Virus record (IMG/VR): IMGVR_UViG_2912849059_000001
Origin: a virus
Reading direction: 5' to 3' (one strand)
DNA: 64,000 bases
This document shows, one piece after another, positions 1 to 64,000 of the stretch. The first letter of the stretch is position 1. The number at the start of each line of letters is the position of its first letter. The notes below the pieces were generated by a model that was given only the letters and a program-made list of their open reading frames with translations, made no database searches and was not told the origin of the DNA. The translations under genes and the position numbers were made by a program.

Positions 1-670
1 TTGAGTGAAACTGGATTCTTATCAGGTGGATTGTTTGACGTACTGTGTTTATAGTGCGAAGTCGAGTTATAAAAATCACTATGAATTAAATCTGCCCATA
101 CGCCCTCGTATTTGATATTGCTATCCGTATCATCAAACCGTTTCCAATCTGGTTCTGGTTCTTTTAATATATCACCAACTTTAGCACCTAAATCTGCGTA
201 ATCAATAGCAGCTAAAAATGTATAAATAAGTCCAGGTGTTCCTGGTGGTAGAGCGGAACCTTTTGCTGTAACTGTAACGAGATGCTCACCTTTCACTAAA
301 TTTAGTTTTTCAAAACAAACATGAAAAGAACTAGAAGTAGCAGGAACCGAACCAGTAAACTTAGTTCCATCAATACTGACTTCAATGTTAAATCTGTGTT
401 CACGCCACCTTTTAAGCATTATGCGTAAAGCTGTTCCAGTAAACTTAAACGAAAATGAGTGGCCCTCTTCTCTCCCTACAAACCAGGCACTTGCATCGCT
501 AAGGTTATCATCTTTCCCTACTACATCCCATTTTCCATCCTGTGCAGTATTAGTACCATATGGTGGCACATCGTAAAAAACTTACCTGGACCTACATTTG
601 CTAAACTGCAATACTTTCGTGTCCAACCGGATTCTGGGTTTAGTAGACTTTTTCCTAATTGATTGGCCAT
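1..670 (-). pseudogene. 5' part of the copy of the 666-aa adhesion-like protein, frameshifted
   Basis: Matches 42427-43097; A-run one base shorter than in the intact copy. Confidence 0.85.
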
Positions 671-685
671 TGTATTCTCTCCTAC

Positions 686-3198
686 TTATCTCGTTTTCTT
701 CCAGTTTGAATTTGTCCACCAGGATTGACGACTATGCCGCAGCCATAACTTAGGATCATCATTTTCTTTTTCGATAACTATTAATTCATCTGGTTTTTCT
801 GTATCTAGTACTCTCTCCATTTTGAATAGCTCATTATCTTCTGGAACTGATTCTCTTTCTGGTGTACGTTCAAACCGTTCATATTTCTCTGTAACGCTTT
901 CTAATTCATGTTCCCTATAAAATGTCTCTCCTTCGTTAGTTGCAGCTTCTATGCTAGTCTGTCGCTCTAATAATTCATGTTCACTAACGATTGCATACCG
1001 TTCAGATTCCCTTGCTGCATCTACTGTTTCAATTACATTTGTATCGGCTGTTATAACTTCTTTATCAGCCGGTGTTATATCAGAGATAATTCCGCCTTCA
1101 AATTCACGTATACCGGTAAAAGCTTCTTGCTCTGTAATAAGGGCTTGTTGTGAATCTTGTTTGTAAGAAATGTCTAAAGTTATGTGTTCAGCATCTAAGA
1201 TAACTGGAACGATGTCTGAAGCTACTTCTTCAATTACTGCAGTTGTATGTTCTTTTATTGCTTTTTCAGATTCAATTGTTTGATCTAGCTTCATTTGCAT
1301 CACATTTAGTGATTTAGATGAATCATTAAGTAAGGCAATACGTGTTTCTAGTTCTTTTGAACACGGCCAAACAAATCGAATTCTGGAAGATATACAGGAA
1401 TACCAAGGCCCTCAAATAAATCAAACTCTTCTATGGTAGTTTGTAATTCTTTTTCGGTTTTATTGGCCACTTCATCAGTATTTACATCAGTAATAAGTAC
1501 GCGTTCTTTTAATCCAAATGAAGAAATTTCATCAACATGTGTAAGTACTGGAGTATCTTCTTTATCAGCTTGTTCCAGTTCAACTACAGTTGCTTGTAGC
1601 TCATTTTTCACTTCTGCAAATGTAACGTTTGGCGATACGCCTTGTAATTCTTTTAAGATACGATGAGAATAATCTGCATCAGTAATACCGGCATTTATTT
1701 CATGTAACCTTTCTGCTTCTTCTGTGACAATTGTCTGTATCTCGAATATGTTTTGCGATTTATTCGCATCGTCAGTTTCGGAAATGTCTTTAACAGATAA
1801 TATCCGTGAAGTATTTTCAACTTCTTGTCCTACCTCTATAGCTACAGTAAATACATTTTCTTTATTTGCGAATTCTTGTTGATCGGCATAAACAGAATCA
1901 AGTGTTTCTACTATACGTTCAAATGTGTGTATTGTATCTACATTCGCATACTGTTCTTTTGTTCTTGTAAATGATGCGGATTCATTTCTTTCAGAATCGA
2001 ATATATTTATTTTCTTGCTTACGTCGTTACTTGCGATAACATCTGCTGCAAGTTCCTTTGTTCGAATAGAGTGATCCAGGTTAATTTGAGCTACATCTAT
2101 GTCACGAATTAAATACGCACTTTCAATATCTTCATAAGGAAGCAGGTCCACATTTTCAATTTCTTCTACACGATTCAACTCATATTGTTTAGCAATAGAC
2201 GTTTCAATGTCTCTTTGCATACGAGCGAATAAATCATAATCCGGAAGATAAACCGGTATACCCATACCATTGAACAAATCAAATTCTTCTATGATTCCTT
2301 TGACTTCTCGCTCTTTTGTACAAAATTCGAATTGTGCCGGAGCATGAAGAAGTATTTCTTTTTGCTGTATATCACCAGTTTCATTTTCGGCAATAGATAC
2401 AGGGAATATATTTGGAACTGCATTAGATAAAGTAACCTCTGCATGTGTAGCTTTTAGCTCCCTGGTAACAATCTCGCTCGTTTCATTATGCATTGATACA
2501 GCTTCATAATCCGTTGTAACTCTGTCTGCCATAAGGTCATTATAAAAACCCTCACCGTATACAATACGTGCAACATTTACCCATTCTGGTAATACTTCCA
2601 CACCTGCAGCGAATTCACGTAACTTACCTTTTAGTAAATCCTGCTGTATGATCGGCGCAACTTCATATTCATTCGTTATAAGATTTGTTACATCAGAAGC
2701 GTGTACCATTGCTTCTATCTCACTTGGTTTTTCGCTCTCTACCCCTTCGATATGGTTTATATCGAAAATTCGTCTATGTTGTGTTGATTCTTCTGCTGAA
2801 ATTAGTTGAACAGAAATACTGTCCATTCGTTGCGAATGCTGCATTTCAATGTTGGCCACATTTATATTTCGATTTAAATCAGAATCAGTTGCATTTGAAA
2901 TGAAGGCTTCTACCTCTATTTGTCGCAATGCATTCTCTACAACATCTGTTAAAATCCCTTTTGCTCTTACTTTTGTGGCAGTTACTCCTGCGTTATCTTC
3001 TTTAACAGCCTTATATCTCGCATAAGGAGCAATACAAACTGGATAATCGACATCATTTTTATTTTCTGTATTCGCAGGTGTAATAGAAAAAGAATAAACT
3101 TTTTCATTCTGATTAGGTCCAGAACCAACGACAACAACATGACTTTTTTCTTTGGTACATATAGAAGGGGAAGCAATAGAATAAACTTTTTCACTCAT
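686..3198 (-). pseudogene. Frameshifted copy of the 837-aa acidic protein (split into 616 + 205 aa ORFs)
   Basis: Identical translation to 43113-45626 except for the T5-to-T4 deletion at 1355-1358. Confidence 0.9.
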
Positions 3199-3219
3199 TC
3201 TTCTGCTACCCCCTTATGC

Positions 3220-4956
3220 TTAAATATCTTCTTTGTAGATTGCTAAACCAATTGGATTAAATGGTGTTGCTTTCGCTTGTGTCATAGGACAAACCGGCGT
3301 TGTTGGTAATGTATAACGATATAATTGGGCCATTTCATAAGCGCCTGTGATTTCAGAACCAATAACCGGTGCTTCGTTAAATGTAACGGTCTTATCCTCT
3401 GCATTGTATACATAATCTGTTTTTTCTACTTCTTTACATGAAATGAATAATCGTAACGTTTCGCCCTTTGGTTTATGTTCTAAATGAAATACTTTACGGT
3501 GGCCATCACCTTGACCAAGTACTTCATCTACAACTGTTTTTTCAATTTCTAGCTCATCAGCTTGCTGGATATTCTTTGGATGAACCGCATATACGTCATC
3601 CAGTTTTCCAACGTATCCATCATTTGGATGCACAATATAAATTTGAGATAAATGGTATTTACCACTATAAACCGATGGATTAAAGCGTCCTTGGCCACTA
3701 TCTACTGACATATCATGAGTAATGAAAGCTAAATAATGATGCTGGTACATGGCTCCTGTACTTGATTGTGATAATTGAACCGTTTCATTTCCGTTTGATG
3801 TATCAGAACCATAATCAAGTGGCGCATTACCGATTTTCTTATTTGGTGAATATACAAATTGGTCGCCTGGTCTGCAGCCGCTTAAAATAATCATGTTTTT
3901 TCTTGGTGCAACATCGAATGTATATAATTTTCCAATATACAACGGAACAAATAATGCACGAACTGGATTTGGCGTTGGATCTACACGCATAAACATAATT
4001 AAGCGGTCCTTGTTTGCATTCCCATACAGATAAACAACAGAGTCGCGATTTAATTCTTTAGAGAAACGTTGCTCCGGTGTAAAACTAATTGATGTATAAG
4101 GCGATGGATTCACAAAATTAATCGTAGAATATACTTCGCCCATAATACTTTCCATCTTTTGTACATCGAAACTTGTTTTTGCCGTTAATGTATCCAGTGT
4201 TCCGTCTTCTTTTGGTAATAAGAAATAAATACCGCTAATCTTAATTGTTGTATCTGCTGCAGGTGCGGTTTTAAATACAATTTCCGTTTCAGTGAACGAG
4301 TACTCGCTAGGATCAACAATAGTATTATCCTTGTAAACTACGGTCCTGCTTTCGTCAAAGTTAGGGAATGGTAATGCGAAGTTCTTTTTTGTTCCATTTC
4401 CTTTTCCTAATTCCCCTAATTTATCACCGGAAAGGATCTCTTTTTCAATAAAGTATCGATTGAAAGTGAACAGCAGCATGTCATTGTTTGGCTCATATGT
4501 GTTGGTAGCTAATCTATATTCGCATGTTACTTTATCGCCTTTTGCAATAGCGGTAGTAAATGTTACTTTTCCTGTAGTTGCATCCACCTTATATTTACTC
4601 TTTTCTTGTTCAAACCCATTTACATATACAATGACAGAAGGGCCAAGAACAGGAGAAACAGGGATAGAGAAATCTTTCTTCACGCCATCCCCCATCCCTA
4701 ATTTACCTAGTGGAGAATCTGCAGAAATAAACCGGCTATCAGTGAAATCAGAATCCGCAGTGTCATACGCATTTGCTATACCGAATCTTCTGCGTTCGCC
4801 ATCACTTCCTAACGATTCAAACAACCTTACATCAATAAATTTTGAAATGCCGCTCTTAATTTGGAAAAATAGCGTTCGTTTCCAACCGTTATCAGCAAAT
4901 AGTTTTTCTAATTCTTGCGGTAATGTTTGTAAATATACGACTTTATCAAACCACAT
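3220..4956 (-). CDS. Virion fibre/structural protein, 578 aa (copy of 45648-47384)
   Basis: Identical translation to the second copy. Confidence 0.85.
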   Translation of the reverse strand: MWFDKVVYLQTLPQELEKLFADNGWKRTLFFQIKSGISKFIDVRLFESLGSDGERRRFGIANAYDTADSDFTDSRFISADSPLGKLGMGDGVKKDFSIPVSPVLGPSVIVYVNGFEQEKSKYKVDATTGKVTFTTAIAKGDKVTCEYRLATNTYEPNNDMLLFTFNRYFIEKEILSGDKLGELGKGNGTKKNFALPFPNFDESRTVVYKDNTIVDPSEYSFTETEIVFKTAPAADTTIKISGIYFLLPKEDGTLDTLTAKTSFDVQKMESIMGEVYSTINFVNPSPYTSISFTPEQRFSKELNRDSVVYLYGNANKDRLIMFMRVDPTPNPVRALFVPLYIGKLYTFDVAPRKNMIILSGCRPGDQFVYSPNKKIGNAPLDYGSDTSNGNETVQLSQSSTGAMYQHHYLAFITHDMSVDSGQGRFNPSVYSGKYHLSQIYIVHPNDGYVGKLDDVYAVHPKNIQQADELEIEKTVVDEVLGQGDGHRKVFHLEHKPKGETLRLFISCKEVEKTDYVYNAEDKTVTFNEAPVIGSEITGAYEMAQLYRYTLPTTPVCPMTQAKATPFNPIGLAIYKEDI

Positions 4957-4970
4957 ATATGTACACTCCT

Positions 4971-6320
4971 TTATACTGTTTTCTCAAAAATACCTAACCC
5001 AGCAGGACGATACGCCGTAGCAGGTCTTTTTGTAATTGGTGAAATAGCATCTACATTAAAGAATTTGTAAATGTCGTGTGAATCCGGACAAGTATTCTTT
5101 CTAACTTTTAATCTATCGCCATTTAATAGACCTAGCGGAGACAATAGGATCATATAAGGTAAATATCCACGTACACCTTCATCTGGATGCACAATATAAG
5201 CACGAGAAGTATGTACTTTATTGCTATAAACAGACGGGTTAAATTGATATTTGTATTCGTCATTATCTTGTGACTGCCATGCTAGTGAATATTGACCGCC
5301 ATCTTTACCAACGCGATCTGGTGGCATTGCATTAGGCGCTACATTCCAAGCAATAAAATGAGCCTGGTACCTTGCTCCTAATCGTGAACGTTTAATAATT
5401 ACATTATCAATACCGTTACCAGGAGAACGTGGATAAGACTTCATGACAGGCATGTAATTTTCTACATTTCTATATGGTGTCGTATCGTTAAAATCGAATT
5501 TGTGTGATGCTGCTTCGTTCCCGGTATCAAATGCGGTTCCTGCCCATAATGCATCCCCTAATGTATCATCGTTAGCGTAACTTTCTAATTGGCCCATATA
5601 AAGCGGAGTAACTGGAACTACATTGTTTTCAAAAGCTGGTGTATTATCTGCTTGTATTAATAAAACAACGCGACTTTCATCAACTTGGCCATTAATTCGC
5701 ACTAATGAATCTGGCCACCAATTTGTTTGAGCATCGACACCTTGGATATTCGTATTTCGCAATGTTACTTTCACCCAAGGAGACATCATGACTTGTGTCT
5801 CTGCTTCATCATAAGAGTAAACTTTATATGTACCGCCACCACTTGGACTTACTTTTGTAGTAACTGTTATCTTAGTTAATTCCACATCTAATAATATTTT
5901 TTCAAATTTATTAGATTCATAAGGAAGAACAAGTATACCTTCATCAACAACGCTTGGTTCTTTTTCAATCATATAAACATAAAAACAAGAACGATCCCTG
6001 CCACTTTCTAGACGTTTTTTACCGTCTTCGGCAAAAGCTTTCTTTCCTTCTTCATTTGTGAAGTTGTATTTTATCTCTGACTTTTTAAGTGACCATTTTG
6101 AAATTTGAGCAATCCCATAAATAGAACCGCTATTGTTCTTCACTAACATGTGTTTACTCATGCCAAATTCAAATTTTGTATCATCGTCAGATTTCTGTTC
6201 CATATCTGGATAAACAGATCTGAAAAATGATTTTACTTTCTTCCATCCGTTAGCGATTACCAATTTAACAATTTCGTCTTGGAATTCGCCTTCTGTATAC
6301 ATTTTTTCAACGTATGCCAT
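4971..6320 (-). CDS. Virion fibre/structural protein, 449 aa (copy of 47399-48748)
   Basis: Identical translation to the second copy. Confidence 0.85.
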   Translation of the reverse strand: MAYVEKMYTEGEFQDEIVKLVIANGWKKVKSFFRSVYPDMEQKSDDDTKFEFGMSKHMLVKNNSGSIYGIAQISKWSLKKSEIKYNFTNEEGKKAFAEDGKKRLESGRDRSCFYVYMIEKEPSVVDEGILVLPYESNKFEKILLDVELTKITVTTKVSPSGGGTYKVYSYDEAETQVMMSPWVKVTLRNTNIQGVDAQTNWWPDSLVRINGQVDESRVVLLIQADNTPAFENNVVPVTPLYMGQLESYANDDTLGDALWAGTAFDTGNEAASHKFDFNDTTPYRNVENYMPVMKSYPRSPGNGIDNVIIKRSRLGARYQAHFIAWNVAPNAMPPDRVGKDGGQYSLAWQSQDNDEYKYQFNPSVYSNKVHTSRAYIVHPDEGVRGYLPYMILLSPLGLLNGDRLKVRKNTCPDSHDIYKFFNVDAISPITKRPATAYRPAGLGIFEKTV

Positions 6321-6333
6321 CTATTACACGCTC

Positions 6334-6714
6334 CTAATCTCTTAATAGTTGGTAATTAAGCCATATAACCTTTTTCTCTGCGGATGCATTGTGGTATTCG
6401 AACTTTAGCTCTGCATTAGCAGGTATAGGTTTTACAATGGAGAAATTAAATCCCTCCGGCACATCTTTTACATAAACCTCTTTAAATACTTGTTGGCCAT
6501 TAATAAATAAATTCCAGTAGTCCGAGTCACTGTAATGTGAAGCAGCAACAGAAAAAGCAATCATTTCTGTTTCGAATGGTAGTGAAAACTTATCTACATG
6601 AATTTCATCATGTATACCAATTCTTCGCCCTTGTATGAATGGCTCTGTTTTTGTTGGGAAGTAAGGTGCGTCAAATCTTCCACCAGCCATATAGGTAACA
6701 GCAAAACTCATCAA
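6334..6714 (-). CDS. 126-aa tail-module protein (copy of 48762-49142)
   Basis: Identical translation. Confidence 0.85.
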   Translation of the reverse strand: MMSFAVTYMAGGRFDAPYFPTKTEPFIQGRRIGIHDEIHVDKFSLPFETEMIAFSVAASHYSDSDYWNLFINGQQVFKEVYVKDVPEGFNFSIVKPIPANAELKFEYHNASAEKKVIWLNYQLLRD

Positions 6715-6723
6715 TACGCCCCC

Positions 6724-7104
6724 TTATCTTAAAAAGTGCAATTCAAACCAAACTGTTTTATCAAGAATTCCTTGGTTATGGAATCGAAATACAATTGTGT
6801 CTCCTGCTTTAACTGCTTTATAAACCATAAAGTGCATCCCTTCCGGAAGCCGCTTTGTATAAATATCTTGGCAAACGGTTTGCCCGTTTACGATTAAATC
6901 CCATTTATCATCTAATTCGTAAATGGAAGAACTAACACTAATTGCGTAAATCTCCATATCTGCAGGTAATGTATATTTCACTTCATCTGTTTTAAATGAT
7001 GTGGAATCCATAATGAAACCTGGTATGAATGGTTCTGTTTTAGTTGGATGAAAAGGTGGATCTAATCGGCCACCGGCTAAATAGGTTGTTTCAAACAAGA
7101 GCAA
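6724..7104 (-). CDS. 126-aa tail-module protein (copy of 49152-49532)
   Basis: Identical translation. Confidence 0.85.
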   Translation of the reverse strand: MLLFETTYLAGGRLDPPFHPTKTEPFIPGFIMDSTSFKTDEVKYTLPADMEIYAISVSSSIYELDDKWDLIVNGQTVCQDIYTKRLPEGMHFMVYKAVKAGDTIVFRFHNQGILDKTVWFELHFLR

Positions 7105-7142
7105 TCACCCTTTTTCGTGTATTAAAAAATTCCCGTGCATCA

Positions 7143-7396
7143 TTACGACACATCGGGAATTGGTAAATCAGATAGTATACCGTTACCTTTATTAAGGAGT
7201 CTCGGCTGCACACGCTCTAATTGTTTTTGTGCATTGTATATTAATTGTATCTCCATTTCTTTTCCGGTTACTTTATGAGAGATAAGAACCTTTTCTAGCA
7301 TACCTTGTGAATTAAAGGCTAAATCATAGTGTAAATATTTATCTCCATCAACTGCAGATAAACGAGCACCATCACGAATAAGGGTATAGCCTTCTG
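7143..7396 (-). pseudogene. 3' part of the 127-aa gene (49571-49954), 5'-truncated by Tn4430
   Basis: EGYTLIRDG...DVS matches the intact copy; the sequence switches to the Tn4430 IR at 7397. Confidence 0.9.
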
Positions 7397-7447
7397 GGGG
7401 TACCGCCAGCATTTCGGAAAAAAACCACGCTAAGGATTTTTTCTATA

Positions 7448-7484
7448 AAAAGAGCCGTTATATTAAGAATAAAACGGCTCTTTT
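7448..7484 (-). terminator. tnpA terminator hairpin
   Basis: AAAAGAGCCGTT / AACGGCTCTTTT inverted repeat at the tnpA 3' end. Confidence 0.7.
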
Positions 7485-10426
7485 ATACGTAAAGGACGTA
7501 AATTCATTTGCCCAGTGTCATGTAATCCTTCAAATTTGTATTCTCCAAGAAAATTGATATGTTCCCATCCTAACGGCCACGCATATGGCATTAAATCTTC
7601 TCTAAATTCTCCTCTTGCTTTTAATTCTTCTACGGCTTTTTCCATATATACAGTGTTCCACACACTTATAGCGTTAATAATTATGTTTAGTGCACTAGCT
7701 CTTTGTAACTGGTCTTGGAGAGCACGTTCTCTAAATTCTCCACGTTGTCCAAAAAATATAATTCTAGCTAATGCATTGATTGCTTCTCCTTTATTTAAAC
7801 CTTTTTGAACCCGTCTCCTTACGGCTTTATTAGATATGTAATCCAGCGTAAAGAGGGTTTTCTCGATTCGTCCCATTTCTCCAAGTGCTGTTGCGAGTTT
7901 ATTTTGTCTTGCATATGATCCGAGCTTCCCCATGATAAGAGCGCTAGATACTTTTCCTGTTTGAACCGAGTATGCCAACCTTCTAATATCTTCATAGTTT
8001 TCTTTTATTAACTTTACATTAATTTTTCCTTTTAAAAGTGCTTGAACATTTTCATATTCTTCTCCACCAGGTATAGAAAAAAGCTTAGTATCTGCCAAAT
8101 CACGAATACGAGGAGCAAATCGAAATCCCAACAAGTGTGTTAAAGCGAAAACTTGATCTGTATATCCAGCTGTATCTGTGTAATGTTCTTCAATTTTTAA
8201 ATCTGTTTCATGATGAAGAAGCCCATCTAATACATGAAGAGCATCTCGTGCATTGGTAGTAATGACTTTCACATGATAGGCAGATAGCTGATCACTTACA
8301 AATCGATAAATGGTTCCACCTTTTCCCGTTCCATAGTGTGGATTGGAATCTGCATGTAGAGAACGTACAGCAATGGATAAACGCATACCATCAGAAGAAG
8401 AAGTTGTCCCATCTCCCCAATAGGATGATAACTTTTGTTCCTTTTGGAAATTCACGAGAATAGATTGAGCGCGAACCATTGCATCATCATACATTCTCCA
8501 TTGTGAAGCATTTGCCATTTGTCTATAGGAGATTCCAGGGGTAGCTTCCGCCATTTTTGTAAGACCTATATTTGTCCCCATTGCCATCAAAGTAGCTAAT
8601 ACAATATTCTGTTCCTCTTGATCAGGAGATTGATTGGTAGAGGCGTGGATAAATTGATCATGAAATCCAGTCCAACTGGCCACTTCTATTAGTAAATCTG
8701 TCAGTTTTATTCTGGGTAACATACTATGAAGAAGTTTACTAAATGCTTTTGCTTCTTCTGGAGTTCCTCTATCCAATCGCTCAACATGTAGTTTTCCTTG
8801 ACTAATATCTACTCCTTCTAATTTCTCGCTATTTTTTGATAACCATTCTAAATGTTCATTTAATCGGTTTATTCGGTCAGTTATATAATCTTCAGCTTTT
8901 AAAGGGGCTGTAAGGCCATTTGGAATGTTTGAAACTTCGTTCCATTCATCATACGGTATAAGATAATCATCAAATGCCTTATGATGTCTACTGCCTGATA
9001 CAAAAATATCTCCTGAACGAATATGATTTCTTAACTCGGTTAAAGCTGCCAATTCATAATAGTGCCGATTAATGTTTCCGTCATCATCATATACATGTTT
9101 TTGCCAACGGTTAGATACAAAGTGTAAGGGAGCGCCATGAGGCACTTTTCGTTTACCTGTTTCATTCAATTCATGAATCGTATCAAGTGCTTGTAAAACG
9201 GGTTCTCCAGATTTCGTCGCTCTAAAATGAAGACTGCGTAATAAAGTAGGTGCATATCGTCTAACATAGGAATAACGAGTATTTAACAAATCCAAATAGT
9301 CATAATTTAAAGGCCGTGATAGTTGTTTTGCTTCTTCAACAGATTCGACCATCTCATTCCATGACATTACTTCATCTAGGGCTGCAAAAGCATCTTTACC
9401 CGTTTCTTTTGCCTCAATTAGTGTCCCGCATACAGTAATAAATTGTAAAATCTTCTCGTTTAATTTTTTCCCATTTGCTTGCTGTATTTCGTCTTGTTCT
9501 TTTTTCCCTTTTGTTTGAAGATTCATCATAAGACGATCATGAATTTCAATTGCGTAATCTATAAGGTCTTGTGTAATCTCCAATAAAAATGAGACTAACA
9601 TACTATATCTTTTTACTTCATTGAATCGTCTAAAAGCATATGGCTCATATTTTGATCCTAATCTAGCGAGCTGCCGAAGACGATTTGTATTAATTTTTGT
9701 GGTATCAATAGTAAGACCAATTTTTTGAACAAATTGTAATCGGTCTATTACTTTTAAAAATGATTCTGGTGAAGGCTGGGCCGGTACATCTTTTAGCCAT
9801 GCTAATGGAGACTTACCATTTATAGTTGGTAAAAGTAACGCATCTAATTGATCTTTTTGTTCTTGGACCAAACCGTCATGTAGTATACTATACACTTTCT
9901 GATCTGCTTGTTGCTTTGCTTCCCAGACGATATCTTCAATCACATACATAGCTGGAAGAATGACTTTCATTTTTCGCAATGTAGATATTGTTATTTCAAT
10001 TAAATAGAGGGTATTATTGTTATCCATTGCTTGTTGCACTAAAAATTGTAATAAAGTTTCTTTATATTCAGAAGAAAAATTCTGATATCCATATTCTGTT
10101 CGAATTTCCCCAAGATGCTCCCATAAAGTATTCCCACGTTTGGCATATACTAAAAATTCTTCAGGTGGAATCTGTAACTGACTCGCAACGTAAGCCACTA
10201 CATATTGTGGAATGTCTTTATATTCTGTTAAGGACCAGCCAGGATAACGAATTAATACAAGCTGAAGAGCGAACCCTAAACGATTGTATCCTCTACGGTG
10301 TTTTAATATTAAATGTAAGTCATGTTTAGAAAAAGTATGAAATGTTACCAAATCCCATTCTGTTAAACGTGATAAATCCATTAACTCATTTCGTTGTGCC
10401 TCTGACAGTAATTGTTTAACTCCCAT
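7463..10426 (-). CDS. tnpA: Tn3-family DDE transposase
   Basis: 987 aa; motifs SSSDGMR, HYTDTAGY, GLNKGEA. Confidence 0.97.
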   Translation of the reverse strand: MGVKQLLSEAQRNELMDLSRLTEWDLVTFHTFSKHDLHLILKHRRGYNRLGFALQLVLIRYPGWSLTEYKDIPQYVVAYVASQLQIPPEEFLVYAKRGNTLWEHLGEIRTEYGYQNFSSEYKETLLQFLVQQAMDNNNTLYLIEITISTLRKMKVILPAMYVIEDIVWEAKQQADQKVYSILHDGLVQEQKDQLDALLLPTINGKSPLAWLKDVPAQPSPESFLKVIDRLQFVQKIGLTIDTTKINTNRLRQLARLGSKYEPYAFRRFNEVKRYSMLVSFLLEITQDLIDYAIEIHDRLMMNLQTKGKKEQDEIQQANGKKLNEKILQFITVCGTLIEAKETGKDAFAALDEVMSWNEMVESVEEAKQLSRPLNYDYLDLLNTRYSYVRRYAPTLLRSLHFRATKSGEPVLQALDTIHELNETGKRKVPHGAPLHFVSNRWQKHVYDDDGNINRHYYELAALTELRNHIRSGDIFVSGSRHHKAFDDYLIPYDEWNEVSNIPNGLTAPLKAEDYITDRINRLNEHLEWLSKNSEKLEGVDISQGKLHVERLDRGTPEEAKAFSKLLHSMLPRIKLTDLLIEVASWTGFHDQFIHASTNQSPDQEEQNIVLATLMAMGTNIGLTKMAEATPGISYRQMANASQWRMYDDAMVRAQSILVNFQKEQKLSSYWGDGTTSSSDGMRLSIAVRSLHADSNPHYGTGKGGTIYRFVSDQLSAYHVKVITTNARDALHVLDGLLHHETDLKIEEHYTDTAGYTDQVFALTHLLGFRFAPRIRDLADTKLFSIPGGEEYENVQALLKGKINVKLIKENYEDIRRLAYSVQTGKVSSALIMGKLGSYARQNKLATALGEMGRIEKTLFTLDYISNKAVRRRVQKGLNKGEAINALARIIFFGQRGEFRERALQDQLQRASALNIIINAISVWNTVYMEKAVEELKARGEFREDLMPYAWPLGWEHINFLGEYKFEGLHDTGQMNLRPLRIKEPFYS

Positions 10427-10444
10427 TGTTTCCCCTTTACTCCT

Positions 10445-11299
10445 TTATAAGAGCTCCATTTTATTTTTTAGCTGCAGTTGGTTTGGATTTGTGTAAAGTA
10501 GTGTCGTATGGATGTTAGAGTGCCCAGCTTGATTTGCAACTTCATGAATGCTAAATCCTTTTTCAATTGCATTCGTACAGAAGAAGTGTCGTAATTGGTG
10601 TGGAGTAATAACATTGCTGTATGATTTAAAGATACGATTGACGACCGTACGGTCGAGCTTTTCTCGCTTTTTACTAATAAAAAGATACGGAGATTCATGT
10701 GCTGTACTGTATGTTTTTCGATCGATGAGATAATCTTTGATAGCACTAAGTACCTTACTATTTAGTAATACAATTCGTTGTTTACCTCCTTTTCCACTTC
10801 GAATAATACATTCCCCAGTCTGTAAATTGAAGTCATTCATTTTGATAGATAATGCCTCTGAAATACGTACTCCTGTATATGCTAGGAGAGTGGCAATTGC
10901 ATAATTACGTTTGTTATTATCCTCTAACACACTTTGTAAAAACTTTTTTACATCTAATTCAACAATTTGGGTTGGAGAAGCATAGACAGTTTGAACCTTT
11001 ATCATGTCTGTTTTTAAAATTACTTGATCTTGTTGACTTCCTTTCTGTATTAGAAATTCATTAAATTTAGCAAGGCTACTAATCTTGTGGTTAATGGACT
11101 TGGCGTTCAACATTTTGACATTCTTTAAATAACTAATGTACTCTAAGATATTTTGTCGGTACAATTTTGTTAATTTTCTGTCATAGGAACCTTCAAACCA
11201 TTTTATGTACTGTCTAATACCTGATGTGTATCCCTGAACAGTGTTCTCAGTTTTATTCTCTTGTTTAAGATAAGAAGAAAACTGTTTTGCAACATCCAT
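10445..11299 (-). CDS. tnpI: Tyrosine recombinase (cointegrate resolvase)
   Basis: 284 aa; TGVRISE, HQLRHF, GHSNIHTTLLY (R-H-R-H-Y set). Confidence 0.96.
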   Translation of the reverse strand: MDVAKQFSSYLKQENKTENTVQGYTSGIRQYIKWFEGSYDRKLTKLYRQNILEYISYLKNVKMLNAKSINHKISSLAKFNEFLIQKGSQQDQVILKTDMIKVQTVYASPTQIVELDVKKFLQSVLEDNNKRNYAIATLLAYTGVRISEALSIKMNDFNLQTGECIIRSGKGGKQRIVLLNSKVLSAIKDYLIDRKTYSTAHESPYLFISKKREKLDRTVVNRIFKSYSNVITPHQLRHFFCTNAIEKGFSIHEVANQAGHSNIHTTLLYTNPNQLQLKNKMELL

Positions 11300-11317
11300 G
11301 TGATTTCCTCCGCGTCT

Positions 11318-11433
11318 ATAAATTGTGTTGCGTCTAAAAGTATTTATTTATCGATAAATTGTGTTGCGTTAAACCCCTAGATTTATATTTATTATAACAC
11401 CTAATACAACACAATTAATATTGTGTTGTATTA
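11318..11433. promoter_or_regulatory. Tn4430 internal resolution site
   Basis: Core TAATACAACACAAT-taat-ATTGTGTTGTATTA (11402-11433) plus direct repeats ATAAATTGTGTTGCGT at 11318-11333 and 11354-11369. Confidence 0.9.
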
Positions 11434-11544
11434 TTTTTTGTATAAAAAAAGACACTGTATGTGTCTTGGAATAATGATATATTTTCTGATTTTTTAACTC
11501 TGATTTTCTTAGCGTGGTTTTTTTCCGAAATGCTGGCGGTACCC

Positions 11545-13199
11545 CATGCCCATCAACTTAAGGATAGAAACTCTACGGTTTTCCATTAATTGAAATGAAC
11601 AAACTTTTAAACAGTATAATCCTCTTAAAAATGAGCATACGAAATAAACCCTAACGGGTTTCATTTTTTTCTTATGCAGCTTTCTTTTGTTTTCTCAATC
11701 CATTATACTCATAGACAACACCCATAATATCAAAGATAGTTTTCTTCTCATATCGATGGGATTTCCGGCCATTTTTCTTTAGTAGGGTAAACAGGCGGAT
11801 TAAAACCTTTGTTATTATACGGGTGTTTCTCTGTATCGCTTGATATAACAGGGATAGATGATCTTGAATCATCCCAATTGCTTTATATTCGCTTAGTTCT
11901 CTTTTGTGCTTTTGCAACAGAAGTTGGCGCATCTTAAACATCGTGGAAGAACATATAAAAATGGCAATGAGTTTTCCATACACATGGCATTCTAATCGCT
12001 CTTGTTTGATAGTTTGCCAATGATGAATTTGAAATAGAGATTTCCACGTTTTAAATATGATTTCGATCTGCCAGCGGAGGGAGTAAAAATCATGGATTTG
12101 TTCCATCGGAACCACTTCCCAAGGCGTATTCGTAACATATATGTTGATACCCGTTAATCGTTTACTCTTTTCTGAAAATGTAATCCCCTTTTTACTTTCG
12201 GTATAGCTTTGTTTTTTTCTACGTTCCAGTATTTGTTCCTCTGTTAATCGGTAGATAATTACTCTTGTAAATAATCTTTGATTCTTGCCAATATACGACT
12301 CTTTTATTTCATACGTTTGTCCTGGTTTTAACGTGTGCATAATGTTCTCTAAATCAACTTGGATATACTGTGACTGTTTTTTGATTGTCCCATTTCGAAA
12401 GTATTCTGGAAATGGATTTTTCGTATAGACGGTATGGTTTAACTTAAGTCTTGATATATAGCACACGCCACGTTGATCCATTTGATCTAAGTCTTCCAAT
12501 GAAAAATATCCTAAATCACGAATACACAGATCACCCGGCCGTAAGGTATCTAAGCAATCTGTTCCAAATGTTTTATCATTATTTTTTCCAGGACCTACCT
12601 GGAAGTTTAAAAACTGTCCGCTGTGTAAGTCATATTCTAATTGAATCTTGATACCTGCAGTTTGTGCACAACCACCTGACCCAGGATATACATGTGCTAA
12701 ATGTTTCGGTACTTGGAAAATCGTCGCATCTAAAATACGGATTCGTTGAAAATACGTGAGTGCTGCACTTGAAATGGCTGATGTTTTACAAAGTTTACTT
12801 TTCCATAATGCAGAAAAAATATATTTCAAAAATTCAACCGCTTTTTTATCAAAGCGTTTATTGAGTCCTTCTGGACTCATAAGAGTGCCTGTGGCGGCGT
12901 GTAATTGACTGCATAGTCGAACGAGAGAATCACTCGCTGTACGTTGACTGACCCAGATACATATGGTAGCTAATTCATTTCCTGAAAACTTTCGTTTTCT
13001 TTTTACAAAACCTAATTCTTTAGCGAGTTCTTCCAAAAGAGAAGGGGTTAAATGACGATACAGCTCTTCAGAAAATAGTTGTAATTCATCTTGAATTGAA
13101 AGATTCATAAAAAATGTCATCCTTTCTAGCTAGCTTTTTAGAAAGAATAACGTTTTTTGACACTTGGGGGTAGTGCAAATTCTTAAGTTGATGGGCATG
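11545..13199 (-). mobile_element. IS231-group element (IS4 family), 1655 bp, inside the Tn4430 right IR
   Basis: IRs CATGCCCATCAACTTAAG; 11-bp TSD TGGCGGTACCC at 11534-11544 and 13200-13210. Confidence 0.96.
11672..13108 (-). CDS. IS231 transposase, 478 aa from MNLSIQDEL
   Basis: RILDAT, DLGY and YSLRWQIE (IS4 YREK) motifs. Confidence 0.95.
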
Positions 13200-13314
13200 T
13201 GGCGGTACCCCTATAGGAAGACTTGCTTTCCTATGCATAATCAAACGCCCTCTAATTGTGGACTATTGCTTGCATTATTTTTTATTTATCCTTTTAATGC
13301 GGTATGTGAAATTT

Positions 13315-13671
13315 TCATCTTAGATTCCTCTTTTTTAATTGTTCACTTATATAACTTGGATCTCGTATACCAAGTTCTTTTGCTATCTGTACATTCGTCA
13401 TACCCATCTCTTGCATTATTAACGTTTCCTCACATAATACATCCCATTCTGCTTTTGTTCTCCGTTTCGGCTGATCTGCTACATAGGTTCCTCCTAAAGC
13501 AGTACCTAATTTATTTATCTGTTTACCTATTACACAATTATGTAAACAATGACTCGATTTATATTGATGCTCACATCCATTACAATGTTGGTCCTGTAAA
13601 TTTATTATCTTTATGCGTACAGTTCTTTTATCGATACCTTTTGTTTGTTCCATCAGCTGCAAAGTGGCCAA
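13315..13671 (-). CDS. Phage Zn-finger + C-terminal HTH protein
   Basis: CxxC..C..C cluster; MTNVQIAKELGI HTH-like segment. Confidence 0.6.
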   Translation of the reverse strand: MATLQLMEQTKGIDKRTVRIKIINLQDQHCNGCEHQYKSSHCLHNCVIGKQINKLGTALGGTYVADQPKRRTKAEWDVLCEETLIMQEMGMTNVQIAKELGIRDPSYISEQLKKRNLR

Positions 13672-14183
13672 TCTAATTTATCTACATGTACCAGGTAATC
13701 TACGAGAGCGCGATCAGTTCTTTCTACTACATACGCATGTTGTTCAAATTCTTCTCTTGGAATGGATTTACGGCCACCATCATATAGCATAGCTTCATAG
13801 TATTCTGCTACTAATGAAACCGGAACGAAATAGATAATATGATCTGTTCTAAATTCTATTAAAAAGAAACAAATGGACCCATGCTCTTGCGTATCCCTTA
13901 AATAATCAATTTGATGCCTACTAATACTATCTAACGGGAATCTTTTTGTTTCTTTAGTAGACTTCGCTTCGAAGTAAACAGCTCTTCCTTTATATACGCC
14001 ATCGTAATCTACAGTAGATTTACTTCCCCATGCACTTTTGGTTATTTCACCTTTTTTATTCGTTTTTATAACTTTCACCGGTGTTGGACGTTTATTAAAA
14101 ATACCTACATTCGCTGATTTATACATGCGACAAGTAATGTTTAATAATTGTTCAAATGCCATTCCTCTATTTCCGTAACCCAT
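13653..14183 (-). CDS. recU: RecU-family Holliday junction resolvase
   Basis: NRGMAFE, KRPTP, STVDYDGVYKG, FEAKST motifs. Confidence 0.9.
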   Translation of the reverse strand: MGYGNRGMAFEQLLNITCRMYKSANVGIFNKRPTPVKVIKTNKKGEITKSAWGSKSTVDYDGVYKGRAVYFEAKSTKETKRFPLDSISRHQIDYLRDTQEHGSICFFLIEFRTDHIIYFVPVSLVAEYYEAMLYDGGRKSIPREEFEQHAYVVERTDRALVDYLVHVDKLDWPLCS

Positions 14184-14219
14184 GCTACTTCCTCTCTTTC
14201 TCTCAAATAAAGATTTTGT

Positions 14220-14630
14220 TTAGCTCACTAATCCGGCCACAACGCATGGCGTATCGTCTGACCAAACTGTTTCGTTCTCCTTATAAATTTCCTCTAACGT
14301 TTTATAAACAGGAAATCCAATGCATTCCCACTCGATTTTTTCAGTTGGCTCCATTTCCTCAACTACAACATCATGAATATCTCCGTACTTCATAACATGC
14401 AATAAATAATACCCGACCGCTTCAAATCGATTATTTGCTCTAATGACTTTAATATGTTCACCGAATGCAAACATGACTTTGTAAAAGTTCATTTGCGCTA
14501 CCTGTATTTTTTCAATACATTCTACAATTCCGTCATAATAACTCTCTTCAACCAGAAGAGTTTTACCAATACCATCAATGTCCGCTTTCTCCCAAAGTGA
14601 TTTATCTCTTTTTATGTCTTGCAACTTCAT
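14220..14630 (-). CDS. Hypothetical phage protein
   Basis: 136-aa ORF with RBS in the early operon. Confidence 0.7.
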   Translation of the reverse strand: MKLQDIKRDKSLWEKADIDGIGKTLLVEESYYDGIVECIEKIQVAQMNFYKVMFAFGEHIKVIRANNRFEAVGYYLLHVMKYGDIHDVVVEEMEPTEKIEWECIGFPVYKTLEEIYKENETVWSDDTPCVVAGLVS

Positions 14631-14667
14631 TTCTAATTCTCCTTTACTAATAAAATATCGTTTTGGT

Positions 14668-14952
14668 TTACTTTTCTTCTCCGTGTAAAAATTTCATACA
14701 AGTATTAATTGTGTGATGAAATACAATTAGATACGGAACTTCTATCTTTTTTTTATTTTTCACTAATTTTAGATTCATTAATTGCCCCATTAGCCATTCA
14801 GCTTTTTGTTCTCCTTTTTGATGAATCCCAACATGGATATTTTCTTTAATTCCATTTCTTTCACCGAATTGATATGCCGCTTCCAAACCAGGATCTCCAC
14901 TGTATTCTACTAGTCCAGTCATATAAGCTAGTTGCTCACGTCTCGTTTTCAT
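14668..14952 (-). CDS. Hypothetical phage protein
   Basis: 94-aa ORF with RBS. Confidence 0.7.
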   Translation of the reverse strand: MKTRREQLAYMTGLVEYSGDPGLEAAYQFGERNGIKENIHVGIHQKGEQKAEWLMGQLMNLKLVKNKKKIEVPYLIVFHHTINTCMKFLHGEEK

Positions 14953-15034
14953 TTATTCTCCCTCTCTTCCAAATAACGAACTTTCATTGGATCCAATGGT
15001 ACTTTTTGTTCGTTTTTTTAAATAAAGATTTTAT

Positions 15035-15241
15035 TTAAATTTCCTCTACTTCAACATCAGCATCAAATTCAGCTTTAACAGCTAATGCCATCTTTAACTC
15101 TCTATTATTTTCATTCAGTTTTATCAGTCTATCTGTAATTGCTTTATTAACTTGTTCGCTATTACTTGTATAATTTCTAAGCTCTTCCATCGCCTTTTCA
15201 TTGTTCTTAATTGCTTTTTGAAACCGTTTCTGTATATTCAT
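15035..15241 (-). CDS. Hypothetical coiled-coil protein
   Basis: 68-aa ORF with RBS. Confidence 0.65.
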   Translation of the reverse strand: MNIQKRFQKAIKNNEKAMEELRNYTSNSEQVNKAITDRLIKLNENNRELKMALAVKAEFDADVEVEEI

Positions 15242-15271
15242 TACTTTCTTCCTCTCAAATAAGAATTTTGT

Positions 15272-15628
15272 TTAGTTTTCTAATAGCTCTGGATTTTCGT
15301 AGATATTACCAATCACTACTGCTGTAAAAGGTAATGTATCTCTGAATGGAAAATAATTTTTCAGATGATTACGCGGGCTACTTATCAATTTTTCTTGCCA
15401 TCGGAAATCATGAAAAACAACCTTAGTCACAATATCTTTCTCTTTTAAAATATCCCCTTCATAAATCTCCTTACCGTTCTTATCTTTTAAGCCCGTGTAT
15501 TGCATAACATTAAATGGACGTTGTTCTGGCGTTCCGGGGAAAATCTCCCATGCAGGTAAATCAAAAATCTCTCTCCATCCCATCATTTTTTTACTCATTA
15601 CATTCCAAACTCTAAATTGATATCTCAT
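15272..15628 (-). CDS. YopX-family protein
   Basis: FRVWN...MQYTGLKDKNGKEIYEGDIL...VIGNIYENPELL. Confidence 0.9.
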   Translation of the reverse strand: MRYQFRVWNVMSKKMMGWREIFDLPAWEIFPGTPEQRPFNVMQYTGLKDKNGKEIYEGDILKEKDIVTKVVFHDFRWQEKLISSPRNHLKNYFPFRDTLPFTAVVIGNIYENPELLEN

Positions 15629-15664
15629 TTTTATCCGCCCTTTCTATTCAAATAACTATTTTGT

Positions 15665-15892
15665 TTAGTTTTCATCTTCCTCATCATCACAATAGCAATC
15701 TTCTTCCACCTCATTGCACCGATCGCAAACTTTTTGAACTTCAAAACCCTTAAAATCATAAATTGGTTGTACTTGATATTTTTTGTTGCATGAATCGCAT
15801 TCTACCTCGTGACTTCCTTCTTCCCATTCAGCACGACAATCTTCTACAATTGACTCACAATACGGACATTGTTGAGTTTTTAATAGTTCCAT
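15665..15892 (-). CDS. Small Cys-rich (Zn-binding) phage protein
   Basis: Three CxxC motifs. Confidence 0.65.
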   Translation of the reverse strand: MELLKTQQCPYCESIVEDCRAEWEEGSHEVECDSCNKKYQVQPIYDFKGFEVQKVCDRCNEVEEDCYCDDEEDEN

Positions 15893-15913
15893 TTTCCATC
15901 TCTCCCTTTTCGA

Positions 15914-16282
15914 TTAATAAATTCCCTTTTTATAATTAGATACGGACTTATTTACTTTTCTTGTTGTACTTGCATCCTTATAGAATGTCATTTCTTTATA
16001 TTGACGAGGGTTTGGATTATCTGGTTCCGAATCCTGACACCCTTCGCGATTTAACTGATGCTGGAACCTTTCTTCTGGACACCATTTCAATCCGCCCCAA
16101 GATGCCCATTCGTTATCAGAAACTGTTACTTGCTCAACATCAGTAAGTTTCCCATCTTGTTTTAATAGCCATAAATATTCTTCAAATTGCATCTCCCAAG
16201 GTTTATATGAATTTCCGAACAACATTACACGATCTTCTGTAAATTGAACTCTTACTATTTTATTAGCTTGTCTTCTAGCCAT
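15914..16282 (-). CDS. Hypothetical phage protein
   Basis: 122-aa ORF with RBS. Confidence 0.7.
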   Translation of the reverse strand: MARRQANKIVRVQFTEDRVMLFGNSYKPWEMQFEEYLWLLKQDGKLTDVEQVTVSDNEWASWGGLKWCPEERFQHQLNREGCQDSEPDNPNPRQYKEMTFYKDASTTRKVNKSVSNYKKGIY

Positions 16283-16301
16283 TTCTCATTCCCCTTTTCG
16301 A

Positions 16302-16493
16302 TTAATCTTTATAAGGTTGCCAATTCATACCGTCCAAATTAATAGTTTCTTTTCCGTAAACTTTGCGCCCACGCCCTTGCTCAACTTTGGTTATTTCGTA
16401 CCACTTGCCAGTATCATCATCTTTCACAACCCCTTTACTTGGCTTGTAAGAGAATGAAAACACCTTTTCACCATCTACATAAAACGGATACAT
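16302..16493 (-). CDS. Hypothetical phage protein
   Basis: 63-aa ORF with RBS. Confidence 0.6.
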   Translation of the reverse strand: MYPFYVDGEKVFSFSYKPSKGVVKDDDTGKWYEITKVEQGRGRKVYGKETINLDGMNWQPYKD

Positions 16494-16528
16494 TGTAATC
16501 CCCCTTTTCGATTAAAATAACGCTTTGG

Positions 16529-16747
16529 TTACAATTTATTTAATGCTTCATCAATCACTTGTTTTATTTTCTTTTTACTTACTCCGTTGCTAACGTCGTA
16601 TTCAAAATTAAATCCACACTTACAAGTACGTTTGACTATATTGTCATCAACTTCTAATGTACCTTGACCATTACCAACAAATTGATTACCACAATTCGGA
16701 CAGTCGTTAATAAGGGGTGATATTCTCAAAAAATCCATTGCATTCAT
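16529..16747 (-). CDS. DUF3797-like Zn-ribbon protein
   Basis: CPNCGN...RTCKCG. Confidence 0.6.
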   Translation of the reverse strand: MNAMDFLRISPLINDCPNCGNQFVGNGQGTLEVDDNIVKRTCKCGFNFEYDVSNGVSKKKIKQVIDEALNKL

Positions 16748-17082
16748 TCTTCATCATCCTCCTCTTCATGAACATATACATGTGCTTCTATTGTTGTATT
16801 ACACTCATAGCAATCAAAAGATCCACCTTGTCCAATCCCATATTCACGAATATTAGCACCGCACCTTGGACAAAAGGAAACTGTACCTTCTTTCCACTCT
16901 TCTTTTGTACAAATTGGCTCGACTATAAAATTACGATAAGTATTTAAAGGTGAAAGTAGTACATCTTCCTTTGCTATATTAATCGCTTCCTCTAAAGAAA
17001 CATCATTGCTTGTTTCTGCAGTTATATTAATAGAGTTATCTACTTTTTGAGCTTTTATTTTATAGAGCATGTTTTCTTTCAT
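16744..17082 (-). CDS. Hypothetical Zn-ribbon protein
   Basis: CPRCG...CYEC. Confidence 0.65.
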   Translation of the reverse strand: MKENMLYKIKAQKVDNSINITAETSNDVSLEEAINIAKEDVLLSPLNTYRNFIVEPICTKEEWKEGTVSFCPRCGANIREYGIGQGGSFDCYECNTTIEAHVYVHEEEDDEE

Positions 17083-17110
17083 ATCTCATTCCCTCGCTTT
17101 TGTATAAAAT

Positions 17111-17344
17111 TCAAATTTGATAATATTTTTGTTTAGCACCGTGCACTATAGCAGCACGATACAAAAAATTCCTAACAATATATAAAGCTTCATGTTCATC
17201 TTTTGCATTTATATCTACATTTAGCGTCCCTTCCATTGGCGGTAATTCATAAGTAACAACAAATGTATACATATCAATATCCGCTCGCTTGGCGTTCAAA
17301 GTTTTCCTTATTCTTCTCCTTGTAGGCCTGTACAACATCTTCAA
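17111..17344 (-). CDS. Hypothetical phage protein (true start may be later)
   Basis: 77-aa ORF in operon. Confidence 0.5.
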   Translation of the reverse strand: MKMLYRPTRRRIRKTLNAKRADIDMYTFVVTYELPPMEGTLNVDINAKDEHEALYIVRNFLYRAAIVHGAKQKYYQI

Positions 17345-17855
17345 ATTTATAACCGTATAAATAGCAAAGACGGAAGAAAATACCGAACGCTTTATGTAAA
17401 TGAGTTAATGCTACACTTAAATTTTTAAATTCACACCATGCACGTTTAGCTGATAATATATCCTGCATATACCATTCAAAAAGCCTGTTTACATTCAACA
17501 CGTTTTTCTTCATGATGTATTGTTTCGAAAATCCAGATACGAGTTTTCTTTTTAATGTATGACGTTCTAATTCAATTACAATGTTCATTAGAAAGTGGAA
17601 TCCATCAACTAACTCTTCCAATAGACCATCCTTTGGTGTTCCAAATCCTGTGCTCCACATTTTAAAGGCCCTTGTTTCGTTCCAGGCTTCACCAATTTCA
17701 ACCATTAACCCGCGGAACAGCATATCTAACTTATCGTTACCCTTATATCCGATTCGCTTATCTAGTTCTTTCTGCATTTTGAACAACTCTGTAATATCAA
17801 AAGTCTGCTGCGTTTCTTCTGGAGTAATTACATATAGGTTTGTTGTGTGTCTCAT
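17274..17855 (-). CDS. Dimeric (all-alpha) dUTPase
   Basis: VEIGEAWNE..FKMWS, EELVDGFHF, YKEKNKENFERQ. Confidence 0.88.
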   Translation of the reverse strand: MRHTTNLYVITPEETQQTFDITELFKMQKELDKRIGYKGNDKLDMLFRGLMVEIGEAWNETRAFKMWSTGFGTPKDGLLEELVDGFHFLMNIVIELERHTLKRKLVSGFSKQYIMKKNVLNVNRLFEWYMQDILSAKRAWCEFKNLSVALTHLHKAFGIFFRLCYLYGYKFEDVVQAYKEKNKENFERQASGY

Positions 17856-18301
17856 AATGCATAAGCCCCTTTACGATAATCTTTAATAATTTCACCCTCA
17901 TCATTGAAATAAACAATCTCCCAATGAGGATTAAACCTAAACTTGTGAGGATCATCATCCAGGACAATGAATAAATCGTTTTTACAATTCCCGACGATCG
18001 TCCCTTTTCTTCCCTGCGCTTCGACACGCATTCCACGTTTTGCGAATGGGATTCTTCTAAAATTACACATCTTCCGGAATGGTTCTTCCTTACCAAATAG
18101 GGTTGCTATATCAACTACACCTTTATATTCACAAGTGATAAATGGCTCAAACTGTTCGAACGGCATATTGATAAAACCTTGCATTTTAATTTGTTTGTAA
18201 AAATGATATTTCGCCATCTTTTCATTTTCTTTTACTACAATGTGATTACAACGCCAGTGAGGGAAGACTGTTGAAATATGATATTTATATGTAGATTTCA
18301 T
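17852..18301 (-). CDS. Hypothetical phage protein
   Basis: 149-aa ORF, overlapping start/stop with neighbours. Confidence 0.7.
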   Translation of the reverse strand: MKSTYKYHISTVFPHWRCNHIVVKENEKMAKYHFYKQIKMQGFINMPFEQFEPFITCEYKGVVDIATLFGKEEPFRKMCNFRRIPFAKRGMRVEAQGRKGTIVGNCKNDLFIVLDDDPHKFRFNPHWEIVYFNDEGEIIKDYRKGAYAL

Positions 18302-18708
18302 CGTTCTCCCTCCTGGCTAACTAATGAGACTTTAGACCATTCAAGAATTGGACTTTCTTCCACTCTTTTCTCTGGTTCCAATAGGAATCGTGCGGATTCA
18401 TTACAATTTGTACATGTAACTTGAATTTCTTTTTCTGTTGTTTGGACTATAACGCCCTGGATTCCATTCTCCTTTGTCGCAATAATAGGAAGTACTACAG
18501 CATTCCCCTTTTCTTGTTCCGCTACTACATCCATTCCACAATTACATAAGATTTCAAATTTCATGATTCCATTCTCCTTTAAACGTTTTATGATCGTTAT
18601 AACGAGTAAGACCGCCAATTCTAGTTCGTCCAATTCCCACAACTGGCGGTCCTTTGTCCTATAACACTCTAAAGCTATTAACTTTCCAATCAATTTTTCT
18701 CTACGCAA
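18298..18708 (-). CDS. Hypothetical phage protein
   Basis: 136-aa ORF. Confidence 0.65.
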   Translation of the reverse strand: MRREKLIGKLIALECYRTKDRQLWELDELELAVLLVITIIKRLKENGIMKFEILCNCGMDVVAEQEKGNAVVLPIIATKENGIQGVIVQTTEKEIQVTCTNCNESARFLLEPEKRVEESPILEWSKVSLVSQEGER

Positions 18709-18770
18709 TATCTTGTTTCACCTTTTAAATTCCCAATATTCAAAAAACGTTAAATGCACTCTTTACCGGT

Positions 18771-19238
18771 TCAACCTGCAGCATCTTCTGCAAAGAAAAG
18801 TATTTCTAAATCATGCGGTTCCACTTCATATGATTCATCTGAATTATTTACTAGCACCGTTACAATCCCTGTATCTTTATCTTGATGACCTACAGTTAAA
18901 ACACGACTATCATCACTAACGAAATCACCCGAATGAAATTCATTGTTTCTTCTTTTTTTCTTAGCGAAGACTCTGCGGCGCTCTTCCCAATACTGTTCAT
19001 CTTCTGTTACTAAACGGCAGTGATCTGCATATTGCCATCCTCTATCACCCACATTAGATACACTGTGATTTCCCCATACACCTAAAATTTTAATTCGACC
19101 GTTCTTTCTCTCAACTTCCATTGCTTTTACTTCTGCAAACATTGTGTAATCATTACATTCATACGCTACCCAGTCACCTAGTTCGAATGGTGTTTTGATA
19201 AACTGCGGTACTGGTACAATAACTGCTACAATTTTCAT
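18771..19238 (-). CDS. Hypothetical phage protein
   Basis: 155-aa ORF. Confidence 0.7.
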   Translation of the reverse strand: MKIVAVIVPVPQFIKTPFELGDWVAYECNDYTMFAEVKAMEVERKNGRIKILGVWGNHSVSNVGDRGWQYADHCRLVTEDEQYWEERRRVFAKKKRRNNEFHSGDFVSDDSRVLTVGHQDKDTGIVTVLVNNSDESYEVEPHDLEILFFAEDAAG

Positions 19239-19240
19239 CT

Positions 19241-19666
19241 TTAACCCTCCAAATATTTGGTTACATATTGTGGTTTAAATCCGCTATCAAAATAGATTCG
19301 TAACGGCTGCGGTTCCTGCGATTCCCTCGCGGCTTTGCAAATCTCTTCTGCTTCGTCCCAAAAGAAACTTTTATCTTGTGCTCGTCTATACCGCCATAAC
19401 GCTGTTACATAGTCGATATACATATCAAAGTGATTATCCTGCTTTACAGAGCGTGGCAGCTCGTCTGCACTCCATACATCACACGGAATAATAGCAAGCA
19501 CATCAGCGAATCTTACACGTCCTGGCAGGTGCTTCGCTTTAGCATTTCTTATATCAAACGGCTGCGCCTGTTCCCTAAAATCTATAACTTTTTTGTTTTT
19601 TATTGCTGCAGTTGTATTTGTTAGATCATCCAGCAAGAATGTCAGTTGTTCCGTCATCGTGAACAC
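19241..19666 (-). CDS. Hypothetical phage protein
   Basis: 141-aa ORF. Confidence 0.7.
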   Translation of the reverse strand: MFTMTEQLTFLLDDLTNTTAAIKNKKVIDFREQAQPFDIRNAKAKHLPGRVRFADVLAIIPCDVWSADELPRSVKQDNHFDMYIDYVTALWRYRRAQDKSFFWDEAEEICKAARESQEPQPLRIYFDSGFKPQYVTKYLEG

Positions 19667-20126
19667 CTTCTTTTAACTGCATCGTGTACACAAGTCCTCT
19701 ATCTAATAACGCACCGACAACTGCATTAATCCACAAATGATTGCCAATCTTTTTCTGTAAATACTGTAGAATCGCAATGATTTCATTTGTAGAAAGTGAT
19801 ACGAATACACCCAATTTCTCTTGATTAAACTTTCCGCCGCGCTTTTCAATCTCTAATGTTATTCCATGTTCTTGCACGTATCGTTCTGCTTTAACCAAAT
19901 TAAATTCGCGTACTTTATCCCTTCCATACCCTTTAGTAAGAGCCGTTAACATGTCTTTAATTACTAACGTTTCAACTACTTTTAATTTAAGCTCCACTTC
20001 ACCGCGACAAGACTTACAAAGCGTTTTCTCGCATCCTTCAATATGCATACTTTTTACATCAGTAGATGGAATTACATCACCGCAGATATCACACCAATCA
20101 CTATTATCAAACAACAAATCATTCAT
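19626..20126 (-). CDS. Hypothetical protein with N-terminal CxxC pairs
   Basis: CDICG...CKSC. Confidence 0.7.
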   Translation of the reverse strand: MNDLLFDNSDWCDICGDVIPSTDVKSMHIEGCEKTLCKSCRGEVELKLKVVETLVIKDMLTALTKGYGRDKVREFNLVKAERYVQEHGITLEIEKRGGKFNQEKLGVFVSLSTNEIIAILQYLQKKIGNHLWINAVVGALLDRGLVYTMQLKEGVHDDGTTDILAG

Positions 20127-20311
20127 TACTTTCAGCTCCCTGCTTTATAGTTTTTAATTAATCTATTTATCTTTATATTTTTATAAATGCACATATTTTT
20201 GGCCGCTAGTGCATTTATCATGTTATAATTGCAAATGTAAATTTATTTTTAAATCCAAATCTATATCTACCTTTAACTTTTTGAGCATCCATCAATATGA
20301 TGGATCTTTTT

Positions 20312-20659
20312 TTATGCGTTTTCCCTTATTTTCTCTACTACTTTTGGATTACCGCCTAGCGATTCCAGGCGATTCGCTACCTCAAGCACCTTTTTTTGTT
20401 CTTCATCTCTAATGTATTTATCTTTTTTCTGTTTTTGCATGTACATTTCAATTAGTTCTTTTTCAACTGCAACAGCTTCTTCTTTTTGCTTATTACTTAA
20501 TTCCTTTAATTCCAATGCAGTTGTTACCTCACGATTATTCATCGCTCTATTACTCTGTTGTTCTAACATTTTTTGATTCTTCATATATTCACGTAGCTGA
20601 CTCTCTAAAGCCCCAGCTCTTTGTATATGCTCCGGAAGTACCCTATCGGCTAATCCCAT
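20312..20659 (-). CDS. Hypothetical coiled-coil protein
   Basis: 115-aa ORF with RBS. Confidence 0.7.
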   Translation of the reverse strand: MGLADRVLPEHIQRAGALESQLREYMKNQKMLEQQSNRAMNNREVTTALELKELSNKQKEEAVAVEKELIEMYMQKQKKDKYIRDEEQKKVLEVANRLESLGGNPKVVEKIRENA

Positions 20660-20722
20660 CTAATTCACCTCAATTCCAGCCACACCGTTTATAGGTGCAG
20701 CTGAAAGTTATATAAATTGCTA

Positions 20723-21430
20723 TTAAGCAATGATAAATACTTTTTTGTTTTCAATTTCGTCTGCTAGTTCGGCATTTAAATATTCTTTAATATTTTTGAT
20801 TGCTTCTAGCTTCCATGCGCCGCCATCTGCTTCATAAAGTGAGCATCTTGGGCCATCTTTCATACGGAAAATAAAATCGCTTTCTGGTTGTGCTACCTCA
20901 ACAAATGTTCTATATGGTTGTAAAGATACTGGATTAGGAACCGCTACTTCGTCTACTGTTGCAAGGCCACTTTTTGCCACAACACTTTGCGAAACTCCAT
21001 TATCACCCCAAGACTTCACATTTTCTTCTGTTATATTTCCAACCACTCTAAGCATTACATCCCGATCATCGTTTTTTACAAAGGCTGATTGAAGGTTAAT
21101 AATAAAATTCTCTACATCATGCCAATAGCCAAAATCAAAATCTGGAATAAGAGCTTCTGTTTTTACAAATGTACTACGGTTATAGTTTCCATTAATTGCT
21201 GTGAAGCAGTTTACTGTGGTAGGGCTTGCGATATGAATCATTAGTTGCTCTTCTACATCAAAGTTTGATTTTACATAATCTACTAGACCAGATAAGTTGC
21301 GAACTAATATTGCTCTTGCTGTTGGTTCTTCAACAACATGTAATGGTTGCGTCGAAAACGTTTGGCCATCAATGTCTTTCGTTTCTGTATTTCCTAATTT
21401 CACTAAATATTGAAGTGCTTCTTTAATCAT
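20723..21430 (-). CDS. Conserved phage protein (second of a common gene pair)
   Basis: 235 aa; VPNPVSLQPYRTFVEVAQPES, ADGGAWKLEA. Confidence 0.7.
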   Translation of the reverse strand: MIKEALQYLVKLGNTETKDIDGQTFSTQPLHVVEEPTARAILVRNLSGLVDYVKSNFDVEEQLMIHIASPTTVNCFTAINGNYNRSTFVKTEALIPDFDFGYWHDVENFIINLQSAFVKNDDRDVMLRVVGNITEENVKSWGDNGVSQSVVAKSGLATVDEVAVPNPVSLQPYRTFVEVAQPESDFIFRMKDGPRCSLYEADGGAWKLEAIKNIKEYLNAELADEIENKKVFIIA

Positions 21431-21454
21431 TTTTTATTTCCCCTTTACAATTTA

Positions 21455-21883
21455 TTAGTTAGTTTTTTGTTTACGGAAATCTACAACGTGTTTTTCAGTA
21501 GGTACAGGTGCAGCTGGCTTTGGTTGTTCTTCTACTGTAATTTTTTCACCTACATCAGTAGCGACATCCCCATCACCATCTATGTACATTTGACCTTTCA
21601 CACCAGAATTTAGTTCTCGGCCAACGACACCACCATCATGATCCCTACCAACTATGAATGTAGATTCCACTTCTTTTGCCGCTACTAGTTTTGATGAGAC
21701 TTTAGAGGTACAATCCCAAATTTCACGCTTTTTATTACCTTTAAAAGTAAGCGTCAAAGTAATTGACCTTGGCTTTGTAGGATCTGTATTTGGATCCGCC
21801 ATATTTTTTAATACACGTTGAAACTCTGCATCAACTTTTTCTGCTACTGCACCATCTGCTAAACTGTTTAAATCAATATTCAC
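21455..21883 (-). CDS. Conserved phage protein (often labelled replication terminator-like)
   Basis: 142 aa; LADGAVAEK, NMADPNTDP..PRSITL. Confidence 0.65.
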   Translation of the reverse strand: MNIDLNSLADGAVAEKVDAEFQRVLKNMADPNTDPTKPRSITLTLTFKGNKKREIWDCTSKVSSKLVAAKEVESTFIVGRDHDGGVVGRELNSGVKGQMYIDGDGDVATDVGEKITVEEQPKPAAPVPTEKHVVDFRKQKTN

Positions 21884-21905
21884 TTGTAAAACCTCCCTAT
21901 TACTC

Positions 21906-22601
21906 TTATATAAGTCCTGGTCTCCAGGCTTTTAAATACGTTAATGCTTCTTCAAAATCTTTTTCTTTCGTATCACGATAACTCGGAACCACAAAAGCTT
22001 TCCTAAAGTCTTTCCATGCTCTACTATGTAAAATTCTTTTATCTTCAAATGCTTCACGGATTTTTGGTTCTTCACCCCAAAGCCTTTCCACTCGACGCAA
22101 CTTTGCGTTTAGTAACGTTGTTTGTTGATAGCTATCTATTGTCATCTTTTCATTTAACTTGTGCTCAATCGTCACTAGTCGTTCATCTTGTTTCATCATT
22201 TCACTTGAAATGGTATTAATCATTTGTAACGGGGACATACGTTTTTGCTGATCACTTTGTTGCTGTATATATTCCCTCATTCTCTTAAATTCTTGGATAA
22301 ATTTAATTTTCATTTGTACAGCTTCTTTTGTGTTATAACTCATAACAACCAATGTAAAAGCTTCTTCGGTTAAATTGAATTTTGGATACTCTTTACCACG
22401 TTTTCTGTATTTTGACTCCTGAAAATTTAGGAGTGAAAATTCTTCGCCTGCATAATCAATTTGAGTACGAATATCGGCTATAACATTGTCATGGCGTTTA
22501 TTAAACATTTTTGCAATTGTTAAACTGTCTGTTACAATTACATTTCTCTCCACAAAAACCAGTTGACTAGGTAAAGGATTAATAGCTTGTGATCCACTCA
22601 T
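21906..22601 (-). CDS. Rha-family regulator/antirepressor
   Basis: TDSLTIAKMFNKRHDNVIADI, LTEEAFTLVVMSYN; ORF6C-like C-terminus. Confidence 0.85.
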   Translation of the reverse strand: MSGSQAINPLPSQLVFVERNVIVTDSLTIAKMFNKRHDNVIADIRTQIDYAGEEFSLLNFQESKYRKRGKEYPKFNLTEEAFTLVVMSYNTKEAVQMKIKFIQEFKRMREYIQQQSDQQKRMSPLQMINTISSEMMKQDERLVTIEHKLNEKMTIDSYQQTTLLNAKLRRVERLWGEEPKIREAFEDKRILHSRAWKDFRKAFVVPSYRDTKEKDFEEALTYLKAWRPGLI

Positions 22602-22605
22602 GTTT

Positions 22606-22800
22606 TTAAGAAACCTCCTTCATATCCAAAATCTTAATAATCTTCGCCCTGACACTTTTCGCTTCTCTTTTATCTCGAAGAATATCGGATAAATAAGGAC
22701 CTGATATTCCAAGTAATTTTGCTAAATCTTTTTGTTGCATGTTTTTAGCGAATAGTGTTGCTCGAACCTTCATGCCGAATTCATTTTTCATTCTATTCAC
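22606..22800 (-). CDS. Cro-like HTH protein
   Basis: 64 aa, QKDLAKLLGISGPYLSDIL; divergent from the repressor. Confidence 0.8.
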   Translation of the reverse strand: MNRMKNEFGMKVRATLFAKNMQQKDLAKLLGISGPYLSDILRDKREAKSVRAKIIKILDMKEVS

Positions 22801-22813
22801 CTCATTTTTAGAA

Positions 22814-23032
22814 AATAAGCTAATTATTTAGCTTATTATTGACAATAACTAACTTATTGATTAAAATGAACTCATAGCTAAACAAACCTACAACTATAGC
22901 TTTTGTACGTTGGGGAACGTGGAATAGAGCCTTTATTAAGTAGTGTTTAAAAAGCTAAATAAGTAGCTTATGCACATTAGTATATTATTCAATTAGTTAG
23001 TTGTCAAATGTTTTAACTAACTAATTGAATAA
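22814..23032. promoter_or_regulatory. Lysis-lysogeny switch region with face-to-face sigma-A promoters and two operator classes
   Basis: TTGACA-17-TAAAAT on + (22839-22867); TTGACA-17-TATACT on - (23007-22979); AAGCTA-N6-TAGCTT twice; ACTAACTWATTGAWTAA three times. Confidence 0.8.
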
Positions 23033-23064
23033 AAATCGTGTATTAGCTTGAAAGGGCGATTTAC

Positions 23065-23502
23065 ATGAGTATTACAGATAGGATTAAAGAACTTTGTTTA
23101 AATAGAGGTATATCAGTAACTAAATTAGAAGAAGAGTTAGATTTTGGTCAAAATACAATTTATCAGTGGAAAAAAAGAACACCTTCTGTTGAACGCGTAC
23201 AAAAAGTAGCTGATTATTTTGATGTATCTATTGATTTTTTATTAGGAAGAACTAATCAAATGAATAAAATCAATTTAAAAGACGCTGAAGGCTTTACCGA
23301 AAAAGATAAAAAAGACATCGGAAAAAGAATGGAAGAGATAAGAAAAGATCTGACAGACTCTGACGGATTAATGTTTTCTGGTGAACCCCTTACTGAAGAA
23401 GCTTTAGATTCATTAATGGATGCAATGGAGTATATTGTGAAACATACTCAAAAGATAAATAAGAAATACATCCCAAAGAAATACAGAAATGAATCAGAGT
23501 GA
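23065..23502 (+). CDS. XRE-family phage repressor (ImmR/CI-like)
   Basis: N-terminal HTH_3 (VTKLEEELDFGQNTIYQWKK...VADYFDVSIDFLLG). Confidence 0.88.
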   Translation: MSITDRIKELCLNRGISVTKLEEELDFGQNTIYQWKKRTPSVERVQKVADYFDVSIDFLLGRTNQMNKINLKDAEGFTEKDKKDIGKRMEEIRKDLTDSDGLMFSGEPLTEEALDSLMDAMEYIVKHTQKINKKYIPKKYRNESE

Positions 23503-23981
23503 ATCAGGGGAGGGAGAATCAATTGGGTTACTACGAAAAAGACACAGCATTAGAACTAGCAGCGAGATTTAATACAACCAACCCTTTTGAAATAGCTGAA
23601 CGTTTAAATGTTCACGTTTTTTATCAAAATTTAGATCCAAGCATCATGGGTTTTTATAAATATAATAAGAAAAACCAGTATATCTGCATTAACGAAAATT
23701 TAAGTATCAACGAACAAATTGTTACTTGCTCCCATGAATTAGGCCATTGTAAAATGCATAAACATGTCAATACTCCGTTTTTACGTGCTAATACATTCTT
23801 ATCTGTAGATAAATTTGAAAGACAAGCTAATTTATTTGCAGTTGAATTATTACTTCCCGATGAGGATTGGCATGCATATGCAAAAGAGTTTAAAACTATC
23901 GATGTAATCTCTCATCATACAGGGATTCCGGAAGAATTATTATTACTTAAATACCAAAAGTCAGTATGTTGCTACACTTAG
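23499..23981 (+). CDS. ImmA/IrrE-family metallopeptidase
   Basis: HELGH (HExxH) and FERQANLFA; coupled to the repressor gene. Confidence 0.9.
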   Translation: MNQGRENQLGYYEKDTALELAARFNTTNPFEIAERLNVHVFYQNLDPSIMGFYKYNKKNQYICINENLSINEQIVTCSHELGHCKMHKHVNTPFLRANTFLSVDKFERQANLFAVELLLPDEDWHAYAKEFKTIDVISHHTGIPEELLLLKYQKSVCCYT

Positions 23982-24048
23982 TCCTCCCTGGGCTTTTATT
24001 TTTAAGAAAAAAAGAACATACATTCCCAAAATAGAAAGGATTACCAAA

Positions 24049-24237
24049 ATGATTATCAACTTAGAGGATTTCAGAAAAGCAAAGAAACTGAACAATATCA
24101 ATTCTATTCAAATGACTAAAATTCCTATTTTCGAACGTATTTTTATTGAAAATAATGAGTTAATTGGGGAATTAAAAGATAGCAAAGAAAAGGTTATCAT
24201 TGAGCATTTAGAGCAAAAAGATAGCAGTACTTTTTAA
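24049..24237 (+). CDS. Hypothetical protein
   Basis: 62 aa, RBS GAAAGGA. Confidence 0.6.
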   Translation: MIINLEDFRKAKKLNNINSIQMTKIPIFERIFIENNELIGELKDSKEKVIIEHLEQKDSSTF

Positions 24238-24361
24238 CTTAATATAAAAAACATTATCCCTCTTTCATTTACCTCGTTTCACGTAATATAAATATATTAG
24301 AATTAATTATTTGTTATACTTAATTAGAAAGCTACTATTTCCATAGAGAGGATAAGATATT

Positions 24362-24958
24362 ATGGGTTTTAAGTTTCGTAAAAGTATCAAAGTTGCCCCT
24401 GGTGTGAAAATAAACGTTACACACAAAGGTGTAGGAGTAAGTGCAGGTGTAAAAGGCGCTAGCATTAGTACCGGACCATCCGGATCTAGAATTACAACTT
24501 CTTTGCCTGGAACGGGAATCTCATATGAACAACGTATAGGCAAAAAGAGAGGCCCTAAACAAAGAACAAGCTCAAGTGCTTCAGCAACTCAAAACACTAC
24601 GACTACCACGCCAAATAATCGGTCACATACAAGGGGTCAATCTTCCCCTATAAAAAAAGAAGTTAAGGCTTTTATAGTAACTCCTTTCCGTTCAAAAGAT
24701 AACGAAGCAAATTCTTTTGCTAGAAAACTAATGAAGCCACTTTCCATAATTACAGGCGTTTGTGCAATTCTTTTCTTAATTATGATGCTTGTTATTCCTG
24801 CTCTAATCCTGGCGGCTATTTCTTTCTTATGCTATAAAAATATAAAAACACCGTTTGCTGCAGTATGTCCCGAATGCAATGCTGAAAATCTAATAATTTT
24901 TAAAGAAGAGAAGCTTGCTTGTCGTACGTGTAAGAGCACTCTTATAATCCAAAAGTAA
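24362..24958 (+). CDS. DUF4236-domain membrane protein
   Basis: GFKFRKSIKVAPGVKIN...PGTGISY; TM segments; C-terminal CxxC pairs. Confidence 0.8.
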   Translation: MGFKFRKSIKVAPGVKINVTHKGVGVSAGVKGASISTGPSGSRITTSLPGTGISYEQRIGKKRGPKQRTSSSASATQNTTTTTPNNRSHTRGQSSPIKKEVKAFIVTPFRSKDNEANSFARKLMKPLSIITGVCAILFLIMMLVIPALILAAISFLCYKNIKTPFAAVCPECNAENLIIFKEEKLACRTCKSTLIIQK

Positions 24959-25124
24959 TTAAGTAAGTTAAAGAATACGCTTTCATTTTTCGGAAAATAT
25001 GTTAAAATTACCTTTGGACGGGAGTCCATATACATATTATTAAAATTAAAGTGGTTTTCAAGTCGAAGAACGGCACTCTTTTGAGTGTCTTTTCTTTTTT
25101 CTGATTATTTGTTATGATATGACT

Positions 25125-25278
25125 AGAGTATGACTTCTAACTGAATTGCATAAAATAAAAGAAGAGATGCGCTAACATCTCTTCCAGTAACTGCTACCGC
25201 AAGGTGGTCGGTTGCTAATAGTTATTTACGTTTAGAACCGCCCTTTCGCTTGCAGGCATTAGGGGCGGTTCTTTTATT
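25125..25278 (+). ncRNA. Putative type I antitoxin sRNA (5' end approximate)
   Basis: TG-n-TATGAT near 25110-25118; terminator AGAACCGCCC/GGGGCGGTTCT + T tract (25234-25278) antisense to the toxin 3' end. Confidence 0.55.
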
Positions 25279-25383
25279 TCGTTTACTGCTAATCTTCTTC
25301 GCAAGCTCATTCGCATAAGCTGTTGCAAATACTGTAAGGAATACCTTAGCAGCGTCATACAATAAATTAAATAAAGAATCCAT
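25222..25383 (-). CDS. Putative type I toxin, 53 aa (MDSLFNLLYD...GGSKRK)
   Basis: GGAGGTGA RBS in a hairpin; one amphipathic/hydrophobic helix and a basic tail. Confidence 0.65.
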   Translation of the reverse strand: MDSLFNLLYDAAKVFLTVFATAYANELAKKISSKRNKRTAPNACKRKGGSKRK

Positions 25384-25540
25384 TCGGTCACCTCCCTTCT
25401 CTCTAAGATCAGAGAAAGGATAGCAACCTCCCGCCCTCACAATATACAGTTACCTACAGTCTATCACACAATTCTATTAGGCGGAATATCATTAGAATAT
25501 TCTCGAAATACATCGATTTAAAAAGAAATAGTATTCTTCC

Positions 25541-25564
25541 TGTGGATAAACCCACTTATCCACA
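25541..25564. promoter_or_regulatory. Pair of inverted perfect DnaA boxes
   Basis: TGTGGATAA (25541-25549) and TTATCCACA (25556-25564) upstream of rep. Confidence 0.75.
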
Positions 25565-25684
25565 ACAAAAGCCCGACATTTATTGTCGGGCTTCGCTTTT
25601 TCTCTTCTTTTTTCCACAAACTTCTGCTATCATTAAAAGAGTAGATACATAAATTGCAAATGTAAATTTTTTATATAAATTAAA

Positions 25685-25797
25685 AATAAAAAAACCCCGA
25701 CAGAATTTTCGAAGTTGCCGTAAGTTTGGCCGCCTACTACCAACTTTCGAAAATGAGAACGCGAGGTTTGTTATCACATATTTAAATTGCTATTTCT
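25685..25797 (-). ncRNA. Putative countertranscript RNA antisense to the rep leader
   Basis: Minus-strand TTGTTA-17-TATCAT with TG extension (25832-25804); long stem-loop ending CGGGGTTTTTTT. Confidence 0.55.
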
Positions 25798-25892
25798 ATT
25801 AATATGATAGCATAAAAAAATATGAATAACAATCCTCTAATTTCTTGTACCCATTTTTTGGTCGGGGTAAAAAATTGGAGGATTTTTTTATT

Positions 25893-26951
25893 ATGTCTAA
25901 TTCATTAGAAACAACAGAAGAACAAGAAGTAAGAGAATTGCAACGTATAGTAATTAAAGAAGAATTGTTAGCATTAACAGGAAAGCATTTTGATGCAGCA
26001 TTATTAAATAATTTAATCTTTTGGTCTGGCATTACAGAAAAAATGGACAAAAATCTTAAATTACGAATTAAGCAAATGGAAGCTCGTAACACAAAGCAAT
26101 CGGCAATTGATAAAAAGAAAAAACAAATTCGTAACGGATGGTTTTATAAAACAGGCGATGAACTTTTAGCTGAATTAATGGATTGGGGAAGTGCTTCAAC
26201 AATTAGTCGAACACTTAATAATTTTGTTAAAGAAGGATGGATCGAAAAAGGGAATAACCCTGATCCATCTAAAAAGTGGGATAGATCGACTTGGTTAAAA
26301 GTGAACCTTACAAAAATTGCATCCGATTTACATACACTTGGCTACGCTTTAGAAGGTTATTCTTTAGCTCAAGGAACGTCTACAAAAAACAGTAAAAATA
26401 GTGTTGAAACTGAAGAAAAATCCAAAGAAACCGCGTCACTACCCACTTTGCACAGTGAAAAATGCATTTTGCATGATGAAAAATCCATCTTGCACAGTGA
26501 CAGAACAATACCAGAAGGTTTACTTCAGAAGGATACTTCATTATCTACTTTTGAAGAAGAAGAAAATATTACTGTTAGTATCTCAGAATCTACAATTCTT
26601 GATTTAATGAATCAAAAGATTAAAGAACGAGAGATTACAAACCAAAAAACTATTAAAGCAATTCACGATGTAGCATCTAAATGTAAGGCAATCGGAACGA
26701 CGGATTTAACTGCAGCTGAAAACTATGTAATAAAAGTCGTGGAAGAAAAAATGTCTAAGCTTGGCCAAAAGCAAAAAGTAAGAACAGATAAAGCAAAAGT
26801 ATCAGGTTCTAAACCTATACGTACTGAAATGACTCCTGATTGGGTTGGGAAAGAAGATAACGAATCATCAACTGTGAAAGACAATAGACAAGCCTCTGAA
26901 GAAGAACATAAACGTTTAGAGGAAGTGTTAAAAAAATATAAACGTGATTAA
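25893..26951 (+). CDS. Replication initiator (wHTH), 352 aa from MSNSLE
   Basis: GGAGG RBS before 25893; LLNNLIFW..GWFYKT...STISRTLNNFVKEGWI; internal 21-bp repeats. Confidence 0.75.
   Translation: MSNSLETTEEQEVRELQRIVIKEELLALTGKHFDAALLNNLIFWSGITEKMDKNLKLRIKQMEARNTKQSAIDKKKKQIRNGWFYKTGDELLAELMDWGSASTISRTLNNFVKEGWIEKGNNPDPSKKWDRSTWLKVNLTKIASDLHTLGYALEGYSLAQGTSTKNSKNSVETEEKSKETASLPTLHSEKCILHDEKSILHSDRTIPEGLLQKDTSLSTFEEEENITVSISESTILDLMNQKIKEREITNQKTIKAIHDVASKCKAIGTTDLTAAENYVIKVVEEKMSKLGQKQKVRTDKAKVSGSKPIRTEMTPDWVGKEDNESSTVKDNRQASEEEHKRLEEVLKKYKRD
26448..26510 (+). repeat. Three tandem 21-bp iteron-like repeats within rep
   Basis: TTGCACAGTGAAAAATGCATT / TTGCATGATGAAAAATCCATC / TTGCACAGTGACAGAACAATA at 26448, 26469, 26490. 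Confidence 0.7.
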
Positions 26952-26971
26952 AATTAAAGGAGTCTTATTTT

Positions 26972-27904
26972 ATGATACCTGAAATTTCATCATTATTAAC
27001 GAAGCATTATATTAAAGCTGGCTTCACTGCTGAAGAGTATATTGTACTTAACGCTTATTTGAATCACTCAAAAGTTTTTCAGGATAAACACAATTTAGAC
27101 GAAGTAGCTGAAATGACAGGAAAGACGTTAAATGAAATTCAAGATATATTAGAAAATCTGCTTAAAAAAGAATTAATTAATATGGATCCCGAAAAAGAAA
27201 CCATAGATTTACTTACGCTCCATAATAGATTACATGAATTGGATTTTGAAGCAAAAACTATTAATAAACGAATTTTTGATAGTATAAATGATTCTAGACA
27301 TTTTTCATCAGATCCATATTATCAACATTTTGGACAGGTTACTCTTGTACCATTTACAGATGGAGGAATTGGAGTCACTTCAGGAACTAATAGGTTATAT
27401 GGTGACTTGATGTGGTCGCGAAATGATATGGAAAAGTTAGCAAATGAAATTCTAGACCTTGTAGAAAAAATAGATCAAACACGTATTGATGAATATAATA
27501 ATGACCTAAAAGAAAAAAGAAGGATAGAAAGAGAACAGCAACGTATTGCTTATGAAGAACGCAAAGCACAAAGAGAACAACCCGTTAAACCAAAACATGG
27601 ATATGTAGTATTAATTCGTTTGTACCCTTCTGGACACTATAAGTTTACTTACACAGTGTCTGCTGATTTGAACGGTAAAATTAATCGTTTAAAAGAAGAA
27701 TACGGAAATAATGTAGAAATTGTTCATTCAGTAGAAACATATGACACACTAAAATTTTATCATCAGTTTGCTAAAAAACAATTTAGTAATAGATTGATAG
27801 AAAAAACACTTTATCAACTAACAGAAGAAGACGTACAGTTCTTCAAAGATGAAAAATATCCAGCTAATGCAATGGATTGGTTAGAAGGTTCGCGTGTGAA
27901 ATAA
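26972..27904 (+). CDS. DnaD-N-like wHTH fused to a degenerate GIY-YIG/T5orf172-like domain
   Basis: LLTKHYIKAGFTAEEYIVL resembles DnaD N-terminus; GYVVLI...GHYKF...EIVHSVET C-terminus. Confidence 0.6.
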   Translation: MIPEISSLLTKHYIKAGFTAEEYIVLNAYLNHSKVFQDKHNLDEVAEMTGKTLNEIQDILENLLKKELINMDPEKETIDLLTLHNRLHELDFEAKTINKRIFDSINDSRHFSSDPYYQHFGQVTLVPFTDGGIGVTSGTNRLYGDLMWSRNDMEKLANEILDLVEKIDQTRIDEYNNDLKEKRRIEREQQRIAYEERKAQREQPVKPKHGYVVLIRLYPSGHYKFTYTVSADLNGKINRLKEEYGNNVEIVHSVETYDTLKFYHQFAKKQFSNRLIEKTLYQLTEEDVQFFKDEKYPANAMDWLEGSRVK

Positions 27905-27941
27905 AAGCATATGTTTCAAAATAGATAATGGAGGGAAACCC

Positions 27942-28463
27942 ATGAGAAAAGTAGATGTAGTAGTATCCTTAATCGAACTAGAAAAAAGAATATTTAAAGC
28001 CCTAAATCCGCTTGAAGAAGCAGGATTAGATTCTATTTTTGAATTATTTTCTATGTTAGATTTTGAAGGTGCAGCAAACGTTTTACTTGAAAATGTGTTT
28101 AAAGATGTTTATTTCGAGAATATACAACACTTCCGATTCGGAACTGAAAGTAAAGAAGAATTTACAAACCGTCTTTTAAAAATTAAACCCGAACTTTCTT
28201 GGGTTATATCACCAGATGAAACATTAAAAGTTATTTCTGTTTTATTGGATATAGAGAAAGAAAGACAAGAAACCTATATAACTTTTGCTAACTTAGGTGT
28301 GGAATTTGATATCCCAGAAGCGATGGATTCTTTGGAGAAATTTATTGATCAATTAATCGGAGAGAACGCAGGGGATATCGTTTATTTCTACACTGATGGT
28401 GACATGTCTAAAGAAGAAGTGTTAGATTTCATCTCTGATAAGTGGAAACAGGAAAGTAAATAA
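27942..28463 (+). CDS. Hypothetical protein
   Basis: 173-aa acidic ORF with GGAGG RBS. Confidence 0.75.
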   Translation: MRKVDVVVSLIELEKRIFKALNPLEEAGLDSIFELFSMLDFEGAANVLLENVFKDVYFENIQHFRFGTESKEEFTNRLLKIKPELSWVISPDETLKVISVLLDIEKERQETYITFANLGVEFDIPEAMDSLEKFIDQLIGENAGDIVYFYTDGDMSKEEVLDFISDKWKQESK

Positions 28464-28533
28464 AGAATATTTCATAGTAGATTTGAAATTTTAAAAATTA
28501 GAACTAACTAAACACTGAGAAAGGAATTTACAT

Positions 28534-28737
28534 ATGTCATTTAGTACAGAAATTATCAATCAAAGTATGAGTAAATTAGGAGGGCAGCTCGCATTATATT
28601 TTGGTCTTCCAATAATTCTCATTGCAATACTAGCAATAATTGTATGTAGATATTTTGATGGATATTTCACTCGACAATTTTTTGGTATAGCTGCAGCGTG
28701 TATATTTGTAGGTTGGTGCGTATATGTTTTTAATTAA
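28534..28737 (+). CDS. Small two-TM membrane protein
   Basis: 67 aa, two hydrophobic stretches, AAAGGA RBS. Confidence 0.7.
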   Translation: MSFSTEIINQSMSKLGGQLALYFGLPIILIAILAIIVCRYFDGYFTRQFFGIAAACIFVGWCVYVFN

Positions 28738-28966
28738 GTTAACTTAAAGTAAGAGTTTTAACAGCATGGGAGGAGCACTAACATAACGCGGATTTTGTAC
28801 ACTTAGACCACCAACAAATAAATTTGATCCGCTAGTTTGGTGTTTTTTCTCATCCCTCAAAAAGTGTACTTTTTGAAATTATGTTTATATTTCTTATGAA
28901 TTAAGCTTACTCCTCTTTTTGAAGGAATGGGCAAAGATACCCAAAATAAAAATTCAGAAATGAAGG

Positions 28967-29260
28967 GTGGACCTTAAGACAATGCGCAACGTATTTCCAA
29001 ACAAATACTATAGTGATGAAGGATTTGTAGAAAGAAAATTAGAAATCAATGAGGAAGATTTACAAGAAATTATTGAGGATTACTTGCTAAGAAATGCTGA
29101 TTTTGATTTTGATGAAGTCGAAATTGTCAATAACCGACCAATGAACATATGGCTCTATGCTAAATGTAGAAAATATGTTGATTCTGAAGATCCAGAGCAA
29201 GATGAAGCGCTACAGGATGCAGAAGTCGAAATTTCTGGAGACTATGACGGAAATCTTTGA
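28967..29260 (+). CDS. Hypothetical acidic protein
   Basis: 97-aa ORF. Confidence 0.6.
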   Translation: MDLKTMRNVFPNKYYSDEGFVERKLEINEEDLQEIIEDYLLRNADFDFDEVEIVNNRPMNIWLYAKCRKYVDSEDPEQDEALQDAEVEISGDYDGNL

Positions 29261-29402
29261 TAGATTACCAATGTAAGTATAATAGGGTGTGAAGGTTGAG
29301 GGGTAATTACAAATGACTTACAAGGCCCTTTCTTACCTTCTCACTAATAGAGAGTAGAAAACTATATACGATGGTATAAAATCACTTCAGGAGGTTCGTG
29401 CA

Positions 29403-29654
29403 ATGTTTTTAGCTAAAGGATTTAATAAAGCACCGTATTATAATAAAATTGATGTGCTAAAAAAAGAAGATTATGTTAGAAAAGTGATCTTAAAATTACG
29501 GGATATTGAGAATGAAGATGCGAGAAGAACGGCGATTAAAAAGGAAGCTAAAGAATTATTAAGCAAAGTATCAGTACACCTACTTAAATACCCTGAGCCA
29601 CTAGAAAATCTATTAATTTATTTAAAGATGAAAATGAGCATGATATTTATTTAG
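29403..29654 (+). CDS. Hypothetical protein, possibly frameshifted (may extend to about 29775)
   Basis: AGGAGG RBS; protein-like open frames continue after the stop. Confidence 0.5.
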   Translation: MFLAKGFNKAPYYNKIDVLKKEDYVRKVILKLRDIENEDARRTAIKKEAKELLSKVSVHLLKYPEPLENLLIYLKMKMSMIFI

Positions 29655-30225
29655 TTTTGAGACTTGAAATTGATATGTTGTACATGCATGCAATTCAGTT
29701 TAACTATAAAACATTAGAAAAGGCTGCTAAGACTTATAAAAAATTCCGTGAAGATCCATTAGCCTTTCGTAGATAAATAAAAAACAAGACATCTATTGAT
29801 TTAATTTATACATATTTATAAGGATTTATAAATGTTGAGCGATATTAACTTGTGATATAATACACTAGACGGTATCTCTATTATTTAAAGAAATATTAAG
29901 CTGAAGAAAAGGCGCATTCATTATGAATGTGTCTTTTCTTTTTGTTCACTAAGATGATACTTTCTATATAATTCATTTCTATTATACTTGTACAAGCTCA
30001 CCAATATAAAAAAAGAAGACCACAACTTATCGATGGCCTTCCATTCACAAACTACATAGAACTTTCTGGGTATCTATATTCTACCATTTTTTTAATTGAA
30101 GAGAAATATATATTTTATAATATAAAATTTCACGTACTGTATTTTTATTAATTCAGTTTCATAGGGAGGATTGACCGTTCTTAGGGAGAATTTTGGATTA
30201 GGAACGGAAGGAGGATTACATTGTA

Positions 30226-30840
30226 ATGGATACAGAACAGTGGAACGGGATTCGTGACTCATTAGAAAAATCCTATTGGACAAAGGAAGTTGCTGAAACT
30301 CTTGGTATAAGTGATAGCTATTTGCGCAAATGGTGTTTAGAGTTAGAGAAGAACGGATATAAATTCATCAAAGTTAAAGACGGTAAGAACAGAGAAAACC
30401 GGGCCTTCACCGAACATGATCTATTAGCTTTGCGAAAGTTTCAATCTCTAATCAGGAACAGCGGAACGACACGTTCCACTGCTGCTAAAGTTATAGCAGA
30501 AGAATACAGTTTAGAAGATAGGAACGGTGGAACGGGGACTGTTCCTGCACCTCTTATTAGAGATAATGACCGTGAGAAAGCCTTAGAGGAACTGAAAAAG
30601 CTGGCATTTAATGATTGGAAAGACGAATTAAAAGCAGAACTTAGAGAAGAGATTAAACAAGAGCTTAAAGAAGAAATACAGCAGCATATGAAAGAAGCGG
30701 TGCAATCAGCAGAGGAACGTCTTGGTGAACGTTTAAATAGCCATGATGAACTACTCATGAAGACGATTCGCGAACAACAAGAGACGAAGAAGCTATTAGC
30801 TGCGGCAAAAAAGAAGAAACCTTGGTGGAGATTCTGGTGA
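30226..30840 (+). CDS. MerR-like HTH + coiled coil + aromatic tail (DUF3967-like)
   Basis: WTKEVAETLGISDSYLRKW; E/K coiled coil; KKKKPWWRFW. Confidence 0.75.
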   Translation: MDTEQWNGIRDSLEKSYWTKEVAETLGISDSYLRKWCLELEKNGYKFIKVKDGKNRENRAFTEHDLLALRKFQSLIRNSGTTRSTAAKVIAEEYSLEDRNGGTGTVPAPLIRDNDREKALEELKKLAFNDWKDELKAELREEIKQELKEEIQQHMKEAVQSAEERLGERLNSHDELLMKTIREQQETKKLLAAAKKKKPWWRFW

Positions 30841-30872
30841 AGAATCTCTTTTTTTATTTAAAAGTACAAATT

Positions 30873-30984
30873 AAAGTTTGATAGGTGTTTGAATAGAGTT
30901 TGTTTCGAGTGTGAAAACAATTGACTGTTGAAATTTTTGGTAGTAAAATAAGTTTAGACTTAAGATAAACTCAAATATAACTCG
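30873..30984 (+). promoter_or_regulatory. parC-like centromere with par promoter
   Basis: GTTTG/GTGTG cores at 30876, 30887, 30898, 30909 (11-bp period); TTGACT-17-TAAAAT at 30921-30949. Confidence 0.65.
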
Positions 30985-30997
30985 AGGAGAGATTTAA

Positions 30998-31981
30998 ATG
31001 GACTTAATGGAAATCAAAACGTATTCAATTGACTTAGGAAATGGATATACGAAGAGGATTGTTAATGGTGAATGTATTGTAGAACCTTCTGTAATTGCTG
31101 ATGTGGAGAGTTATTTCAGTGATGATGTAGATGTTACAACACTTCAATTAAGTGAAGGAGAAGCTTATTTCACTGGTGACGATGTTGGGATCTTAGGGTT
31201 AAAGCCAATCTCTGCTCTTGGAGAACATGATATGGATCGTTATGAGACTCCTGAATTTAAGAAGATGATATTCGGGTTTTTAGCAAAAGACTTTAAGCAA
31301 GATGTAACAATCGAACGTTTAGTAACTGGACTTCCAGTGCAACACTTTAAAACTAAAGGGAAAATTGTAGAAGAATTATTAAAAGGACGTACAGTTGTTA
31401 AAGTTAATGATAAAGATATTATTATCGACATTAAAAATGTGTCTATTATTCCACAACCAATCGGTACATACTTACATCTAGTTGCTAAAAAGGCTGTTAC
31501 TCCAAATAAAGATTTAACTTTAATTGTAGATTGTGGTCATGGAACATTAGATGTAACTGAATTAAAAGGTAAAACGATTGTTAAACGTGCTGGTAATAAT
31601 GAGGGTGCAAAAGAAGCTTACATTAATATTTATAACACGTTAGTTGAAGAATACGGTTCTTTGAAAGAACTTACTATCTCTAACATTCAAAATATCTTAT
31701 TAGATGGTTTGTTAGTGAGTGGTAGCCGAATTAATGTTAGAGCTAAATCCGAAGTACAAAAGATTCTTAAAAAACACTTCAACAGCATTTTTACATTCTT
31801 ACAAGATAACAAATTTGATTTAAGATCATATGACAAAGTTGTATTTACAGGTGGGATTGTACACTTATATCACGATTATTTCGGAGAACGTGCAGAAGCG
31901 AACTTCTTAGTAGTTGAAGATGGACAAACAGCAAATGCACGTGGATACCATGAGTATGGAAAGGCGATGACTAAGAAGTGA
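30998..31981 (+). CDS. parM: ParM/StbA actin-like partition ATPase
   Basis: IDLGNGYTK, VTGLP, IPQPIG, VDCGHGTLD, FTGG. Confidence 0.92.
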   Translation: MDLMEIKTYSIDLGNGYTKRIVNGECIVEPSVIADVESYFSDDVDVTTLQLSEGEAYFTGDDVGILGLKPISALGEHDMDRYETPEFKKMIFGFLAKDFKQDVTIERLVTGLPVQHFKTKGKIVEELLKGRTVVKVNDKDIIIDIKNVSIIPQPIGTYLHLVAKKAVTPNKDLTLIVDCGHGTLDVTELKGKTIVKRAGNNEGAKEAYINIYNTLVEEYGSLKELTISNIQNILLDGLLVSGSRINVRAKSEVQKILKKHFNSIFTFLQDNKFDLRSYDKVVFTGGIVHLYHDYFGERAEANFLVVEDGQTANARGYHEYGKAMTKK

Positions 31982-32343
31982 AAGAAAGATTACAAGTCTA
32001 TTATGACCCAGAAGTAGATGTTCAAGTAAGTGCATTAATAGAACATTTCGATGAAATCGGAAAAGGTAAACGAGGATATACAACTGATAAACTTAAAGAA
32101 TGTTTGAAAGTGTACCAAATTTTATCAGAACGATGTGGGACTTCTGAACCGATGGATGTCCTGTTACATTACATTGATGGTAGTGAAAGTAGGAGATTAC
32201 CTCGGGAGGAAAATCGCGGGCTTCATAAAAGTGAAACTAAGGATATCAAAAAAGACATAGCAGAAAAAGAAAAAGTTTCAGATGATGTTAATGATGGTGT
32301 AGCCGATTTACTTGGTAATGGTGAATTTGAATTTAATGAGTAA
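31978..32343 (+). CDS. ParR-like adaptor
   Basis: Small gene coupled to parM; acidic C-terminal tail. Confidence 0.65.
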   Translation: MKERLQVYYDPEVDVQVSALIEHFDEIGKGKRGYTTDKLKECLKVYQILSERCGTSEPMDVLLHYIDGSESRRLPREENRGLHKSETKDIKKDIAEKEKVSDDVNDGVADLLGNGEFEFNE

Positions 32344-32437
32344 ATACAATTGAATATAAAAAGAGAACGCTCTTCCCAGCTTGGCGGCACGAAAGAGCGT
32401 TCTCTACACTATGAAAATCTGAAAGGATGATTTAACA

Positions 32438-32674
32438 ATGTCAAATACCCTTTACAAACTAACTACTAGTGAGCCTATTCTACCACAAACACGTAGAAAA
32501 AAGGAACTGTTCGGGACAATCCGCTCATTCTTTGCGAAAAAGTACCAGGGATTAAATGAATGGTTTGGTATTGAAGAATGTAAATCAGACCGTATTTGGT
32601 ATTATGGAACACTTTCTCTTATGTTTTTTCTCCCTGCTGCTACTTATGTTATTTCTAAATTAATCTGGTCGTAA
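32438..32674 (+). CDS. Small protein with C-terminal TM helix
   Basis: 78 aa, AAAGGA RBS, structured leader at 32362-32405. Confidence 0.7.
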   Translation: MSNTLYKLTTSEPILPQTRRKKELFGTIRSFFAKKYQGLNEWFGIEECKSDRIWYYGTLSLMFFLPAATYVISKLIWS

Positions 32675-32688
32675 TGTGCGATATTACA

Positions 32689-32720
32689 AAAAAAGAGGGC
32701 GCTTGCAGCGTCCTCTTTTT
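32689..32720. terminator. Bidirectional terminator
   Basis: AAAAAAGAGGGCGC-TTGCA-GCGTCCTCTTTTTT between convergent genes. Confidence 0.8.
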
Positions 32721-32727
32721 TAGGCAA

Positions 32728-32976
32728 TTAAATATGTTCTCCGTGGTCGATATATACATCACTGTATTCGTACGCTGGTGCAGGTGGTCTTCCGTGGTCA
32801 TAAGCAGGCGCTCCACCATGATCCCCATGTGCTTCGAATTTACTTATACCACCAGTATGCCCGTGACTATATGCTAAATCAGGTCTTTGTGGTGCAGGTG
32901 TATCACCTTCAGCCATTGCAATAAATCCTACTGCCATAATGGGAAGTAATAATACTGACTTTAACTTTTTCATCAC
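32728..32976 (-). CDS. phr: Phr-like secreted propeptide with repeated xHG motifs
   Basis: Signal peptide; SHGHTGG, AHGDHGG, DHGRPP, DHGEHI; overlaps the rap stop. Confidence 0.8.
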   Translation of the reverse strand: MMKKLKSVLLLPIMAVGFIAMAEGDTPAPQRPDLAYSHGHTGGISKFEAHGDHGGAPAYDHGRPPAPAYEYSDVYIDHGEHI

Positions 32977-34088
32977 ACTAACGCCCCTTTTTCTTCAAAT
33001 TGTTTTCTGGATTCATTGCTGATATAAAAGTACTTACTTGCTTTTTTGTCGTTCGCTTCTTTATAAAACATAGTAGCGAGAATTTCAGCATATTCTTGAA
33101 CGCACTTTGTTAATCCTTCTACTTCAAAATAAGAAATCCCTGCTTCTATTACACTTTCTAATGTATTTAACTCAGATTCATTATTCAATTCCTTTAATAT
33201 GTTAAATCTGTGTATATACTCTTGATTTCCTATTTGAGTAGACGTTCTTAGCCCCTGTTCTATTAACCTATTGACTGCTGTATGTTCCCTCAATTTATAA
33301 TGTTCCTTAGCTTGTAGAAAGATAGCCTTATAATGGTTTGGTAAATGTTCTGTTACTTCTGATAAGTGGCGGATAGCTAAAGACGAAAGCCCTTGACTAG
33401 CATATAACCACCCTATATTGTTTCTAAGGCGTAATAATAGTTCTATGTTATCACCCTTTTTAACAATATCTATTGCTTTATTTAAGTGTTCTTCAGCTTG
33501 TTCAAATTGTCTTATCTGTATACATGTTAATCCTAGTACATTTTCACATAATGCTACGTTTATCTCATAGCCTTCCTTATTATGAAAAGTTGTTTTTGCT
33601 TTGTTTATATACGTTATAGAGGGGAGGGGCTTATACGTTTGATAGTAGAATGTTGCTAAACGATAATTAAATTCTGCTTGTTCTAGTTCGTCAGGGACGT
33701 ATTTTAGAAGTGATTCTGCTTCTTCAAATTGTTCTCCGGCCTCTGCATAATTAGACAAAAATGTATTATGTATTGCTTTATAAAAGTGGTAGCAATACGC
33801 TAAATAATTGTCTACTGGTTTATTGAAGTTCTCAATTTTATCAAATTCACTTGGTGAAATATTAATGCCTTCAGTTAGAACTTTATACCTAAAATCTAGT
33901 AGAGAGTAATATAATAATAAGTTTTGGTCTTGTAATTTTGTGTCTTTTTCATGTTGTAAATTATTAATTATATTATCAATTTTTCCTTTCAAGTTTGACG
34001 CCTTTACATACCGTTGCATTAACATCGCTTGATACCAGTCATTAAGTAATTTTGTAATTTGTTCATTCCCCTTTACTGGAACATGCAT
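32973..34088 (-). CDS. rap: Rap-family (RRNPP) TPR regulator
   Basis: LLNDWYQAM, DQNLLLYYSLLDFRY, TPR repeats, no HTH. Confidence 0.88.
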   Translation of the reverse strand: MHVPVKGNEQITKLLNDWYQAMLMQRYVKASNLKGKIDNIINNLQHEKDTKLQDQNLLLYYSLLDFRYKVLTEGINISPSEFDKIENFNKPVDNYLAYCYHFYKAIHNTFLSNYAEAGEQFEEAESLLKYVPDELEQAEFNYRLATFYYQTYKPLPSITYINKAKTTFHNKEGYEINVALCENVLGLTCIQIRQFEQAEEHLNKAIDIVKKGDNIELLLRLRNNIGWLYASQGLSSLAIRHLSEVTEHLPNHYKAIFLQAKEHYKLREHTAVNRLIEQGLRTSTQIGNQEYIHRFNILKELNNESELNTLESVIEAGISYFEVEGLTKCVQEYAEILATMFYKEANDKKASKYFYISNESRKQFEEKGALV

Positions 34089-34246
34089 AAAATCCCACCC
34101 TTTTTTTCTGAATAGTCTTACTCAAAAGAATAGCAAAAAAAGGAAGGAAAAAGAATAACAAAGTATATTTCTACATAATTTTCAGACTTTTTATGGTGAA
34201 TATCAACAAAAAAAGTCGATTCCTATCATAAGAACCGACTCTCCTC

Positions 34247-34333
34247 TTACTTCACATACACATAGGATTCATTTGCAGTTATATAGTATGTTACACCTTT
34301 ACTGTTGTGTAATTTGTATTGTGGTGGACCATT
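34247..34333 (-). pseudogene. Remnant of an endolysin 3' end
   Basis: 34248-34333 matches 36096-36181 with 4 mismatches in 86 bp; has its own TAA. Confidence 0.85.
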
Positions 34334-34522
34334 TCCATAGTTGAAATTTGTTAGGAAAAAAGTGTTATGCCGACCTAACAAATTTAGAGTATCAAGAACC
34401 CTTGAAATAAAAGGTGTATTTGGGTAGGTAACGTATAAGTCGGCATCCCAACCTCAGCGTACAAGTTTTACTATCCAAAATTCATCTAATTCATATCTTT
34501 ACTCTTGTTAGGACGGCATAAC

Positions 34523-34576
34523 AAATAAGCATGAAAATTATCCCTTATCTTTGGATTGATTTTCATGCTTATTTGC
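34523..34576 (-). terminator. Terminator hairpin after the Ntn-hydrolase-like gene
   Basis: AAATAAGCATGAAAAT / ATTTTCATGCTTATTT. Confidence 0.65.
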
Positions 34577-34595
34577 TTTGGGATAGGATTTTAAT

Positions 34596-35195
34596 TTACA
34601 ATTTGAAAATTATTTTATGAGTGAGATTATTATTTACGGATTTATCGTTTTCACTTATAAAATGATTGAATTGTTCTTGTATTTTAAAAGCATTTTGAGT
34701 ATTGAATTTTAAAAATTCATTTTGTGTAGTAACAGAACTTGATATAAGATTTTGTAGTACTTGATTTGGATTAATCTTCGCGGTTGAATCATTTACGGTA
34801 GAAGCACAACGGATATCATAAGTGTTTGGTAATATTTCTTCTAGTGTGGTGGAACTTTGAATGAAACCTGCATAATAAATATTGTTTAAATCATCCAATC
34901 CCCCAATAAGTAATGAAATGTCTTTATTTTCTACCTGACCATTACCTAAAATATCGAATAGTGAATGAGCGCAACTTTTAGCATTATCTAAATCTATTTC
35001 TGGATTATCTTTAATTCTTGGTATTAAAACTTCAACAATAGCCGCATCTCCTGCCATACCAATAATTATTTTATCCGTTATTTTAAATACTTTTTGATAA
35101 TTTTCATGAGCAATGGAACCATCTAAGTTTATTGCTCTTCCATCCCCTACAAAAGAAATAAATTTGTTAGTTGCAATAATTGATATTAGACTCAC
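34596..35195 (-). CDS. Proteasome-beta/Ntn-hydrolase-like protein, 199 aa, N-terminal Ser
   Basis: GGAGGG RBS + GTG at 35195; S1, D17, R19, K34, G48 spacing after Met removal. Confidence 0.6.
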   Translation of the reverse strand: MSLISIIATNKFISFVGDGRAINLDGSIAHENYQKVFKITDKIIIGMAGDAAIVEVLIPRIKDNPEIDLDNAKSCAHSLFDILGNGQVENKDISLLIGGLDDLNNIYYAGFIQSSTTLEEILPNTYDIRCASTVNDSTAKINPNQVLQNLISSSVTTQNEFLKFNTQNAFKIQEQFNHFISENDKSVNNNLTHKIIFKL

Positions 35196-35333
35196 TGAAA
35201 ATTCCCTCCGATAAACATAGTATAAAATTAGTATATAGGTATTTCGCGTGATTTTCTTTAAAAATAGATAATTACTTTGAGAGATTTTAATGAGTTTTTG
35301 TATACAATGAGAAAGCAACCTAAAATTAAAAGG

Positions 35334-35546
35334 TTACTTTCTCATTTGTTCTTTGCTTTTTAGAATATCTTCTTTGAAATACAATCGGTCTCGTGACATC
35401 TCTTTAATTGGTTTCACTTTTTCCTTCTGAACCATTACATTTAAGTTTTGGCGTGAACAACCTAAAATGTCTAATGCTTCCGAAGTATTTACGATTTCAT
35501 CTTGAATAAACCGAATTAAGTCGTCTTTGGTTTCGAATTTATACAT
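35334..35546 (-). CDS. Small HTH DNA-binding protein
   Basis: NTSEALDILGCSRQNLNVMV. Confidence 0.75.
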   Translation of the reverse strand: MYKFETKDDLIRFIQDEIVNTSEALDILGCSRQNLNVMVQKEKVKPIKEMSRDRLYFKEDILKSKEQMRK

Positions 35547-35766
35547 TCTTTTTCTCCTGCTTTTCCTTGATATAGGTAGTTACTAAATTAAACACCATCA
35601 TTACAAATGCAAGTATACACAGTACGATGAAGATGTAATCTAATGTTTGTAAATTGTTGTAATCAATTTGATACAAGATGTATCCTAAAATCACAAGAAT
35701 TGGTATGTTACTAAAAATGACTTTTTTCATAATATATAGTGTCATGTGATATAATCTTAGGTACAA
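35539..35766 (-). CDS. Small two-TM membrane protein (start probably MKKVIF)
   Basis: Hydrophobic segments; coupled to the HTH gene. Confidence 0.6.
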   Translation of the reverse strand: MYLRLYHMTLYIMKKVIFSNIPILVILGYILYQIDYNNLQTLDYIFIVLCILAFVMMVFNLVTTYIKEKQEKKNV

Positions 35767-35836
35767 GAGAGGTTTCCCTCTCTTGCGGTGTCTTACTCAG
35801 AGTCGTTTTCTTGGCGGGAGCGACTCTTTTCTTTTT
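35762..35836 (+). ncRNA. Putative type I antitoxin sRNA
   Basis: TG-A-TATAAT at 35747-35755; hairpin CAAGAGAGG/CCTCTCTTG; terminator AGAGTCG/CGACTCT + T tract. Confidence 0.6.
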
Positions 35837-35945
35837 CTTCCTTGATTTTGTAGTAAATATCAATTGTGTTTTTAACACCGGAAGATAGTTGTGAGTAAAT
35901 TGTTATGAACGCTGTTATCGTTCCTAAGATTATCATCCAATCCAC
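35793..35945 (-). CDS. Putative type I toxin, 50 aa, not in ORF track (MDWMIILGTITAFITIYSQLSSGVKNTIDIYYKIKEEKEKSRSRQENDSE)
   Basis: AAGGAGGTGA RBS, GTG start, N-terminal TM helix and charged tail. Confidence 0.65.
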   Translation of the reverse strand: MDWMIILGTITAFITIYSQLSSGVKNTIDIYYKIKEEKEKSRSRQENDSE

Positions 35946-36056
35946 TTTGTTCACCTCCTTTTCTTTATACTCTTATTATAGCATTTTATTTGACTCACGT
36001 CAAATAAATGTAGATTAAATTATAGAAAAAATCCATTTTTTTACGTAAAATAAACA

Positions 36057-36094
36057 AAAAAAGGGTATGCCCAAGTTTGAGCATACCCTTTTTT
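36057..36094 (-). terminator. Endolysin terminator
   Basis: AAAAAGGGTATGC / GCATACCCTTTTT. Confidence 0.8.
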
Positions 36095-37153
36095 CTACTT
36101 CACATACACATAGGCTTCATTTGCAGTTATATAGTATGTTACGCCTTTACTGTTGTGTACTTTGTATTGTGGTGAACCATTAACAGATACTTTAGCATCA
36201 ATCGTAAATCCAAGCCCTTCATCTACGGTTCCTGCTACATCTTTATCAGACCAAGAAGCAGAGTCATAGAAACGAAGGTCGTCCACTTTAGAAACAACAC
36301 GTTTTCCTACTACAGGACTTGAAGTAGTAGTTTGTTCCTCTTGATATTTAATGTAAGATGGGTTGTTATAAATCCATTGGTTCCCGCCAAGATTTAACCA
36401 ATCACCTTGTTTTCCCCATACTTGATATGCTTCTCCTTTATTTAATTGACGGATAACACCATAATTTGTTGATGGTCCACTTCTTAGGTTTACGTTAAGT
36501 CCATCAATATAAGCTACTCCTGTTTCGCCTACAACGTTTTGAGATGGTTCTTGTGGTTTTGGTTTAACTGTAACTGTTGCGCCTTCATACGCCTTTTGTA
36601 CGTCCGCTCTGAATTGTGATTCTGATACACCGTGACTGCGAAGGTAATCAATCGGATCTTCGTGGTCAGTTCCACCTAATTTGTAAGTAATATCTTTATG
36701 TGTCCATAAACCTTTGCTTGGATGAATTCCTCTATCTTTTAAAATCTTAGCTAATAGTTTTACATAACGCTCGTAAGAAGATTTAAATTTATCTGGGTTG
36801 CTAGTTTCAGAAAGTTCTACGTGAACAAATCTTTTATTTGCAGCTGGTCCAGCACCATAAGCAACATATTTTGTATCAGCAATTTGGACTGTTTCGTTCC
36901 AATCTACAGCATAATGTACAAATGCATTTCTCCATGTTCTAGCTTCATAATTTCGAATGTTAATAGCTGGTGCTTCTGGTGTTGCAGTACTATGTGCTAC
37001 AACCCCCTCATAAGCGCCCACACCGTAGCGATATGCTTGTTTCGGCAAGTCTTGGATAATTAGTACTCTATCGGCAAATGAAGCCGTAGCAAACGAAAAT
37101 AAGAGTAATAGAGTCATAAATAATGAGCTAAATAGTTTAATTGGTTTTTTCAT
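36095..37153 (-). CDS. Endolysin: signal peptide + Amidase_2 + SH3-type domains, 352 aa
   Basis: VAHSTAT, FVHYAVD, HVELSE, THKD...DHEDP; LNVNLRSGPST SH3 motif. Confidence 0.92.
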   Translation of the reverse strand: MKKPIKLFSSLFMTLLLLFSFATASFADRVLIIQDLPKQAYRYGVGAYEGVVAHSTATPEAPAINIRNYEARTWRNAFVHYAVDWNETVQIADTKYVAYGAGPAANKRFVHVELSETSNPDKFKSSYERYVKLLAKILKDRGIHPSKGLWTHKDITYKLGGTDHEDPIDYLRSHGVSESQFRADVQKAYEGATVTVKPKPQEPSQNVVGETGVAYIDGLNVNLRSGPSTNYGVIRQLNKGEAYQVWGKQGDWLNLGGNQWIYNNPSYIKYQEEQTTTSSPVVGKRVVSKVDDLRFYDSASWSDKDVAGTVDEGLGFTIDAKVSVNGSPQYKVHNSKGVTYYITANEAYVYVK

Positions 37154-37232
37154 TGTGTATTTTCCCCTTTTTGCCAAACAAAAAGAGCACCGTCTTTTGA
37201 CAATGCTCTCCTTATGTAAGGCGTGTATTTTT

Positions 37233-37730
37233 TTATTTGGTAGTATGTTTTTCTTTTCGTGCATCACTTCTTTGGATCTTTGCTTGAATTTCGGATGCTA
37301 CACTTTCTAATAACCATGCAGGAATCCATTTTTCCCAGCCGATTCGTGCACAGTTTGCTGCGAAACTATTAAAAATGTGGTAACTCAATCCACCGACTAC
37401 CATGAAGAAAAAGAAATCAGGTAGTTTAAGAGCAATATCAAATAAATGTGCAAGAGCTGGTAATGATAAAAGCACCACGGTTCTCGTGATGCCCTCAATT
37501 CCATATTGTGATGAGTATGTTCCATCTAGCTTTGAAGCTTTACTTCCCGTAATCCAGTCGAGCATGATAATCCAGCAATAGATCGATATCCAAATTAAGT
37601 TCGCTTTACCGTATAACAAATTAATTATTGTTCCTAATCCACCACCTATAGCACCACCTACTTTAAATTGAGTACTTGTAATAACATCGCTTATATTCAA
37701 TGCCTTGATGAGTTCGTGAATTCTTTCCAA
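37233..37730 (-). CDS. Phage holin (Phage_holin_4_1-like)
   Basis: LDWITGSKAS, multiple TM segments, adjacent to endolysin; TTG start. Confidence 0.8.
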   Translation of the reverse strand: MERIHELIKALNISDVITSTQFKVGGAIGGGLGTIINLLYGKANLIWISIYCWIIMLDWITGSKASKLDGTYSSQYGIEGITRTVVLLSLPALAHLFDIALKLPDFFFFMVVGGLSYHIFNSFAANCARIGWEKWIPAWLLESVASEIQAKIQRSDARKEKHTTK

Positions 37731-37756
37731 GTTCTCACCTCCTCGTATGATTAAGT

Positions 37757-37985
37757 TAGGTTTTTTAGGGACGGGATGTACCTATAAACCCAAGAGTATC
37801 TATTTTTATGAGATACTTAAATTTGTAGATAGAGTGTTGCCGACCACCTCCTTGAATCTTTGTATTCGGTTGAAAGAATGGTACCTCTGTCTAATAAGTA
37901 GTTTACGAATGAGTTGGATGTTGATGACCATTGGTCATTCTTCGTATCTCTTACGAGGTAGTAGCGCTTATTAGTTCAGAGGAGG
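37757..37985 (+). ncRNA. Bridge RNA (target- and donor-binding loops)
   Basis: CACCTCCT (37845-37852) and TTGAAAG (37870-37876) match the target halves around an inner hairpin; TACGAG (37952-37957) and AGTTGG (37912-37917) match the donor junction. Confidence 0.8.
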
Positions 37986-38025
37986 ACAACACTATCTAAC
38001 ACTGATTAAAATAGGGGTGTAAGCT

Positions 38026-39222
38026 ATGTTCTATTTAGGTATTGATATCGCTAAACATAAACATTATGCGTCCATTATCGATCAAACTGGAAAACCTATT
38101 ACTAAGCCATTTCCCTTTCGGAATCACAAAGAAGGTGGACAAGCACTATTAAATTGGATGTACCGATACATTGAGTCTCCTACAGAAATAATGATTGGAA
38201 TGGAGGCAACAGGACATTATTGGTTAGCCGTTTATTCTTTTCTACTGGATCATGGCTTCTCAGTCGTTGTATTAAACCCAATTCAAACCAATGCCTGGCG
38301 AAAAGGCACAGAAATTAGAAAGCGGAAAACAGACGCCATTGATGCCACTATGATTGCCGATATCATTCGATTCGGCCGTTTTGTTGAAACCCCACTTGTG
38401 GACGAGAAAATGTTCGCTCTAAAACAAATGAGCCGCTTTCGTAATGCGCTTGTAAGTAATATGAGTGATTTAAAACGAAAAGCTCTTGTCGTATTAGATC
38501 AGACTTTCCCAGAGTACCAAAGCATCTTTTCGGATGTTTTTGGTAAAACTTCTTCACAAATCTTACTTGAATATTCCTCTCCCAGTGACTATGAACAGAT
38601 ATCTATTGATGATTTAACACAAATAATTGAGCAAACCAGTCGTAACCGACTTGGGAAGAAAACAGCCAACAAACTAATGGAATTAGCCTCTAATTCGTTT
38701 GGTGTTACCTTCTGTAAAAACGCTTTTTCCTTTCAACTAAAAATGTTGATGGAGCAAATTCGTTTTATCGAAGATCAAATCAAAGAGTGTGAAGAAGAAA
38801 TGTCACAACTTTTAATTGATTTAGATACTCCTATCATGACAATACCTGGCGTTGGACCGATTTTAGGTGCCACTATACTAAGTGAAATTGGGGATATACA
38901 CCGCTTTGACAAACCATCTAAACTTGTCGCTTACGCAGGCATCGATGCCTCTGTGTCCCAATCTGGGCAATTTGAATCCTCAGGTACGTCTATATCCAAG
39001 CGTGGTTCTTCTCATTTGCGTAGAGCCTTATTCCAGGCGGCTATTACAGCTCATAAACATGACCCTGTATTAAAAGCCTTTTATGAAAAGAAACGAAAGC
39101 AAGGAAAGCACTACTATGTTTGTATAGGAGCCGTAGCTAGAAAGCTGTGTTACATTATCTACGCCATTCTTAAAAGCAATAAACCGTATGAAGTTCCTCC
39201 ACATTCACCAGTAGAAACTTGA
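38026..39222 (+). CDS. IS110 transposase/recombinase
   Basis: GIDIAK, MEATGHYW, KTDAIDA (DEDD); IPGVG; AYAGID..QSG. Confidence 0.96.
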   Translation: MFYLGIDIAKHKHYASIIDQTGKPITKPFPFRNHKEGGQALLNWMYRYIESPTEIMIGMEATGHYWLAVYSFLLDHGFSVVVLNPIQTNAWRKGTEIRKRKTDAIDATMIADIIRFGRFVETPLVDEKMFALKQMSRFRNALVSNMSDLKRKALVVLDQTFPEYQSIFSDVFGKTSSQILLEYSSPSDYEQISIDDLTQIIEQTSRNRLGKKTANKLMELASNSFGVTFCKNAFSFQLKMLMEQIRFIEDQIKECEEEMSQLLIDLDTPIMTIPGVGPILGATILSEIGDIHRFDKPSKLVAYAGIDASVSQSGQFESSGTSISKRGSSHLRRALFQAAITAHKHDPVLKAFYEKKRKQGKHYYVCIGAVARKLCYIIYAILKSNKPYEVPPHSPVET

Positions 39223-39475
39223 TTCTTTCATTTTTTTGAAAACCCTTAGGTTTATTTGGTGTGCCCTTTTTTAGATGAACCAATAGTTAAATGATATAGC
39301 GTTGTATGAATACTTTATGAAGACGTTTAGCCACTTCCTATCGAATCCAGTGGATTTATTTTCAAAATCCTCTAGCAATATTTTTTGAAAATGTCCCCTT
39401 GACTTTTCATAGTTGGTCTTTCAAATTTTGACCAAAATAAAAAAGCCTGCTGCAGCACGCTCAATTTCGATAAAG

Positions 39476-39724
39476 TTATATGTTCATTTTCTTCCACGCG
39501 TATTCTAGTGGTTCAGTACGTGGTGGTTTCATTACTGCTTTTTCAGTAGTTTTGCTTTCGTTTCGGGAGAAATTAAACATAACCCCTTTTCGTGTGGCGG
39601 TTTGCCTCACCCCTGTAATATACATTTCACTGATTTCTAATTTTGAGCCTTTGCGTATTTGTGGTTTACGTTGTACGGTTGGATACAGTGTTTTTGGTTG
39701 AATTATTATGCCTTTTATTGTCAT
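39476..39724 (-). CDS. Small tail-module protein
   Basis: 82 aa, last gene before the holin. Confidence 0.65.
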   Translation of the reverse strand: MTIKGIIIQPKTLYPTVQRKPQIRKGSKLEISEMYITGVRQTATRKGVMFNFSRNESKTTEKAVMKPPRTEPLEYAWKKMNI

Positions 39725-39737
39725 AAAATCACCAGCC

Positions 39738-40688
39738 TTATTCTACTCTTAATGCAATGTTGTACTCTGAAAATGAACTCCATACATTTGAGTAGTAGGT
39801 GTTAAATAATTTATATTTCTGGACTTCTCCATCTTGAGAAATTTCAACGATATCGCCAATTACAAAATTTGAACCTCTATATGTGTAAAGGCCATCAAAT
39901 TTTGCTCTTAATCCATCTACGTTATCTCCCATGAAAAATGATGTAAATATTATATTTCCTTCTAAAGATGGTGCCTTTAAAAATACCTTATCCCAAATGA
40001 AAATAGGAACAGAAACATTTTTTAATCCCTCATATATAAGTTTACTTCTAGCAGCCACCAGTGCTGCATAAGGGTCCCATTTTGGACAAACGCTCACCAA
40101 TACACTAAAAGGAGAAGATATAGGTGTGAATTGTTCTTGTTGATATAGTTCATCTGGAATACCAAATAATCCTATTACAGTCTTCCCTTTTCGTTCTGGA
40201 AGATTATCATCGTTTTCATAAACACAATAGATAACAATGTCTTTATCAACGTATAAATATAGGTCCACCATAGCAATTGGTTTACTAATAGTAGTAATAC
40301 TAGCGTTGTTAGTTGTTTTCCCTTGATGAAAACATAATGGGTAAAACGAACCAGGTCCTCCAAAAGTAATATCCTTCTCTTTATCATATCGTTCAATTAA
40401 TCTAAAGCTTGCATCAGTAGCAGACTTACCAGGATCTCTTATATCATAGTCCCTATATACTCCTGCTATAATATCTTGGCTACTTGCAGTGACGTGATCG
40501 AATGGGCGCAATTCTATAGAATGGTTCTTCATACCGTCGTTACCGCTTGAGTACATGACGTAAATTTTATCTTTTGATGGCGCATCAGCATTTAATTGCT
40601 GCCATCCAGCCTTTTTCATTTCATCAATAATCTTCATAAAGACTTCTCTTCGTTCTAGTCTGTGTAACTTACAAATTTTATTTGTCAT
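39738..40688 (-). CDS. Fibre/structural protein, distant paralogue of the 449/578-aa proteins
   Basis: IIDEMKKAGWQ N-terminus; DGLRAKFDGLY..GD C-terminus. Confidence 0.6.
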   Translation of the reverse strand: MTNKICKLHRLERREVFMKIIDEMKKAGWQQLNADAPSKDKIYVMYSSGNDGMKNHSIELRPFDHVTASSQDIIAGVYRDYDIRDPGKSATDASFRLIERYDKEKDITFGGPGSFYPLCFHQGKTTNNASITTISKPIAMVDLYLYVDKDIVIYCVYENDDNLPERKGKTVIGLFGIPDELYQQEQFTPISSPFSVLVSVCPKWDPYAALVAARSKLIYEGLKNVSVPIFIWDKVFLKAPSLEGNIIFTSFFMGDNVDGLRAKFDGLYTYRGSNFVIGDIVEISQDGEVQKYKLFNTYYSNVWSSFSEYNIALRVE

Positions 40689-40703
40689 TCTGTATGTTCC
40701 TCC

Positions 40704-41084
40704 TTAACTTAAACGTATCGCTTTCATAGAAACATTAAAAGTAGAGTTTGCTACGCCCCTATTTTCTATATAAAGATGGACCTTGTTTGTATGATCTTTA
40801 TCCTCGCAAGGAATGGATAAAATATCATACGTTCTTTTTTCGGATAAACTTTTATAGATTTGATTCCCATTCTCTTTTTGATCGTACATAAATAACATTG
40901 CTTCAACATTTGAATCATTTGTAACTTGAATCGTGCGAATATCGTATTTGTTACAACCTACATCTAGTGGAGCATATAGAGTTTTTCCTGGTTCAATTGT
41001 AATTTTTATATTCCTCTCAATAAGGATTGATGGTGTAATCTCACTTTCCGATGTATATCTATATAATTTCATTACAGTTCCCAT
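40704..41084 (-). CDS. Small beta-rich tail-module protein
   Basis: 126 aa. Confidence 0.65.
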   Translation of the reverse strand: MGTVMKLYRYTSESEITPSILIERNIKITIEPGKTLYAPLDVGCNKYDIRTIQVTNDSNVEAMLFMYDQKENGNQIYKSLSEKRTYDILSIPCEDKDHTNKVHLYIENRGVANSTFNVSMKAIRLS

Positions 41085-41096
41085 ATTGTATTCACC

Positions 41097-43097
41097 TCAA
41101 TTGTGTTTTAGATGAATATTAAAATAAATTGGTTCGAATGCTAGGAAATTTGTATCCTTCACAACCTTTACCCAAAAATCACGCGTACTTTGTGCGGTTA
41201 CTGAATCAATCTGTATTTCATTTGAATAGCTTGTCCCATCTAACGAAATAAGCGCCCAGGTGTAACCGACTTTCTCCATGTACTGTTGAATGGATAGTTT
41301 TATATTTGTAGCAGCACCGATGTTATCATTTACGATTGTCATTTTTACAACACGCTCATTATTCACCATGTAACCTAAGTTCGTTGGATCCGTTGTATTT
41401 AATTCTGCGCTATTCATTTTGATTTGCAGGGATGAACCCATGCAATACATATCCCCACCGTAAAAGGTAGCTTGTTTCTTTGCTATTAGTTCGTTTTCTT
41501 CATCATATATTTCTATGATTCCCTCAAACTCTAAAGAAGGAAGTAGAATATCAATGCCTGTATGAGCTACAGCTACAATGTTAGTAGACAGGATATTATC
41601 TGCAGTATCTTTTAATACAACCTTATAATTTTCATATAGTTGGCGCAGACGTAACATATTGCTTGTTGTCATAATAATTTTATTGATGTCTAGTGGTACA
41701 AATTCCTCTGCAGTTCCTCTTTTTAAAACAACACCAATTCTTTTTGCTGCCAATGAATCGTTATCCGCATAATCAAAAAATGTATCTGTCTTTGTATAAA
41801 AGTCCCATTGATCTTCCTTACATATTGCCATCCACTCTTTATTGCTTTGTGAACTATTAGAAGAATATGATTCAAGAAACTCAACTTTATTCTTTTCGTT
41901 TTGATAGATCAGTAAGCCGCCTTCATCTCCTTCTTTTGTAGGAGCATAATCCACAATAACCTGGATTGCAAAGTTACTTTGTGGTTTATCGATTAAAAGC
42001 ATAACGTCTTTATCTGTAGAATGATTCATACGTAAGAATCCTTTTTTAACAGCATTGTTAAATGCATTTGATGGTGACATAAGCCATTTTGGATTTATGG
42101 AATCAAAATCATCTACAAATATTTTTCCGCTTTCTTTTTCGTATAAGGATACTTTTTCTTTTTTATGATTAAAAGGACCTAACTTTCCGTCAGCATCGAT
42201 GTCAATTGCATCAAGATTTATAAAATATCCTTTTATTTCAACAGTATGCTCTTGGTTCATTAGACCTACCTTCTCATATACTAGTGTCTGTAAGGATGAA
42301 GATTGACCAGCAGGCTTAAAGAAGTTAATTATTTCTTCTACTCCATCAACTAGTATCGTAGCGTTAGCATCATACGACATGTTCATAACACCAATAATTC
42401 TAACTCTTGTACCCATAAAATTGAACTTGAGTGAAACTGGATTCTTATCAGGTGGATTGTTTGACGTACTGTGTTTATAGTGCGAAGTCGAGTTATAAAA
42501 ATCACTATGAATTAAATCTGCCCATACGCCCTCGTATTTGATATTGCTATCCGTATCATCAAACCGTTTCCAATCTGGTTCTGGTTCTTTTAATATATCA
42601 CCAACTTTAGCACCTAAATCTGCGTAATCAATAGCAGCTAAAAATGTATAAATAAGTCCAGGTGTTCCTGGTGGTAGAGCGGAACCTTTTGCTGTAACTG
42701 TAACGAGATGCTCACCTTTCACTAAATTTAGTTTTTCAAAACAAACATGAAAAGAACTAGAAGTAGCAGGAACCGAACCAGTAAACTTAGTTCCATCAAT
42801 ACTGACTTCAATGTTAAATCTGTGTTCACGCCACCTTTTAAGCATTATGCGTAAAGCTGTTCCAGTAAACTTAAACGAAAATGAGTGGCCCTCTTCTCTC
42901 CCTACAAACCAGGCACTTGCATCGCTAAGGTTATCATCTTTCCCTACTACATCCCATTTTCCATCCTGTGCAGTATTAGTACCATATGGTGGCACATCGT
43001 AAAAAAACTTACCTGGACCTACATTTGCTAAACTGCAATACTTTCGTGTCCAACCGGATTCTGGGTTTAGTAGACTTTTTCCTAATTGATTGGCCAT
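41097..43097 (-). CDS. Adhesion/receptor-binding-like protein with repeated beta-sandwich modules
   Basis: LLNPESGWTRKY and ILKEPEPDWKRFDD repeats, then lectin-like and Ig-like regions. Confidence 0.6.
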   Translation of the reverse strand: MANQLGKSLLNPESGWTRKYCSLANVGPGKFFYDVPPYGTNTAQDGKWDVVGKDDNLSDASAWFVGREEGHSFSFKFTGTALRIMLKRWREHRFNIEVSIDGTKFTGSVPATSSSFHVCFEKLNLVKGEHLVTVTAKGSALPPGTPGLIYTFLAAIDYADLGAKVGDILKEPEPDWKRFDDTDSNIKYEGVWADLIHSDFYNSTSHYKHSTSNNPPDKNPVSLKFNFMGTRVRIIGVMNMSYDANATILVDGVEEIINFFKPAGQSSSLQTLVYEKVGLMNQEHTVEIKGYFINLDAIDIDADGKLGPFNHKKEKVSLYEKESGKIFVDDFDSINPKWLMSPSNAFNNAVKKGFLRMNHSTDKDVMLLIDKPQSNFAIQVIVDYAPTKEGDEGGLLIYQNEKNKVEFLESYSSNSSQSNKEWMAICKEDQWDFYTKTDTFFDYADNDSLAAKRIGVVLKRGTAEEFVPLDINKIIMTTSNMLRLRQLYENYKVVLKDTADNILSTNIVAVAHTGIDILLPSLEFEGIIEIYDEENELIAKKQATFYGGDMYCMGSSLQIKMNSAELNTTDPTNLGYMVNNERVVKMTIVNDNIGAATNIKLSIQQYMEKVGYTWALISLDGTSYSNEIQIDSVTAQSTRDFWVKVVKDTNFLAFEPIYFNIHLKHN

Positions 43098-43112
43098 TGT
43101 ATTCTCTCCTAC

Positions 43113-45626
43113 TTATCTCGTTTTCTTCCAGTTTGAATTTGTCCACCAGGATTGACGACTATGCCGCAGCCATAACTTAGGATCATCATTTTCTTTTTCG
43201 ATAACTATTAATTCATCTGGTTTTTCTGTATCTAGTACTCTCTCCATTTTGAATAGCTCATTATCTTCTGGAACTGATTCTCTTTCTGGTGTACGTTCAA
43301 ACCGTTCATATTTCTCTGTAACGCTTTCTAATTCATGTTCCCTATAAAATGTCTCTCCTTCGTTAGTTGCAGCTTCTATGCTAGTCTGTCGCTCTAATAA
43401 TTCATGTTCACTAACGATTGCATACCGTTCAGATTCCCTTGCTGCATCTACTGTTTCAATTACATTTGTATCGGCTGTTATAACTTCTTTATCAGCCGGT
43501 GTTATATCAGAGATAATTCCGCCTTCAAATTCACGTATACCGGTAAAAGCTTCTTGCTCTGTAATAAGGGCTTGTTGTGAATCTTGTTTGTAAGAAATGT
43601 CTAAAGTTATGTGTTCAGCATCTAAGATAACTGGAACGATGTCTGAAGCTACTTCTTCAATTACTGCAGTTGTATGTTCTTTTATTGCTTTTTCAGATTC
43701 AATTGTTTGATCTAGCTTCATTTGCATCACATTTAGTGATTTAGATGAATCATTAAGTAAGGCAATACGTGTTTCTAGTTCTTTTTGAACACGGCCAAAC
43801 AAATCGAATTCTGGAAGATATACAGGAATACCAAGGCCCTCAAATAAATCAAACTCTTCTATGGTAGTTTGTAATTCTTTTTCGGTTTTATTGGCCACTT
43901 CATCAGTATTTACATCAGTAATAAGTACGCGTTCTTTTAATCCAAATGAAGAAATTTCATCAACATGTGTAAGTACTGGAGTATCTTCTTTATCAGCTTG
44001 TTCCAGTTCAACTACAGTTGCTTGTAGCTCATTTTTCACTTCTGCAAATGTAACGTTTGGCGATACGCCTTGTAATTCTTTTAAGATACGATGAGAATAA
44101 TCTGCATCAGTAATACCGGCATTTATTTCATGTAACCTTTCTGCTTCTTCTGTGACAATTGTCTGTATCTCGAATATGTTTTGCGATTTATTCGCATCGT
44201 CAGTTTCGGAAATGTCTTTAACAGATAATATCCGTGAAGTATTTTCAACTTCTTGTCCTACCTCTATAGCTACAGTAAATACATTTTCTTTATTTGCGAA
44301 TTCTTGTTGATCGGCATAAACAGAATCAAGTGTTTCTACTATACGTTCAAATGTGTGTATTGTATCTACATTCGCATACTGTTCTTTTGTTCTTGTAAAT
44401 GATGCGGATTCATTTCTTTCAGAATCGAATATATTTATTTTCTTGCTTACGTCGTTACTTGCGATAACATCTGCTGCAAGTTCCTTTGTTCGAATAGAGT
44501 GATCCAGGTTAATTTGAGCTACATCTATGTCACGAATTAAATACGCACTTTCAATATCTTCATAAGGAAGCAGGTCCACATTTTCAATTTCTTCTACACG
44601 ATTCAACTCATATTGTTTAGCAATAGACGTTTCAATGTCTCTTTGCATACGAGCGAATAAATCATAATCCGGAAGATAAACCGGTATACCCATACCATTG
44701 AACAAATCAAATTCTTCTATGATTCCTTTGACTTCTCGCTCTTTTGTACAAAATTCGAATTGTGCCGGAGCATGAAGAAGTATTTCTTTTTGCTGTATAT
44801 CACCAGTTTCATTTTCGGCAATAGATACAGGGAATATATTTGGAACTGCATTAGATAAAGTAACCTCTGCATGTGTAGCTTTTAGCTCCCTGGTAACAAT
44901 CTCGCTCGTTTCATTATGCATTGATACAGCTTCATAATCCGTTGTAACTCTGTCTGCCATAAGGTCATTATAAAAACCCTCACCGTATACAATACGTGCA
45001 ACATTTACCCATTCTGGTAATACTTCCACACCTGCAGCGAATTCACGTAACTTACCTTTTAGTAAATCCTGCTGTATGATCGGCGCAACTTCATATTCAT
45101 TCGTTATAAGATTTGTTACATCAGAAGCGTGTACCATTGCTTCTATCTCACTTGGTTTTTCGCTCTCTACCCCTTCGATATGGTTTATATCGAAAATTCG
45201 TCTATGTTGTGTTGATTCTTCTGCTGAAATTAGTTGAACAGAAATACTGTCCATTCGTTGCGAATGCTGCATTTCAATGTTGGCCACATTTATATTTCGA
45301 TTTAAATCAGAATCAGTTGCATTTGAAATGAAGGCTTCTACCTCTATTTGTCGCAATGCATTCTCTACAACATCTGTTAAAATCCCTTTTGCTCTTACTT
45401 TTGTGGCAGTTACTCCTGCGTTATCTTCTTTAACAGCCTTATATCTCGCATAAGGAGCAATACAAACTGGATAATCGACATCATTTTTATTTTCTGTATT
45501 CGCAGGTGTAATAGAAAAAGAATAAACTTTTTCATTCTGATTAGGTCCAGAACCAACGACAACAACATGACTTTTTTCTTTGGTACATATAGAAGGGGAA
45601 GCAATAGAATAAACTTTTTCACTCAT
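43113..45626 (-). CDS. Large acidic protein with internal repeats, 837 aa
   Basis: IEEFDLF-G-GIPVYLP--DLF-R-Q--ET-I twice; E/D/V/I/T-rich. Confidence 0.75.
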   Translation of the reverse strand: MSEKVYSIASPSICTKEKSHVVVVGSGPNQNEKVYSFSITPANTENKNDVDYPVCIAPYARYKAVKEDNAGVTATKVRAKGILTDVVENALRQIEVEAFISNATDSDLNRNINVANIEMQHSQRMDSISVQLISAEESTQHRRIFDINHIEGVESEKPSEIEAMVHASDVTNLITNEYEVAPIIQQDLLKGKLREFAAGVEVLPEWVNVARIVYGEGFYNDLMADRVTTDYEAVSMHNETSEIVTRELKATHAEVTLSNAVPNIFPVSIAENETGDIQQKEILLHAPAQFEFCTKEREVKGIIEEFDLFNGMGIPVYLPDYDLFARMQRDIETSIAKQYELNRVEEIENVDLLPYEDIESAYLIRDIDVAQINLDHSIRTKELAADVIASNDVSKKINIFDSERNESASFTRTKEQYANVDTIHTFERIVETLDSVYADQQEFANKENVFTVAIEVGQEVENTSRILSVKDISETDDANKSQNIFEIQTIVTEEAERLHEINAGITDADYSHRILKELQGVSPNVTFAEVKNELQATVVELEQADKEDTPVLTHVDEISSFGLKERVLITDVNTDEVANKTEKELQTTIEEFDLFEGLGIPVYLPEFDLFGRVQKELETRIALLNDSSKSLNVMQMKLDQTIESEKAIKEHTTAVIEEVASDIVPVILDAEHITLDISYKQDSQQALITEQEAFTGIREFEGGIISDITPADKEVITADTNVIETVDAARESERYAIVSEHELLERQTSIEAATNEGETFYREHELESVTEKYERFERTPERESVPEDNELFKMERVLDTEKPDELIVIEKENDDPKLWLRHSRQSWWTNSNWKKTR

Positions 45627-45647
45627 TCTTCTGCTACCCCCTTATGC

Positions 45648-47384
45648 TTAAATATCTTCTTTGTAGATTGCTAAACCAATTGGATTAAATGGTGTTGCTT
45701 TCGCTTGTGTCATAGGACAAACCGGCGTTGTTGGTAATGTATAACGATATAATTGGGCCATTTCATAAGCGCCTGTGATTTCAGAACCAATAACCGGTGC
45801 TTCGTTAAATGTAACGGTCTTATCCTCTGCATTGTATACATAATCTGTTTTTTCTACTTCTTTACATGAAATGAATAATCGTAACGTTTCGCCCTTTGGT
45901 TTATGTTCTAAATGAAATACTTTACGGTGGCCATCACCTTGACCAAGTACTTCATCTACAACTGTTTTTTCAATTTCTAGCTCATCAGCTTGCTGGATAT
46001 TCTTTGGATGAACCGCATATACGTCATCCAGTTTTCCAACGTATCCATCATTTGGATGCACAATATAAATTTGAGATAAATGGTATTTACCACTATAAAC
46101 CGATGGATTAAAGCGTCCTTGGCCACTATCTACTGACATATCATGAGTAATGAAAGCTAAATAATGATGCTGGTACATGGCTCCTGTACTTGATTGTGAT
46201 AATTGAACCGTTTCATTTCCGTTTGATGTATCAGAACCATAATCAAGTGGCGCATTACCGATTTTCTTATTTGGTGAATATACAAATTGGTCGCCTGGTC
46301 TGCAGCCGCTTAAAATAATCATGTTTTTTCTTGGTGCAACATCGAATGTATATAATTTTCCAATATACAACGGAACAAATAATGCACGAACTGGATTTGG
46401 CGTTGGATCTACACGCATAAACATAATTAAGCGGTCCTTGTTTGCATTCCCATACAGATAAACAACAGAGTCGCGATTTAATTCTTTAGAGAAACGTTGC
46501 TCCGGTGTAAAACTAATTGATGTATAAGGCGATGGATTCACAAAATTAATCGTAGAATATACTTCGCCCATAATACTTTCCATCTTTTGTACATCGAAAC
46601 TTGTTTTTGCCGTTAATGTATCCAGTGTTCCGTCTTCTTTTGGTAATAAGAAATAAATACCGCTAATCTTAATTGTTGTATCTGCTGCAGGTGCGGTTTT
46701 AAATACAATTTCCGTTTCAGTGAACGAGTACTCGCTAGGATCAACAATAGTATTATCCTTGTAAACTACGGTCCTGCTTTCGTCAAAGTTAGGGAATGGT
46801 AATGCGAAGTTCTTTTTTGTTCCATTTCCTTTTCCTAATTCCCCTAATTTATCACCGGAAAGGATCTCTTTTTCAATAAAGTATCGATTGAAAGTGAACA
46901 GCAGCATGTCATTGTTTGGCTCATATGTGTTGGTAGCTAATCTATATTCGCATGTTACTTTATCGCCTTTTGCAATAGCGGTAGTAAATGTTACTTTTCC
47001 TGTAGTTGCATCCACCTTATATTTACTCTTTTCTTGTTCAAACCCATTTACATATACAATGACAGAAGGGCCAAGAACAGGAGAAACAGGGATAGAGAAA
47101 TCTTTCTTCACGCCATCCCCCATCCCTAATTTACCTAGTGGAGAATCTGCAGAAATAAACCGGCTATCAGTGAAATCAGAATCCGCAGTGTCATACGCAT
47201 TTGCTATACCGAATCTTCTGCGTTCGCCATCACTTCCTAACGATTCAAACAACCTTACATCAATAAATTTTGAAATGCCGCTCTTAATTTGGAAAAATAG
47301 CGTTCGTTTCCAACCGTTATCAGCAAATAGTTTTTCTAATTCTTGCGGTAATGTTTGTAAATATACGACTTTATCAAACCACAT
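45648..47384 (-). CDS. Fibre/structural protein with three G-G(D/N)G-K-F modules, 578 aa
   Basis: LGMGDGVKKDF, LGKGNGTKKNF, LGQGDGHRKVF; FNPSVYS motif. Confidence 0.7.
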   Translation of the reverse strand: MWFDKVVYLQTLPQELEKLFADNGWKRTLFFQIKSGISKFIDVRLFESLGSDGERRRFGIANAYDTADSDFTDSRFISADSPLGKLGMGDGVKKDFSIPVSPVLGPSVIVYVNGFEQEKSKYKVDATTGKVTFTTAIAKGDKVTCEYRLATNTYEPNNDMLLFTFNRYFIEKEILSGDKLGELGKGNGTKKNFALPFPNFDESRTVVYKDNTIVDPSEYSFTETEIVFKTAPAADTTIKISGIYFLLPKEDGTLDTLTAKTSFDVQKMESIMGEVYSTINFVNPSPYTSISFTPEQRFSKELNRDSVVYLYGNANKDRLIMFMRVDPTPNPVRALFVPLYIGKLYTFDVAPRKNMIILSGCRPGDQFVYSPNKKIGNAPLDYGSDTSNGNETVQLSQSSTGAMYQHHYLAFITHDMSVDSGQGRFNPSVYSGKYHLSQIYIVHPNDGYVGKLDDVYAVHPKNIQQADELEIEKTVVDEVLGQGDGHRKVFHLEHKPKGETLRLFISCKEVEKTDYVYNAEDKTVTFNEAPVIGSEITGAYEMAQLYRYTLPTTPVCPMTQAKATPFNPIGLAIYKEDI

Positions 47385-47398
47385 ATATGTACACTCCT

Positions 47399-48748
47399 TT
47401 ATACTGTTTTCTCAAAAATACCTAACCCAGCAGGACGATACGCCGTAGCAGGTCTTTTTGTAATTGGTGAAATAGCATCTACATTAAAGAATTTGTAAAT
47501 GTCGTGTGAATCCGGACAAGTATTCTTTCTAACTTTTAATCTATCGCCATTTAATAGACCTAGCGGAGACAATAGGATCATATAAGGTAAATATCCACGT
47601 ACACCTTCATCTGGATGCACAATATAAGCACGAGAAGTATGTACTTTATTGCTATAAACAGACGGGTTAAATTGATATTTGTATTCGTCATTATCTTGTG
47701 ACTGCCATGCTAGTGAATATTGACCGCCATCTTTACCAACGCGATCTGGTGGCATTGCATTAGGCGCTACATTCCAAGCAATAAAATGAGCCTGGTACCT
47801 TGCTCCTAATCGTGAACGTTTAATAATTACATTATCAATACCGTTACCAGGAGAACGTGGATAAGACTTCATGACAGGCATGTAATTTTCTACATTTCTA
47901 TATGGTGTCGTATCGTTAAAATCGAATTTGTGTGATGCTGCTTCGTTCCCGGTATCAAATGCGGTTCCTGCCCATAATGCATCCCCTAATGTATCATCGT
48001 TAGCGTAACTTTCTAATTGGCCCATATAAAGCGGAGTAACTGGAACTACATTGTTTTCAAAAGCTGGTGTATTATCTGCTTGTATTAATAAAACAACGCG
48101 ACTTTCATCAACTTGGCCATTAATTCGCACTAATGAATCTGGCCACCAATTTGTTTGAGCATCGACACCTTGGATATTCGTATTTCGCAATGTTACTTTC
48201 ACCCAAGGAGACATCATGACTTGTGTCTCTGCTTCATCATAAGAGTAAACTTTATATGTACCGCCACCACTTGGACTTACTTTTGTAGTAACTGTTATCT
48301 TAGTTAATTCCACATCTAATAATATTTTTTCAAATTTATTAGATTCATAAGGAAGAACAAGTATACCTTCATCAACAACGCTTGGTTCTTTTTCAATCAT
48401 ATAAACATAAAAACAAGAACGATCCCTGCCACTTTCTAGACGTTTTTTACCGTCTTCGGCAAAAGCTTTCTTTCCTTCTTCATTTGTGAAGTTGTATTTT
48501 ATCTCTGACTTTTTAAGTGACCATTTTGAAATTTGAGCAATCCCATAAATAGAACCGCTATTGTTCTTCACTAACATGTGTTTACTCATGCCAAATTCAA
48601 ATTTTGTATCATCGTCAGATTTCTGTTCCATATCTGGATAAACAGATCTGAAAAATGATTTTACTTTCTTCCATCCGTTAGCGATTACCAATTTAACAAT
48701 TTCGTCTTGGAATTCGCCTTCTGTATACATTTTTTCAACGTATGCCAT
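47399..48748 (-). CDS. Fibre/structural protein, 449 aa
   Basis: FNPSVYS..H.S..YIVHP.G shared with the 578-aa gene. Confidence 0.7.
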   Translation of the reverse strand: MAYVEKMYTEGEFQDEIVKLVIANGWKKVKSFFRSVYPDMEQKSDDDTKFEFGMSKHMLVKNNSGSIYGIAQISKWSLKKSEIKYNFTNEEGKKAFAEDGKKRLESGRDRSCFYVYMIEKEPSVVDEGILVLPYESNKFEKILLDVELTKITVTTKVSPSGGGTYKVYSYDEAETQVMMSPWVKVTLRNTNIQGVDAQTNWWPDSLVRINGQVDESRVVLLIQADNTPAFENNVVPVTPLYMGQLESYANDDTLGDALWAGTAFDTGNEAASHKFDFNDTTPYRNVENYMPVMKSYPRSPGNGIDNVIIKRSRLGARYQAHFIAWNVAPNAMPPDRVGKDGGQYSLAWQSQDNDEYKYQFNPSVYSNKVHTSRAYIVHPDEGVRGYLPYMILLSPLGLLNGDRLKVRKNTCPDSHDIYKFFNVDAISPITKRPATAYRPAGLGIFEKTV

Positions 48749-48761
48749 CTATTACACGCTC

Positions 48762-49142
48762 CTAATCTCTTAATAGTTGGTAATTAAGCCATATAACCTT
48801 TTTCTCTGCGGATGCATTGTGGTATTCGAACTTTAGCTCTGCATTAGCAGGTATAGGTTTTACAATGGAGAAATTAAATCCCTCCGGCACATCTTTTACA
48901 TAAACCTCTTTAAATACTTGTTGGCCATTAATAAATAAATTCCAGTAGTCCGAGTCACTGTAATGTGAAGCAGCAACAGAAAAAGCAATCATTTCTGTTT
49001 CGAATGGTAGTGAAAACTTATCTACATGAATTTCATCATGTATACCAATTCTTCGCCCTTGTATGAATGGCTCTGTTTTTGTTGGGAAGTAAGGTGCGTC
49101 AAATCTTCCACCAGCCATATAGGTAACAGCAAAACTCATCAA
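48762..49142 (-). CDS. 126-aa tail-module protein (paralogue A)
   Basis: YMAGGRFDAPYFPTKTEPFIQG. Confidence 0.75.
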   Translation of the reverse strand: MMSFAVTYMAGGRFDAPYFPTKTEPFIQGRRIGIHDEIHVDKFSLPFETEMIAFSVAASHYSDSDYWNLFINGQQVFKEVYVKDVPEGFNFSIVKPIPANAELKFEYHNASAEKKVIWLNYQLLRD

Positions 49143-49151
49143 TACGCCCCC

Positions 49152-49532
49152 TTATCTTAAAAAGTGCAATTCAAACCAAACTGTTTTATCAAGAATTCCT
49201 TGGTTATGGAATCGAAATACAATTGTGTCTCCTGCTTTAACTGCTTTATAAACCATAAAGTGCATCCCTTCCGGAAGCCGCTTTGTATAAATATCTTGGC
49301 AAACGGTTTGCCCGTTTACGATTAAATCCCATTTATCATCTAATTCGTAAATGGAAGAACTAACACTAATTGCGTAAATCTCCATATCTGCAGGTAATGT
49401 ATATTTCACTTCATCTGTTTTAAATGATGTGGAATCCATAATGAAACCTGGTATGAATGGTTCTGTTTTAGTTGGATGAAAAGGTGGATCTAATCGGCCA
49501 CCGGCTAAATAGGTTGTTTCAAACAAGAGCAA
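49152..49532 (-). CDS. 126-aa tail-module protein (paralogue B)
   Basis: YLAGGRLDPPFHPTKTEPFIPG. Confidence 0.75.
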   Translation of the reverse strand: MLLFETTYLAGGRLDPPFHPTKTEPFIPGFIMDSTSFKTDEVKYTLPADMEIYAISVSSSIYELDDKWDLIVNGQTVCQDIYTKRLPEGMHFMVYKAVKAGDTIVFRFHNQGILDKTVWFELHFLR

Positions 49533-49570
49533 TCACCCTTTTTCGTGTATTAAAAAATTCCCGTGCATCA

Positions 49571-49954
49571 TTACGACACATCGGGAATTGGTAAATCAGA
49601 TAGTATACCGTTACCTTTATTAAGGAGTCTCGGCTGCACACGCTCTAATTGTTTTTGTGCATTGTATATTAATTGTATCTCCATTTCTTTTCCGGTTACT
49701 TTATGAGAGATAAGAACCTTTTCTAGCATACCTTGTGAATTAAAGGCTAAATCATAGTGTAAATATTTATCTCCATCAACTGCAGATAAACGAGCACCAT
49801 CACGAATAAGGGTATAGCCTTCTGTCATACTTTCTTTAAATACATCGTTCGGGTCATTTCCAGGCATTGGTTTACCGCCGTTATATATTTGCCTGTCAAT
49901 CAACCCTTTCATTAGATACATAATCGGATCATATAAATTCTTTTGCATTATCAT
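49571..49954 (-). CDS. Tail-module protein, 127 aa
   Basis: ORF with RBS, in operon. Confidence 0.7.
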   Translation of the reverse strand: MIMQKNLYDPIMYLMKGLIDRQIYNGGKPMPGNDPNDVFKESMTEGYTLIRDGARLSAVDGDKYLHYDLAFNSQGMLEKVLISHKVTGKEMEIQLIYNAQKQLERVQPRLLNKGNGILSDLPIPDVS

Positions 49955-49964
49955 AAGATCACCC

Positions 49965-51512
49965 CTAATTTACCCTTGTGACAGCCCAAGTTTTCGCTGG
50001 GCGTTTGATATAATACCCAGTTGATTCATCTATATTTACTCGTTTAAATGTTAAATCGGGTAAAGAACCATAATCGTATAAAATATTATTTTGTGTATCT
50101 AATACTTGTATCCGTCCGGTAAGCCATCTTAAAGGAGTCCGTACCCCTTCGAAAACAATCATGTTTGCACCGTATTCGAGTGGTATATCAACGTATGTAG
50201 GATTATTACGTATAAAGTAATTTTCCTCTATTAACTTATCATTGCAATAAATATTTAATAAGTCGCCATCTTCATAATCATAGTCCCAAAGTTTTAATCG
50301 TAATGTATCTACATTTACTGTAATACCAGTTATATCTGTATATGGAGCAGGTTCATACCCATAGTTAACAGTTAAATCTAAAGTTTGATAGAATCCATCA
50401 TCTGCAGAAATCATTGTATTAATCCCTTTGACAAAGTAATTCCACTGTTGACCAGAATCTCTATTGTAAACAGAAATAACATCGAATAATTGAATCCTTG
50501 GATCCCCAACAACTGCAACCGTTAATGTTCTGAACTTCTGGATAGCTTTTAAATGATATGCTGCAGCAACCGCTCTTCTTGCAAAGAATGTTGTTGCCCA
50601 GGGCACTTCTATCATTTCCTCTCGTAAATCACCCTGCGATACATTTTTTAATAGAAACGAATTAAGAAATCCGTTTGCGTAATCTCCACATTTAACAACA
50701 ATACTATTACTTATATCTTGATCAGTTAGCTGCATATCTAAAGAGATAAGGTTTTCCCCTTCTCTAAAACTAAACTTTGCAGGTTCATTAATTGCATAGT
50801 CTGGCATTTTCATAAATGTACAACTTCCGTCTGGTTCGTGTTTAATATAGTGGAATGTTGTATCTATAATATCGCGAACAATTTCATCCCATTTTTGAAA
50901 TCTCTTACCGGTTGCTCCTTCTACAATCCAGCTCTGATTGGTTCCAGGAATATTTACTCTGTTACCGTGCAATGTAACTCCTGCTTTTTCAAAGAAGAAC
51001 TTCACAACATCATAAACATTACCGGTAGGTGCAACAATTTCATCTGATCCAGGTGTTGGGATTACTGATTTATGTAAAACCTTCTTATAGGATGTAGTGC
51101 AGGTTACTGAAATCGTGCCGCTTTCGGCATTTACCTTCACATCAGATACAAAACCATGTATATAAGGTAATGCTTCCTCACCGTAGCCAATAGACACTTT
51201 AAATTCAGTCTGCGGATATAGCTGGTTTGTATTTGTTACCTCACTGTTATAAAACCATTCTGAAATAGAAGAGAACTTCCCATACCAGTTGTCAGGAGCC
51301 ATTTGACCGTATTCATTTGCAAAGGTAATAGTAAATGTACTAGCAAACTGATCTGCGTTCTCCTGCACTTCTAAGCCTATTACACGATGTTGTATTTGTA
51401 CGTAAGAAGAAGAGTCTCTTCTTTTCATATAAACAATTAAATTAGGGGAGTTATTCCCAACTTGGAAATAGCTCCCCAACATTCTAATTAAAGAAATAGA
51501 TCCTTCTCTCAC
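49965..51512 (-). CDS. Baseplate hub (Tal/gp44-like) protein
   Basis: Position after Dit; GDPRIQLFDVI and QTLDL motifs. Confidence 0.65.
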   Translation of the reverse strand: MREGSISLIRMLGSYFQVGNNSPNLIVYMKRRDSSSYVQIQHRVIGLEVQENADQFASTFTITFANEYGQMAPDNWYGKFSSISEWFYNSEVTNTNQLYPQTEFKVSIGYGEEALPYIHGFVSDVKVNAESGTISVTCTTSYKKVLHKSVIPTPGSDEIVAPTGNVYDVVKFFFEKAGVTLHGNRVNIPGTNQSWIVEGATGKRFQKWDEIVRDIIDTTFHYIKHEPDGSCTFMKMPDYAINEPAKFSFREGENLISLDMQLTDQDISNSIVVKCGDYANGFLNSFLLKNVSQGDLREEMIEVPWATTFFARRAVAAAYHLKAIQKFRTLTVAVVGDPRIQLFDVISVYNRDSGQQWNYFVKGINTMISADDGFYQTLDLTVNYGYEPAPYTDITGITVNVDTLRLKLWDYDYEDGDLLNIYCNDKLIEENYFIRNNPTYVDIPLEYGANMIVFEGVRTPLRWLTGRIQVLDTQNNILYDYGSLPDLTFKRVNIDESTGYYIKRPAKTWAVTRVN

Positions 51513-52192
51513 ATTCCATCAACTCCTACTCCTGCTTGTGACATGGACATTAATTTACATTTTGCTATGACTAACGTTCCTTTTCGTATTGCATCTACTT
51601 CATTCGGCGGAATTATACCCCCGTAGGTACCGTAATCACCAGTAATAATATGAGGACGGTATATTTCCCTCATGAAATCACGCCAATAACTGATATCTTT
51701 AAATAGTACAGTGAATTCTACTTCACAACCTTTGCTACCTGCACTTTGAGAACGCGGGTATCCATGCATGACATTATGTAATTTTAAGCCATCTAGTGAT
51801 TTTGGTAATTTTGTTTGTTCAATCTTTTCGATATTAGGTACATGCCCAAATGCATAGTAATGTACGTCGCGTATATATGCTATGTCAGAGGAACCATAAC
51901 CGATTGTTGTAAATTCAATTGTTTGTGGCCCTGCACCTACAAAGATTTCTCTTGCTTCCCAGTCATAAGGTCCTCTTGCTCTAAATCTCTCAATACCATT
52001 TACCCGAACAATAAAGTACTTATCTGGTAACATGCCATCAGAACCAATAGGAACCTGGGACAAAAACGAAAAGTTATATGTCCCTGGCCATGAGAAATTA
52101 ATCGTATATCGTATTGTATTTTTTACTTCTGCTGCATCCCCTAAGAGATGGTATGAACCACCTCTTCTATGCAATGTTTTTAATATACTCAT
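51509..52192 (-). CDS. Distal tail (Dit-like) protein
   Basis: Directly after the tape measure gene. Confidence 0.55.
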   Translation of the reverse strand: MSILKTLHRRGGSYHLLGDAAEVKNTIRYTINFSWPGTYNFSFLSQVPIGSDGMLPDKYFIVRVNGIERFRARGPYDWEAREIFVGAGPQTIEFTTIGYGSSDIAYIRDVHYYAFGHVPNIEKIEQTKLPKSLDGLKLHNVMHGYPRSQSAGSKGCEVEFTVLFKDISYWRDFMREIYRPHIITGDYGTYGGIIPPNEVDAIRKGTLVIAKCKLMSMSQAGVGVDGM

Positions 52193-55100
52193 ACATTTCG
52201 CACCGCCATTCCCATTAGATCGTCAGCAACTACGTTTTGTAGCAGCTTTCTCATTTTTACAAAGTCATCTGCAGATTGTAGTTTTTCAACAGAGACTTTA
52301 AAAGTAGCATTTTGAATTGTTACGCCATTATCCGTTTTCTTCTCAACGTGGGTTTGTCCAGCAAATGGATGTGCAGTTTTACCGATTAGATCAGCAGAAC
52401 GTGCGCCCATTTGTCCAATTTGATTAGATACATCGGTTACTAGTTTCATTGGTTTAGGTGGTACGACAGCTTTATTTAATAGTTCAGAAGCTTTGTCTAC
52501 TGCAGGAATCATTTTTTCCATCCCTACACCAAGACCTTCTGTAATATAGCCCCCGTATTCCATCATTAACCGGGATGGGCTTCGAATACCAAAGAACTTT
52601 AATACGGCTTTAGGTATTCCCGAAACAACTCCTTTAGCTTTTTTTATAAGCCAATCTGCCATTCCTGACATACCTTCACCAATACCGGCAATAATATCTT
52701 TTCCCCAGCTAACTGCATCTTTTGCTACATTTTTTACTATAGAACCAACTTTACTGAATACATCTTTTACAGTATCTACAACCCCTGTAAATGCACCAGT
52801 GATTGCTTTCTTTATAGTTTTAAAGTTACTAACAATAAATTCTTTTATACCGCCCACAACATCAGTTATCGTGTTATATAATTTGTTGAAATTAGTAATT
52901 ACAAACCCAACAAATTCACGAACTGCATTAATGATTGTAAACTTTATAAAATTCCAAGCCGATTGAATCACATTTTTAATTGTGTTCATAACGCTAGAAA
53001 TTGTATCTTTAATAGATTCCCAAGAAGATTTCACGAAATCTTTTAAGAATTTTAATACTGTAGTAAAGGTTGATTTAATTGCGTCCCAGGCTTTCTTTAC
53101 AATTTCCTTAATCGTATTAAAAACACTGGATATTGTATTTTTCATTTTTTCGAATTCGGTTTTTACGTACTGCTTTATTATTGCTAAAGTCATAGAGAAA
53201 ATTCTTTTAATAGCATTCCATCCAGTAGAGAAAATTTTCTTCCAGGTGTTAACTGCCTTTTGGACACTATTCTTAATGAATTTCCATGTGCCATCTACAA
53301 TTTTTTTCAAACCATCTAATGCAAATTTGAAGATGAATTTAATAGCATTCCAACCGAATTCGATTATATTTTTCAACAAGTTAAAATACCATTTAACTAT
53401 TTTTACATAACCATCCCAAGCTTTAGAAAATATTTTACCTATGAATGACATTGCAGAACTGAATATTTTTTTCGTACCTTCCCAGAATCCAGAGAAGAAC
53501 TTACCTAAACCATTCCATGCTTTTTTTGCACCTTTTACAGTTGCATTCCAAGCCTTAGAGCAGACATCACCAATCCATTTAACAGCTTTTTTGGTGTATT
53601 TAACAATGTCATCCCAGTTTTTGTAAATAAGATATACTAATCCTACAATTGCTACGATTGCAAGCACCCAAGGATTCATCAGTAAAGTCATCATGGATCT
53701 GCCCAACAGTGCTAGAGCTTTCCCTATTGCGCCAAACATACCGATAAGTTTAGGGCCAATCTTTAACAATCCTGCAAATGCAGAACTTCCAAGAAAAGCT
53801 ACTGCTCTTCCTATCATTCCAAACATACCTATTAATCTAGGACCAAGTTTTAGTATTCCTGTAAATAGCATTGGTACTTTTGTTAATACCGGCACAAGGA
53901 ATCTAAACGAACCGACAAATGCACCTACTCCACTTGTCATAAAGCCCATCATGGCGACTAGGGGGCCTAACACTGCAACCATGCCTAAAAGAGCTACAAT
54001 ACCAATTTGAACTGGCTTAGGAATAGAACTAAATGCCTTTGCAGCAACTTCTACCGCTTTAATAATTGGAGGAAGTGCCACTTCTGCAATATCTAAAATA
54101 GCTTGTCCTAATGGTTCTAAAGATGCCATTGTAGTACGCATTAACTTTTGCCAACGAACACCAAAAGCTTCTTGCTGCGTCTTCTGCATTTTTCCCATTG
54201 TGCCCTCGACATCGCCTAACGCACCATTTGCATTATTAAGACCTAATACAGCCTGAGCACCCATGTCTTCCCATTTTGTACCGAATACAGCAACACCAAG
54301 TTGGTTTGCTTTTACTTTATCGTCCATCTTACCTAAATCACCTAAGACGGCATTAAATACATCTGCAGAAGTTCCTTTACCTTTATTGAAATTGTCCCAA
54401 ACCTTTTGAGTTGCTGGACTCATTTCTGCAAAGGCATCAGATACGCCTTTAGAACCATCTTGCACACGAATACCGAACTCTTTTACGAGATCGTTAATGT
54501 AATCGAGATTATAACTGCCGTCACGAGTCCCGTTTGCCATAATGGTAAACATCTCGTTAGCAGAGAAGCCGGCTTGTTTGTACAATGGCGCATATTCGGC
54601 CACATTATCAAACATTTCATTTGAATAGTTCAAACCTTCTTGTCCACCAGCAGCAAATAAATCGAATGCTTCCTTTGAAGAAATACCAAACTGATTCATT
54701 AACTGCCCTGCACCACGAGTTACTTCATTGATATCAGAATCAAATGTTTTACCCAATGTCATAGCACTTTTTGTAGCTTCTTCTAATTCTTCGTGAGGAA
54801 CGTCTTTCATATTCTGATACACTTTTATAAGAGACTGATCCACTTCCTCAATACTTTGGCCAAATCCATCTTTCCAAGTTTCTTTTGCGATTTTACCAAG
54901 GTTTTCAGCACCTTTTTCAGTAAGACCTAAAGAAGATTGGATGTTTCTTTGAGAAGTATCGAAATCAGAAGCCACTTTTACAGCTGCAGCACCGATACCA
55001 GCTAAAGGTAAGGAAACGCCCGTTGTCATGTTTGTACCAACATCTTTCATTTTGTTACCTACATGACTAATTGATTCCCCTGCCTTTTGGAATTTATCAT

Positions 55101-55212
55101 GCATTCCATTTGCAGTCTTTTGTACTCGATCTTCGAATTGTTGTAAATCTTTATAAGCGCCTTCTGCTTTAATACCAATCGTTCCGAACAGTTGGAACAT
55201 TTCAGATAACAT
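52189..55212 (-). CDS. Tail tape measure protein
   Basis: 1007 aa; KVASDFD..., W/F-periodic repeats, GIRSPSRLM. Confidence 0.93.
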   Translation of the reverse strand: MLSEMFQLFGTIGIKAEGAYKDLQQFEDRVQKTANGMHDKFQKAGESISHVGNKMKDVGTNMTTGVSLPLAGIGAAAVKVASDFDTSQRNIQSSLGLTEKGAENLGKIAKETWKDGFGQSIEEVDQSLIKVYQNMKDVPHEELEEATKSAMTLGKTFDSDINEVTRGAGQLMNQFGISSKEAFDLFAAGGQEGLNYSNEMFDNVAEYAPLYKQAGFSANEMFTIMANGTRDGSYNLDYINDLVKEFGIRVQDGSKGVSDAFAEMSPATQKVWDNFNKGKGTSADVFNAVLGDLGKMDDKVKANQLGVAVFGTKWEDMGAQAVLGLNNANGALGDVEGTMGKMQKTQQEAFGVRWQKLMRTTMASLEPLGQAILDIAEVALPPIIKAVEVAAKAFSSIPKPVQIGIVALLGMVAVLGPLVAMMGFMTSGVGAFVGSFRFLVPVLTKVPMLFTGILKLGPRLIGMFGMIGRAVAFLGSSAFAGLLKIGPKLIGMFGAIGKALALLGRSMMTLLMNPWVLAIVAIVGLVYLIYKNWDDIVKYTKKAVKWIGDVCSKAWNATVKGAKKAWNGLGKFFSGFWEGTKKIFSSAMSFIGKIFSKAWDGYVKIVKWYFNLLKNIIEFGWNAIKFIFKFALDGLKKIVDGTWKFIKNSVQKAVNTWKKIFSTGWNAIKRIFSMTLAIIKQYVKTEFEKMKNTISSVFNTIKEIVKKAWDAIKSTFTTVLKFLKDFVKSSWESIKDTISSVMNTIKNVIQSAWNFIKFTIINAVREFVGFVITNFNKLYNTITDVVGGIKEFIVSNFKTIKKAITGAFTGVVDTVKDVFSKVGSIVKNVAKDAVSWGKDIIAGIGEGMSGMADWLIKKAKGVVSGIPKAVLKFFGIRSPSRLMMEYGGYITEGLGVGMEKMIPAVDKASELLNKAVVPPKPMKLVTDVSNQIGQMGARSADLIGKTAHPFAGQTHVEKKTDNGVTIQNATFKVSVEKLQSADDFVKMRKLLQNVVADDLMGMAVRNV

Positions 55213-55246
55213 TTACGCACCCCCTTTCACGGGGCCGATAACCATT

Positions 55247-55678
55247 TTATTCTGCATCTTCATCGTCTTCGTCTTCTTGGAAGTGGGCCATGATCTGCTC
55301 AACATGCGCTTCACATTCTTCTTTCGTCCATACTTCACCCATTTTATAAGACGATTCTTTATCGCCCTGGTTGTCAGTGAGCCCAAAGGCTTGAAGATAA
55401 TCATTGAAAGTAGTACCTTCTTCAAGCTGACGAGTTTGAAAGCCAATGAACGCCATCTTCTTCCACTCATTTAGCTCTTCTTGCTGCTCTTCTCGTGCAA
55501 TTAAAGAAAACAGGTCCATTAAACGCGAATACGGTATTGATAAGACATAATCATCTGTCCATCCATACCGTTTTTGGATCTTATCGAAAGCACGTAACAT
55601 ATTTTGTTCTGCTTCCTCTAAATATTCATCTGAGTCTTCATTTACGCTAGGATTGGCGCTGCTGCTGATTGGCTCCAT
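55247..55678 (-). CDS. Tail assembly chaperone, -1 frameshift extension (gpT-like)
   Basis: YGWTDDYVLSIPYSRL; -1 frame open from the slippery site at 55717-55723. Confidence 0.75.
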   Translation of the reverse strand: MEPISSSANPSVNEDSDEYLEEAEQNMLRAFDKIQKRYGWTDDYVLSIPYSRLMDLFSLIAREEQQEELNEWKKMAFIGFQTRQLEEGTTFNDYLQAFGLTDNQGDKESSYKMGEVWTKEECEAHVEQIMAHFQEDEDDEDAE

Positions 55679-56160
55679 TTCTCGCTCTGAACTTTCACGA
55701 GTCCCTTGACCTGGTTGAAAAAAGTCATTAAGTCTTCACTTTCCAGTAATCCTTGAATAACAGAAACCATTGCTTCCGGAGGGAACTGTCTAAATTCTTC
55801 GGCTTTTACTTTTAATAAACTAGCAAAGAACTCTGTAAAATCATCTTCACAAGCAGGAATCATCGTTAGAACACGGAAAGCAAATTCTAATCCTTTTTGT
55901 TGCTGCTTCTCTTTAAGTGCAACTAATTGCGCTTGTTTTTCTTCTTCTGGAAGAGATTCTGCTGCTTTAGTAAGTTCATCCATTGCTTGCTTATCCTTAC
56001 CAAAATCAGCAAAGTTAACTATTGCGCTACGTCCAACCTTCGAAATAATCTTAGCGAATCGCCAAACGTCTGTTACATTTAATCGTCGCATTGTTACTTT
56101 TTCGCCTAAAATTGTTATTTCTGTACCGGTATTCATCATTTTTTCTAATATAGAAGTCAT
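55642..56160 (-). CDS. Tail assembly chaperone (gpG-like)
   Basis: Between major tail and tape measure genes; T-TTT-TTC heptamer near the 3' end. Confidence 0.8.
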   Translation of the reverse strand: MTSILEKMMNTGTEITILGEKVTMRRLNVTDVWRFAKIISKVGRSAIVNFADFGKDKQAMDELTKAAESLPEEEKQAQLVALKEKQQQKGLEFAFRVLTMIPACEDDFTEFFASLLKVKAEEFRQFPPEAMVSVIQGLLESEDLMTFFNQVKGLVKVQSEKWSQSAAAPILA

Positions 56161-56219
56161 TTTGTCCGCTCCTTTTTTTGTATTCAGCTCGTTTTATGCA
56201 ATAGAAAACCGACTACCAT

Positions 56220-56822
56220 TTATGCGGTAGCCGGTGCTTTTTGTACTGTTGCTTTCTTTTTCTTTGGTAAATAGATTTCGTATGGTGGTGTAGTTGGTGC
56301 AGATTCACTGTAATGACCGATAAATTTACATTTCAAACCAACCGTTCCTTTACCGTCTTTTAGATCCACCTCAATAGAAGAAACAACCATTGCATTACGA
56401 ATTACGAATATAACAGGTAATTCACTACCCGAAATCATACCAATGAGTGCAATATCATGATAGTTTGAATCAGGAATATCATTTGAAGGTTTCATAATAT
56501 CGTAATCAGTTTCAGTTGTACTATCTACCGTCATCCCAGGTAAAGCTAACTGCAGGTTTTCTTTTGTAAACTCCACTAATGTAAGTTCTACATGCGGTTC
56601 ATCTTTTAATAACCACTTACCACGCACCATTTTACCTAGCACACCATCAATATCTGCATCATAATACTCACGATCAAAACCCACTTTAGTTCCGCCTGTA
56701 GTCGCTCCTACAAGTTCACCTAATTCCTTTACACTTTTAAACCCTTTGTACATGACACCAGGACCGATAACAAAATTATCAGTAGTCCCTTCACGGACAC
56801 CATTAATTAATTTCCAGCTCAT
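56220..56822 (-). CDS. Major tail tube protein
   Basis: IGPGVMYKG, GATTGG; synteny. Confidence 0.8.
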   Translation of the reverse strand: MSWKLINGVREGTTDNFVIGPGVMYKGFKSVKELGELVGATTGGTKVGFDREYYDADIDGVLGKMVRGKWLLKDEPHVELTLVEFTKENLQLALPGMTVDSTTETDYDIMKPSNDIPDSNYHDIALIGMISGSELPVIFVIRNAMVVSSIEVDLKDGKGTVGLKCKFIGHYSESAPTTPPYEIYLPKKKKATVQKAPATA

Positions 56823-56834
56823 TTGTCCTACCCC

Positions 56835-57257
56835 CTAATACAAGTCCGTTCGCATGGTTCGGACAAGAAATTTTACATTTATATGAATGATAGATGGGTC
56901 TTCATCTGGTACAGGGATACTACCTGCACGATGTATAGAAAGTATCCCATCATCTTTTAAACCGACTTCTCTATCTAGTAACTTCTCAATACGTGTAGCA
57001 ATTGCATTTGCCTTATCATAATCCCCGTTATCACAATACACATCAAAATTAAGAATCATTCGGTCTATAATTTCAACGTCATCCGGATTATTTGCTTCAA
57101 TTCTTATAACTGCATAAGGCATGTTCATATCATCTTGTGCGGTTTGGAATGTAAGAGCAGGGCCTTTGTCCTCGCCTTCACCATATTCTGATAGATTAGC
57201 TTTTATTATTTCATCGTTCTCTACAAGCATTCTAATAGCTGCAATAGCGTTAGACAT
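56835..57257 (-). CDS. Tail terminator-like protein
   Basis: Synteny; PYAVI, FDVYCD. Confidence 0.65.
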   Translation of the reverse strand: MSNAIAAIRMLVENDEIIKANLSEYGEGEDKGPALTFQTAQDDMNMPYAVIRIEANNPDDVEIIDRMILNFDVYCDNGDYDKANAIATRIEKLLDREVGLKDDGILSIHRAGSIPVPDEDPSIIHINVKFLVRTMRTDLY

Positions 57258-57260
57258 GTA

Positions 57261-57671
57261 TTACCCTCCCATCATTCTTTTAAGTTCTCTACGTTCTTTT
57301 TCAAACGCTTTTAATAGGAATGGACGGGCTTCCATATGACTTGTACCAGTTTCAAGCCATATCGCTTTTTTCAAATCGCTCCCTACTGCACCCAATACCT
57401 CTGATTGTGACCGTTTAACATTGTATTTAATCGAATTTAACAAGTCACCGGTACGAACAGCAGGAGCTTCACCTGGTTTAGAAGCAGTATATTTACGACT
57501 CGTATGAGGTATTTTGTATTGCTTACCGCTACGGCTGCCTGTGAGGTTCTTCTTAACTTGATTTTGCAAATGAATAGATGCTGCTGTGACCTTTTCAACA
57601 CACATAGCATTAATATGTGTCTTTACTTGCTCCATATTGCTTGAGTACTCAATTTCTACTGAATTCGCCAT
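57261..57671 (-). CDS. HK97 gp10-like protein
   Basis: PAVRTGDLLNSI, LETGTSHMEARPFL. Confidence 0.85.
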   Translation of the reverse strand: MANSVEIEYSSNMEQVKTHINAMCVEKVTAASIHLQNQVKKNLTGSRSGKQYKIPHTSRKYTASKPGEAPAVRTGDLLNSIKYNVKRSQSEVLGAVGSDLKKAIWLETGTSHMEARPFLLKAFEKERRELKRMMGG

Positions 57672-57677
57672 ATAGAA

Positions 57678-58046
57678 TCATACCTTTTCACAATAAATTT
57701 CAATGTGATGATTCATAAATGCAGGATTACGTGGTTCGCCTTTTACTTCAAACATATAATCAACGCCTAATTCTTCACTTTTGAAATGGATACGATCATT
57801 AGGTTTAATTTTGTAGGAAGCAGGTGCATATATCTTAAAGGTTGTATCGAAATTTTGTTTATCACGCTTAAACCTCTCATTATCAGCAGCAGAATTAGTA
57901 GTTACACGACAAGTCATATTCTCATAAACGTCTTCATCTACTTCTGCATAATTACCCGAGGATTGTTTCTTTTTCATTTTTCGTTTTACTACTACCTCAT
58001 GAATATATAAATCATCCATATCGCCATCATCGAAGTACGTATTCAT
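57678..58046 (-). CDS. Head-tail adaptor/closure protein
   Basis: Synteny; IKPNDRI, HHIEIYC. Confidence 0.7.
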   Translation of the reverse strand: MNTYFDDGDMDDLYIHEVVVKRKMKKKQSSGNYAEVDEDVYENMTCRVTTNSAADNERFKRDKQNFDTTFKIYAPASYKIKPNDRIHFKSEELGVDYMFEVKGEPRNPAFMNHHIEIYCEKV

Positions 58047-58579
58047 GTAGCCATCACCGGCTTAACTCTTGCTCTAAAGCCTTTTAAACCATTGAGTATC
58101 TTATTGTTTGTAGCTGGTTCATCTAGCGTTTCTGGGCTAATCTGGTACGAATAATCTCCTATACTCTCCGATGTCTTCATACCTTTTCTTTGTAAGTTAG
58201 CACGAACTACTGCAGAAACAACCAAATCAATAATACATTTCTTCATAAGTACCTGCAGATCATCATAATCTTGTATCTTATATTCGAATTCATATAACTG
58301 ATTTTCGGATAAACCATAAACAATACGCCCATTTACAGTAATAGAATCGGTCATATCTTGTTTAGAACTAACATGAGTTACTTTTGCTATAGATTCAGCA
58401 GGAAAAGAAAGCCAAGCTAGTTTGCTTGTTTGAATGACTTCTTTCATTGGATTCACCGGCTTCACTCTTAAATACTTTCTAACAATAACTGCATAGTAAT
58501 CTATTAGTTCTTGAATTACTGTATCAGGCATCTTCTGCACATTTACGCGGCCTTTAATGTCCTGCAAGGTAATATCCAT
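58043..58579 (-). CDS. Head-tail connector protein
   Basis: SESIGDYSY motif. Confidence 0.75.
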   Translation of the reverse strand: MDITLQDIKGRVNVQKMPDTVIQELIDYYAVIVRKYLRVKPVNPMKEVIQTSKLAWLSFPAESIAKVTHVSSKQDMTDSITVNGRIVYGLSENQLYEFEYKIQDYDDLQVLMKKCIIDLVVSAVVRANLQRKGMKTSESIGDYSYQISPETLDEPATNNKILNGLKGFRARVKPVMAT

Positions 58580-58743
58580 TATGTTTCTTTCTCCTTCTTA
58601 TCGACTTCTTTTACAAGTTCAAAATGTCCAGTACTTACAAGGTAATCAGCTTTTTCATTTGCAACTATTTCTTCTTGGCCATTCTTAAACTTTTGTCCAT
58701 AAGCGGTGTAAGTGCCACCGTATCGCAGCATAACTACTTTCAT
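58579..58743 (-). CDS. Small head-associated protein (YqbF-like), 54 aa
   Basis: AAGGGGTG RBS; ADYLVSTGHFE. Confidence 0.55.
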   Translation of the reverse strand: MKVVMLRYGGTYTAYGQKFKNGQEEIVANEKADYLVSTGHFELVKEVDKKEKET

Positions 58744-58913
58744 AATTAACACCCCTTTCACGAATGTAAACTATTACATGAAAGTTTACATTCGTATTGT
58801 TGGTTTCATTGGCTCTAACTCGTTTTCTATTAAAAACAAGAAAATAACAAAAAAGTATACATTCAAAACCCTAATAACAAAGGGTTTCTTTCCATAAAAA
58901 ATACGCCTGGATA

Positions 58914-59891
58914 TTAAGCTCCAAACGTATCCGGAATATTTGTTAGGATTGCTACTGCATCCATTTCTTGAATTACTGCATCATCATCAAAGTGAATTAC
59001 ATAGAATCGTTTATCTTCCATTACTGCAGATTTACCTTCTGTTGTTTTACGAATGCGAGTCTCATAGGTGTTAACAGCAATAAAGTTACGTGGATCTGCA
59101 AGAATAATAATGTCATCTGATAAAGAAGGAACTGTAACAATCCCATAACCCATTGGTTTATTTACTTGATCGCCAGCTCCTAATAACGCAGCGTCTCCCG
59201 CTCCAGTTGGACGGTTTGTTAAATATTCAATCCATTTTTCTCTACGATTTGGTGACATAATCCAACGTAGATTACTATTTTTATATTTATTTGGCATTAC
59301 ACCAGATAAAGCAAAGATCGAACCTTTACCAAATCCATTAGCTTTTGCTTCTTCCCCTGTACCAGTTACTAGTTTAGCGTGGTCAATAATATGCGATTCT
59401 TTTGATTTTAGAATCTTCTTCAACCAGCCATCGTTAATTGATAAAAATGGATCAGATGATTCTACATCACCATTCCAGTGTAAGTCCTCTAAATCAATAC
59501 CTGTTTGAGTTGACATAAGTGTCATTACAGTATCTTCAAAGCCTTCACCTTCAATATTTTCACGCAGCGTTTCTTCTGTAATTTCCCAAGGTAGACGAAG
59601 TGCTTTTGTATTGTATGGAATAGTTGATGTATTAACACCTGCACGGTAATCCTCATCTTTATTCTCTGTTTTCTTACGTAGAATGCGGCCGCCAATACCA
59701 ACTTTATCAAGTACACCTTGTTTTGCTTTACGCATCTCTTTTCGATGTAATTGAGAGAATGGTGTTGCGTCAAATGCCATTCTAAAGAATTCTTTACTTT
59801 GCTCTGGATTTAATAAACCAGAAGAAACTGAACCTGTAGTAATTGTCTTTTCAATTTTAGATAAACGATTTAATAATTGTTGATTGTTCAT
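58914..59891 (-). CDS. Major capsid protein (XkdG/P2-like)
   Basis: GLLNPEQSKEF, ENIEGEGFEDT, NDGWLK. Confidence 0.9.
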   Translation of the reverse strand: MNNQQLLNRLSKIEKTITTGSVSSGLLNPEQSKEFFRMAFDATPFSQLHRKEMRKAKQGVLDKVGIGGRILRKKTENKDEDYRAGVNTSTIPYNTKALRLPWEITEETLRENIEGEGFEDTVMTLMSTQTGIDLEDLHWNGDVESSDPFLSINDGWLKKILKSKESHIIDHAKLVTGTGEEAKANGFGKGSIFALSGVMPNKYKNSNLRWIMSPNRREKWIEYLTNRPTGAGDAALLGAGDQVNKPMGYGIVTVPSLSDDIIILADPRNFIAVNTYETRIRKTTEGKSAVMEDKRFYVIHFDDDAVIQEMDAVAILTNIPDTFGA

Positions 59892-59911
59892 ATTGTTTAT
59901 TCCTCCTTATA

Positions 59912-61114
59912 TTACAAGTTTAAATTTGAGAATACTGATTTTTTTATTGGTTGTTGTCCTGGTGTAACTTCTTCATCTGGATCTAAACCTTTACGGATAG
60001 AAGCAGCATTTTCGATATTTTCAAGCCGCTTTGTAATTGGTTCTAATGCTTTTTGAATAAATGCTGCAGCTTTTTCTTCCTCTGTTTGCTCTTCTGGCGT
60101 CGGTTCTACCTCTTCACCATTCACCTGTTTTTCAATCTTTTCTAACTTAGTAGCTAGTGGTTCTACTGCTTGTTTAACAATCTCTGCAATATCTTCTGCT
60201 TTCATTTCCTCTTCCTCCTCTGGTGAAGCAGCTTCTTTTATTTCGCTAATCAAAGCTAATGCTTCATCTAATTTCGCATGATTCTTTTGGGATAATACTT
60301 TCCCAGCTTTTTTAATACTTTCTAATACAATGCTCTCTGCTTGTACACTATCTTCTGATTTCGCGATGGTATAACCACCTTTAATAGAAGAAAGAATTTC
60401 CTTCATATCATCAAGAGCAGTTGTCATTCGGTCGATATCGGGATTATTCTCCCAAATCTCCCAATAGAACACATCTTCGAACAAATTAAAAACGGCACGT
60501 AAATCGCGGTTCTGTCTTTCGTCTACAAAACGATCTTTTACTTCTCCTTTTTTAATATCGTGTTTTTCACCTTTGAAGAAACCGACCATTTTACGAATAA
60601 TACCTTTCTCTTCATGAGTAAGATCATCTGCTTTCGTGATTTCTACACGTTCACCAAATCCACCCATTGAAAAGCCAGTTACATCACCCTTTTTAATTTC
60701 TTCCCAGGTGTCTGTATCATCAACACGAACAGTCATAAGCCATGTTCCTGCTTTTACTTCTTGTTCACCTACTGTCATATCACTTTTAGCAATCCAGTTT
60801 TCAACCACAGTCCCTTTACCAGCGATTTCATCATGTTGCTTGTCGATGTGTTGGTAATTTTCCATAAAGGTATAAGCAGCCTTTTCTATTTCTTCTGCGG
60901 TCATAATATCCCCATGTGAATCTTCTACATCTGGTTCATATACAACACCTGTAACAAGCTGCTTCTCTTCTTCTGTCTTAAGGATTGGAACTTGCTTTGA
61001 TATATTTGGTTGTTTAGCAGATTCACTTTTCATAATGGCAAATTGACGACCGTTTGCGCCCTTTGTAACTAGTGAAATATAACTGATATTGGCGTTTTTT
61101 AGTTCGTATCCCAT
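59912..61114 (-). CDS. XkdF-like prohead protease/scaffold
   Basis: YISLVTKGANG, GVVYEPD..DSHGD, TGFSMGG. Confidence 0.88.
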   Translation of the reverse strand: MGYELKNANISYISLVTKGANGRQFAIMKSESAKQPNISKQVPILKTEEEKQLVTGVVYEPDVEDSHGDIMTAEEIEKAAYTFMENYQHIDKQHDEIAGKGTVVENWIAKSDMTVGEQEVKAGTWLMTVRVDDTDTWEEIKKGDVTGFSMGGFGERVEITKADDLTHEEKGIIRKMVGFFKGEKHDIKKGEVKDRFVDERQNRDLRAVFNLFEDVFYWEIWENNPDIDRMTTALDDMKEILSSIKGGYTIAKSEDSVQAESIVLESIKKAGKVLSQKNHAKLDEALALISEIKEAASPEEEEEMKAEDIAEIVKQAVEPLATKLEKIEKQVNGEEVEPTPEEQTEEEKAAAFIQKALEPITKRLENIENAASIRKGLDPDEEVTPGQQPIKKSVFSNLNL

Positions 61115-61227
61115 CGTTTTACCTCCTTCCCTATAAATATTGGGGTTCCACTGTCAAAACGCATAGCAGCCAATTTAAAGCCGTATACGTTTTGACGATG
61201 AAACCCCAATCAAATAGGTGTATTTTA

Positions 61228-61404
61228 TTACTCTTCTGAAACCATAGTGCAGCGACAATGTGGATGAGCTGGCGGACACATCTTTCCGTTGCTAAATAAA
61301 TCATCAATATCTACTGTTTCCCCATGTAAACCACCACATTCTTTACAAACACGCTCATCGTTTCCTGTAAGCCATGTTTTCTTGTTTCTATTTGCGCCCT
61401 TATA
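61228..61404 (-). pseudogene. C-terminal remnant of a head morphogenesis (SPP1 gp7/Mu gpF-like) gene
   Basis: KKTWL..NDERVCKEC...PPAHPHCRC; truncated by the Tn4430 end at 61405. Confidence 0.88.
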
Positions 61405-61416
61405 GGGGTACCGCCA
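61405..61416 (+). mobile_element. Outer 12 bp of a Tn4430 IR (GGGGTACCGCCA)
   Basis: Identical to the IR start at 7397. Confidence 0.85.
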
Positions 61417-61545
61417 CATCGCTATCAAGTTAAGCTTATGCAAAGTCAATTTTAGGCGAGATTGTTTCTTTTTTCTAAGGAGCAAGTATAGGTGATTGAA
61501 AGATTTGCATACGAAATAAACCCTACCGGGTTTCACTTTTTTGAA

Positions 61546-62967
61546 TTAAGCGGCTTGATTATCAGACATAGAATTGTAAACGACACCTAATATATCAAAG
61601 ACCGTTTTTTTCTCATATCGATGAGATTTCCGCCCGTTTTGCTGTAGAAGATTGAACAGACGAAGTAACACCTTTGATAGCTCTTGGGTGTTTTTCTGTA
61701 TAGTTTGGAATAGAAGAAGAAAATAGTCTTTAATCATATATATGGCTTTATACTCACTAAGCTCTCGTTTTTTCTTCATGAGGAGCAATTGGCGCATTTG
61801 AAACATGATAGAAGAACAGAGTAGAATGGCAATCAATTGACCATATAAATGGCACTCTAATCGTTCTGCTTTTATCTTTTTACAATGATGAATTTGAAAG
61901 AATGACTTCCACGTTTTAAATAAAATTTCGATTTGCCAACGCAAAGAATACCAGTCATGTACCTGTCCCATAGGGACAATATCTGTAGGGGTGTTTGTCA
62001 TATATACATTGATACCGCTGAGTCGTTTACTACGAGGAGAATACTTCATTCCTTTCTTTTTTTCTCTTACAGCTTGATCTTGTAATCGTTTTTGTTGCTG
62101 TTGTTTTGTTAATCGATGAACAATTACACGAGCTGGCACTTTATCATTCATTCCTACATAAGCATCAGCTACTTCACACGTTTGTCCTGGTTGAAGGGAG
62201 TTCATTAACGTCTCTATATCTATCTGTATATACTCTGTACCTTTCTTAATTCTTCCATCTTGAAAATAATCAGGGTTAGGATTTTTTTGATACATACGTG
62301 TGTTCGACTTGATACGAGAGATATAGTAGGCCTCTTTATCTTGTATATATTGAAGGTCTTTTAAATGAAAATAACCTAAATCTCGGATACATAAATCATT
62401 TGCTGTCACAGTTGGGGCACACAAAGAGCCGTAAGTGCGATCATGTTGTTTACCTGGACCTGTATGAATATGAAGGAACTGTCCACTTAACAAATCATAC
62501 TCAAGTTGAATTTTTATCCCAGCTGTATGGCTACATCCTCCTGCACCTGGATAAACCGATGAAAATACATCAGGGAGTTGAAATGCAGTTGAATCTAAAA
62601 TACGAATACGCTTAAAAACAGAAGTATATGGAGAAGAAATCGGTATAGATGAGGTCAATTTTCGGCTTAGTAGTTCAGCTAGTATGTGTTGTAGAAATTG
62701 GACGGCTGCTTTATTAAATCGTTGGTTCAGTCCCTCGGGACTGATGAGCACTTCTGTCGAGGCTTCTAAACAGCTAGATAACTGAGTTAAAGACGTCGTA
62801 GCGATATTTTGGTTCATCCATACACATAAAGCGACTAAATCTTTTGCTTGGTACTTACTGGTTCGTTGTACGAAACCAACATCTCGAGCAAGATTCCGTA
62901 AGGTATTTGGAGATAAAAAACGTTGAATCTCTTGAGCAAATAGTTGTAATTCATCAGAAACAGACAT
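61546..62967 (-). CDS. IS231-like transposase (divergent), 473 aa from MSVSDEL
   Basis: [20 protein letters not shown]. Confidence 0.94.
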   Translation of the reverse strand: MSVSDELQLFAQEIQRFLSPNTLRNLARDVGFVQRTSKYQAKDLVALCVWMNQNIATTSLTQLSSCLEASTEVLISPEGLNQRFNKAAVQFLQHILAELLSRKLTSSIPISSPYTSVFKRIRILDSTAFQLPDVFSSVYPGAGGCSHTAGIKIQLEYDLLSGQFLHIHTGPGKQHDRTYGSLCAPTVTANDLCIRDLGYFHLKDLQYIQDKEAYYISRIKSNTRMYQKNPNPDYFQDGRIKKGTEYIQIDIETLMNSLQPGQTCEVADAYVGMNDKVPARVIVHRLTKQQQQKRLQDQAVREKKKGMKYSPRSKRLSGINVYMTNTPTDIVPMGQVHDWYSLRWQIEILFKTWKSFFQIHHCKKIKAERLECHLYGQLIAILLCSSIMFQMRQLLLMKKKRELSEYKAIYMIKDYFLLLFQTIQKNTQELSKVLLRLFNLLQQNGRKSHRYEKKTVFDILGVVYNSMSDNQAA

Positions 62968-63079
62968 AAAAAACGCCATCCTTTCCTATGATTCTACAGA
63001 AAGAATAGCGTTTTTTTCTCTTTATGGATACATTTTTTTAGCTCGATAGCGATGTGGTGTTACCTCAAATATAATTATT

Positions 63080-63298
63080 TTATTTGAAGGTCCCTTTTAA
63101 ATTTTTATTAAATCTTTTCATAGGTTGATATACAAGGACGTGTAATGATAAACCTATCACTGCAGTAATGTTCAAAATAATACTTATAATCATTAAAGAC
63201 CATTCTATAACTGGAGAAAAGTATCCGTTCGTGCTTAATGTAGAAGAACTGATACCTAGTAGTAAAATCACTATTAGTAAAGGTAAGTTTTTAACCAA
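63080..63298 (-). CDS. Passenger two-TM membrane protein, 72 aa
   Basis: AAGGGGG RBS; hydrophobic; lies between inner and outer IRs. Confidence 0.7.
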   Translation of the reverse strand: MVKNLPLLIVILLLGISSSTLSTNGYFSPVIEWSLMIISIILNITAVIGLSLHVLVYQPMKRFNKNLKGTFK

Positions 63299-63451
63299 TT
63301 TGAATCCCCCTTTTAAATATAATATCTTTATATTATTATATCACACTGGATTATGTAATTAATATAAGATAGTTATCTATGAGAATTTAACATATTTTCT
63401 CTTTTTGGGGGTGACCTACTTCTTTAGCTTGATAGCGATGGGGTACCGCCA

Positions 63452-64000
63452 CATGCCCATCAACTTAAGAATTTGCACTACCCCCAAGTGTCAAAAAACG
63501 TTATTCTTTCTAAAAAGCTAGCTAGAAAGGATGACATTTTTTATGAATCTTTCAATTCAAGATGAATTACAACTATTTTCTGAAGAGCTGTATCGTCATT
63601 TAACCCCTTCTCTTTTGGAAGAACTCGCTAAAGAATTAGGTTTTGTAAAAAGAAAACGAAAGTTTTCAGGAAATGAATTAGCTACCATATGTATCTGGGT
63701 CAGTCAACGTACAGCGAGTGATTCTCTCGTTCGACTATGCAGTCAATTACACGCCGCCACAGGCACTCTTATGAGTCCAGAAGGACTCAATAAACGCTTT
63801 GATAAAAAAGCGGTTGAATTTTTGAAATATATTTTTTCTGCATTATGGAAAAGTAAACTTTGTAAAACATCAGCCATTTCAAGTGCAGCACTCACGTATT
63901 TTCAACGAATCCGTATTTTAGATGCGACGATTTTCCAAGTACCGAAACATTTAGCACATGTATATCCTGGGTCAGGTGGTTGTGCACAAACTGCAGGTAT
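63452..64000 (+). mobile_element. IS231 copy (partial, runs off the window), inverted relative to 11545-13199; transposase starts at 63543
   Basis: Reverse complement of the 13199 end by inspection; starts CATGCCCATCAACTTAAGAA. Confidence 0.95.

Follow-up and report, generated by a model that had tools for sequence, protein, structure and literature searches.

In their 2021 survey, Fuchs, Alva and Lupas described 22 new proteasome-like subfamilies, including five 'Firmicute clusters' (FC1–FC5), all of them without an AAA+ partner and without an informative gene context; proteasome subunits on their own, not assembled into the complex, show no activity (PMC8665760). Proteasome homologues other than 20S and HslV are almost all uncharacterised, and Connectase, the one that has been studied, proved to be an enzyme of a novel type with practical use as a tool. 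An earlier note on the DNA analysed here had pointed out that Firmicutes lack 20S proteasomes. This is correct, but the anomaly was overstated: because Firmicutes have HslV/CodW (PMC7468587) as well as the five Firmicute clusters (PMC8665760), a proteasome-like Ntn gene among them is less anomalous than implied.

The gene is carried on a 64,000-nt virus record (IMG/VR IMGVR_UViG_2912849059_000001; the whole stretch is called the window below). Like FC1–FC5, its family is Firmicutes-restricted and uncharacterised, lacks a propeptide and has a Thr1/Ser1-Asp17-Lys33-Gly47 site, whereas Table 1 of the survey marks no phage occurrence for FC1–FC5 (PMC8665760) and the family studied here is common on prophages and plasmid prophages. 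Matching by description (Bacillota distribution, size and missing context) makes it probably one of FC1–FC3 or FC5; the representatives WP_075525441.1, WP_000217171.1, WP_098409529.1 and WP_106036939.1 (FC1–FC3 and FC5) are absent among the family members listed. The core reading of the earlier note, a proteasome-beta-like Ntn hydrolase with Ser1 carried as phage cargo, is supported by predicted fold, residue conservation and prophage context. The features of the locus are collected in Table 1.

Table 1. Features of the Ntn hydrolase gene and the small gene unit around it, in window coordinates.
Feature	Coordinates	Strand	Remarks
Terminator-like hairpin ending the endolysin gene	36056..36095	(-)	separates the unit from the lysis cassette
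Sigma-70/sigma-A-type promoter-like site, TTGACG-17-TATAAT with TG	35975..36003	(-)	11/12, consensus match only
53-aa small protein, first gene of the unit	35793..35954	(-)	phrog_12246, unknown function
68-aa hydrophobic small protein	35539..35745	(-)	no family match
70-aa HTH_17/excisionase-like DNA-binding protein	35334..35546	(-)	Pfam HTH_17 E 1.2e-4; phrog_4691 excisionase E 4.9e-36
Shine-Dalgarno GGAGGG	35204..35209	(-)	8 nt 5' of the GTG start of the Ntn gene
Ntn hydrolase gene, 199 aa	34596..35195	(-)	proteasome-beta fold (predicted), Met-Ser start; = WP_000053023.1 in pCT51
Strong hairpin and U-rich run	34517..34580	(-)	~20 nt 3' of the stop codon; -26.3 kcal/mol, z -7.2
Endolysin 3'-end remnant, 44 codons	34247..34381	(-)	own terminator 34208-34246

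The GTG start codon (35195–35193, minus strand), already preferred in the earlier note for its good ribosome-binding site, and with it the Met-Ser N-terminus, is secure, because a Shine-Dalgarno motif and an ATG or GTG followed by Ser recur without exception at the 21 loci of full-length relatives and in the partial copy L011, taken together from viral and genomic collections. ATG serves as the start at 19 of these loci and GTG at 3, each time with a purine-rich Shine-Dalgarno motif 5' of it and Ser directly after. An alternative TTG at 35318 would give a product of 240 aa. RefSeq has the same 600-nt CDS in pCT51, annotated as a hypothetical protein. The GTG-started product begins (M)SLISIIATNKF, so the N-terminus proposed earlier holds, but the proposed C-terminus does not: after ...NNNL the protein runs on for eight residues (THKIIFKL), which make up the final beta strand in the structural model. 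RNA-library contigs from two samples of one 2015 study span 34774–35046, inside the gene, and also cover a ParM-like gene and a Phr gene; they hint at transcription of the Ntn gene in culture, though they carry no level, strand or condition. The endolysin and holin genes (36012–37681) have no contig cover, an absence that is not usable as evidence.

Resemblance to the proteasome family is far beyond chance, whether judged by Pfam score, by profile comparison with the PDB (E 2.6e-9) or by fold (Z 20). The protein matches PF00227 (Proteasome) with 26.3 bits against a gathering score of 22.4 (E 6.8e-6), and the family profile retrieves beta subunits as its PDB matches at the E value just given, aligning SDGR...K with SDTR...K. 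HslV follows at E 1e-5 to 1e-4, with E. coli HslV aligned start to start; hhalign against 12 Bacillota HslV sequences returns 95.8% probability over residues 6–97 only, and the C-terminal half of the protein has no profile alignment to HslV. The NCBIfam equivalog models stay below their cut-offs (TIGR03634, archaeal beta, 23.4 bits vs 224; NF003964, HslV, 12.8 bits vs 137). In PHROGs the protein is phrog_36497 (function unknown), with a weak match to phrog_1040, 'peptidase HslV family' (E 1.4e-5 over 60 residues). The defence models of PADLOC-DB 2.0 gave 0 families at E ≤ 1, and one family member is already named 'Ntn hydrolase family protein' by NCBI.

The family is rare and its distribution patchy, which would be expected of mobile cargo that phages and hosts have in common. 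A word-indexed search found five relatives only; when 1.84 billion cluster representatives were searched exhaustively with a profile, 295 clusters scored E ≤ 0.001, 72 of them at E ≤ 1e-10, nearly all of 185–200 aa and matched end to end. No further full-length member turned up in 400 evenly sampled Bacillota species genomes; 15 weak matches there were considered as family members and rejected, being canonical HslV, which in Bacillota is encoded by separate genes and starts MFKG-TTIVAV. A close-alignment search for related loci in genome contigs found nothing, nor did tblastn of P0001 and P0021 against 50,697 GenBank phage records, from which records near the window's genome may have been excluded. 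The only match outside Bacillota (L007, 8001–8342) is in a Geopsychrobacteraceae MAG, where a tblastn match of 185 residues exceeds an ORF of 113 aa; this copy is probably frameshifted or a pseudogene.

We counted residue conservation in 145 near-full-length relatives with ~20–25% identity to the query, using precursor numbering (mature numbering is one less). Residue 2 is Ser in 134 and Thr in 6 (M-S or M-T start), D18 is kept in 142, K35 in 144 and G49 in all 145, and R20 in 109, the others having L, Q or K. In profile searches the conserved N-terminal residues fall on D17, R19 and K33 of beta subunits. Towards the C-terminus lies a D-x-[ST]-V-N motif (D184 in 119, S/T186 in 133, V187 in 137 and N188 in 140 relatives), and Met1, Gly19, Gly98-Gly99, Gln173 and Asn177 are also near-invariant. 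The beta-subunit equivalents named in the earlier note (S1, D17, R19, K34, G48 and a late D-K-S-V in mature numbering) are accordingly conserved in the family, R19 in about 75% of it, and the homologues keep S1/D17/R19/K34, which the note had singled out as a test. We infer from the sequence that D184 and S186 would be the equivalents of proteasome D166 and S169, and put this no more strongly because the C-terminal half is not alignable to HslV by profile.

The same counts bear on whether the protein is catalytically dead and retains only the fold for a structural or regulatory purpose, like proteasome alpha or inactive beta subunits. The replacements of R19 would fit such a protein, as would the lack, at the sequence level, of any evident conserved equivalent of proteasome Ser129 among the 145 relatives. 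The nucleophile, D17, K34 and G48, on the other hand, are kept in 97–100% of members despite the low overall identity, and Ser and Thr are exchanged exactly at position 1, the pattern of a working nucleophile. A dead protein is therefore highly improbable.

The absence of a predicted Ntn fold had been named as refuting the earlier reading; the prediction is a proteasome-type fold. AlphaFold with a 116-sequence alignment gave pLDDT 96.3 and pTM 0.92, with all five models at ~96; with only six sequences, one model of five was good. The model shows the alpha-beta-beta-alpha Ntn fold, in which the nucleophile is the first residue of strand S1. A search against structural representatives placed 20S beta subunits on top (Z 18–20, best 20.1; rmsd 2.2–3.6 over 172–186 residues), followed by Anbu (17.8), HslV (17.4), BPH (15.6) and alpha subunits (about 14.7). 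Connectase gave the lowest values of the proteasome-like proteins (13.2 and 12.2), and the remaining Ntn hydrolases reached Z 7–11. Residue 2 of the model, Ser, superposes on chain residue 1 of mature HslV, Anbu, BPH and Connectase, which puts the Ser after Met at the nucleophile position. Taking fold and conservation together, we regard it as very likely that the protein is an Ntn hydrolase of proteasome fold whose catalytic set is intact.

Model, equivalog scores and gene context also set the protein apart from 20S, HslV, Anbu and Connectase, of none of which it is an orthologue. With 20S beta subunits it shares the best fold match, the best sequence match and equivalents of D17, R19, K33 and G47, but it has Ser for Thr, no propeptide and no C-terminal helix H5, its C-terminus being a strand (192–197); neither an alpha subunit nor a recurrent second PF00227-like neighbour was seen in the 21 loci. 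HslV/CodW has the same fold, an alignable N-terminal half and activation at or near the N-terminus, whereas the Ntn protein falls below the equivalog cut-off, has no adjacent HslU/CodX and does not align in its C-terminal half. The long C-terminal H5 with which Anbu forms a coiled coil is absent from the model (PMC8665760). BPH is described as having a long, highly acidic pore loop after H2 (PMC8665760), for which there is no quantitative definition to compare with; the loop of the model (84–93) is short, ~10 residues with 2 acidic ones. PPH and AAH resemble the gene in being proteasome-like, carried by tailed phages and common to phage and host, but PPH is proteobacterial, has ~140 aa and lacks helix H2 (PMC8665760), which the 199-aa Ntn protein has.

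Connectase (MJ0548, M. mazei) deserves separate treatment, since the earlier note had felt reminded of it by the SLI start. If the likeness went deep, the protein would be a monomer that joins proteins sequence-specifically, as a ligase or transpeptidase, and not a hydrolase. Both have an Ntn fold (Z 12–13 between them) without a propeptide or an ATPase partner, and Ser1 occurs in some Connectases, including that of M. mazei. Ser1 alone is no link, however, because a catalytic or essential N-terminal Ser is reported for B. subtilis CodW, the Firmicute HslV (PMC7468587, citing Kang 2001). Connectase is the weakest proteasome-like fold match, and its signature, a two-helix lid inserted between S3 and S4 in a protein without the first helix pair H1/H2 (PMC8665760), is the opposite of the model, which has both helix pairs (the first at 51–63 and 72–83, with no helix before residue 51) and no S3–S4 insertion. 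Connectase is moreover confined to methanogenic archaea, with a defined substrate, MtrA. The resemblance is thus weak, and we consider a ligase very improbable.

The structural search also speaks to a different class of substrate, in which the protein, as an Ntn amidohydrolase, would cleave amides other than proteins, for example fragments of cell-wall peptide, acylated signals or small metabolites. The Ntn clan is rich in acylases, ceramidases and bile-salt hydrolases, which is where the matches at Z 7–11 belong, the genes of relatives adjoin lysis genes and tail-associated GDSL esterases, and there is no unfoldase partner. Yet the proteasome-family peptidases, at Z 15–20, stand well above the acylases, the residues of the D17/K33 type are those of the peptidase branch, and the protein has no signal peptide and would therefore be cytoplasmic, away from the wall. 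Such an activity is unlikely, if the least so of the alternatives to a peptidase considered here.

The element that carries the gene is, by its gene content, a pCT51-type plasmid prophage, because phage structural and lysis genes occur together with a ParM/Alp-type partition protein: it encodes a tape-measure protein, a head-maturation protease, a holin and an amidase endolysin. Over 6 kb the sequence agrees at 100% identity with pCT51 of B. thuringiensis CT-43 and with three further plasmids of that species; nothing relevant was found in the literature on pCT51. Together with the variable accessory slot described below, this agrees with the earlier description of the gene as phage cargo.

Within the element, the Ntn gene is the last gene of a small unit (Table 1), separated by a 138-bp gap from the HTH_17 gene. 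The promoter-like site is the best of the region and lies directly 3' of the endolysin terminator. The hairpin behind the Ntn gene is the probable terminator of the unit; none of 200 shuffles was as stable, and the consensus scan missed it on account of its long loop. The last ~27 aa of the endolysin remnant further on repeat, almost without change, the C-terminus of the intact endolysin (36095–37267), and the remnant is a scar which shows that the unit came in by recombination or insertion.

The slot of the Ntn gene, with the lysis cassette on one side and the genes for plasmid maintenance and Rap-Phr on the other, is a hot spot, and the gene is variable cargo there, because only 4 of the 136 Bacillus plasmids that share parts of the region encode the protein and the slot is occupied differently elsewhere. 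Related plasmids have an identical copy of the 53-aa protein; some that lack the Ntn gene keep the 53-aa and HTH genes with different genes in the next slot, and an HTH and DUF4411 pair or a RES-domain gene occurs as nearby cargo.

Several further observations concern the surroundings of the unit. Beyond the remnant lie a Rap-Phr pair (32728–34088, minus strand) and then the partition genes; the pair consists of a gene for a Rap-type TPR protein (RapH_N + TPR, 371 aa) and an overlapping gene for an 82-aa secreted Phr-like peptide, and is quorum-sensing cargo whose Phr part is represented in the RNA-library contigs. A functional link between the Ntn gene and Rap-Phr was considered and rejected, as no other locus has Rap-Phr beside the gene. 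An IS110-family transposase (ISBth13 in pCT51; 38026–39222, plus strand) sits between the holin and the tail-fibre genes, and the RNA-library contigs of one run show many differences there, presumably from other copies. The window also contains a 7.4-kb direct repeat of 99.97% identity (1–7396 and 42427–49824; its tail-region genes encode products of 578, 449, 126 and 126 aa) and an inverted repeat that is perfect over 561 bp (12651–13211 vs 64000–63440). Because of these repeats, the window is to be read as two related prophage structural modules or as a composite or mis-joined plasmid, which fits the occurrence of the same region in records of 85–93 kb beside others of 40–51 kb.

We compared the gene neighbourhoods of relatives in thirteen IMG/VR loci and eight loci from species-representative genomes. 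The relatives lie in accessory slots of Bacillota phages, often beside nuclease or HEPN genes. As in the window, the gene is 3' of the lysis cassette in L002 and L003; elsewhere it is just 5' of the small terminase gene (L004, and L018 with only a HEPN gene intervening) or among small early-type ORFs (L014–L016). Some relatives are lone chromosomal genes, and at four genomic loci (Paenibacillus, Terrilactibacillus, Sporolactobacillus and a Clostridia MAG) the neighbours are ordinary housekeeping genes. All-against-all BLAST of the neighbours in the 21 loci found no conserved partner and no ATPase; the families present in at least 3 of the 21 are holins, tail proteins and a few groups of unannotated ORFs (3–4 loci each).

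Two genes annotated as 'pPIWI-associating nuclease' adjoin the Ntn gene, in L002 (8786–9649, plus strand) and L005 (6997–7842, minus strand). Each encodes a stand-alone protein of 281–287 aa with pP_pnuc_1 and pP_pnuc_2 (E about 1e-29 each), and the Ntn proteins of the two loci, 87% and 29% identical to that of the window, are only distantly related to each other. The shared nuclease may be a chance effect of the hot spot or may point to a loose functional link. Other immediate neighbours include a Cthe_2314-type HEPN gene (L018), DUF2441 and DUF4145 genes (L020) and two GDSL-esterase genes (L019), and a Mrr-type endonuclease gene lies ~1 kb 3' of the Ntn gene in L003. A tubulin/FtsZ-like gene (5760–6842, minus strand; 360 aa), recognised by eye from its N-terminal motif only, occurs near the Ntn homologue in L012 and L022, on a viral-flagged Paenibacillus element of 138 kb, and perhaps represents a partition system of TubZ/PhuZ type.

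In several relatives the gene is placed in the late operon, between Dit and Tal or before the holin gene, and because of this, expression from the lysogen cannot be general for the family. Dit and Tal genes are normally contiguous. The placement raises the possibility of a virion- or tail-assembly-associated protease, a late gene product that processes tail proteins or acts at infection. Homologues do separate Dit from Tal on two Bacillota phage contigs (L017, 8001–8576; L019, 8001–8570), and in L005, L020 and L021 the gene stands between the tail-fibre genes and the holin gene, on the same strand and with short gaps; FC4 has C-terminal domains resembling phage tail proteins (PMC8665760). The gene of the window, in contrast, is not part of the late operon, from which two terminators and a promoter-like site of its own set it off, and other homologues precede the terminase gene or occupy housekeeping chromosomal contexts. 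The protein is also a single domain of 190 aa with no attachment module, and a weak search for longer, fused forms of the family found none. A tail-associated role is improbable on this evidence.

We therefore favour a cytoplasmic, catalytically competent Ntn hydrolase, most likely a peptidase, encoded by a stand-alone moron gene, an explanation to which, taken whole, we assign a probability of roughly 0.68. No propeptide would have to be removed: methionine aminopeptidase would cleave off the initiator Met and expose Ser1 as the nucleophile, which would act with Asp17, Lys34, the Gly48 oxyanion position (mature numbering) and the C-terminal motif. The enzyme would work on a peptide substrate, with no AAA+ unfoldase or other fixed partner, and its gene would be an accessory moron in a small unit with its own promoter-like site and putative terminator. 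We consider it likely that the protein hydrolyses amides, most probably as a peptidase, with Met removal as its only activation step and without a dedicated unfoldase; the replacement of R19 in about a quarter of members counts against an active enzyme, as do the missing Ser129 equivalent and the inactivity of unassembled proteasome subunits.

What the activity would serve is a matter for guesswork. Because of the neighbour genes in the relatives' loci, a role in phage–host conflict or lifestyle control, through selective cleavage of a host or phage protein, suggests itself as a tentative guess; nothing relevant was found in the literature on proteasome-type proteins in anti-phage defence. The roles put forward in the earlier note, in defence, anti-defence or repressor control, are guesses as well. 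Also doubtful is the specific form of this idea, a phage-spread, unfoldase-independent Ser1 protease directed at one or a few proteins of host or phage, for instance immunity factors, repressors or other regulators of lifestyle. If it were true, this would be the first viral proteasome homologue with a defined function in Gram-positive bacteria, and its repeated placement beside HEPN, pPIWI-associated-nuclease, DUF4145 and Mrr-type genes would reflect inter-genomic conflict.

For now the gene remains a well-supported annotation rather than a discovery. Proteins of its kind were already catalogued computationally in 2021, and what is new is the membership and the phage association of a Firmicute family. 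It is largely temperate phages and phage-plasmids that spread this Firmicute-type family of proteasome homologues, a mode of spread unmarked in the table of the 2021 survey, and they carry it in hot spots that also house defence and toxin genes. The protein is small and partner-free, requires only Met removal as processing, and comes from a plasmid prophage of a tractable Bacillus.

What the first reader, a model, noticed from the sequence alone, without database searches (positions are those of the whole stretch)
37731..39430. IS110 bridge RNA apparently programmed to target a Shine-Dalgarno sequence
Seen: the empty site is CTCACCTC-CT-TTCAAATT, the reverse complement of the holin RBS TTGAAAGGAGGTGAG. 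Joining the ends gives TTGACT (39399-39404)-17 nt-TATGAT (37746-37751), a promoter that exists only in the circle. Downstream, a stem (37831-37841/37880-37888) encloses CACCTCCT (left target + core), an inner GAAT/ATTC hairpin, and TTGAAAG (reverse complement of core + right target). A second stem (CTAATAAG/CTTATTAG) encloses AGTTGG and TACGAG, matching the donor junction AGTTGGT-CT-CGTA; the left donor match is only 6 nt. Established: this is IS621-type bridge RNA architecture with a CT core. Inference: the guide specifies TTGAAAGGAGGTG, a strong Bacillus RBS, so the element has many intergenic landing sites and inserts without breaking ORFs. It is also a candidate Gram-positive programmable recombinase.
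Basis: partly seen in the sequence, partly recalled or inferred. Interest (0 to 1): 0.88.

Follow-up and report, generated by a model that had tools for sequence, protein, structure and literature searches.

The report
ISBth13 bridge-RNA element targeting ribosome-binding sites
This is a copy of ISBth13, a catalogued RNA-guided (IS110-family) jumping gene, whose guide RNA loop spells out the Bacillus ribosome-binding sequence, so it lands just in front of genes without breaking them; it is a clear example of a mechanism described in 2024, not a new kind of system.

Summary
Window 37744-39419 is a 1676-bp ISBth13 copy (IS110 family). It sits at the 5' edge of the holin Shine-Dalgarno (SD) sequence in a B. 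thuringiensis prophage-plasmid.

Identical copies lie at 13 independent sites, all flanked by (C)ACCTC-CT | TTC(AA). The 282-nt left end folds into a 5' hairpin plus two internal-loop stem-loops. The first loop holds CCACCUCCU and UUGAAAG.

Across 13 natural loop variants and 35 sites, from Bacillus to gut-metagenome relatives at 60% protein identity, the loop letters change together with the flanks. None of 20,000 permutations reached the observed match. The right donor guide also co-varies with the element's first bases. The TTGAC(T/A)-17-TATGAT junction promoter is conserved.

Three caveats apply.
- "Many landing sites" is overstated: about ten minimal sites in a 5.5-Mb genome.
- The left donor guide is invariant, so it cannot be tested by covariation.
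- Neither the RNA nor the circle was seen directly.

The kind is known. ISBth13 is already listed in the supplement of the 2024 bridge-RNA paper. As I recall it, mycobacterial IS900 has long been known to insert next to ribosome-binding sites. This scan has noted SD-targeting IS110 elements before on other DNA.

The parts
37233..37730 (-). Target gene: phage holin ORF (TTG start at 37730)
   Evidence: ORF list; Pfam Phage_holin_4_1 E=7e-11; annotated as a holin in sister plasmids
37736..37743 (+). Left target half CACCTC plus core CT. On the minus strand this is the holin SD AGGAGGTG, which stays attached to the gene.
   Evidence: Sequence; empty site in L032; same flank type at 13 independent sites
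37744..39419 (+). ISBth13 copy, 1676 bp (counted with the right-hand CT core 39418-39419). No terminal inverted repeats and no target duplication.
   Evidence: 100% identical copies with the same ends in plasmids and chromosomes; named ISBth13 in RefSeq annotation
37746..37751 (+). -10 hexamer TATGAT of the junction promoter
   Evidence: conserved as TATGAT, TATAAT or TATGTT in relatives
37758..37982 (+). Predicted bridge RNA, about 225 nt; both ends are inferred, not mapped
   Evidence: Position relative to the -10 hexamer; RNAalifold consensus of 14 relatives; RNA-seq coverage without a sharp start
37795..37817 (+). 5' stem-loop (AGTATCT / AGATACT)
   Evidence: Fold; compensatory pairs in the alignment (columns 65-70 / 82-88)
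37838..37883 (+). Target-binding stem-loop: outer stem 37838-37842 / 37879-37883, internal loop with the guides, inner hairpin 37853-37868
   Evidence: UA<->CG exchange in 5 sequences at the outer stem; AU<->GC exchanges in the inner hairpin
37844..37852 (+). Left target guide CCACCUCCU (same sense as the top strand of the left target plus core)
   Evidence: Co-varies with left flanks (CGCCTCCT, CACCACCT, CATCTCCT, CAATCTCCT, TTTTCTCCT, TTCCTCCT)
37870..37876 (+). Right target guide UUGAAAG (reverse complement of core plus TTCAA)
   Evidence: Co-varies with right flanks (TTTTT, TTTTC, CCAAT, TTTA, TCAG)
37891..37974 (+). Donor-binding stem-loop: outer stem CTAATAAG / CTTATTAG, inner hairpin 37923-37929 / 37933-37939
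   Evidence: GATGACC/GGTCATT becomes GATGGCT/AGCCATT (two compensatory pairs); CG<->UA exchange in 6 sequences
37912..37917 (+). Left donor guide AGUUGG (matches AGTTGG of the right end; the next guide bases AU do not match T-CT)
   Evidence: invariant in nearly all relatives, so not testable by covariation
37952..37957 (+). Right donor guide UACGAG (reverse complement of CT-CGTA)
   Evidence: [quoted passage not shown]
38026..39222 (+). Recombinase gene, 398 aa (DEDD RuvC-like domain plus Tnp domain). Candidate catalytic residues D7, E60, D103, D106, S324.
   Evidence: Pfam PF01548 E=7e-44 and PF02371 E=2e-27; homology to the solved ISCro4 and IS621 transposases, E about 1e-30; motif positions
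39399..39404 (+). -35 hexamer TTGACT of the junction promoter
   Evidence: TTGACT or TTGACA kept in 12 of 13 lineages although the rest of the right end diverges
39409..39419 (+). Left donor ATAGTTGGT plus core CT
   Evidence: Invariant ATAGTTGGTCT at the right end of all relatives
39420..39424 (+). Right target half TTCAA
   Evidence: empty site; TTC at 12 of 13 and TTCAA at 8 of 13 independent sites

Best explanation
Window 37744-39419 is an intact, recently active copy of ISBth13. ISBth13 is an IS110-group element that moves by RNA-guided site-specific recombination.

Proposed mechanism, inferred from the IS621 paradigm (PMC11208160):
1. Excision joins the right and left ends.
2. The junction creates a strong sigma-A-type promoter, TTGACT-17-TATGAT, across the CT core.
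3. This promoter drives a roughly 225-nt bridge RNA from the 282-nt left end.
4. The first internal loop of the RNA carries CCACCUCCU and UUGAAAG. These pair with the bottom strand of ...CACCTC-CT and the top strand of CT-TTCAA in the target.
5. The second loop carries AGUUGG and UACGAG, which pair with the element's own joined ends, AGTTGGT-CT-CGTA.
6. The DEDD/Ser recombinase exchanges strands at the CT core, so no duplication is made.

The left target half is the complement of AGGAGGTG. The element therefore lands at the 5' edge of strong SD sequences. It always lands in the orientation that points its recombinase gene away from the targeted gene, and it leaves SD, spacer and start codon intact.

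Shown here: element identity, its ends, the empty site, site specificity, guide/target and guide/donor covariation, the RNA fold and conservation of the promoter. Inferred: transcription of the RNA, circle formation and catalysis.
For: Identity:
- Pfam DEDD_Tnp_IS110 plus Transposase_20.
- RefSeq annotates it as 'IS110-like element ISBth13'.
- The protein is homologous to the solved IS621 and ISCro4 transposases.

Ends and simple insertion:
- The empty site is present in L032.

Site specificity:
- There are 13 distinct sites of the 100%-identical element; 11 have ACCTCCT on the left and 12 have TTC on the right.

RNA guide:
- LTG and RTG letters change with the flanks in L001, L002, L024-26, L030, L031, L035-39, L040, L045, L052, L154, L161.
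- Cognate loops match 13.6 of 16 positions against 10.5 for non-cognate loops; 0 of 20,000 permutations reach the observed total.

Donor guide:
- ACGAG pairs with CGTAT and ACAAG with TGTAT in three lineages.

Structure:
- 20 of 55 consensus pairs show double changes, including both stems of both loops.

Promoter:
- The -35 and -10 hexamers and the 17-nt spacer are kept in 12 of 13 lineages, while the rest of the right end is replaced.

SD context:
- A start codon lies 13-17 nt after the AG at 8 of 13 sites of the identical copy and at most sites of relatives.
- All ten ACCTCCTTTC sites of an unrelated Bacillus genome are SD contexts.
Against: - There is no direct evidence of the RNA. A stranded-looking RNA-seq run of a strain with a 96% variant covers the left end at 4-50x, with no discrete 5' end.
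- No circle or tandem junction was found in those reads, in fetched loci, in viral contigs or in plasmid records.
- The left donor guide matches only 6 nt, does not pair with the core, and never varies.
- In five of 13 loops the last LTG base is C, not U, which mismatches the core T.
- In three lineages the right flank matches the RTG poorly although the left flank matches (L023, L028, L031).
- Rfam 15 has no family that recognises this RNA.
Confidence: 0.9

Rival explanations
1. The recombinase protein itself recognises the SD-like DNA. On this view the loop matches in the left end are coincidental or serve another purpose.
For: The donor half-sites and the CTCCT part of the target are nearly invariant across the clade. 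Invariance of this kind is also what a protein-read site would show.
Against: The variable target positions change in step with the loop letters in 13 loop variants, while the recombinases stay 60-99% identical. The solved homologues are RNA-guided (PMC11208158).
Confidence: 0.03
2. The CACCUCCU box in the leader is an anti-SD mimic that regulates translation of the recombinase mRNA by pairing with an SD-like box. On this view it is not a DNA guide, and insertion next to SDs results from selection for harmless sites.
For: An SD-like AGAGGAGG box (37978-37985) complementary to CCUCCU follows the second stem-loop. It is kept in most relatives.
Against: That box does not change when the guide changes; for example L002 has guide CACCACCU but box GGGGAGG. 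The insertion point is exact to the nucleotide at every site and the right half co-varies too. Selection after random insertion cannot produce that.
Confidence: 0.03
3. The copy is a fixed relic: structurally complete but no longer mobile.
For: The same insertion is shared by several sister plasmids (pCT51, pIS56-39, poh3). No circle junction was seen.
Against: 100%-identical copies occupy at least 13 different sites on chromosomes and plasmids of several strains. The ORF, catalytic motifs, guides and junction promoter are all intact.
Confidence: 0.04

Closest known systems
IS621 (E. coli) bridge RNA and recombinase, IS110 group (Durrant et al. 2024, PMC11208160; Hiraizumi et al. 2024, PMC11208158)
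   Same: - DEDD plus Tnp(Ser) recombinase.
- Long non-coding left end upstream of the gene.
- Junction promoter across a CT core.
- 5' hairpin followed by two internal-loop stem-loops.
- Left guide in the sense of the top strand and right guide as its reverse complement.
- 9-nt LTG; the 7-nt RTG corresponds to the 'extended RTG' of the paper.
- ATA...TAT flanking the donor (39409-39411 and 37746-37748).
   Different: - Protein similarity is modest (E about 1e-30, two aligned stretches).
- The target is an SD sequence, not a REP element.
- The left donor guide matches 6 nt and does not pair with the core.
- Host range is Bacillus and other Firmicutes.
- Nothing has been tested experimentally for this element.
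IS900 / IS901 / IS902 / IS1110 of the Mycobacterium avium complex (IS110 family)
   Same: Orientation-specific insertion next to ribosome-binding sites of host genes. I recall this from the older literature (Green 1989; Doran 1997; Bull 2000), which was not retrievable here. PMC8141618 confirms only that IS900 is IS110-family and carries the RBS-less, start-less 'hed' ORF on the opposite strand.
   Different: As I recall it, IS900 inserts between the RBS and the start codon, so that the host signals drive an element ORF. ISBth13 inserts at the 5' edge of the SD and leaves SD, spacer and start together. I found no hed-like ORF here.
ISBth13 entry itself (ISfinder name; RefSeq 'IS110-like element ISBth13 family transposase')
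   Same: The window copy is 100% identical to copies so annotated. ISBth13 appears in the supplement of PMC11208160 labelled 'LE / IS110', and a target sequence containing CACCTCCTTTC is in its target set.
   Different: In the held literature I found no statement of its target consensus, its SD preference or its guide sequences.
IS1111-group elements with seekRNA (Siddiquee et al. 2024)
   Same: Same superfamily and the same RNA-guided logic.
   Different: In that group the guide RNA lies in the right end, downstream of the gene. Here it lies in the left end, upstream.

Membership tests
IS110 family, IS110 group (bridge-RNA elements) | Recombinase with an N-terminal DEDD RuvC-like domain and a C-terminal Tnp domain with a conserved Ser | tested here: met
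   PF01548 E=7e-44 and PF02371 E=2e-27. GID, MEATG, KTDAIDA and SKRGS motifs are at residues 5, 59, 101 and 324. The protein aligns to the IS621 and ISCro4 structures.
IS110 family, IS110 group (bridge-RNA elements) | No terminal inverted repeats, no target-site duplication, and the same core dinucleotide at both junctions | tested here: met
   Comparison of empty and occupied sites (L032 against the window) shows CT at both junctions and nothing duplicated.
IS110 family, IS110 group (bridge-RNA elements) | Long non-coding left end upstream of the recombinase gene | tested here: met
   The left end is 282 nt (37744-38025); it is 276-306 nt in relatives.
IS110 family, IS110 group (bridge-RNA elements) | Promoter reconstituted across the joined ends | tested here: met
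   This test is at sequence level only. TTGACT-17-TATGAT is conserved in 12 of 13 lineages. Promoter activity was not tested.
IS110 family, IS110 group (bridge-RNA elements) | ncRNA with a 5' stem-loop and two stem-loops that have internal loops | tested here: met
   RNAalifold on 14 relatives shows compensatory changes in all four stems.
IS110 family, IS110 group (bridge-RNA elements) | First loop: guides complementary to both halves of the target including the core, and co-varying with it | tested here: met
   This site has 8 + 7 nt matches. Covariation holds across 13 loops and 35 sites, with 0 of 20,000 permutations reaching the observed total.
IS110 family, IS110 group (bridge-RNA elements) | Second loop: guides complementary to both halves of the donor including the core | tested here: inconclusive
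   The right donor guide matches 6 nt including the core and co-varies in three lineages. The left donor guide matches 6 nt without the core and never varies.
IS110 family, IS110 group (bridge-RNA elements) | The RNA is expressed, binds the recombinase and directs recombination; a circular intermediate exists | not testable with these tools
   One RNA-seq run covers the left end without a defined 5' end or junction reads. No junction was found in assemblies.
IS1111 group (seekRNA in the right end) | Guide RNA encoded downstream of the recombinase gene, with subterminal inverted repeats | tested here: not met
   Both guide loops lie in the left end. Apart from its last 30 nt or so, the right end is not conserved among relatives.

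The most novel reading that the evidence does not exclude
A whole clade of Firmicute IS110 elements (Bacillus, Brevibacillus, Paenibacillus, Enterococcus and gut or termite metagenomes, down to 60% protein identity) keeps a left target guide that copies the 16S rRNA anti-SD tail. The universal SD would then serve as a portable safe harbour that exists in any new host. The 5-nt right half would diversify (TTCAA, TTTTT, TTTAG, CCAAT, TCAGG) to set how many sites are open.

Two untested corollaries follow.
1. The 13 rrn operons of the B. cereus group carry TCACCTCCT|TTCTA at the 16S 3' end. This is identical over 14 nt to an occupied site, yet no occupied rrn end was found. Either selection or some avoidance mechanism therefore operates.
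2. The abundant guide RNA could also bind mRNA SD sequences in trans as an anti-SD mimic.
Probability: 0.15. Interest if true: 0.6.

Novelty: new member of a known kind. Interest (0 to 1): 0.36.

Why it matters
It gives a clean natural-variation proof that the target loop of a Gram-positive bridge RNA is programmable. Thirteen natural loop 'reprogrammings' each match their own insertion sites. It also defines the guides, ends and promoter of an element that is clearly active in B. thuringiensis, which makes it a practical starting point for a bridge-recombinase tool in Bacillus.

Biologically, it shows an insertion strategy that spares coding sequence and translation signals. The same strategy separates a gene from its upstream transcription, here the holin-endolysin lysis cassette of a prophage-plasmid.

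It does not reveal a new mechanism.

Tried and rejected
- **Rfam 15, permissive threshold:** only two chance hits, mir-203 and SNORD48, E 0.5-0.9.
- **The window's own genome** is not held, so copy number in the source strain could not be counted.
- **Phage collection:** no copy of the element and no close empty site.
- **Genome-contig scan:** only two close relatives. Only 2 of 71 species-representative genomes of the genus carry the left end, so the rrn question could not be tested there.
- **Handles for the multi-copy strains** (L013, L019) are not held.
- **RNA-seq**: X21 had no reads. X22 carries a 96% variant and gives no sharp 5' end. X7 and X17 are contigs only.
- **Circle-junction searches** were negative in viral contigs, fetched loci and plasmids. 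Assemblies would rarely hold a junction, so this is weak evidence.
- **Outward-facing promoter toward the target gene, or a terminator inside the element:** neither was predicted. I therefore dropped the idea of a 'mobile promoter'.
- **Pairing of the guide with the downstream AGAGGAGG box:** no covariation.
- **16S 3' end joined to the left end of the element:** no match in metagenome contigs. The same collection does hold clade members.
- **Literature support for the IS900 precedent:** the key older papers are not held.
Full report
**What is at the coordinates**

The minus-strand ORF 37233-37730 is a phage holin (Pfam Phage_holin_4_1). An amidase/SH3 endolysin lies downstream of it. In gene sense, its start region reads AGGAGGTGAGAAC-TTG.

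Directly upstream in gene sense, from 37744 to 39419, lies a 1676-bp element. It has a 282-nt non-coding left end, a 398-aa ORF (38026-39222) and a 197-nt right end. The ORF carries DEDD_Tnp_IS110 (E=7e-44) and Transposase_20 (E=2e-27). It aligns to the solved IS621 and ISCro4 transposases at E about 1e-30. The GID, MEATG, KTDAIDA and SKRGS motifs are in place.

Megablast against plasmids finds 66 Bacillus records. Eight complete copies are 100% identical with the same two ends and are annotated 'IS110-like element ISBth13 family transposase'. The element is therefore the catalogued ISBth13. The window holds one copy.

**Ends and empty site**

Sister plasmids pCT51, pIS56-39 and poh3 carry the same insertion. 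Plasmid pBT1850054 has the same holin at 99% identity but no element. It reads ...GTTCTCACCTCCT^TTCAAATTTTGACC....

There is no duplication, and CT is present at both junctions. In pHD120161 the same site holds a 1582-bp, 98% variant with a shorter right end.

**Site specificity**

I collected 13 distinct insertion sites of the 100%-identical element from plasmids and chromosomes.
- Eleven have ACCTCCT immediately to the left.
- Twelve have TTC immediately to the right.
- Eight have TTCAA to the right.

Read on the other strand, each left flank begins AGGAGG. At 8 of the 13 sites a start codon follows 13-16 nt after the A, opening an ORF of 50-301 aa. Two more sites have a short ORF or a gene start 28 nt away. 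Three have no start nearby. The recombinase gene always points away from the targeted gene.

**The guide RNA**

The left end folds with modest stability on its own (z = -1.3). Comparative data are clear, however. In 14 relatives RNAalifold finds four features:
- a 5' hairpin
- a first stem-loop (outer stem 37838-37842 / 37879-37883, inner hairpin 37853-37868)
- a second stem-loop (outer stem 37891-37898 / 37967-37974)
- an inner hairpin in that second stem-loop (37923-37929 / 37933-37939)

Twenty of the 55 consensus pairs keep pairing through changes on both sides.

The internal loop of the first stem-loop holds CCACCUCCU (37844-37852) and UUGAAAG (37870-37876). These are the sense of the left target plus core, and the reverse complement of core plus right target. 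That is the arrangement defined for IS621 (PMC11208160).

**Natural reprogramming**

Relatives with changed loops sit in correspondingly changed sites.

| Locus | Left guide | Left flank | Right guide (predicted right flank) | Right flank |
|---|---|---|---|---|
| L001 | UCGCCUCCU | TCGCCTCCT | not assessed | not assessed |
| L002 | UCACCACCU | TCACCACCT | not assessed | not assessed |
| L024 | CCAUCUCC | CATCTCC | AAAAAAG | TTTTT |
| L026 | CCAUCUCC | CATCTCC | GAAAAAG | TTTTC |
| L030 | not assessed | not assessed | AUUGGAG | CCAAT |
| L035-39 (Brevibacillus, 79% protein identity) | not assessed | not assessed | CUAAAAG | T(T/C)TA |
| L031 (Enterococcus) | UUUUCUCCU | TTTTCTCCT | not assessed | not assessed |
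| L045 (gut metagenome, 60% identity) | AUUCCUCCU | TTTCCTCCT | not assessed | not assessed |

Sister copies of L045 with guide AUUGCUCCU sit at (A/T)GCTCCT sites.

Over 13 distinct loops and 35 sites, cognate pairs match 13.6 of 16 positions against 10.5 for non-cognate pairs. None of 20,000 permutations of loops among lineages reaches the observed total. The result is the same when one site per loop is used.

Thirteen further clade members from metagenome contigs all have SD-complement left flanks, mostly with CAT 6-10 nt further out.

**Donor side and promoter**

The second loop holds AGUUGG (37912-37917) and UACGAG (37952-37957). The joined ends read ATAGTTGGT-CT-CGTATG.

The right donor guide co-varies with the element's first base. 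Lineages beginning TGTAT carry ACAAG (L031, L052, the P0108 group), and those beginning CGTAT carry ACGAG.

The left donor guide and its 6-nt match are invariant in nearly all relatives and do not extend into the core.

Only the last 30 nt or so of the right end are conserved among variants. They hold ATAGTTGGTCT and the -35 hexamer. TTGAC(T/A), a 17-nt spacer and TATGAT (or TATAAT, TATGTT) are kept in 12 of 13 lineages. In the integrated state only a weak hybrid, TTTCCA-16-TATGAT, is predicted.

**What could not be shown**

- Rfam 15 has no family for this RNA.
- In raw RNA-seq reads of a strain carrying a 96% variant, both strands of the element are covered at 4-85x. There is no discrete 5' end in the left end and there are no junction reads. 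Some reads cross the left junction into host flanks.
- No circle or tandem junction is present in fetched loci, viral contigs or plasmid records.
- Transcription, circle formation and catalysis are therefore inferred from the family.

**How many sites**

The full 13-mer does not occur in a 5.5-Mb B. paramycoides genome. There are 15 one-mismatch sites against 8 for the reversed control.

The near-invariant 10-mer ACCTCCTTTC occurs ten times, against 17 for the control. All ten copies are SD contexts with a start codon 7-10 nt after GGAGG. In the 64-kb window no other site lies within two mismatches beyond chance.

'Many landing sites' is therefore an overstatement. The right half restricts the element to roughly ten to twenty-five sites per genome. 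This fits the six or more copies seen in one chromosome.

**Exceptions**

L023, L028 and L031 match on the left but poorly on the right. Recent preprints describe half-matched or left-junction-first transfer by IS110 elements (10.1101/2025.10.25.684509; 10.64898/2026.08.31.748434, abstract). That may explain these sites, but I did not test it.

In five loops the last left-guide base is C although the core is CT. This is unexplained.

**A corollary**

The top strand of the target is the 3' tail of 16S rRNA. GATCACCTCCTTTCTA occurs 13 times in each of two complete genomes among those related to G002. It ends the SSU rRNA match in the two loci examined. Over 14 nt it is identical to the occupied site L015.

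I found no 16S tail joined to an element left end in metagenome contigs. Assemblies break at such repeats, so this is weak evidence.

**Comparison with what is known**

The element meets the tested defining features of IS110-group bridge-RNA elements. The exceptions are the left donor guide, which is inconclusive, and the functional features, which are not testable here.

ISBth13 is listed in the supplement of the 2024 paper as an IS110-group element with its ncRNA in the left end. A target sequence containing CACCTCCTTTC is in that paper's target set.

I found no paper in the held library that states its SD preference. Insertion next to ribosome-binding sites is, to my recollection, long known for mycobacterial IS900. 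I could confirm only part of this (PMC8141618).

This scan has reported SD-targeting IS110 elements on other DNA several times.

**Verdict**

This is a new, well-documented member of a known kind.

Noticed in passing
window 39440-39470: Read on the minus strand, a G+C-rich hairpin followed by a T-run (GCGTGCTGCAGCAGGC then TTTTTTATTTT) lies between the upstream 82-aa ORF and the holin SD. The element therefore sits between a terminator-like structure and the SD. Holin transcription probably depends on read-through.
   Followed up: no
window 39276-39393: The window copy has a right-end segment of about 118 nt that the 1570-1596-bp variants lack or replace. RNA-seq reads of a variant strain skip 39275 to 39394 with 27 other letters between. 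Only the last 30 nt or so of the right end are shared.
   Followed up: partly
window 37978-37985: A conserved SD-like box AGAGGAGG lies just after the second stem-loop, 40 nt upstream of the recombinase ATG. The ATG has its own SD, AGGGGTG, at 38013-38019. The box is complementary to the CCUCCU of the left target guide but does not co-vary with it.
   Followed up: partly
L024-L026, L040, L052 (left target guide, last base): Five of 13 natural loops end CUCCC instead of CUCCU although their targets keep the CT core. This leaves a C opposite the bottom-strand A of the core. It is unexplained.
   Followed up: no
L013 and L021 left flanks: Two paralogous sites have AGGAGGTG followed by an 8-bp hairpin (CTTTAGCT...AGCTAAAG). 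No start codon lies nearby, and the next gene, a CNNM/CorC-type transporter in L013, starts about 40 nt away. These are SD-like sequences in a leader, not true SDs.
   Followed up: no
L062 and L065 (two genomes related to G002): The 16S rRNA 3' tail GATCACCTCCTTTCTA is present 13 times per complete genome. Over 14 nt it is identical to an occupied ISBth13 site (L015). No occupied 16S end was found.
   Followed up: partly
window 38832-39053 (RNA-seq run X22): Read depth with the first mate on the plus strand peaks at 40-65x over the 3' part of the recombinase gene, with nine molecules beginning at 38893. This could be an antisense transcript, but the strandedness of the library is not known.
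   Followed up: no
L034 (pHD120161) and CP020003.1: The same holin-SD site is occupied in related plasmids by 98.0% and 98.5% variants of the element. This reflects either divergence in place or independent hits on the same site.
   Followed up: partly
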